Assembly: GCA_008632985.1 (NCBI GenBank)
Contig: QPGO01000277.1
Coordinates: 50,471-70,470 of the forward strand
Reading direction: 5' to 3'
Origin: Psammoneis japonica
Lineage: Eukaryota
Length of the DNA: 20,000 nt
Part shown: positions 1 to 20,000 of the stretch, piece by piece
Layout of the letters: every line of letters begins with the position of its first letter
Position numbering within the stretch: the first letter of the stretch is position 1
Program-made: the position numbers and the translations under genes
Notes under the pieces: generated by a model
The model's input: the letters and a program-made list of their open reading frames with translations, nothing else
Told to the model about the DNA's origin: nothing
Database searches by the model: none

Positions 1-47
1 AGCCGGACCGCATCTGAGGATCGCAGATACCCCACGTTTTTGACACC

Positions 48-1196
48 ATGGCCGCCCGCCCGCTTGTTAGCGTGTTCTCCCTCTCGGGAGACAAGTCGGG
101 AGAGACGACTCTCCCCGCCGTCATGACGGCTCCCCTTCGTTCTGACATTGTTCAGTTTGTGCACACCAACATGAACAAGAACAAGCGTCAGGCATACGCT
201 GTTTCCATCTACGCCGGTAAGACGCCTTCTGCCTCTTCCTGGGGTACTGGACGTGCTGTCGCCCGTATCCCTCGTGTTGGTGGTGGAGGTACCTCCCGTT
301 CTGGACAGGGTGCTTTCGGTAACATGTGCCGTGGAGGTCGCATGTTTGCTCCCACCAAGACCTGGCGCAAGTGGCACCGCAAGATTAACACTACCCAGAA
401 GCGTTATGCGGTTGCTTCTGCTCTTGCCGCCACCGCTGTCCCTGCTCTTGTCATGGCTCGTGGACACGTTATCGACAATGTTCCTGAAATTCCTCTTGTC
501 GTTGACAACGGCGTCGAATCCACCAAGAAGACTTCCCAGGCCAAGGACATTCTTGCCGCTGTGGGTGCCCTCGATGATGTCGAAAAAGCTGCCAGCTCCA
601 AGCAGGTTCGTGCTGGTAAGGGTAAGATGCGTAACCGTCGTTACACGCTCCGTCGCGGACCGCTTGTTATCTACGCCAAGAATGATGGCGTCGAACAGGC
701 CTTCCGTAACTTGCCTGGTGTGGAACTATGCTGCGTGGAACGCTTGAACCTTTTGCAGCTTGCCCCCGGTGGACACATGGGACGCTTCTGCGTTTGGTCC
801 CAGGCTGCCCTCGACGCACTTGACACCATTTACGGAGAAGGCGGAAAGCGTATTCCTACGGCTGCCATGACAAACGCCGACCTTGCCCGTATCATCAATT
901 CGGACGAAATCCAGAGCGTGCTCAACCCTGCCAAACCTGGCCAGACCGTCTACGCTCCCAAGGCCAACCCTCTCCGCAACACGGAAGCTCTCGAGAAGCT
1001 TGATGCGTACGCCGCTGCGGCCCGTCGCACAGAGACTCTTGCCATGAAAGCCCGCTCCGAGAAGAAAGCAGAGATTCTTGCCAAGAAGCGTGGCATTCGC
1101 AAGGAGAGGAAGCAATACAAGGCTCAGGGTAAGGCTTTCTACGAACAGGCTTCCAAGCAAGGAAGTGTTTGTGAGGATGGTTTCGATATGGCGTAG
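48..1196 (+). CDS. RPL4: 60S ribosomal protein L4 (uL4), intronless
   Basis: Intact 382-aa ORF with uL4 signature motifs [40 protein letters not shown] and [13 protein letters not shown]. Confidence 0.98.
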
Positions 1197-1311
1197 GCTT
1201 TTTTCTCAAGTGTAATAAAAGCAGTTATCTTCCTACAAAACGTTTCCTCTAGAGTGTAGCTTAGGGCCCTGTGTGTTTCTCTAGGGTTAGGTGGCGGCTT
1301 CCATGTCTGAA

Positions 1312-2904
1312 TCAAGAGAATTGCATTCTGAAAGAGTTTCTAAAGTCGCGCTGGTGGAGGAAGAGGTTGGCTGTGAATTTTGTGCCTCTCGTTACAGGAA
1401 GAACCTCGTGATGCAACTTATTCTCTGCTTCATTGGGATCATTGTCCAAAACGTTTGCCCAAAGCACCGCCTTTCCTTTCTTTGGAGTAATTTTCTTTTT
1501 GTGGAGTACCCCAAAATGAGTTTCCCCGCCTTGAAAATCATCGTTGAGAAAGAACGTGAACGTCAAAATACGAACTCCACAGGGTCGCACCTTGTGAATC
1601 ACGTTGTAGTCGTGGTGAACACCATGTCGCTGACCCCTTTGATATCGGGATAGCTGAAGCGGCTCTGCGTGTTCTTTCGGCACACCCGTCAAATTCGCAA
1701 CACGATCAAGTAACCGTTGAATCACGGGGTCTTCTTCACAAGTATAGTCACACCAGCTACGGAATGGGGTGTTGTAGGAAGAAGCCCTGAACGAATAGGT
1801 TCCACCCACTTTGACTTCAATCGTCACTTCTTCAGATCGTCCATAGACGCGTCGCTCACCATGATACAGCATTCGTTCAATTTCGTCGTCGGAAAGAAAG
1901 TTGTCAAACGTAAGAAACCACGGTCCAGGATTCGATGTTGTTCCCTCTTTGTAGGGACGATAAAGAATTGATGGAGAGTACCCAGCGAAATCATCTCTCT
2001 CGATCATTGTCTCAAACAAATCAGTCAAGTCTCCCTTCTTCTTGAGAACATCAATTGCATTATTCGAATCCATTTCACATTGTTTTGCTACATCAACCAC
2101 ATTGCAACTGTGGCAGGCAGGGGCGCACAAAGGATTGTATTGCCGGGTTTCTGCAGTGACCTTGTGCCGCCCATATTGAACACATTTCATTTCCATTACG
2201 ACAAAGTTCTCGTGCCGCGGCGCTTCTTGGATCAGCCATTACCTGGCGCATATAATGTATGCTTTGATGAATTACAGCGGCCACCAACGTGTTGTTCTCG
2301 TCTTGTTTCTGTCGAACGCCAAAGTCGACCCTATTGTTTGAAGCAGAAAAGGAGTGAGCGCAGCCCAGAAACCCAATAAGCAATTCAGAAGATATTCATT
2401 AAGCTCACGTTTGACTAGTGCTGGACTTGCAGGCTTTACATGCTTTGGGACAGTTCGACAGCATGAAATAGGGGTTCCTTGCGCATTGATTCTGTCTTTC
2501 CCATGTTGCGCACTGAGCATGATTGTCAACGCAAGGCTCGGTAGAAACTGGTTCATTCCTACTCATTAACGAACGAAACAGTACCTTAGATGGAATATTG
2601 ATCGGTGACTCCAACATGAGACACGTATTACTTACGTTCTACATACAAAACAGCTTCTTGGGCATTTCTTGCTCATGAAATCAATGTTTACAACGCATTC
2701 TCCCTGATGCTCCCAAGCCGTACAACGGTCGTCCAAGTCTTTACACTCATCGGTGGTTCTCGAGGCGTCGGTAGAACTTGTGGAGCTCGACGGTTCATGC
2801 TCATCATGATGCAAGCATTTTCCGTCAATCGACACGCAATCGCCGAGAACTTGTGACGACAATGACGAAAAAACCAAAGGCACAAGAATCTGTTGGACCT
2901 TCAT
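1312..2904 (-). CDS. Secretory-pathway prolyl 4-hydroxylase (2OG-Fe(II) oxygenase) with three N-terminal ShKT domains; 3 exons, one apparent frameshift
   Basis: Signal peptide MKVQQILVPLVFSSLSSQVLG. Exons 2904-2636, 2558-2409 and 2330-1312, with phase-2 GT-AG introns 2635-2559 and 2408-2331. ShKT Cys patterns (CKDLDDRCTAW..GEC..CPRSCFVC; CVDNHAQCATW..CPKACKAC; CRNGNEMCSIW..CAPACHSC). Catalytic HHDY...GGETHF...HEVLPV..GTK motifs. One extra base near 2129-2131 shifts the frame inside the third ShKT. Confidence 0.88.
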
Positions 2905-3137
2905 CGCTGCTTCCAGTTTCGTCGCCCTTTAATATCTGCTGCACTTTACTCTGCAGTGCGTGAAGGACAGAAATTCTGCTCGACTACAGCATCAACCGTC
3001 ATTGCGTGTGTTGCTGAAGGAAGGCAGAAATCGGAAATCTTTCGGCGGATTTGACGTTACACAAATATTCAGAACTGAGGTTTTTGATACGATTTTAAAA
3101 AAATTCAATGATGGACTTGTTCGACTCGCTGGGACAA

Positions 3138-3149
3138 ACTGACGTCAGT
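3138..3149. promoter_or_regulatory. Palindromic CRE-type bZIP site ACTGACGTCAGT (TGACGT core) in the divergent P4H/NEET promoter
   Basis: Perfect 12-bp palindrome, with a second TGACGT at 3052-3057. TGACGT is the known aureochrome bZIP core. Function is inferred. Confidence 0.4.
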
Positions 3150-3315
3150 GATGGCAAAAAAATCCATCGAAACAAATCCGACATCGACGACCCATCGCAT
3201 CGATCAAATCCATCATCGCCATCTATCTTCCACCAACCAACTCCATAATTCTACGTTGCTGACTTGTCGCAGGTTGCAGAATACATCATAGTTTTAAGCC
3301 ACCATCAGACCAACC

Positions 3316-3612
3316 ATGAAGTCCTTTATCATTTCCGCTTTTCTTTTGTCGCAGGCAGCCGCCTTTACCTTTGTTTCTAGTCCCAGGGTTATTGAAACGA
3401 GGCTATTCGAGAAGGGAAAGATCAACGACAAGATTGACCTCGACAGCCCAAAGGTTGCTACCATGGAAACCCTTACTGGCAAGACCAAGAAGGTGTACTG
3501 CCGCTGCTGGGAGTCTGGAACCTTTCCGCTGTGTGATGGCTCGCACATGAAGCACAATGAAGCCACTGGTGATAACGTTGGGCCTCTTATCGTCACCGTC
3601 AAGGAGGAGTAG
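3316..3612 (+). CDS. CDGSH iron-sulfur (NEET-type) protein, plastid-targeted
   Basis: YCRCWESGTFPLCDGSHMKHN is the CDGSH 3Cys-1His [2Fe-2S] motif, followed by GDNVGPL. The N-terminal signal peptide ends AAA|FTF (ASAFAP-like) and is followed by a short transit peptide. Confidence 0.93.
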   Translation: MKSFIISAFLLSQAAAFTFVSSPRVIETRLFEKGKINDKIDLDSPKVATMETLTGKTKKVYCRCWESGTFPLCDGSHMKHNEATGDNVGPLIVTVKEE

Positions 3613-4251
3613 ATCTTCAAAGCTACGAAGATATTGTCGCTGAATGAGTCATTACTCAAGAATCAAAGACATGTTTTGCTTTTTATCTGAAGGAATTTCG
3701 ACGAACTAGAGAGCACTACCTAAATGCATACCCATTGAATCTTAAAGTTGTGTCTACAATGGATTCTATCAATGAAATCTAGAATGTTTCGTGAAAGAGT
3801 CACCCACGCTCCTTCCATACCGTTGACTCGTTCACAGCTGATCGTACATTGCATGGCATGATAGAGGAATGAGACCCTCAGAGTAGATTTGTGCGGATCT
3901 ATTGCTTTTCAGTTTTTTGAATTGATTTCGTTTTGGCTCGACCGAGAACTTTTTATATCGTCAAACGAACGATCTTCGATCACACAATCACGACTGATTT
4001 AGTGTTTGTCTGACTGAGAACTCCCAAGCAAGCAATGCATTATCCTGTTTTAAACAAGCAGCGTGAATGAACGCTCTCATTAAGTTTCGGCCTCGTTTGC
4101 AGATGTCGCAGGAACCCCTACTGTATCTCCAGTAGTAGTGAAACGGCAAGGAAATATTGGCTGGCAATGTTGTTGAGCTCCATCTTTATGCACGCCGCGA
4201 CACACCATAGACTACGAAACGAGCAAACTTAAACAAGATTGGAACGAAGAA

Positions 4252-4485
4252 CTAGTAGAACACATCTAGCTAGGACAAACACCAACTAGTAGTACCGGTA
4301 GTTGCTGGATACCATTTTACCTCACATTAGAAGCCCTACAAGAGAGTAGAAAAACTATATGAAACAAAGTACAGTGGGCTAGCTAGAATACAAGGATCAC
4401 TAGAGACAATGTAGGGCCTACAAGTGAATTGCGCATGATTCTACTAGAGCTACTAGTCTAGAGGTAGCCTCTCATCTCTAGCTAG
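4252..4485. repeat. CTAG/TAG-rich low-complexity intergenic tract
   Basis: 12 CTAG tetramers in 234 bp (4252, 4266, 4270, 4286, 4379, 4383, 4400, 4444, 4453, 4458, 4478, 4482), and only about 2 CpG. Confidence 0.75.
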
Positions 4486-4547
4486 AGTAGAGACCATCCT
4501 GAATCCGTGACTCCCATTCATGATGTGCTTCTTTTTGCCAAAACTGA

Positions 4548-4673
4548 GTCGTGATTAGCCATCTTCACGACTTAAAAATCTCTCATTTCAAGCGATTCAC
4601 GACCAAAGTTTTGTTCGAAATCGTTCCAAAATCGGAAATTCGCTAAATCGTGATCGATAATTGCCACGTGGCA
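4548..4673. promoter_or_regulatory. Motif cluster: 4x TCGTGA/TCACGA plus palindromic G-box TGCCACGTGGCA
   Basis: TCGTGA/TCACGA near 4549, 4565, 4597 and 4648. Perfect 12-bp palindrome at 4662-4673, about 110 bp upstream of the ATG at 4783. Confidence 0.45.
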
Positions 4674-4782
4674 GTCCCGTTTTCCCAAGTCCCACTTCTG
4701 TCTGACACTCTCTCTTTTTGTCATTTCGTTCTGTTCTCACAATTCAAGTCACAAGACGCAAAACAGAATACAGCAGCCTATC

Positions 4783-5094
4783 ATGTCTAAGGGAATCGCA
4801 AAAGCCATCGCTGAGACCGTTTGGGGAAAACCGGCGTTCAAACCGAAGGAGTTCATCGTGGTTGGAGTGGATCAAGAAGATGATGTTAACCGCTGGAACG
4901 ACGACGAAAAGCCGACTGCAGAAGAGCAATGGTATGGAGTCTCAAGCACAACCCAGCCCGAGGCAGTAAAACATGGCGAACGGGTCAATGCGGTCAAGGA
5001 GTTTACTGTCGTCTCTTCGAATTTTCAACCAACTGAAACCTGGGAAGAAGAAGTTCGCACTCCCAGCGAGTTATGGTACGGAGACTACAATTGA
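4783..5094 (+). CDS. Small acidic hypothetical protein with two internal KEFxVV...WYG repeats
   Basis: 103-aa ATG-initiated ORF with an internal repeat conserved at protein level (KEFIVV..W..T.EEQWYG / KEFTVV..W..TPSELWYG). Confidence 0.7.
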   Translation: MSKGIAKAIAETVWGKPAFKPKEFIVVGVDQEDDVNRWNDDEKPTAEEQWYGVSSTTQPEAVKHGERVNAVKEFTVVSSNFQPTETWEEEVRTPSELWYGDYN

Positions 5095-5275
5095 TTTGTG
5101 GCTTGAACTCAAGTAGATTGCGGTGGCATGCAATAGCCACCTTACACGCTAATGGAAAAATAAATAAAAGCTTTCTCAATCTTCTTTGTTTCTCATAGTA
5201 AGTAGTCTTACAAGGCTTTGGTGGTCTCAGCGCACGGTGCTGCAAAGCGAACCGCCGCAATGACTTAGATCTGGT

Positions 5276-7892
5276 CTAAATCGATGGACCGAGCATCAAC
5301 CCCACAGCGCTCTCTTGTTCCAATCGACTGAATCTCCCAAGCTGCGTCGAACGGATAGCTCCCACCGGTGTTTGAACCTCAGTAGGGCGGTCCAATTTCT
5401 TCCGCTCTGAATTTTCCCTGACAAATGCCCTTGTCAACCCTTTGCACAAGGCTTCTCTGTCGGGATCTTGTTCAGCCTCTTCCGTAATTCCCCATTCTCA
5501 TCGAATAACTTTCCAGTCATAATATCACCCTGCGTAAAACGTGACATGACAACATGGATTCCGTCCACATCAAAGGACGAATGGAACCTTTCGAACGAAT
5601 CTCCGTTTTGATGTCGGTCTTCATCTCGATGAAGAATCTGGATTGCCAGTTTCAGCAAGTCGTTGTACATGCACGGGTGTGCTAACGGAGCCACAACATC
5701 GCTGTCGTCTTCGTCGGCGGTTTCTTCCAAACACGCCACAATGTTGCGTGCCATTGCTTCATCACTTTTCTCTTCAAAAAAAGCGTGGGCCACATCAAAG
5801 ACGTGGATGAGCAACTTGACTTCTGGAATGCGCTTGGCAAACGATGAGTTGTCATCTTCACGAATGGATTCTACCATTTCTTTGGCAGCATCGTAGTCCC
5901 GGCCCATAGCCTCGGATACTTCCGTTTTCACCAAGCTCTTCAGGAGCGCTTGGGATGCCGTGACCAGGTACGTCGTCAAGAACCCCCCACAGACTCCTGA
6001 ACTTAGGACACGCTGCCAAGCACTCATGCTATCTCCCTCGTTGCTGGCGTAGACATACTTTTCAAACTCAATACCTTGCAACAGCCAATGAACTGCGCCA
6101 CCCGGTCGCTTGGCCTTGACATGATGACGGTATCGGGACAAGACCATACCAACACACCCGTCGAGTACATGAACACACTTGCGCTCCACCAGCTTTCGGC
6201 AATGATTCAACAAGCTTTTTGTTTCAACGTCCGTTTGTGGGGCGTACCGTTCCAATGTCTCTCCGAGGGTGGCCATGATTCGAACATCGCCACGGGGCGT
6301 TGCGTAGGGCAAAAGGATGCGGGTTGACAGAAGGATGGCCAAGTCAGCATAAGCAGGGTTGAGAGAGGACAAAATCGCTTCTGACGCAGACAGCAAGAGG
6401 TCCGTTTGGATGTTGGAAGAAGTATCGTCCGGAGGAGGCATGATGTTTGCTTCATTGAGCAGACTGGAGAGCAGCGCCGTCTGAAAAAGAAATGAGTAGT
6501 AGTGGCTGGGTGGTAAGCACGATGAAACTTCAATGTAGAATCAAGATAGAACAATGATGCAGAGTATCTTCTCACCAATGTTTCTGGCAAGGCGGCTCCA
6601 CTACCGCCTCCATAGGTATGAAGAGCTTGAATAACCTGACCGGCATTTCGTTGCATTACGTTCAGAACCAGGTTGTCAAAATCTTCCGCGGTATCTTCTC
6701 CGAATCCTAGGCTCCTGATGCGAGATGCCCGGACATGCATATCCTCGGGTCGGAGAGTGGGACGCAGGTACAGCAGTTCTGAACAGAGAGCTTCTCCCCA
6801 ACATGAAAAGTCAGCATTGTCAAACTCGCCACGCAAAATTTCGAGAATAGGCTGCAACTGCGGAACGCGTCTTGTCAATGCCGCAAGAGCTCTCGAACCA
6901 ATCAGGTAACGATGCCACGTACTATGAGCCTCCTTGGCAGCATGTGGATTGTAGCTGAGCGGCAAGTCGTCAACCGAACTGGAACTGTTGTTTTCCCACA
7001 GCTTGTACGCCGAAGGCGGCAATCCGTCCAGCACGGTTTCGTTTGATGATTCGTCCTCCACATCGCTGTTAAAACCTGTATCATTCTGATCACTTCGTCC
7101 TCCGGGGAGAGGGGCCGACTGCAAAATTGCTTGCAGTTCTCTGAAGCTTTCCCGGTCTTGTGCCAGTGTAGCTGCGTGATATTCATCCAAAACATCACTA
7201 CCAGCCATTGAAAAGGACCGTCGACAAAGTGAGTGGCGACTCAACAGGGACCAGGCGTCCTCGACACATCCGCGAAGAACAAGTATCTTGATCATGTCCC
7301 AGTATAAATCGAACTGTTCTGGCTGTGGCGATTGTAAGATCTCCTCCATGGCAGACTCATTGGTATTTGCCGCCTTGAACGCATCCTCCATATGATGGAG
7401 ACGCAGATAGCGTACCGTGTCGGCTGTTAGAGATCCTTGCATGGACATCATGTCTTCGAATTCTTCAGACGGCGGCGTTAGCAGATATACATCGGACACG
7501 TGCACAACAGCATAGGCGACCTTGAGGAGCTCCAAACTAGTCGGTCTGCCGTTTTCTTCGCCGTTGTTGGGTGCGTCGTCGGTAGAATCATCTTCTTCCC
7601 ATCCACTCAGACAGTCGGATATGATTTTTCGATAAGATTTACAGAGCTCTTTGATATTCTTCCATTGTCCTCGAGGCTTGGTTGCATAATAAGCTTCGTG
7701 TGCCTCCGCCAGCAGCATCAGAGCTCTCTGTTCATGCTTGTTGCATCCAGCACCATCGTCGGCGAGAAACGTGTCGAATTGTAACTCGCCACCACCCTCA
7801 GCGTTTATCACCAACAAGAGAGACGAGGGAGATTGAGGATCCCAAATCACGGGCCGCTGTGGTTGCGATCCAGATGAAGACGACGACGCCAT
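5276..7892 (-). CDS. NUP85: Nucleoporin Nup85; 2 exons, apparent frameshift near the C-terminus
   Basis: Exon 1 is 7892-6576, the GT-AG intron is 6575-6481, and exon 2 starts at 6480 in frame with ORF 5434..6441. Nup85-like segments YWDMIKILVLRGCVEDAWSLL, ILEILRG, WGEALCSELLYLRP and GGAVHWLL. A natural-looking C-terminus (REALCKGLTRAFVRENS...GPSI*, stop 5278-5276) lies in another frame, with the shift at about 5460-5520. Confidence 0.8.
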
Positions 7893-8077
7893 GGTGCACC
7901 TCTCTGTGGAAGGCGGCGGCAGAGCGCAAAAGATCTGCGTAGAAATCGTACTGAAGCTTTACGTAGGAAAGCAAAGCAATCGATCGTAGGCTCGCGCGCT
8001 CGTGAGACTCCATCGAAGGACGCAGGACGCGGCAGCACAACTAACAAAGCTCAAAGCCAAAGCGGAAAGCGGCGAGG

Positions 8078-8695
8078 ATGGCATCGATGTCGAAATGCGA
8101 AATTGAAAATGCATCCAATACGATCTCAATCGGAATGGCCACTCCCATCAACGAGTCTATGAGTTCATCGGAAATCACCTCCGTCAGCTTGGCTGTCAAA
8201 GCCACCAGCAGTCGTGCTGGAGACTTGACAATGCACCCGGAGGCGTTGGATTCCACTTCGCGATGCTCTTTTTTGCAGCCGCAGTCGCCGCTAACTTCGG
8301 AGCAGGAGCATTCCGTCACCTCCACTACGAGCAACGATTTAACTTCGTTGTTATCCGGTGAGGATTACTTCAAAGTCTCTCCTGCTTTTGTCGCGACGGA
8401 AACCCACAAAATGCTTTTGGACTGTGTTCGAAAGGGTAACAAGTGGCAGGAGGATTTGGAAATTGTTCAGGGTCTTACCGAGGCTGAATCCTGCGAGTGC
8501 TTCAGTGTTGCCGGAAAATATTTGCATTCCAATGTCTTTCCCGAGGGTGCTACGATCACAAAGCTCTTTCGTCACGCCAAAGCAGGGTGGGAACACCTTA
8601 GAAAGGTGGATGAACTCGCAAAGAAGTATCCGCAGGCGTTTGTCGACATAAATCGCCAAGCACTTGCGGAGGGAAAGCGAATGGGGGACTTTTAG
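8078..8695 (+). CDS. Hypothetical protein (Ser/Thr-rich N-half, globular-looking C-half)
   Basis: 205-aa ATG ORF, divergent from NUP85 and convergent with the next gene. No family recognised. Confidence 0.65.
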   Translation: MASMSKCEIENASNTISIGMATPINESMSSSEITSVSLAVKATSSRAGDLTMHPEALDSTSRCSFLQPQSPLTSEQEHSVTSTTSNDLTSLLSGEDYFKVSPAFVATETHKMLLDCVRKGNKWQEDLEIVQGLTEAESCECFSVAGKYLHSNVFPEGATITKLFRHAKAGWEHLRKVDELAKKYPQAFVDINRQALAEGKRMGDF

Positions 8696-8811
8696 TACGT
8701 GTACCAGGTATAAATTCGTGCTCTCACCGAGAAAACTGAGCGCACGGAAAAATAGGGGAGAATATTATCGAGTCTGTTGACAAATTGTAAACGTTCAAAG
8801 GATTATGCTGT

Positions 8812-10617
8812 CTATTTTGACGCGGTTTCCGAAATGGCAAACTTTAGCTCCGCAAGAAGCGCGCCAGATGCACCTAAAAACACACCAGAGAATGATTCGA
8901 CGTTTGTCGCGTTACCTGCCGGTGTTGCAGCATCTTGAATATCATCTTCAATCGACATTTCCACTTCTTCTGCAAGGTCCATGACTCCTAACCGGTTGCT
9001 CAGCTCTTGCAACAGATTTGCTTGGTCCCGCTCGTTGGCAGCTGATGACTCTGCAAAGCTGTAGTCAATCTCTGCCGCTCTGGCCGGCGCCTGCGACTTG
9101 GAACCTTTACCCGAAAACACAGCAGTTTTGTTTTTCAGAGTGTCAGAAGGCTGGAGTGGAATCGGTACATTCGATACTTGGTCATGACCCAAGTCTTCAT
9201 ACTGCGTCGGACAAACTTCCTTAGATACGTTGACCTCAGCCCTTGATTCTCTCTTGTTGCCTTTCCGCTTTTCGGTATCGATGCCGTCACTGTTAAACTT
9301 GGCAAGAACATCATCTCTTGCCAGCTGATGGATATCCATTGCATTTCCAACATGTTGACCAACTCGGCCGAACCACTCATGCATGTCGCCGGATTCTTCG
9401 TTTTTATCAGTATTACAAGCATCCTGAAATGCCCACAATGCAACGCGAGCTGCTTCTAGCTCCAAATGCATATTCTCCAAGTACTTGAAAACAATTCTAG
9501 ATTCCAATGTTTGCGGTTTCTTGGGTGCAGGTGAAAGGACGCTTTCAACATGCAGTTTCGTCTCTGCTGCCATCCACGCGGACTCTTCAAGTGCGGCTTC
9601 CAGAGTTGACACTATAGTCAAGCCATGCAATCCGATCGGGGAACCCAATATTGAAAGAACTTTGGACAGCACATCTTGAAGCTGTTTTCGAGATGAATTC
9701 AGCATGGATAGCGTGATTGTCGTTGGCTGTTTCTCATTTGAAATCGAGTCGTCAATGCTCTCGTCCAATCGTACCAGCAGCGATTCAAGAGATGAACGTT
9801 GCTCCACCATGGCGCGCCAAATCAAGGTTCTTGCGCGTTGAAACGTTACCGAGACCCTGACGGTAGCTTTTCCGTGGGTATCCTTGGTTCTGTGCTGGCG
9901 TCCCAGCGCTGCTCGTTCAACACGAGCAACGCAACGAGACGATGGTCCTAAACCAAGCTGTATTCCCGTTCCGACTCGAACAGTTTCCGCGGCGCGATCA
10001 AATGCGAGCAAGAGTTTTACGTGCGCCTGGGTGAACCCTATCACCCTCTCAGATTGTTCTTTTAAAGTGTTTTCATTGCATTGTTGCGACGTGAACGAGC
10101 TTCCGATATAATTTGAAGTAGTTTCGAGCAGAGTGGCTGACAGGGGAGGAGCTCCGACAGATCCCAATAAAGCAGACATTTGCGTCCGACATTGATGACT
10201 TTGCTTGCACAACATGTTTCGATAATCCGAAGAAATAGCAGCGTCCTTGCGTTTCGTTTTCGAATCGAAATACTTCCATACAAATAGTACAGCCAGACAC
10301 ACGGCCGCATATCGGATCCATCCATGCGGTTGGTAGCAAGAGGCATTTTCCAGTCTCTCGTAGTTTGAACAAAACCTTCCAATGATAAAACCTATCAAAC
10401 ATCCTGAAATCACAAGCACGTACATATTCAAAGTCGGCCGATTCCCAAACAACGCGTCCGTCGAGACAAGCGCTTTTTTGTCCTTCGGTTCTTTTTTTTG
10501 TGTGGTGGTACTAGCCACATGATGTTGTGTCTGGACACTAGTTTTGTGCAAAAAATCATGTCGTTCGTCACCATGATCGTAAAGGTGTTGCTCCAACTGA
10601 GGATTCAAACCTAACAT
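8812..10617 (-). CDS. Two-TM membrane protein, vezatin-like
   Basis: About 600-aa uninterrupted ORF. Two hydrophobic helices (YVLVISGCLIGFIIG; YAAVCLAVLFVW), an N-terminal NPQLEQHLYDHG segment, a helical middle, and C-terminal LLQEL/LLAELK. The vezatin call is from remembered architecture only. First ATG is at 10617. Confidence 0.6.
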   Translation of the reverse strand: MLGLNPQLEQHLYDHGDERHDFLHKTSVQTQHHVASTTTQKKEPKDKKALVSTDALFGNRPTLNMYVLVISGCLIGFIIGRFCSNYERLENASCYQPHGWIRYAAVCLAVLFVWKYFDSKTKRKDAAISSDYRNMLCKQSHQCRTQMSALLGSVGAPPLSATLLETTSNYIGSSFTSQQCNENTLKEQSERVIGFTQAHVKLLLAFDRAAETVRVGTGIQLGLGPSSRCVARVERAALGRQHRTKDTHGKATVRVSVTFQRARTLIWRAMVEQRSSLESLLVRLDESIDDSISNEKQPTTITLSMLNSSRKQLQDVLSKVLSILGSPIGLHGLTIVSTLEAALEESAWMAAETKLHVESVLSPAPKKPQTLESRIVFKYLENMHLELEAARVALWAFQDACNTDKNEESGDMHEWFGRVGQHVGNAMDIHQLARDDVLAKFNSDGIDTEKRKGNKRESRAEVNVSKEVCPTQYEDLGHDQVSNVPIPLQPSDTLKNKTAVFSGKGSKSQAPARAAEIDYSFAESSAANERDQANLLQELSNRLGVMDLAEEVEMSIEDDIQDAATPAGNATNVESFSGVFLGASGALLAELKFAISETASK

Positions 10618-10857
10618 CACCCGAAGCTCAATAACACGGCCTCTGTTACCTCATGGTGATCATACCATAGAGGCAAACTGAGCGATGAGCGATGAAAGCA
10701 AAACGGAATAAAAAATGGAAAACGGCATCATTTTCGCGATTTCCCGGTCGACACACGGTCGGCGGGATTATGCGCGCGCGCGCGAGATTGACGACTCACT
10801 CGAGCTGGACAGAGCAGTCGAAGAAGTCGTCATGAAGATCTGACGAAAAAATCTTGG

Positions 10858-11005
10858 CAGCGTCCTCATTTTCAATTTGCCTTTCCACCATGGGCAATCC
10901 GCTCCGCGGCCTGCGAGTGTTGGATCTTTCCCAGCGTCCTCATTTTCAATTTGCCTTTCCACCATGGGCACTCCGCTCCGCGGCCTGCGAGTGTTGGATC
11001 TCTCC
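10858..11005 (+). repeat. 74-bp direct tandem duplication spanning the CoA-transferase start codon
   Basis: Copy 1 is 10858-10931 and copy 2 is 10932-11005, with 2 mismatches (gggcAatcc vs gggcActcc region; gatctTtcc vs gatctCtcc). Confidence 0.95.
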
Positions 11006-12222
11006 CGTGTATTAGCAGGACCATGGTGCACCATGCTCCTTGGAGACGCTGGTGCTGACGTTATCAAGCTTGAACGAACCAAAACTGGAGATGAAACGAG
11101 AAATTGGGGACCACCGTTTGTCAACGGCGACGTTTCAACGTACTTTTTAAGTGTCAATCGAAACAAGAGTTCAATCGCGGTAGACATTAAAACAACGGAA
11201 GGATTGGATCTATGCCGTCGTCTTGCAACAGAGTGGGCGGATGTACTTGTCGAGAATTTCAAGGTTGGAACAATGGAGCGACTGGGTCTCAGCTATGAAA
11301 CATTGAGGCAGGAGAATCCAGGTCTCGTTTATTGCAGTATTACTGGGTTCGGAAGCACGGGACCACTGAGCAGTCGACCAGGATACGATGTCATCATCAG
11401 TGGGATGTACGGTCTCATGTCAATCACAGGAGAAGAGCATGGAGATCCCGCCAAGGTGGGAGTTGCCATTACAGACGTGGTGGCGGGTACTCTGGCGCAC
11501 GGAGGTATTCTTGCAGCCTTATATCAACGAAACCGGACCGGACGCGGTCAACAAGTGGAAACATCACTCATGGAGACGCAACTCGCCTCCTTGGTCAACA
11601 TTGCCTCCAGCTCACTCAATAGTCCAGAGGGAACGCCGCCTCCACAACGATGGGGTACCGCACACGAGTCCATTGTGCCTTACCAAACTTTTCCATGCAA
11701 GCACGACGACGGTGAGGAAAAGCAATACGTGGTTGTTGGAGCTGGAAATGATTTACAGTTTAAAAAATTGTGCAACGCCATGGGCATGGATGAGGTGGCA
11801 AGTAGCGATCGATTTAGAACAAACGCGGATAGGGTGAAAAATCGCAACGAGCTTGTTGCTGTGCTAGAAAAGAGATTTCTTCAAAAGACACGAAATGAAT
11901 GGGTAGACTTGTTGAGTGACAAGGGTTTCCCGATTGGACCCGTTCGATCCGTTCCTGAGGCGTTTGAATGCGAACAGGCCATTCATCGTGGCATAGTGAC
12001 AGAGATGAACCATGTTGTTGCGGGAAGATCAAGTTGCCAAGGACTCCCATTTTGTACGTGGGCGAGTCAACAGACAATTTGGATAAACCAAAACCACCTC
12101 CCATGCTTGGAGAACATACCGAGGAGATCCTCACCAACGTTCTAGATATGACTCCTGGGGAGGTTCGAGCATTAGAACGAGCCGGGGTGATCGAGTGTTG
12201 GCGGCAACAAGAGCCAAAGTAG
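10964..12222 (+). CDS. Family III CoA-transferase (CaiB/BaiF, SUGCT-like); frameshift near 12022-12026, possibly a young pseudogene
   Basis: PLRGLRVLDLSRVLAGP, NRNKSS, ADVLVENF, YCSITGFG, GYD and the catalytic-Asp region GVAITD. The family C-terminus PPPMLGEHTEEIL...GVI continues in a second frame to the stop at 12220-12222. Confidence 0.9.
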
Positions 12223-12431
12223 CATGTTCAATGTGCGTGCCACCATGTTATTCTAAGCGGTTTGATCCTTTTGAAGAATGCGAAATTGATGTTGTACACA
12301 AGGCAAACGGGGGGCGCCCTTTGTTCCACGCCCCGTATAATCATTTCTCGCGTTGGAGTTGTCGTATCTTTGTGCATCCGGACAAGCAGAGTCGACTAGA
12401 CCCAAGGGTAGTATAGTCTGATGTGAAAAAA

Positions 12432-13450
12432 TATGTTGTTTGTGCAATATCCGAGAATCTTGACAAGGAAACACGCGTCACGTCGCTAGATGCCGGATCT
12501 CCAACATCGTTGCTCATTACAAAGCAAGAAAACGGACAAGTGCACGCAGAGACGCGTGCCTAACTCGAACTATTGCAGCATGACGAAGTACTCTTGAAAC
12601 AAGGAAGACGAAGCTCGCAGCTAGTAAAGAAAGTTTTATCACTTCGCACGCAGAAACAGGGTGCAGAGAATCCCATTGACGCCGACAGGAACCGACGGCG
12701 TCATAAAAAACACAGGTCTACATCTCGGCACAATCGAAATTTCAATACAACACCATTCGACCGAGAACCATCTCATCATGATTTGCTGGATAATTCAGAC
12801 GACGACGGCGAAGACATTCCACCTAGCGGACACATGGCTGGTCCATGTAGCACTTTGATCCAAGAGCGTATTTCGACAGAACCAACGGCGCCGCACTCCT
12901 TCAGCGAATTACACCATCTGATACCTGCGACACGTTGGAAGAATACATTCTCCTTTCATCTGCCCATGCAATTCCGCTCTATAAGCGATTGTGCCTTGGC
13001 TCTTAATGCAAACCTTGCCAAAAATTTCATCCAGCTCAACGTCAATGCCGGTGGAAGCAACCGAATGAACATTTGCGATCGTCGTAACTACACTTAGAGC
13101 TTCTTGCAAATGCCAAGACTGGTAAACTGCCCAACTCACTCTTATATGCAACATGACTTAGGTTGGCAGTCGGTTACTGTGAACCAATCTCATGGCGCCA
13201 CCAATGCGAATGGAAACAATCAGTACTCAGTTCGATCTCGTCGATACCTTCTTGGGGCGACGAAGATTTTTTATGTAATACAATCATGGAGCATCTCGTT
13301 GCACTACCCAATGTCGAGGAAATGCTATCAAGGTCACCATCCCAATCCATGGAAACATGGAAAGAACAGGGTTAAACTCAAGAAACTCCTCGTGTGGTGA
13401 GCAAAGGGATCTCTGCTCCAACATGCATCAAGAGTATTCTTGCGGCCAGG
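12432..13450 (+). pseudogene. MSH4: Degenerate MutS-family gene, MSH4-like (N-terminal/core portion only)
   Basis: Pieces across frames: VCAISENLDKETRVTSLDAGSP..KQENGQVHAETRA*LELLQHDEVLL; RAYFDRTNGAALLQRI..EEYILLSSAHA; RMNICDRR..LELLANAKTGK; VGSRLL*TNLMAPP..ETISTQFDLVDTFL; EHLVALPNVEEMLS; SKGISAPTCIKSIL. Stops at 12561, 13004 and 13180, plus several frameshifts. No ATPase domain seen. Confidence 0.78.
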
Positions 13451-13628
13451 TGTGTGCTCTTTCTCAAATTTTACAGCTTCCTTGTTGGCCTAGTCATTGA
13501 AGAGACTCTCATCTTTGCCTGCATCGTCTTGTTCAAACCATTAACTCATACTGCAAGCAGCGACCTGATCACCAGTCCGCCTCGATAGAGCTTAACACAC
13601 AGAGCTAGCCGTACGGTAGCAGCAAGGT

Positions 13629-13904
13629 CTACTGGATCGGATGATCTGTCCGTAAGCTTCCCTTCTTCTTCCAGGATGGAAAAGATGGAGGAGGATCATC
13701 GTTCCGGGCTTTGAAGTGGCCGGCTTCTTCAAATAGTTTGTCAAACATGTTCAAGTGCGTTCTTGATATAACCATGTCGCAAAAGATGGTTGGTGCCAAC
13801 GCCAAAAAAGCACCGAGAAAGTACGAAAAGATGGTTCTGAATCGTGAAATGTCGAAAGTAGGGCGACGTCAAGAAAGTGGTCCTTATTCCCTCTTTTTGG
13901 TCAT
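13629..13904 (-). pseudogene. Possible 5' remnant of a type II membrane protein gene
   Basis: ATG at 13904 reads MTKKRE*GPLS*RRPTFDISRFRTIFSYFLGAFLALAPTIFC..., i.e. a basic N-terminus then one hydrophobic stretch, with two early stops. Confidence 0.25.
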
Positions 13905-14328
13905 TAGATAGGGTCTGCGGGAAATCGCGGATTGAGGCGAAAAACGCAAAAAATCTATAGCAGAAATATTAGAAGCAGTGTGATAACACATTGCATCTAG
14001 CAGTAGCACCGGTACGATTTCAGCCTAGAGATTACGAACTGTGCTGTTTTACAAAAAGAGAACAGTGCCCAGGCCTTTATAGAAATACTCATCATTGCTT
14101 TTGAGGTTGCCTTGCGCACTATCATGTTCTCAGAATCGGAAACTGCGGCATGTCGTGAAAGCCGTCGAGTCCCTGCGCCGTCGCCCGAGCATTGGTGCTG
14201 TGCCAGGCTTGACACCTTCAACTGGTGGATACCAATTTGCTATGGATGGCACCAACTTTGGTTCACTATCTATTCGCAGGGCTAGAATAAAGAAAAGTGA
14301 TGTTTCTAAAGAAAATTGTCCTATCTAA

Positions 14329-15277
14329 TTATAGATCCTTGTAATCTACATTAAAAAGCGGTTCACCATTTTGAATCGCAAGCTGTGTTATGACAGCTAC
14401 AGCCCGAAATACATCGGCATGCTTCGATAGCGGTTTGTGGCGAAACCTTTTCTCCAGAATTGTCCAATTTTTGAAGCGTTCGTTGCACGTCTCCTGTCGA
14501 TTAAGAGCACGCCTCTGCATTTCTTCCATCTCCTTCGGGTTTGCAAAACTGCTGGGGCACTTAACATAGATGGGGGACTCACCCACGTACCCATCGTCAG
14601 CCTCTACGCGTTCCCCCTTGTCCAGTTCCGTCTTCAATGCCGATCGAAAAATGTCTAAGTCGTTGTACACGCCGGGCGCAAAGGGCCCATTAATCCACAC
14701 AATGTGACCGGTCAAAATGCATGCTGCTGCTTCGTAACGAAGTCCGCAGTCGTTGAATTTATGAGAGTAAAACTTCCTGCCGTGATTCGGGACACGAAAG
14801 TCTGTTCCGTCCACAGTAACTAGACAATCGTTTCCGACGTCACCAGTGCGGCGATTCTCCCAAATCATCTGGGCAGAACAAACAACAACACAAACAATGC
14901 GGGTGAGAATCAATTTTTTGAAACATGTGGAAATGTTGTCGCAATTGGGCACTTGCCAAGTGTGGCTCGAGTGATGCAATAGCCTCAATCATTGGCCACT
15001 TCCACGTTCGGAAAGTTTTTTCGTCGACTCCCCCAGCTTTGCCGGCAAGGTCAGTTTCCTTGCCATCAGATTTCAAAAAATTAAGTGCCCACAGCATGTG
15101 GCAGGCATTTGCTCCGTGGGGCAGCACGTCGTGGTGGACGAGGAGGTTCCACAGCGCGAGAGCCACGATTGGGCCGCAACCAAAAAACTCACGAAAACGC
15201 CTGTCCTCGGTCATTGTGGCGCCAAACTTCTTGTTGCCTCCATTCATCATTCCACGCCCCAAATTCATGAGGTCCTG
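14329..15277 (-). mobile_element. PIF/Harbinger-like DDE transposase gene (DDE_Tnp_4-like), 2 exons, 5' end abutted by an LTR
   Basis: Exon 1 (15277-14957): RRFREFFG..HMLWALNFLK..GVDEKTFRTW. Phase-0 intron 14956-14869 with GCAAGT donor and CAG acceptor. Exon 2 (14868-14329) carries an intact triad VTVDGTDF / VEADDGY / RQETCNERFKNW plus YSHKF..GLRYE. Confidence 0.88.
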
Positions 15278-15662
15278 TGCAGCGTGCGACTGTTGCACAC
15301 ACATTTATGATTACATGTTATTTGTGTGTCAATCGCACCACAGTCGTGGATGCGCACAAAGGACAGAACGATCACACAGAGTTGATCGGATGTCGAGAAT
15401 TGCAAATACGATCGATTGACGATGTTGACATCTTACGTGTCAACAGCAATCGCATCCGGACAATCTGTTGTCACGAATGTATTCTCCGAAAGGCCTTTTG
15501 TCTGTAGAAGCAGTGCAGAAGCTTTAGGCCATTGAGAACTCGTTCGGAGAAACCAAAAATCACAGAGCAAAATTTAATCTCATAATTTCCACTTTTCGTG
15601 CACCATTCTACTTTCGTTTACACTCGTTCTTCGAGCACAGTGCATTGTGCATGCACACCACA
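15278..15662 (+). repeat. 5' LTR (about 385 bp, TG...CA)
   Basis: 15278-15637 aligns without gaps to 19641-20000 (25 mismatches in 360 bp). The end at 15662 is inferred from the terminal CA and a degenerate inverted repeat. Confidence 0.88.
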
Positions 15663-15789
15663 GAAGGTAAAAAGCACGGAAAATGAAAATTTCAACTAAT
15701 GTGCCTTTGCAAATTCTTCTATAAACAGGAACGAATCGCATCAGTTCTGCTGGAATCGATTTCCGAGCGGAAGAAGCTCAAGCCGAGCA

Positions 15790-18700
15790 GTGCCTCAAGA
15801 TGGAACGCTGTTTTTCGTCTGCCAGACAAGAGGATTCGCTCCAATGCGGTCTGTTCCAAGCACCCAAGGATCAAGGGCTCTCAAGTACACCGCATTGTCA
15901 AAAAATCTACACCAAGTCATGGTTGCAGAGAATGCAAGTTCCGAGTCGATCAGGTCCGAGAAATGCGTCTGGCATGCAAGGAGAGACTGTTGGAGAGTTT
16001 TTGCAGACCGAATCAACGAGCCTCGAGTCCAAGAGCAAGATGGAACAGTTGGAAAGTACCTCAAGCGTCTCACAACTCATGCCCTCCGAGGAAATGCACT
16101 TCAGAATCAGGGAAATTATTTTCGAGACGACCTGAAGAAACCAGAGCCGCTCAACAGCAAGAAAGCCTCTGACAGACCCAAGAGGTCAACGAGGAGAGTC
16201 TACACGACTCTCAGATGGATTCTAAGTCGAATCTAGCGGGAAACCGAGCGCTGATTTATCAGCTGTCACTCGCACCGCAAGGATGGCAGCATCAGCCCAC
16301 TGTCCAAAATGTTGAACTGCTGGATCATGCCCTTGACGAGCTGATTGAGGTTTGAGTCGTCTAGAGGTCGGCAAGGACGTCTGTGACAAAAAAACACATC
16401 AATTCGGGCTCTGACAGCGCAGTTGATTCCACAATCAAAAAGGTTCCAATTTTGGTTCCAAAAATGGTCTCCTGCATGGTGCCAGAACAATCCAAAGTGA
16501 ATGCAAGGTCTTGTCTTTGAAAAAAGAACACCTGCATCACGGATTGAAGCTGTTCTAAAAATGAACTGTCAAAAGAGTGCAAGGGTGACTCTGAAAGAGA
16601 CCCAAAAATGCGCCGTTCAAATGGCAATCGCACGCGGTCGCGTCGCGACAACGAAAATGCCGCTCGCAAAAAAAGAGATGAACGTCATGATTGATCAGGC
16701 GGTTCAAAAAAATGCTCAAAGCGAGTTCCTTGAACAAAGAAAAAGAGCATGAGGGCAAAGAATCAGATTCTGGTGCCCTCAGTGAAGAAAAATGCCAATT
16801 TGATCGGATGATCCAGACTGAATCCGAAGAACAATGTTGGTCCATTCACAAATTGCATGCTTTGCTGGACATCAGGAAGCCTAGAAAAAAGGCAGAAATA
16901 ATTCACACCAGTCCAGGAGTCATCATTTATGTGAATGCTTCCTTGGGAAAGGAGAGAAAAAAAAAAGCATCTGCGTGTTCCTGTCGACAACGGAACATCG
17001 TCAACCACAATTTTGCGCAAATTCGTGCGAAAGTTGAGAACACAAGAATCCGCCACCAAAAACTTGGGAAACCAAGGGTGAGCTCTTTACGACTGATGGT
17101 AAACACCAAATTCAGTTCTCACTGTGCAAAATTTAAGGCACGCTGATGTTCAAACAGCACATGTTGAAAACACCAAATTTTCTTCAGGTTCAAATGACAT
17201 GATCATGGGACGCGACTCAATGTCCAGTCCCTGCAAGTCACATTGGACTACGCAAATGAAGAAATCTAATGGGAAGAAGCAATTGCCTTATGAAGAATGT
17301 TCATGCGCTCTTCGATGCCGATGTTTTCAAGCTGAAAACCGATCACATTGAAAAATGTGACGCCGTGAACAGAGTCAATGACGGAACCAATGGCCCTCGA
17401 CTCACATTGTCGCGCCATCGATCTTAATCAAGTGACAACTGCGGCGATGCATCTAACCCAAATGAACACAACCAACTCAATCTTCTTCTTGAGAGGTTGA
17501 AATTGTTTTGAAAAGTTCCTCAGACAAATGCATGGGAAGCATCAGTGGATCTCATCGTGGAAAATCTGACGCGATTCCACGACGCGTGAGAACCTTCTCC
17601 TGTCACAGTCTTTGGAGGCGTCCAATCAAAAGGAGTTTGACCCATTGTGAAAGATTGAAGTCTCAAGAATGAAGTTGCTCTGAATGAGTCGCTCTGAGAC
17701 ACATTGTCCAAAGAAAACAGGTCGAGTTCGACCGCACCCGACACTCAGAAGCTCAGCATGAGGTTCACACAGGTGGTGTGTCCTTTGCCCAACATTCAGG
17801 AAATGCTGTTGAAGCAAGAACGTTTCACACATGCAATCCATTTGATTCAAACATGGAATGCCACCATGTCAAATAAAAAAAGCACACGTCGTGCTCACAC
17901 GAAAATCATGCCGTGGGGAGAAAATGAGCACTGTGGACTTCCAATGAGAATCTGTGGAGCCCCAGATGTTTTTGCACAACACTTGAGTGAACTCACAACA
18001 GGTTTGAAGTTGTCAGAACGACTGTGTGTGATCGTTTGTGCCTGACAAAAGTAACTTCAAAATGTCGCCTGTGCAAGTGACAGCTTAATGCGGCATTCAA
18101 ACGACTGGAACAGTCGCTTGGAAGGTCAACAACAAAAGTCCTTCACTGTTTAACTTGAAATAAACTATCAAGACTTCCATGCGCAACGACATGCAATCGA
18201 TTGCAAAGAAAATGGAGGCGATTCAAGCAATCGCAACACGAGAAAAACGCAAAGAACACTGCGACATCTCGTTGTCATACGTTGCTGTTGTCGAGACATG
18301 CAGTCTCAACGATCTCCTGTACAATGCCAGCCAAATTCACCTCAACAAAGGTCAAACGGCAAAAGCACAAGTACGGAACAAAAAGTCTCCGAAAATGTGG
18401 AGCGCATCAAATCAAAAACCACATTGTCATCATGCACGGATTTCAACATCACACGTTACAACAGAAAAAAAGAACTTCTGTCCACAGTGAAAACACTCAC
18501 AAAATTCCGAAACATGCTGTTTGGCCAACAGATTTGTGCATGTGCGGATCACAAGACACAACGGACAAAGTCATGCGTTGACAACTTCAGTCCCGAATTA
18601 GAATGCAACGAGGGCAAGGCGAACATCGTCGCGACAGACGCGATCAGCCGACTTGCCACAGAAAATTGAATCCTACGACAATGTCCTGCCGTTAAAACGG

Positions 18701-19620
18701 GGTGAAGACATTCCCTCCAAATTGTCGGACGCGACATGTCATACGAACACTTTTCGTGGAGGCGAGCGAGATCGAAAAATGCTCATGTCACAAGGACAAA
18801 ATCGCCTTTTTAAAGGATGATTTAGGAAAAAACAGTGACAGATTGGTGCACATTATACGCGTCCACTTCACACTGGCAAAAGACAATCTCACAACACCCG
18901 CACGGTTGTGTTGTACAATGTACGAGGCAAGACATTAAAATGTGCATCATGTCGACACATGAGATGTGCCAAAGATCTAGAAAAAGAAAAGAAAAATGGA
19001 CATTTGTCCACTTGGTGCACAAAACCAGTGCCTTCGGAATGACAAAACAACACCGGCATGTCAGAAAGAAACGTCCAAACAACGATTAAAATCCAACTGA
19101 TAGATGGTTGAAGTGCAAAAAAAAAAATCCACAATGGAATTCACAACCATCACAGGATTGATTGTCAAGACGAAATGGTCACAATGTCTTTGACCATCGT
19201 TTGTCATTGCTTGTGAAACGTGGCAGTGCAGCAGAGCAATGTGGCACACAAAGTGAGCCCGCCAAACTGCATGAAATCCACAAGTGAGCAAGTGAACACC
19301 ACAATTGAGAGCGTGCATTAAGCACTGGGCACGATGCCATGTACAATCGATGTCAGGAAAAACACTTGCTCCAGGACAATTAGTCCTTGTGTTCATGTCA
19401 ACAAGAACGTCAATGAGAATGCTCGACGCAATGCTGTGTGTGTGCACATTAAGTGAGAAACAAACAATGTCACTCTCAAAAGACATTCGGAAATTGGAAC
19501 GGCCCCATGTTGCCCATGCAAAACAACAACAGTCATTGCCAATGGCACAATGCAGTGAAAGTGGAGACATCATTGACACTGTCGATGTCCGTCGAACAAT
19601 CCACTTGCAAATGACTCCAA
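15790..19620 (+). pseudogene. Fragmented gag-pol
   Basis: Gag-like ALQNQGNYFRDDLKKP. Protease LRVPVDNGTSSTTI (16971-17012) and DMIMGRDS (17196-17219). RT CPLPNIQEML..FTHA..DSNMECHHV..PWG..LPM..PDVF (17779-17975). RNase H ELLSTV..FRNMLFG..CADHK..GKANIVATDAISRL (about 18470-18655). Integrase NPQ..IESVH*ALGTM and PGQLV (about 19270-19390). Many stops and frameshifts. Confidence 0.9.
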
Positions 19621-19629
19621 TGTGCAATT

Positions 19630-19640
19630 AGGGAGGCGAA
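19630..19640 (+). other. Polypurine tract
   Basis: AGGGAGGCGAA immediately 5' of the TG start of the 3' LTR. Confidence 0.8.
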
Positions 19641-20000
19641 TGCAGCACGCGACTGTTGTGCACATGTTTGTGATTGTGTGTCATTCATGTGTCAATCGCA
19701 CCACAGTCGTGGATGCGCACAAAGGACAGAACGATCACACAGAGTTGATCGGATGTCGAGAATTGCAGGTGCGATCGATTGACGATGTTGACATCTTGCG
19801 TGTCAACAGCAATCGCATCCGGACAATCTGTTGTCACGAACATGTTCTCCGAAAGGCCTTTTGTCTGTAGAAGCAGTGCAGAAGCTTTGGGCCATTGAGA
19901 ACTCGTTCGGAGAAACCAAAAATCACAGAGCAAAATTTAATCTCATAATTTCCACTTTTCGCACACTGTTCTACTTTCGTTTACACTCGTTCTTCGAGCA
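19641..20000 (+). repeat. 3' LTR (truncated by the window end)
   Basis: About 93% identical to 15278-15637, with no indels. Confidence 0.93.

Follow-up and report, generated by a model that had tools for sequence, protein, structure and literature searches.

Within a diatom transposase gene, the dinucleotide TpA is almost erased from one part and kept in the adjoining part, and the locus raises the question of what removed it and why the loss stops inside an exon. The whole 20,000-nt stretch that we analysed (hereafter, the window) is diatom nuclear DNA. It carries a uL4 ribosomal protein gene at 48-1193, whose product is 79-82% identical to listed diatom proteins (Nitzschia, Cyclotella, Conticribra, Cylindrotheca, Mayamaea and others); the best full-length match has 89% identity, and one shorter partial match has 90%. 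Our analysis indicates that the TpA-poor tract is likely to be the left end of a block that reaches the end of the window (20000), and that this block was hit by a DNA-level conversion of TpA to TpG and CpA after the integration of an LTR element. The features of the locus are as follows:

14329..14868, minus strand: exon 2 of a PIF/Harbinger-type transposase, 179 codons plus the stop codon (14329-14331); Pfam DDE_Tnp_4
14869..14956, minus strand: transposase intron of 88 nt with a GCAAGT donor and a CAG acceptor, placed where the spliced homologues P0013, P0017 and P0024 have their join
14957..15277, minus strand: remnant of transposase exon 1, 107 codons (321 nt), aligned with 14 full-length homologues
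14823..15277, no strand: TpA-erased tract within the DNA transposon, 2 TA in 455 nt
15278..15637, plus strand: 5′ LTR of the retroelement, a direct repeat of at least 360 nt that begins with TG; 12 TA left
15638..19640, plus strand: internal part of the LTR element, 54 TA in about 4 kb (observed/expected 0.19); its first bases may belong to the LTR
19641..20000, plus strand: 3′ LTR, the direct repeat partner, ending at the window end; 5 TA left

The transposase ORF (14329-14988) matches the Pfam family DDE_Tnp_4 (PF13359) with E=8e-07 and 29.2 bits (cut-off 24.8); the exon 1 remnant has no family of its own in the Pfam scan. Among its 472 homologues, the best is 64% identical, and the four with organism names are all diatoms. 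Residues D20, D23, D91 and E126 of exon 2 are invariant in an alignment of 33 sequences that includes the window. The insertion of the LTR element at 15277/15278 removed the N-terminal 25-50 codons of the transposase. Exon 1 is in frame with an ATG at 15304 that lies within the LTR, antisense to the element; the result is a chimeric ORF of nine LTR-derived codons plus the exon. Since the 3′ LTR runs past the end of the window, the remaining 5′ part of the Harbinger element is out of view. No inverted repeats of 30 nt or longer were found in 13000-20000, the Harbinger 5′ end lying beyond the LTR element and off the window. We also searched for a second Harbinger gene or an end of the element, and 0 of the 36 ORFs of 12200-14328 matched the 80 loci of our set of relatives; blastn of 13000-15277 against the same loci gave only matches of 66-84% identity over 49-326 nt.

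The neighbouring element has the terminal features of an LTR retrotransposon. Its direct repeats, the LTRs, begin with TG at 15278 and 19641, extend over at least 360 nt and are 93% identical, and a purine tract, AGGGAGGCGAA, is located at 19630-19640, directly before the 3′ LTR. The 3′ limit of the 5′ LTR is undefined because its partner leaves the window. None of the 35 distinct ORFs of the element exceeded the Pfam threshold, the only hit being RT_RNaseH (E=0.0063, 17.1 bits, cut-off 24.8); the copy is either decayed or non-autonomous. Long overlapping ORFs occur in several phases throughout 14823-20000. As TA to TG or CA changes never create in-frame stops and destroy TAA and TAG, these ORFs are an outcome of the TpA loss and are not genes.

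The original prediction described a drop from about twenty TpA to about two, and recounting gave exactly these numbers: 20 in 14341-14822 (482 nt) and 2 in 14823-15277 (455 nt; Fisher test, p = 1.2e-4). The observed/expected ratio of TpA falls from 0.63 to 0.07 between two segments of similar G+C content (0.485 and 0.51). None of the 14,368 segments of 455 nt within 1-14822 contains two or fewer TA (minimum 5, mean 16.3), and neither does any of 20,000 mononucleotide shuffles (mean 27.3); the Poisson probability of two or fewer ranges from 2e-5 to 4e-7, according to the reference rate used. The exon 2 tyrosine codons that had been said to be kept (in FYSHK, LRYE and DDGY) are all present as TAC.

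Left of the edge, TA last occurs at 14817 and 14821; to the right it reappears at 14980 and 15082 and, within the LTR, at 15306. When two rates are fitted over 13000-15277, the best change-point is 14822 (2-lnL support interval 14769-14871). The sharp edge proposed near 14.82 kb is therefore bracketed by the last TA (14821) and by the first putatively converted site (14866-14868). That the edge lies inside the gene holds; that it lies at an exon border does not, as it falls about 46 nt inside exon 2, whose junction with the intron is at 14868/14869. The TpA-poor part thus comprises the exon 1 remnant, the whole 88-nt intron and approximately the first 46 nt of exon 2 (14823-14868). Because the first readable converted codon is 14868-14866, the edge is most likely located between 14822 and 14866, in exon 2. 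It is not an assembly join, since a contig from sequencing run X2 (below) spans it without any difference over 14596-14869. The five TA closest to the edge (14735-14821) are in contexts partly or fully resistant to the process, and the edge may be slightly softer than the raw counts indicate; the chance that all five would have survived inside the block is about 0.01, calculated as the product of block-wide survival ratios.

We compared the transposase segment with its relatives in 80 metagenomic loci, of which L058 and L072 were dropped, their match starting at the contig end, and nine lacked enough flank, leaving 69. The ratio of TA density in the equivalent 455 nt to that in the next 482 nt has a median of 1.09 and a minimum of 0.32 among these relatives, compared with 0.106 in the window. 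Intact copies equally TpA-poor in exon 1 and the intron would have spoken against the original reading; none of the 69 has a ratio of 0.15 or less, which favours that reading. On the sense strand, the relatives' segments contain on average 19.9 TA, 39.3 TG and 29.3 CA (sum 88.5 ± 9.3), and the window segment contains 2, 49 and 33 (sum 84). TA is thus down by about 18 and TG plus CA up by about 14 with an unchanged sum, which indicates that the TA loss is a conversion to TG and CA. The intron has no TA, 10 TG (observed/expected 2.12) and 11 CA (1.97). ApT is undepleted, with observed/expected values of 0.95 versus 0.93, which speaks against 6mA at ApT as the target.

Three sites of the tract can be read as individual TA to CA or TG changes by comparison with homologous sequences. 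The intron donor, GCAAGT, is one TA>CA step from the usual GTAAGT; exon 2 opens with ATG (Met, 14868-14866) in place of the Ile found in 14 of 14 full-length homologues; and at 15241-15239 a GGA codon preceded by T stands in place of the Arg of 12 of 13 homologues (a change from AGA to GGA would be TA>TG). Conversions elsewhere in the flank would follow from the composition together with these three sites, the closest relative being 63-67% identical in protein. For polarisation at the protein level, we used the 14 homologues with at least 290 residues among the 120 listed, all of which are at most 64% identical to the window. Two mismatches at strongly conserved columns fit TA>TG, and one does not: at 15067-15065 the window reads GAT (Asp) in place of the sole exon 1 tyrosine that is invariant, being shared by 14 of 14 homologues. 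This is a T>G change, by which a TA is lost but which is not of the TA>CA/TG type, and it counts against the process at that codon. The TpA-normal part also has one change that fits the process, Val to Ala (GCA). Across the relatives, the invariant tyrosine columns hold 209 Tyr, 5 His, 2 Cys, 2 Thr and 1 Lys. His and Cys are ordinary transition products of Tyr codons, hence their excess among the replacements is indecisive.

Two of the metagenomic relatives show abruptly ending TpA-poor tracts of their own. In L048, a tract (1453-2629) has 9 TA in 1177 nt between TA-dense flanks, and this copy carries Cys at the nearly invariant tyrosine of DDGY. In L001, the first 820 nt (1-820) contain 7 TA and the next 870 contain 44. 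Both may be mutated copies in other diatoms.

The timing of the process and its specificity can be read from the LTR pair. The two LTRs differ at 25 of 360 positions, and all 25 differences are transitions: 21 are at TA, TG or CA sites, two are A>G changes beside a TA and two fit CpG decay. Grouped by dinucleotide, the differing places form 18 sites, of which 14 had an ancestral TpA. At seven of these, the 5′ LTR has TA and the 3′ LTR has TG or CA, with no case of TA in the 3′ LTR only; at the other seven, one LTR has CA and the other TG, i.e., both copies changed, on opposite strands. Five TA survive in both LTRs. Consequently, of the 19 visible TpA sites, 7 (37%) were changed in the 5′ LTR and 14 in the 3′ LTR (sign test, p = 0.016), and the 21 of 38 changed TpA site-copies contrast with 4 differing positions among 174 other A/T (Fisher p = 1e-20). 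The events yielded 13 TG and 8 CA, so that both strands were struck. As the LTRs are identical at integration and are now set apart by transitions that are mostly at ancestral TpA, the block was subject to a process that converts TA to TG or CA in DNA, that is specific to transitions at TpA, and that acted after integration of the LTR element.

The process also depends on the following base. T or C follows the changed A in 17 of the 21 oriented events, ATAT falls from 35 occurrences in the reference part to none in the block, and TTAA is undepleted (density ratio 1.38); the preferred site is thus TA followed by a pyrimidine (TAY). The block is not evenly worn: the 5′ LTR keeps 12 TA in 360 nt versus 2 in the 455 nt of the adjoining flank (Fisher p = 0.002), and this unevenness speaks against a simple uniform domain. 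Roughly 90% of the TA expected in the flank is gone, compared with 37% in the 5′ LTR since its insertion, which implies either that a mutating block over the flank predates the LTR element or that the rate varies strongly within the block.

Two sequencing runs of the same sample, X1 and X2, give a view of other copies; the reading of X2 as DNA is a guess. Three X2 contigs (14596-14869, 14984-15189 and 14440-14621) have no difference from the window. X1 contigs differ from the window at 648 places, of which 547 are transitions, and none of the best 40 of the 667 read differences falls in 14300-15440. Summed over contigs, X1 depth is approximately 35,000-51,000 in the LTRs, 7,700-16,500 inside the element and 200-800 in the flank. 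The high LTR depth suggests a highly repeated LTR family with many solo LTRs. At several LTR positions, both LTRs of the window share CA or TG where many other copies have TA, which indicates that part of the erosion of the element was inherited from its source copy. On the other side of the edge, X1 contigs differ from the window in 14014-14297 at nine substitution sites and by a 1-nt gap at 14184. At five of these sites the window has TA and the contigs have CA or TG, and at one more dinucleotide the window has CA and the contig TG. As other copies carry CA or TG at five window TA sites left of the edge, the left part is not immune to the process; this, like the probable transcription of the gene remnant (below), is also at odds with one evenly affected domain. 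Up to three contigs overlap at 14014, and 14014-14297 is probably repeated.

For the mechanism, we propose that the process changes A:T to G:C at 5′-TA on either strand. It acts by position, irrespective of element class and coding status, covering the LTR retroelement, 321 nt of Harbinger exon, the intron and about 46 nt of the next exon before it stops. In chemical terms, an enzyme would deaminate DNA adenine to hypoxanthine, which is then read as G at replication. TadA/ADAT-like enzymes act on A following U or T, and for this reason a deaminase of this type would be a natural candidate; such an enzyme has likewise been proposed for the chlorarachniophyte Bigelowiella natans (see below). Since TA is its own complement, an attack on T would also be compatible with the sequence. 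The enzyme would be directed to silenced mobile DNA and would reach a few hundred bases into neighbouring sequence. As for the edge, it could correspond to a chromatin or small-RNA mark extending about 0.45 kb past the element, in keeping with the chromatin domain of the original prediction, or it could have arisen from a transcription-linked tract or from a recombinant of eroded and uneroded copies.

In the recombinant version, the edge would be the crossover of a recombination or gene-conversion event that joined the 5′ part of an eroded Harbinger copy to the 3′ part of an uneroded one. The family is multi-copy, with X1 copies at 82% and 89% identity spanning 14505-14917 and 14579-14865, respectively, its copies differ in TpA state, and the uneven wear of the 5′ LTR and the flank would fit a mosaic history. 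However, no donor copy was seen among these sequences, and the tract adjoins a similar block that covers the whole LTR element, so that position is the simpler account. Moreover, a junction of this kind would still presuppose a donor eroded by the same TpA process, and we consider this origin of the edge unlikely.

The transcription-linked version supposes a leftward transcript starting near the LTR edge that exposes its first 450 nt or so as single strand, in an R-loop, to a deaminase. AID acts in an analogous manner at the 5′ ends of immunoglobulin genes. An X2 contig ends its match at 14869 and continues with nine letters identical to 14958-14966, i.e., it has a spliced junction that lacks the 88-nt intron. 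Probably, then, the truncated transposase gene is transcribed and its GC-AG intron spliced out, although the contig could alternatively derive from a processed copy. Transcription of the gene remnant, together with the in-frame ATG at 15304 within the LTR, would favour a transcript of this kind. The same can be said of the gain on the sense strand (TG +10 versus CA +4, relative to the relatives' means), of the TG excess on the sense strand of the LTR element (observed/expected 1.67, versus 1.36 for CA), and of the nearest relative, L001, which is TpA-poor only in its 5′ 820 nt. Nevertheless, 8 of the 69 relatives have as many TG, which places the strand excess within their spread, and the LTRs were struck on both strands. 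The start of the transcript is seen in no read, X2 being without cover over 15249-15455, and the principal target in B. natans is a transcriptionally silent region. Overall, a tract set by transcription appears improbable.

If, instead, exon 1 and the intron of this lineage were naturally TpA-poor through codon usage or selection, the pattern would be ordinary composition. Two of the 69 relatives (L001 and L048) do have only 3 TA in the equivalent segment, and the whole window is generally TpA-poor (observed/expected 0.44). This explanation is very improbable: the median relative has about 19 TA in the segment and none has the two-half contrast of the window, an 88-nt intron with no TA and twice the expected TG and CA does not reflect codon usage, and L048, with Cys at its nearly invariant tyrosine, may itself be a mutated copy. 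Weakest of all is a change at the RNA level, i.e., A-to-I editing of ADAR or ADAT type fixed by reverse transcription, for which a retroelement as neighbour and the resemblance of A-to-G changes with a 5′ U/T preference to the products of known RNA deaminases could be cited, but which is extremely unlikely because the flank is a class II element located upstream of the 5′ LTR and outside any LTR transcript, the sequence ahead of the 3′ LTR is unrelated to the flank, the intron is as affected as the exons, and the LTRs diverged from one another after integration.

The proposed conversion of DNA after integration, which we prefer, agrees with the earlier view that the process is one of DNA and neither a reverse-transcription error nor RNA editing: a class II element and its intron are affected, and the LTR copies parted after integration. 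That a cut-and-paste transposon and its intron are hit like the neighbouring retroelement means that the process needs no RNA or reverse-transcription step. Similarly, as the tract ends mid-exon over a distance of about 45 nt, its limit is positional and is not set by a sequence unit.

The only published description that we found of the same signature is a 2026 preprint on B. natans (Mettrop et al., bioRxiv 10.64898/2026.01.13.699255), and the diatom would add a new host group. TpA hypermutation is described there in two integrated viral regions, of giant-virus and virophage origin; the mutations, which arise in mutation-accumulation lines, are nearly all A>G or T>C, always affect TpA and occur at rates far exceeding background. 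DDE endonuclease and reverse-transcriptase domains are over-represented among the TpA-poor coding sequences, the main target is transcriptionally silent, the regions affected include a single-copy one, and an ADAT2-like DNA adenine deaminase is proposed (bioRxiv 10.64898/2026.01.13.699255). The diatom block shares with it A:T to G:C transitions on TpA, giving TpG or CpA by strand, and the restriction to foreign or mobile DNA. In contrast, the mutations of B. natans were seen arising anew, whereas the diatom tract is known from its footprint, and the targets there are viral inserts of 186 kb and 25 kb, whereas here they are a multi-copy LTR element of about 4.7 kb and 455 nt of a Harbinger element with the edge inside an exon. 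The hosts also differ, being a chlorarachniophyte and a diatom, and that text does not mention diatoms, nor does the part consulted mention the preference for a pyrimidine after the A that we observed. The regional excess found here (14823-20000 against 1-14822, where 0 of 14,368 segments were as poor) is a relative measure, and the LTR pair is very young.

Clustered transitions of deaminase type with a fixed neighbouring base are also a property of APOBEC3, ADAR and AID. APOBEC and AID change C, not A, and ADAR, an enzyme of animals, works on RNA with a preference for G after the A. Enzymes of this group are used against retroelements, and AID acts on the 5′ part of a transcribed gene. Unlike the changes made by these enzymes, those of the block arose in already integrated DNA, at TA preceding T or C.

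RIP, which is known from Neurospora and other fungi, changes C:G to T:A mainly at CpA, thereby creating TpA, and needs duplication and a sexual cycle. It resembles the process described here in its dense, dinucleotide-specific transitions that disable mobile DNA, and in regional tracts that are able to enter neighbouring sequence. Its direction is the opposite, and the observed/expected TpA of 0.07-0.19 with raised TG and CA rules it out. In the part consulted of a paper on diatom DNA methyltransferases (PMC9998398), RIP appears only as a role of the fungal relatives of DNMT4. Our literature search, which covered few subscription journals, found no report of TpA hypermutation in diatoms.

An enzyme, if one is responsible, would represent a natural DNA adenine deaminase that prefers TA(Y), of relevance to protist genome defence and to base editing. 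A broader reading, which we put forward as tentative and rather less than even in its chances, is that diatoms have an enzymatic genome-defence system that deaminates DNA adenine at 5′-TA(Y), is active in the vegetative lineage and is guided by position, i.e., to silenced mobile DNA plus about 0.5 kb (two to three nucleosomes), rather than by repetition or element class. If so, the edge of the Harbinger tract would be a footprint of where the guiding mark ends. A major algal group would then possess a naturally occurring editor of DNA adenine with sequence specificity, which a rhizarian alga would share through common descent or convergence.

In the LTR pair, 7% of the positions differ although ordinary divergence is essentially nil, which indicates that LTR-based dating is unreliable in genomes of this type. 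Annotation by protein profiles fails as well, as seen in the 4 kb of the element with no Pfam match above the threshold. We also observed a parallel decay of CpG. At 15283-15286, the two LTRs have CGTG and CACG, which fits an ancestral CGCG, and 7 of the best 40 of the 667 read differences pair TG or CA in the window with CG in other copies.

Follow-up and report, generated by a model that had tools for sequence, protein, structure and literature searches.

The locus studied here raises the question of what kind of mutational process could leave the two long terminal repeats (LTRs) of one retrotransposon differing by transitions only, mostly at the single dinucleotide TpA, and at what stage of the element's life it acted. 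The window, i.e., the whole stretch of 20,000 nucleotides analyzed from the diatom Psammoneis japonica, ends in an element (15278-20000) that is a degenerate LTR retrotransposon of Ty3/gypsy type, in which protease, reverse transcriptase and RNase H follow one another in that order. TG-starting direct LTRs, a polypurine tract and this domain order are present, and the integrase match lies below significance. The polypurine tract adjoins the 3′ LTR, and the element is thus oriented on the plus strand. Its family is highly repeated in the host. The features of the element and of the DNA next to it are:

14822..15277, no strand assigned: TpA-erased 5′ flank zone, where the N terminus of a transposase pseudogene (Harbinger-like, DDE_Tnp_4) is encoded on the minus strand
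15278..15640, plus strand: 5′ LTR, starting with TG, direct repeat of 19641-20000; 3′ end approximate, as its partner stops at the window end
16953..17228, plus strand: aspartic protease remnant (E 5e-6 in tblastn of P0019 residues 108-198, with the window as the sole target)
17659..18040, plus strand: frameshifted reverse transcriptase remnant, Tyr codons now Cys/His (profile domain E 1.5e-21)
18100..18654, plus strand: RNase H remnant with internal deletions (profile domain E 4e-13; the P0018 tblastn alignment reaches 18654)
18965..19354, plus strand: possible integrase remnant, weak matches (P0018 tblastn E 1.4-2.9; profile E 0.18-0.27, non-significant)
19630..19640, plus strand: polypurine tract AGGGAGGCGAA, abutting the 3′ LTR, as read from the sequence
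19641..20000, plus strand: 3′ LTR, repeat of the 5′ LTR, truncated at the window end

Related proteins carry the domains RVP, RVT_1, RT_RNaseH, Integrase_H2C2 and rve. The relative P0019 matches the protease families RVP and Asp_protease_2, and a phmmer search with the reverse transcriptase region returned 49 relatives, those tested having RVT_1. A Pfam scan gave no match for the reverse transcriptase remnant (17659-18040), and RT_RNaseH was matched weakly in 18154-18666 (E 0.0063).

Recomputed alignment of 15278-15637 with 19641-20000 (offset 4363) was gapless, with mismatches at 25 of 360 positions, all of them transitions (p ∼4e-5, if two in every three changes are taken to be transitions), in agreement with the indel-free, transition-only divergence of the original prediction. 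Its further claim that 21 of the 25 mismatches fit an ancestral TpA hit also held: these 21 lie inside 19 inferred TpA steps, and mismatches occupy 21 of the 38 positions of such steps vs. 4 of 322 elsewhere (Fisher p 6e-20). Every site listed in the prediction was verified, comprising seven CA/TG swaps between the LTRs (15296, 15302, 15314, 15323, 15478, 15599, and 15604) and seven sites at which the 5′ LTR has TA and its partner TG or CA (15306, 15312, 15319, 15407, 15434, 15480, and 15525). The remaining four mismatches are at 15284/5 (GT vs. AC) and 15405/6 (AA vs. GG). Eight adjacent double mismatches occur among the 25 differences, for which simulation gave a chance of ∼7e-5. TA is found 12 times in the 5′ LTR and five times in the 3′ LTR, the more strongly erased of the two (TA observed/expected 0.19), and an LTR ancestor with the 14 inferred TpA steps restored would contain 19 TA, at a normal level of ∼0.65 observed/expected. 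Taken as A:T-to-G:C, a polarity that for these 25 sites comes from composition and analogy, the changes comprise 4 A-to-G and 4 T-to-C in the 5′ LTR and 12 and 5, respectively, in the 3′ LTR.

Composition places the element apart from its surroundings. Observed/expected values in its internal region are 0.19 for TA, 0.86 for CG and 1.48 for CA+TG, compared with 0.54, 1.01, and 1.16 in the flank (1-14821), and the element as a whole has a rho TpA of 0.21 and a rho CpA+TpG of 1.48. The near-erasure of internal TpA alongside common CpG that had been reported is borne out by counts of one TA and 19 CG in 17461-18050 and of zero TA and 17 CG in 16561-16880. The comparison of transposable elements with neutral DNA, which the original prediction had named as a check, was made within the 20-kb window, where non-ORF flank DNA (4544 bp) retains TpA at 0.64 observed/expected, an outcome that does not refute the prediction. 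At the loci of 82 intact relatives the TpA values range from 0.55 to 1.18 (median 0.76). Low rho TpA and high rho CpA+TpG occur together in the element and in the flank zone. Among TpA contexts, TTAA is relatively spared.

The direction of change is from TpA to TpG or CpA, as shown independently by composition, by the family majority in reads and by conserved tyrosine columns. Other copies came from 5149 aligned contigs of run X1, where "majority" means contig-depth-weighted within a single run, possibly the assembly's own sample, and the counts that follow are for the best 40 of 634 difference rows, which include none of the 25 LTR sites. All but one of these 40 best-supported rows fall within the element. 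Polarization yielded 23 A:T-to-G:C changes in this copy, 14 at TpA and nine outside it, together with eight G:C-to-A:T changes (seven at CpG, so that CpG decay is also seen), one CA/TG swap (two rows), and six transversions. With the swap included, 15 of 24 changes in the best 40 rows are at TpA (binomial p 1e-6 to 2e-9). The original prediction would have been refuted by family members with CG, CA or TG at such sites; in these rows the majority of other copies mostly carry TA opposite this copy's TG or CA, which does not refute it. Inferred TpA changes ended as TpG in 24 cases and as CpA in 12, and on the sense strand A-to-G outnumbers T-to-C by 32 to 17 (p 0.04).

Conserved protein positions point the same way. 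In 14 alignment columns with Tyr in at least 70% of 48 intact polymerases, the window has Cys in five, His in two and Tyr in one; the mapping is noisy, with six of the 14 columns holding none of these three residues and 38% of the non-Tyr conserved columns kept. Retention is nonetheless lower for Tyr (1 of 14 columns) than for other conserved residues (89 of 233; p 0.02), and two further Tyr losses were seen by eye in the shifted frame, where GYYH has become ECHH. Among public relatives, P0014 has no Tyr at 13 conserved-Tyr columns (Cys at seven, His at four) and keeps Arg at 13 of 14, and P0045 has none at 19 (Cys at five, His at nine) and keeps Arg at 17 of 24. These Tyr-free relatives suggest that erasure is not limited to this locus. 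The A:T-to-G:C direction, first argued from composition, is thus backed by outgroups, namely the read majority, the Tyr columns and the 82 intact relatives.

Erasure does not stop at the LTR. Just two TA occur in 14822-15305, vs. a minimum of seven and a median of 17 in 484-bp sliding windows of 1-14821 (n = 14338), and the flank zone 14822-15277 has a rho TA of 0.07 and a rho CA+TG of 1.44. This zone belongs to a Harbinger-like pseudogene, with a DDE_Tnp_4 match in 14329-14985 on the minus strand. Its ORF at 14840-15304 (minus strand, 154 aa) encodes no Tyr, eight Cys and 11 His, and in the distal ORF of the same pseudogene all six Tyr are encoded below 14822. Erasure and the matching gain of CA+TG reach 455 bp into the pseudogene and then end abruptly at 14822, inside a single pseudogene whose distal half escapes. 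Read depth jumps at the LTR start only. A search for relatives of 14822-15277 with which to polarize its changes found none, and the case for spreading into this zone is made by composition and by Tyr, Cys and His content. Because the erasure crosses into neighboring DNA, it argues for a process that targets a region and works on the DNA once the element has integrated.

The results at this single locus show the TpA signature, its direction, its action after integration and its regional extent. They support the proposal that an A:T-to-G:C process with a strong preference for TpA acted on either strand of the integrated element, and changes in both LTRs and in the flank zone agree with it. As we picture the events, a locally targeted mutator would have struck the element and ∼455 bp of adjoining DNA after integration, converting A:T to G:C chiefly at TpA on either strand and so producing TpG or CpA. 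Of the TpA steps, ∼37-74% in the LTRs and roughly three quarters in the internal region would have been hit, with other positions left almost untouched. Its role may be defense against silenced or foreign DNA, and the chemistry would most likely be deamination of adenine to hypoxanthine on transiently single-stranded DNA. We regard this account as a whole, from targeting to defense and deamination, as slightly better than an even bet. The natural tRNA target of ADAT2/TadA enzymes is A34, which is preceded by U33, and for this reason a deaminase of the TadA/ADAT2 kind would be favored; taken by itself, adenine deamination is a tentative choice, with somewhat less than an even chance of being right.

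The same targeted, post-integration process could instead oxidize thymine at TpA to 5hmU or 5fU through a TET/JBP-type dioxygenase, with mispairing with G giving T-to-C. Since the TpA step is palindromic, this would yield both TpG and CpA, matching the data. Dinoflagellate 5hmU is said to favor TpA and TpC, in telomere repeats base J occupies the TpA step, and 5-formyluracil favors A:T-to-G:C mutation, all of which speak for the idea. Our literature search for 5hmU in diatoms returned dinoflagellate work only. Sequence cannot by itself separate this chemistry from adenine deamination, but the 2:1 sense-strand excess of A-to-G is more simply read as deamination of the exposed non-template strand, and we consider thymine oxidation unlikely, though the most serious of the competitors. 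The A-to-G surplus would also suit A-to-I editing of RNA by an ADAR- or ADAT-like enzyme, fixed by reverse transcription, with the LTRs made to differ afterwards by recombination or gene conversion between copies that had been edited differently. The highly repeated family was already degenerate when it was amplified, and ADARs typically favor U before the edited A, according to the discussion in a preprint on Bigelowiella natans (Mettrop et al., bioRxiv 10.64898/2026.01.13.699255). Sense-strand T-to-C is, however, frequent (9 of 25 LTR changes, and 7 of the 23 polarized A:T-to-G:C changes in the best 40 of 634 rows), both kinds of change occur in both LTRs with LTR and strand unlinked, and numerous changes in those best 40 rows are private to this copy. 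LTRs from one reverse-transcription event are identical at insertion, and the erasure reaches flank DNA that is not retroelement. An RNA-level origin is accordingly quite improbable.

A TpA step that is hypermutable genome-wide, with the element showing the neutral spectrum and the gene-dense flank shielded by selection, would account for the low TpA of the flank itself (0.54), where CA/TG is mildly in excess and CpG is not depleted. Yet non-ORF flank DNA (4544 bp) stands at 0.64, none of the 14338 flank windows comes near the element's TpA level, the boundary at 14822 is sharp within one pseudogene, and a rate that changed LTR TpA at 21 of 38 positions vs. 4 of 322 would, genome-wide, empty intergenic DNA of TpA; we give such an untargeted process very little credence. 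Equally slight is the chance of an artefact, whether long-read base-calling errors where TpA is modified or a consensus stitched together from several copies. The sequencing technology is unrecorded, 57% of the element's sampled 31-mers are present in the best run, and at 4 of 39 rows (best 40 of 634) the window's letter is in no contig. Against this, 35 of those 39 rows retain depth beyond the listed alternative letter, 1038 of the 5149 aligned contigs are at least 99% alike, contigs by construction lose rare repeat variants (a possible source of the 57%), other public data contain relatives devoid of Tyr, and the matching B. natans mutations were called from Illumina reads, as reported in the preprint (bioRxiv 10.64898/2026.01.13.699255). 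Finally, deamination of 5mCpG in a CpG-rich ancestor, giving TG in one LTR, CA in the other and TA after double hits, formally explains the CA/TG swaps, is the simplest reading of 15284/5 (CGTG vs. CACG) and fits the seven of eight polarized G:C-to-A:T changes at CpG (best 40 of 634 rows). As a main cause its probability is close to nil: the LTRs share 21 intact CpG and show CG against TG or CA at no other site, the ancestral 360-bp LTR would have required ∼37 CpG, and CpG observed/expected is 0.86-1.28, the internal region being at 0.86. Retained CpG had been cited against it from the outset; outgroup TA and the loss of conserved Tyr codons, not Arg, refute it as the main cause and leave CpG decay as a minor side process.

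Before the 2026 preprint we knew of no cellular A:T-to-G:C mutator acting at a set dinucleotide in chosen nuclear regions. The diatom provides a second, phylogenetically distant case with a retrotransposon as target, and many marine protists probably have the process, which would then be no oddity of one alga. To mutation-accumulation data it adds LTR-pair proof of post-integration action, spread into the flank, the relative sparing of TTAA, and CpG decay alongside. With LTR divergence at 7% overall but ∼1% once TpA is set aside, the usual LTR clocks would make the element appear several times too old. Erased elements are missed by Pfam and produce long spurious open frames in annotation. Open reading frames devoid of Tyr, and a rho TpA that is low where rho CpA+TpG is high, are inexpensive markers for spotting further cases in genomes and, through phylogenetic profiling, for homing in on the enzyme. 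Researchers who develop base editing would also take an interest in a natural mutator of DNA adenine that has a set sequence context.

Among known systems, fungal RIP is likewise a DNA-level mutator of mobile or repeated DNA that acts on both strands, is dinucleotide-specific, makes transitions only and destroys coding. RIP also leaks into adjoining unique DNA. Its CpA-to-TpA changes, however, raise TpA and create stop codons, whereas this element loses TpA and gains G+C, and TAA and TAG are removed so that long Tyr-free open frames remain; the depletion of TpA to 0.19 and the TA-to-TG/CA direction rule RIP out. Editing by APOBEC (cDNA) or ADAR (RNA) similarly leaves deaminase-type transition clusters in retroelements. 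Both act before integration on a single strand, leaving the LTRs alike and the flanks untouched, and APOBEC gives G-to-A, whereas here A-to-G is seen. Changes on both strands in both LTRs, together with the erased flank zone, speak against pre-integration editing of either kind.

The closest counterpart is B. natans, in whose mutation-accumulation lines AT-to-GC hypermutation confined to TpA arises de novo, at ∼1000× the background rate, with 230 of 231 changes A-to-G or T-to-C and all at TpA (Mettrop et al., bioRxiv 10.64898/2026.01.13.699255). The original prediction had called the signature undescribed. That no longer stands in general, given this 2026 report; for diatoms it may still hold, our literature search having found no report of TpA hypermutation in them. 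In both organisms A-to-G and T-to-C at TpA dominate with a strand-dependent outcome of TpG or CpA, the changes somewhat overrun the annotated element, and in the long term a depletion of TpA coupled with an excess of CpA+TpG is left behind. In B. natans the changes keep to particular foreign regions, and in the diatom a like restriction is seen within the 20-kb window. The genome-specific 5% cut-offs for B. natans are 0.43 for rho TpA and 1.52 for rho CpA+TpG, and reverse transcriptase and DDE domains are overrepresented among its TpA-poor coding sequences (bioRxiv 10.64898/2026.01.13.699255). The two cases differ in host (a diatom, Stramenopiles, vs. a chlorarachniophyte rhizarian), in target (a high-copy LTR retrotransposon and part of an adjacent DNA-transposon remnant vs. 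a single-copy giant-virus/virophage insert), in evidence (historical, from an LTR pair and outgroups, vs. de novo mutations), in depth (rho TpA 0.19-0.21 vs. 0.45 in the NCLDV region), and in purity (14 of 23 polarized changes at TpA in the best 40 of 634 rows vs. all). It seems to us an evenly balanced proposition that diatoms share the chromatin- or locus-targeted TpA mutator of B. natans, an old defense across SAR or wider with an ADAT2/TadA-type enzyme as candidate, which would disable retrotransposons after integration by wiping out Tyr codons and TAA/TAG stops and would spread a few hundred bases into neighboring DNA.

The element at 15278–20000 is, judging from its LTRs, the order of its coding remnants and the families to which its relatives belong, a degenerate Ty3/gypsy-type LTR retrotransposon. 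Its LTRs form a direct repeat that is 360 bp or longer (15278–15637 and 19641–20000, offset 4363) and begins with TG; the 3′ LTR is cut short by the end of the window. A polypurine tract lies immediately ahead of the 3′ copy and places the reading direction of the element on the + strand. The internal region contains 46 stop codons when translated whole. A Pfam scan of 22 stop-to-stop pieces returned a single weak RT_RNaseH match (18154–18666, E 0.0063), with no family recognized in the rest of the interior; there was also no match in a PDB sequence search, or for the reverse transcriptase (RT) piece in a word-indexed protein search. Searching 1.84 billion representative proteins with phmmer yielded 49 relatives of the piece at 17698–18042, and the relatives tested belonged to the RVT_1, RT_RNaseH, Integrase_H2C2, rve and retroviral protease families. 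With tblastn and a profile of 48 intact relatives, we located the first three of the features below, all of them broken by frameshifts and deletions; the same approach gave no significant match to the integrase part in the element.

Protease remnant, 16953–17228, + strand (tblastn/profile)
Reverse transcriptase remnant, 17659–18040, + strand (tblastn/profile)
RNase H remnant, up to 18654, + strand (tblastn/profile)
Polypurine tract AGGGAGGCGAA, 19630–19640, + strand, immediately before the 3′ LTR

The pattern of differences between the LTRs described in the original prediction was recovered in full: 25 mismatches over 360 positions, all transitions and without indels, among them seven CA/TG swaps and seven sites where the 5′ LTR has TA and the 3′ LTR has TG or CA. 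The other four mismatches are at 15284/5 and 15405/6. Inferred TpA steps cover 38 positions and hold twenty-one of the mismatches, vs. four in the remaining 322 positions (Fisher p 6e-20), and the eight adjacent double mismatches have a chance probability of ∼7e-5. The claimed near-absence of internal TpA with retention of CpG also held (1 TA and 19 CG in 17461–18050; 0 TA and 17 CG in 16561–16880). Observed/expected ratios were 0.19 for TA, 0.86 for CG and 1.48 for CA+TG in the internal region, and 0.54, 1.01 and 1.16, respectively, in the flank (1–14821). With TAA and TAG stops erased, 15687–16236 accommodates three overlapping + strand ORFs of 136–178 aa; spurious long ORFs are thus to be expected in gene prediction from erased elements of this kind.

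Every LTR mismatch fits either direction of change, so the LTR pair alone cannot be polarized, and we turned to three outgroup comparisons. The TA observed/expected ratio was 0.55–1.18 (median 0.76) in 82 of 82 loci of intact relatives on viral and metagenome contigs, and the element lies far outside this range; the metagenome relatives came from the best 80 of 545 matches, which are the intact ones, and serve as controls with no erased copies among them. CpG was lost in some of the 82 relatives (down to 0.04) and TpA in none. Five metagenome loci (L060, L026, L022, L044 and L035) had CpG ratios of 0.04–0.29 with normal TpA, which indicates classical methylation decay of the same transposable element clade in other hosts. 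If the 14 variable sites were TA in the ancestor, its LTR would hold 19 TA, a normal ratio of ∼0.65; if they were CG, it would require ∼37 CpG.

The second comparison was with other copies of the family in a single public sequencing run, which may be the assembly’s own sample and supplies the contig “majority”, at sites where nearly all other contigs differ from the window copy. Among the best-supported 40 of 634 differences, 39 were inside the element and none at an LTR mismatch site. Within these 39, the window copy had A-to-G changes at TpA (11) and elsewhere (5), T-to-C changes at TpA (3) and elsewhere (4), one swap of CA (window) vs. TG (majority), G:C-to-A:T changes at CpG (7) and elsewhere (1), and 6 transversions. 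At 17779–17781, in the YPLP motif, the window has TGT vs. the majority TAT (Tyr). The third comparison was with conserved tyrosines: at the 14 columns with at least 70% Tyr in 48 intact polymerases, the window encodes Cys (5 columns), His (2), Tyr (1) or another residue (6), two of the last six being a frame artefact (GYYH reads ECHH in the shifted frame). Protein mapping was noisy, with 89 of 233 non-Tyr conserved columns retained, and CGN-to-CAN changes were found in 4 of 18 Arg columns, in line with minor CpG decay.

Composition, other copies and conserved Tyr columns all agree with the direction originally proposed, which makes TpA to TpG/CpA the main process in the element, with ordinary 5mC decay beside it as a minor one. 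GC-biased gene conversion was dropped because it is without TpA specificity, as was selection against TpA, from which replacement of catalytic-core tyrosines is not expected.

LTRs that derive from one reverse-transcription event are identical at the start. Under A:T-to-G:C polarity, the 5′ LTR acquired four changes each of A-to-G and T-to-C, and the 3′ LTR 12 and 5, respectively; each LTR was therefore hit on both strands. Deaminated reverse-transcription intermediates, under which the 5′ LTR should carry A-to-G and the 3′ LTR T-to-C, were rejected, given that 4 of the 7 swaps run opposite. Divergence outside TpA (4/322) makes the insertion young by an ordinary clock. Of the inferred TpA steps, 7 of 19 were lost in the 5′ LTR and 14 of 19 in the 3′ LTR, and interior loss was roughly three quarters if the starting ratio was near the relatives’ median. 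On the sense strand, A-to-G exceeded T-to-C changes (32 vs. 17, p 0.04), and TpG exceeded CpA outcomes (24 vs. 12, p 0.07).

Outside the coordinates of the original prediction, TpA erasure runs 455 bp past the 5′ LTR (14822–15277) and has a sharp end. This flank zone covers the N-terminal part of a minus-strand pseudogene, and the LTR element lies at, or is inserted into, the 5′ part of that remnant:

Harbinger/PIF-like DDE_Tnp_4 transposase remnant, 14329–15304, − strand, in two overlapping frames (14840–15304 and 14329–14988)

Only 2 TA occur in 14822–15305, vs. a minimum of 7 and a median of 17 in 14338 equally long sliding windows across 1–14821. The flank zone ratios (TA 0.07, CA+TG 1.44) give the same signature as that of the element. 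The proximal ORF of the pseudogene encodes 0 Tyr, 8 Cys and 11 His in 154 residues, and the six Tyr of the distal ORF all have their codons on the far side of the erasure boundary. Judging by read depth, the zone does not belong to the LTR family, and the flank ORF had no relatives in a word-indexed protein search. These sequence features argue strongly, though short of proof, for spreading of the mutator into neighboring DNA.

Genes in the flank include RPL4, a Nup85-like protein and a CoA-transferase, among others; the closest named relatives of RPL4 (∼80% identity) are all from diatoms (Nitzschia, Cyclotella, Conticribra and Cylindrotheca). The CoA-transferase family III gene (ORF 10844–12145) has its start in two copies, because its ATG and first codons lie within an exact-register 74-bp tandem duplication (10858–11005, 97% identical). 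One further flank gene is of the prolyl-hydroxylase type, not the TET/JBP type, and nothing ties it to the finding:

2OG-Fe(II) oxygenase gene, 1312–2235, − strand (PF13640)

When 5149 contigs of the public run were placed on the window, summed depth jumped ∼40-fold exactly at the LTR start, showing that the family is highly repeated. Indels between the window copy and the other family copies were few, which indicates that the family spread when already broken. Summed contig depth, which is not copy number, was ∼3× higher over the LTRs (15236–15603 and 19836–20000) than over the interior (15788–19651); many solo LTRs would fit this excess.

The 73 TpA steps surviving in 14822–20000 were unevenly distributed among contexts. 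TTAA accounted for 13, which is 3.5 times its share in the flank and 2.4 times that in the relatives, while ATAT was absent and GTAT occurred once. T before TpA was over-represented, at 58 of 146 neighbor positions (p 2e-4 to 1e-6). TTA/TAA contexts thus seem to be disfavored by the mutator, and the bias among survivors suggests an extended context preference.

We checked the conserved Tyr columns in 45 of the 49 phmmer relatives, each covering at least 30 conserved columns, and several carried Cys or His in place of Tyr, as in the element; because the query is itself erased, this list is biased toward Tyr-poor proteins. P0014 has 0 Tyr, 7 Cys and 4 His at 13 conserved-Tyr columns, keeps Arg at 13 of 14 columns and is 76% identical at other conserved columns. 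P0045, a 699-aa open frame without any Tyr, has 0 Tyr, 5 Cys and 9 His at 19 such columns, and P0021 and P0017 have 1 Tyr in 6 and 5 columns, respectively. Scans of viral contigs recovered no relative of P0045 or P0014. Four other long phmmer proteins (P0001, P0002, P0004 and P0031) matched the RT piece in 8–15 separate stretches and may be low-complexity or repetitive; a Pfam scan of P0001 recognized no family.

The observation behind the original prediction is real, and its reading as a mutator is supported, with evidence at one locus. Such a mutator would be recruited to silenced mobile DNA. Acting after integration on the exposed strand, whichever of the two this is, it would turn the adenine of TpA into a base that is read as G, and it would spread to a limited extent. 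The chemistry preferred here is adenine deamination, because TadA/ADAT2 enzymes naturally act on A after U and because the sense-strand excess of A-to-G fits an exposed non-template strand. The main chemical rival is thymine oxidation at TpA, and nothing in the sequence separates it from deamination. Editing at the RNA level is a different kind of rival: the flank zone and LTR evidence together point to a region-targeted process on integrated DNA, as against RNA or cDNA editing. Genome-wide TpA mutability is unlikely, and the flank speaks against it, where 4544 bp of non-ORF DNA have a TA ratio of 0.64; artefact, also unlikely, and CpG decay are the remaining rivals, and the three outgroup comparisons speak against CpG decay as the main cause.

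A full-text literature search found no published description of TpA erasure in diatoms, and a paper on diatom DNA methyltransferases, in its treatment of the RID-like DNMT4 of diatoms, notes no mutational signature. The original description of the mutator as undescribed stands in this respect for diatoms and falls for the kind, which was first described in 2026 in Bigelowiella natans. According to that preprint’s main text (10.64898/2026.01.13.699255), two integrated viral regions in mutation-accumulation lines mutate ∼1000× as fast as the rest of the genome; 230 of 231 mutations there were A-to-G or T-to-C, all GC-biased ones were at TpA, and the hypermutable region is longer than the annotated insert. 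The same text reports enrichment of reverse transcriptase and DDE domains among TpA-poor coding sequences and proposes an ADAT2-like adenosine deaminase; diatoms, stramenopiles and LTR elements are not mentioned in it (10.64898/2026.01.13.699255). The diatom case is a new member of this kind from another lineage, and contributes the evidence of an LTR pair and of flank spreading to what was described in B. natans.

Follow-up and report, generated by a model that had tools for sequence, protein, structure and literature searches.

The question raised by this locus is whether the cysteine, histidine, and serine codons at conserved positions of a dead retrotransposon record a directed loss of the dinucleotide TpA. 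The window analysed is a stretch of 20,000 nucleotides from Psammoneis japonica (contig QPGO01000277.1). A sequence-only reading of it had compared the codons with canonical Gypsy Pol motifs and proposed that each change was a single TA>CA or TA>TG step, with TpA as the ancestral state.

The element and its TpA-poor domain

Positions 15278–20000 of the window are the remains of a Ty3/Gypsy-type LTR retrotransposon in the nuclear genome of a diatom, and a DNA-transposon remnant adjoins them. The features are as follows.

14822..20000, no strand: TpA-poor, CpA/TpG-rich domain, defined by the TA-density change point and dinucleotide rho; runs beyond the window at its 3' end
14822..15277, minus strand: Harbinger/PIF-type transposase remnant, N-terminal HTH-like part; outside the LTR, TpA-poor
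15278..15637, plus strand: 5' LTR, comparable part (direct repeat D1); begins TGCAGC, 12 TA left
17181..18447, plus strand: protease-reverse transcriptase remnant, aligned to residues 46–464 of the relative P0002
17196..17219, plus strand: protease motif DMIMGRDS (DMIMGRDL or DMIIGRDx in relatives), with TCA (Ser) at the relatives' Leu
17844..17870, plus strand: RT motif DSNMECHHV (DLNMGYYHI in relatives), with L263S TTA>TCA, Y267C TAC>TGC, and Y268H TAC>CAC
18451..18666, plus strand: C-terminal part of RNase H, aligned to P0002 501–583; contains ACADHK at 18538–18555
19289..19354, plus strand: possible integrase remnant, a weak lead only (P0002 848–869; score 29.6, 22 codons, one stop)
19630..19640, plus strand: purine-rich run AGGGAGGCGAA, read from the sequence, directly 5' of the 3' LTR
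19641..20000, plus strand: 3' LTR, continuing beyond the window; 5 TA left

Two direct LTRs that are 93% identical (15278–15637 and 19641–20000) bound the element, and AGGGAGGCGAA resembles a polypurine tract and may have served as one. Frameshift-aware alignment placed the Pol remnants in the order PR-RT-RNaseH-INT (17196, 17440–18447, 18451–18666, and 19289), the domain order being taken from the Pfam matches of P0002 (RVT_1, RT_RNaseH_2, Integrase_H2C2, and rve). The HMMER matches of the element's read-through translation, P0001, were Gypsy-type Pol proteins, with P0002 the best (E = 1e-16); nearest to the element are Pol proteins of environmental origin that carry RVT_1, RT_RNaseH(_2), Integrase_H2C2, and rve. 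The element is 34% identical to P0002 over 471 codons, and the protease-RT alignment (score 199) contains 17 frameshifts and 5 in-frame stops. Homopolymer errors were rejected as the source of the frameshifts, since 2/17 sites fall at runs of 5 or more and 15/17 lie away from them. P0002 residues 465–500 have no counterpart in the RNase H region, where Pfam RT_RNaseH matched weakly (E = 0.006); a Pfam search of 20 raw stop-to-stop frames returned this match and the Harbinger DDE domain only. The copy is dead: it lacks some of RNase H and nearly all of the integrase region, and it keeps 72 of 135 conserved residues. The host's ribosomal protein L4 is 80–82% identical to named diatom proteins, and with the Pfam order of P0002 the earlier description of a Gypsy element of a diatom holds.

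The codon strings quoted in the sequence-only reading were all recovered: gac atg atc atg gga cgc gac tca in the protease (17196–17219), tgt cct ttg ccc from 17779, ttc aca CAT gca with CAT at 17830, gat TCA aac atg gaa TGC CAC cat GTC in RT (17844–17870), ctt ctg tcc ACA gtg (18475–18489), GCA TGT GCG gat cac aag (18538–18555), and tta gaa TGC (18598–18606). The motifs that it had taken as canonical match real relatives (P0002 has DMIMGRDL, PYPIPKIQ, FTYGTSLDLNMGYYHI, ELLAIVETL, and KVYTDHKNL), and the alignment places the element's strings exactly on them; the changes in the RNase H part are I513T (ATA>ACA), T533A (ACG>GCG after T), and Y564C. The claim that each change is one TA step is weaker at two places. 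For DMIMGRDS no Ile>Met step is needed, because the nearest relative itself reads DMIMGRDL, and YPLP>CPLP is ambiguous because that column, judged by eye in 10 relatives, is split evenly between Tyr (5) and Phe (5).

Analysis of 1-kb windows showed a TpA observed-to-expected ratio of 0.12–0.29 in all five element windows and of 0.42–0.71 in all 15 others; for the 14 windows of 1–14000 against the five element windows, the Mann-Whitney p value was 1.7e-4. The maximum-likelihood change point of TA density lies at 14822 (40.3 TA per kb before, 14.6 after), and the loss is thus confined to the region of selfish DNA, with normal neighbours. Over 14800–20000, rho was 0.20 for TA, 1.41 for CA, 1.57 for TG, and 0.91 for CG, and inside the element 0.19, 1.36, 1.67, and 0.86, compared with 0.53, 1.18, 1.14, and 1.01 in the flank (1–14000). 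Intrinsic UpA avoidance by the family was rejected as the main cause, since 71 intact relatives have a median rho TA of 0.80 and a minimum of 0.54. The clusters of Bigelowiella natans are defined by rho TA of at most 0.43 and rho CA+TG of at least 1.52 in three consecutive 1-kb windows, cut-offs that are 5% tails of another genome; in five consecutive element windows, rho TA was 0.12–0.28 and rho CA+TG was 1.35, 1.27, 1.54, 1.47, and 1.75, with 2/5 at or above 1.52.

The domain extends into the Harbinger remnant, whose N-terminal part (456 nt) has 2 TA, compared with 21 for the DDE part of that gene (493 nt; Fisher p = 7e-5); rho TA and rho CA+TG are 0.07 and 1.44 in the former and 0.63 and 1.09 in the latter. 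The N-terminal part aligns to 14 full-length homologues. DDE_Tnp_4 was matched at 14329–14988 (E = 8e-7), an Atlas search gave HTH_Tnp_4 as a lead, and the DDE frame had no match at E ≤ 1e-10 among longer proteins. The N-terminal part keeps 26/30 conserved residues, so that a protein-level test of hypermutation has no power there (1.3 TA-type of 4 changes, compared with 1/3 in the DDE part).

Direction, specificity, and timing of the changes

Codon changes were counted at 135 conserved columns of a frameshift-aware alignment of the element to 11 relatives. The element keeps Tyr at 2 of 11 conserved Tyr columns; 7 read Cys or His, and the remaining 2 have a different residue. Seven of the nine lost Tyr codons were lost through a TA>TG or TA>CA transition (5 Cys, 2 His), one through a transversion (Asn), and one in two steps (Thr). 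The search pattern left 9 of the conserved Tyr columns free to vary; at these, 70 independent metagenome relatives have Tyr in 586 of 602 cells, Phe in 13, His in 3, and Cys in 0. All of these relatives have Leu at columns 263 and 458 and Ile at 513, and Thr stands at 533 in 66/68. TA is therefore the ancestral state, and the direction of mutation proposed from the sequence alone is supported: the two findings that it had named as contrary to it, relatives carrying Cys, His, or Ser at these positions and Tyr codons decaying equally by all types of substitution, were both looked for, and neither was seen.

Within A:T>G:C changes, mutation is specific to TpA. Nonsynonymous steps of this kind were taken at 11.5 of 31 TpA opportunities compared with 5 of 101 in other contexts (Fisher OR 12, p = 1.1e-5; fractional counts), and the step rate was 0.37 at TpA vs 0.03–0.07 in the three remaining contexts. 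TpA does not account for every such single-step change: 11.5/16.5 fall there and 5 elsewhere. Both strands are affected, as both products occur at conserved columns (TA>TG 6.5, TA>CA 5). AA>AG and TT>CT steps numbered 2/30 opportunities and CpG-type steps 4/11, and steps that create TA from TG or CA were absent (0/27). Fungal-type RIP was rejected as the main cause on the last count and on the depletion of TpA itself (rho 0.19). TA-type steps are nonetheless a minority (11.5/47) of the single-step changes at conserved columns, and ordinary decay has contributed 18.3 G:C>A:T steps, 12.2 transversions, and 16 multi-step changes alongside the 17 frameshifts and 5 stops.

The predicted loss of Tyr and gain of Cys and His were present: over 471 aligned codons, the element has 3 Tyr, 16 Cys, and 16 His, compared with 23, 6, and 8 in P0002. 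The expected scarcity of TAA and TAG stops was likewise found, TGA making up 91/122 stop codons in the three plus-strand frames of 15650–19640 compared with 252/481 in the flank 1–14000 (Fisher p = 9e-6). Survival of TA depended on extended context; relative to intact relatives, surviving TA per kb was 0.54 for TTAA, 0.27 for TTAB, 0.26 for VTAA, and 0.14 for VTAB (chi2 p = 1.2e-3), and taking the flank within the window as reference gave the same trend (Fisher p = 2.6e-4).

The LTRs were compared in the ungapped register +4363 (15278–15637 vs 19641–20000). They differ at 25 of 360 sites, every one a transition, and 21 of the 25 differences are TA-vs-TG/CA or CA-vs-TG doublets, with 4 not TA-type. 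The pairs comprise TA/TG (6), TA/CA (1), and CA/TG or TG/CA (7), together with 2 of CpG type, and 21 CpG are intact in both LTRs. This pattern, with CpG kept, points to TpA loss after insertion and on both strands; the process continued once the LTRs had begun to diverge. In all 7 single TA differences the TA is kept in the 5' LTR (binomial p = 0.016), which needs unequal exposure of the LTRs, gene conversion, or LTRs that are not sisters.

The element family is highly repeated. Sequencing run X1 contains 5186 contigs on 13000–20000, 1044 of them at ≥ 99% identity, and 0.54 of the element's words. It was the one run listed as containing the sequence, with no RNA run among the listed ones; runs X2 and X3 scarcely cover the element. 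Summed word depth, which is not taken as copy number, was ~8,000–15,000 inside the element, 35,000–57,000 on the LTRs, and ~55 on the flank. Another copy in X1 has CAC where this one has TGC in the RT motif. Among the best 40 of 668 rows of differences between this copy and the family, 26 best-supported differences lie inside the element and 6 of these are TA-type; 7 of the same 26 look, by reading, like CpG>TpG/CpA in this copy, in a subset biased against hypermutable sites. Among the same best 40 of 668, 7/9 differences between the Harbinger copy and other copies (13976–14297) are TA-type, and TpA-type change is not retroelement-specific.

Independent examples were found in the databases. 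Protein P0008 has 0 Tyr in 699 aa; at the 32 aligned Tyr of its relative P0018 it has His 16 times, Cys 12, Phe 3, and Val 1, with 39 forward and 2 reverse TA-type changes between the two. P0015 has 0 Tyr as well. A 24-nt word of the LTR had 0 exact matches among the metagenome contigs scanned, and no relatives of the Tyr-free P0008 and P0015 were confirmed in viral contigs.

Mechanism and rival explanations

We consider TpA-aimed hypermutation of the chromosomal element DNA to be the best explanation (probability roughly 0.7), on evidence drawn from a single copy with its pair of LTRs and from distant relatives. The A of 5'-TA-3' would be changed to G on either strand, and TA would become TG or, from the other strand, CA. 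The agent would be a host activity aimed at silenced or selfish DNA. The simplest candidate would be a DNA-directed adenine deaminase, converting A to hypoxanthine (which is read as G), with a requirement for T on the 5' side and a bias against A on the 3' side, and it is such an enzyme that we suspect. The effects are visible in the element: Tyr codons and TAA/TAG stops are lost, Cys and His are gained, and long spurious open frames appear, with ordinary G:C>A:T decay, indels, and transversions superimposed on the TpA loss. The process is probably the same as that measured directly in mutation-accumulation lines of B. natans.

Editing before integration would place the changes elsewhere, with an ADAR- or ADAT-like adenosine deaminase acting on retrotransposon RNA or cDNA, its products fixed by reverse transcription, and the chromosomal copy unattacked. 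The target is indeed a retroelement, and A>G with a 5' U is a preference of ADAR cited in the B. natans preprint (10.64898/2026.01.13.699255). Most copies also seem to share this copy's frameshifts, with few indels among the differences listed, suggesting that much of the damage predates this copy. However, editing of plus-strand RNA gives TA>TG only, whereas TA>CA is about as frequent (5 vs 6.5). LTRs are identical at integration, yet those of this element differ by 21 TA-type changes; with T>C about as common as A>G and the LTRs of one copy differing, ADAR-type hyper-editing fixed by retrotransposition does not fit. The same kind of between-copy differences in a Harbinger DNA transposon family, and a B. 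natans process that acts on integrated single-copy DNA according to the same text (10.64898/2026.01.13.699255), also speak against editing before integration, which we regard as unlikely. General neutral decay, in which a genome-wide context bias against TpA lets an old, unconstrained element drift to equilibrium untargeted, could draw on a flank that is itself TpA-poor (rho 0.53) and on an element old enough for 17 frameshifts. But flank stretches without an open frame of at least 100 aa (2990 nt) have a rho TA of 0.61, so that unconstrained DNA of this genome is not TA-poor. The abrupt drop in TA at 14822, within a single gene (21 vs 2 TA, p = 7e-5), the 21 TA-type vs 4 other LTR differences, and a mutation rate at TpA sites ~7 times that of other A:T sites further make neutral decay quite improbable.

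In error-prone patch repair, lesions in methylated repeats would recruit mismatch repair and a polymerase-eta-like enzyme with errors at A in WA. Such errors at WA motifs form phase 2 of antibody somatic hypermutation. Patch repair would be regional, both-stranded, and linked to silenced DNA, and the raised CpG-type steps (4/11) would supply the lesions; but AA>AG and TT>CT are not raised (2/30 vs 11.5/31 at TA), and polymerase-eta spectra hold many transversions at A:T, whereas all 25 LTR differences are transitions. We think it very unlikely. An artefact of assembly or base-calling, in which long-read base-calling takes a modified base within TpA of repeat DNA for C or G and short-read polishing fails there, would yield a random mix of CA and TG without any CG, which is what was found, and repeats are difficult to polish. 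Against it stand the cover of 13000–20000 by 5186 contigs in X1 (which may be the assembly's source), the other copy with CAC in place of TGC, the 15/17 frameshifts away from homopolymers of at least 5, the same Tyr loss in database proteins from other assemblies, and Illumina mutation-accumulation data that show the process to be real in another alga (10.64898/2026.01.13.699255); an artefact is thus highly improbable. There is hardly any prospect that CpG 5-methylcytosine deamination (CG>TG/CA) is the main source of the CA and TG excess. CA and TG are raised, CpG-type steps stand at 4/11, 7/26 private differences look CpG-type by reading (best 40 of 668 rows), and some relatives in other hosts carry this signature, L034 and L048 for example (rho CG 0.09 and 0.02, TA normal). 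Here, however, TpA is depleted (rho 0.19–0.20) and CpG is not (0.86–0.91), Tyr>Cys/His is impossible from CpG, and the LTRs keep 21 CpG in both with 2 differing and 7 CA/TG doublets, a mix impossible by independent CpG decay. CpG methylation decay was therefore rejected as the main cause, with a minor CpG component (4/11).

Known systems and biological meaning

TpA-aimed hypermutation of chromosomal DNA has one close parallel. In B. natans, Mettrop et al. (bioRxiv 10.64898/2026.01.13.699255) describe hypermutation restricted to TpA in NCLDV and virophage DNA integrated in the genome. Two integrated viral regions gained 231 de novo mutations, of which 230 were A>G or T>C, all on TpA, at a rate ~1000-fold above background in cultured lines, and TpA-poor CDS were enriched for RT and DDE endonuclease domains. 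It is the only report of a TA-to-CA/TG mutation pattern that we found in the literature searched, and it concerns an unrelated alga. The two systems share TpA>TpG/CpA (in B. natans these changes only) on both strands, confinement to regions of selfish or foreign DNA, and perhaps the formation of TpA-poor, CpA+TpG-rich clusters. They differ in host, a chlorarachniophyte (rhizarian) there and a diatom (stramenopile) here, and in target, single-copy viral inserts there and a highly repeated LTR retrotransposon here, apparently with the adjoining DNA-transposon remnant. The depletion here is far deeper (rho TA 0.19 vs 0.45 in the B. natans NCLDV region), the evidence is historical where that from B. 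natans is de novo, and the sparing of TTAA, a 3'-neighbour effect, is not described in the main sections of that preprint. In the literature searched and in a term search of one diatom TE preprint (10.1101/2025.10.24.684338), no report of TpA-directed hypermutation in diatoms was found; most subscription journals lay outside the search.

The likeness to RIP of fungi lies in dinucleotide-specific transitions in repeats, on both strands of chromosomal copies, with coding destroyed and a possible spill to neighbours. RIP is C>T, mostly CpA>TpA, and enriches TpA; here chemistry and direction are reversed, TpA being destroyed with 0/27 TA-creating steps. ADAR hyper-editing and APOBEC3 in animals similarly inactivate retroelements by clustered, deaminase-type transitions, and ADAR shares the 5' U/T preference according to the B. 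natans preprint (10.64898/2026.01.13.699255). They mark one strand, on RNA or minus-strand cDNA before integration; the changes seen here fall on both strands, distinguish the sister LTRs from each other, and recur among copies of a DNA transposon family. The element resembles the Ty3/Gypsy (Metaviridae) elements of diatoms, called GyDi in the literature, in its LTRs, purine tract, and PR-RT-RNaseH-INT order, and differs in that this copy is dead.

A broader proposal, which we put forward tentatively and at slightly less than even odds, is that diatoms may have a genome defence that resembles RIP but has the opposite chemistry. An adenine deaminase directed at DNA (or an equivalent activity) would act on 5'-TA-3', least on TTAA, on both strands of chromosomal transposon copies, and would go on acting after insertion. 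As the signature occurs in a rhizarian alga and in several Tyr-free environmental Gypsy copies, the system would be old and widespread in the SAR supergroup.

The pattern has practical consequences. Where dead transposons lie, gene finders will predict long open frames that lack Tyr and are rich in Cys and His, as with P0008 (699 aa, 0 Tyr), and domain searches miss such copies, Pfam having found almost nothing in this element. Dating by LTR divergence, which a recent diatom TE preprint uses for insertions (10.1101/2025.10.24.684338), is inflated in such genomes, only 4/25 differences here being not TA-type. If real, TpA-aimed mutational genome defence would not be peculiar to one chlorarachniophyte but would operate in diatoms too, and its targets would include ordinary transposons in addition to viral inserts. 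Diatoms are a major, genetically tractable group of phytoplankton, several of which can be transformed, so that a search for the enzyme would be practical if the defence is real.

Layout and composition of the element and its flank

Judged from its sequence, the window is diatom nuclear DNA; the ribosomal protein L4 gene at 48-1193 shows 80-82% identity to L4 of Nitzschia, Cyclotella, Conticribra, Mayamaea and Cylindrotheca, with a top match of 89%. At the start of a long open frame (10844-12145), a 74-nt tandem duplication, 97% identical, was observed at 10858-11005. The following features were annotated at the 3' end of the window.

Features of the element and the adjoining gene
14329-15304, minus strand: remnant of a Harbinger/PIF-type transposase gene (DDE_Tnp_4, E 8e-7), just upstream of the LTR
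15278 to window end: LTR retrotransposon (the element), based on direct repeats and Pol remnants
15278-15637 and 19641-20000: LTR direct repeats, 93% identical, starting TGCAGC
17181-18447: protease and RT remnant, frameshift-aware alignment to residues 46-464 of P0002, the best-matching Pol protein
18451-18666: end of RNase H, aligned to P0002 501-583 (P0002 465-500 without counterpart)
19289-19354: weak integrase remnant, frameshift-aware alignment
19630-19640: purine run immediately 5' of the 3' LTR

Pfam searches with the element's raw frames gave next to no matches. A single-frame translation of 17104-18669 with stops as X (P0001) was compared by HMMER with 1.84 billion representatives, and 43 matches were obtained at E <= 1e-3. 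The best, P0002 (1004 aa, E 1e-16), carries RVT_1, RT_RNaseH_2, Integrase_H2C2 and rve domains in Gypsy order, and its motifs are exactly those that the sequence-only reading had used as canonical. A profile of 11 Pol relatives (A2) was then aligned with the window DNA by frameshift-aware dynamic programming. The Pol remnant contains 17 frameshifts, only two of them near a homopolymer of at least 5, and five in-frame stops.

In the five windows covering 15001-20000, the TpA observed/expected ratio (rho) per kb ranged from 0.12 to 0.29, versus 0.42-0.71 in the remaining fifteen, and the five element windows differed from the 14 windows of 1-14000 (Mann-Whitney p = 1.7e-4). Within the element, rho was 0.19 for TA, 1.36 for CA and 1.67 for TG, compared with 0.53, 1.18 and 1.14 in the flank (1-14000).

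Codon changes at conserved Pol columns

We counted 135 columns that align to a window codon and are conserved in 80% or more of the 11 relatives; 72 of them were retained. The sequence-only reading had claimed that conserved Pol motifs decayed from TA to CA or TG, turning Tyr into Cys or His. Codon tabulation bore this out, as seven of 11 conserved Tyr are now Cys (5) or His (2), with two kept and one each changed to Asn and Thr. Across 471 aligned codons, Tyr/Cys/His numbered 3/16/16 in the window versus 23/6/8 in P0002. The 47 single-step changes comprised 11.5 TA-type (TA versus TG/CA) changes, 5 other A:T>G:C, 18.3 G:C>A:T and 12.2 transversions; another 16 changes needed more than one step. 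With opportunities tallied from the coding sequence of L001, the contig of P0002, A:T>G:C steps were strongly concentrated at TpA compared with other contexts (Fisher OR 12, p = 1.1e-5).

Steps per opportunities at conserved Pol columns
A:T>G:C at TpA: 11.5/31
A:T>G:C at AA/TT: 2/30
A:T>G:C at GA/TC: 2/40
A:T>G:C at CA/TG: 1/31
G:C>A:T at CpG: 4/11
G:C>A:T at GG/CC: 11/49
G:C>A:T at AG/CT: 3.3/35
G:C>A:T that would create TpA: 0/27

The G:C>A:T steps at GG/CC and CpG constitute a second mutational component. In 17181-18666, changes of GG to GA and of CC to TC were frequent besides those at CpG, and Gly was lost in seven of ten conserved columns.

Independent relatives were collected by a metagenome scan with A2, which yielded 78 loci; its peptide pattern demanded [YF]Y, so that hypermutated copies were not retrievable by it. 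In the 71 loci with an open frame of at least 600 aa, median rho TA was 0.80 (minimum 0.54). At the nine conserved Tyr columns unforced by the pattern, 70 loci (L001 excluded as the contig of P0002) carried Tyr in 586 of 602 cases, His in 3 and Phe in 13; with the two forced columns added, the counts were 719 Tyr, 3 Cys or His and 16 Phe of 738. Intact relatives thus encode Tyr, not Cys or His, at these positions.

Some HMMER matches, public predicted Gypsy Pol-type proteins rich in Cys and His, were nearly devoid of Tyr: P0008 (0 in 699 aa), P0015 (0 in 397 aa), P0024 and P0029 (one apiece). The 32 Tyr of the relative P0018 that align to P0008 are replaced there by His (16), Cys (12), Phe (3) and Val (1), and TA-type changes between the two ran 39 forward and 2 reverse. 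The footprint is therefore present in other assemblies. With an open frame of 712 aa, 1.8% Tyr, 4.8% His and rho TA 0.56, the sediment-metagenome relative L044 may be a partly hypermutated copy. Five loci of the same Pol family from other hosts (L034, L047, L048, L026 and L032) nearly lack CpG (rho 0.02-0.18) and have raised CA/TG and normal TpA, presumably reflecting methyl-CpG decay, in contrast to the element. P0013, a eukaryotic Gypsy-type RNase H/integrase protein that NCBI assigns to a metagenome-assembled genome of a cyanobacterium (Gloeomargaritales), probably derives from a contaminating eukaryotic contig.

Differences between the LTRs and among copies

In register, the LTRs differ at 25 of 360 sites, by transitions only, and 23 of the 25 lie within pyrimidine-purine dinucleotide pairs.

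Dinucleotide differences, 5' LTR / 3' LTR
TA / TG: 6
TA / CA: 1
CA / TG: 4
TG / CA: 3
CG / CA: 1
TG / CG: 1

The CA/TG doublets are the pattern expected from an ancestral TA hit in both LTRs with opposite outcomes. Both LTRs share 21 CG and 5 TA. With only two single CpG differences and 21 intact CpG, independent CpG decay is excluded as the source of the seven doublets. TA numbered 12 in the 5' LTR and 5 in the 3' LTR, and all seven single TA differences retain TA in the 5' LTR (binomial p = 0.016), which could mean that the two LTRs were unequally exposed, that one was converted by another LTR copy, or that they are not sisters. We infer that the two are sisters, the target-site duplication falling beyond the window. 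Non-TA divergence between them is puzzlingly low (4/360) beside the badly broken interior.

Other copies were examined in X1, a public sequencing run of the same organism, which contains 0.54 of the words making up the element and shows the element's family to be very highly repeated. We placed 5186 X1 contigs on 13000-20000, with identities from at least 99% down to below 90%. They differ from the window copy at 647 places, and transitions account for 546 of these (A>G 127, T>C 116, G>A 165, C>T 138). Reading by context covers 40 listed of 668 rows. Among the 26 listed element rows, six have TG or CA in the window and TA in the family, and by our reading seven are CpG>TpG/CpA in the window copy. 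One alternative copy has GAA CAC CAC where the window has GAA TGC CAC, so that the leading Tyr in GYY became Cys in one copy and His in another. Other copies differ from this broken one by few indels; the family would thus appear to have spread when it was already defective and non-autonomous.

Extent, sequence context and origin of the TpA loss

By maximum likelihood, TA density changes at 14822, 456 nt beyond the LTR and within the Harbinger gene. The 14822-15277 segment holds two TA (rho TA 0.07, CA+TG 1.44) versus 21 in 14329-14821 (0.63 and 1.09; p = 7e-5). Judged from composition, this segment was likely hit by the same process; the protein is nevertheless well preserved, with 93/100 conserved Harbinger columns retained and 26/30 in the TpA-poor part. 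Compared with 14 diatom and environmental homologues, the Harbinger remnant is nearly intact, with one frameshift, and its N-terminal 456 nt are almost without TA. The element adjoins this gene, which it probably cut short.

TA survival per kb relative to intact relatives was 0.54 for TTAA, 0.27 for TTAB, 0.26 for VTAA and 0.14 for VTAB (chi2 p = 1.2e-3). With strands pooled, it was 0.36, 0.23, 0.20 and 0.12 for A, C, G and T as 3' neighbour, and comparison with the flank within the window gave the same trend. TA thus seems to be protected by a 3' A, on the small counts of 54 surviving TA.

The data establish the direction of change, its TpA specificity within A:T>G:C, its presence on both strands, the LTR divergence and the sharp boundary. 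The TA-to-CA/TG observation of the sequence-only reading is thus confirmed, and its interpretation that TA is ancestral is supported. The changes would be explained by a host activity acting on chromosomal DNA, for which an adenine deaminase requiring a 5'-T would be the simplest chemistry; targeting by chromatin or small RNA would be pure conjecture.

Among the rivals, editing before integration has the best odds. In the Harbinger part 13976-14297, seven of nine listed rows are TA-type copy differences, one a CA/TG doublet, indicating that the process is not bound to reverse transcription. A general neutral bias ranks second; flank stretches without an open frame of at least 100 aa (2990 nt) have rho TA 0.61, so that unconstrained host DNA is not generally TpA-poor. 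Patch repair of the polymerase-eta type is less probable still, followed by an artefact. CpG decay is the least probable: with rho CG 0.86 in the element (flank 1.01), CpG is not depleted.

Our literature search for TpA-type hypermutation in diatoms found none. For an integrated giant-virus region and a virophage region of Bigelowiella natans, a 2026 preprint (bioRxiv 10.64898/2026.01.13.699255) describes 231 de novo mutations, of which 230 were A>G or T>C changes, without exception at TpA, arising at about 1000 times the background rate and in some lines only. It also describes 124 genomic clusters of TpA-poor, CpA+TpG-rich windows, enrichment of RT and DDE domains in TpA-poor CDS, and an ADAT2-like protein as the proposed candidate enzyme. 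B. natans belongs to a different supergroup lineage, and the target in the window is transposons; the signature is the same, and the TpA pattern is therefore its long-term footprint. The window adds a case to a phenomenon first described only this year.
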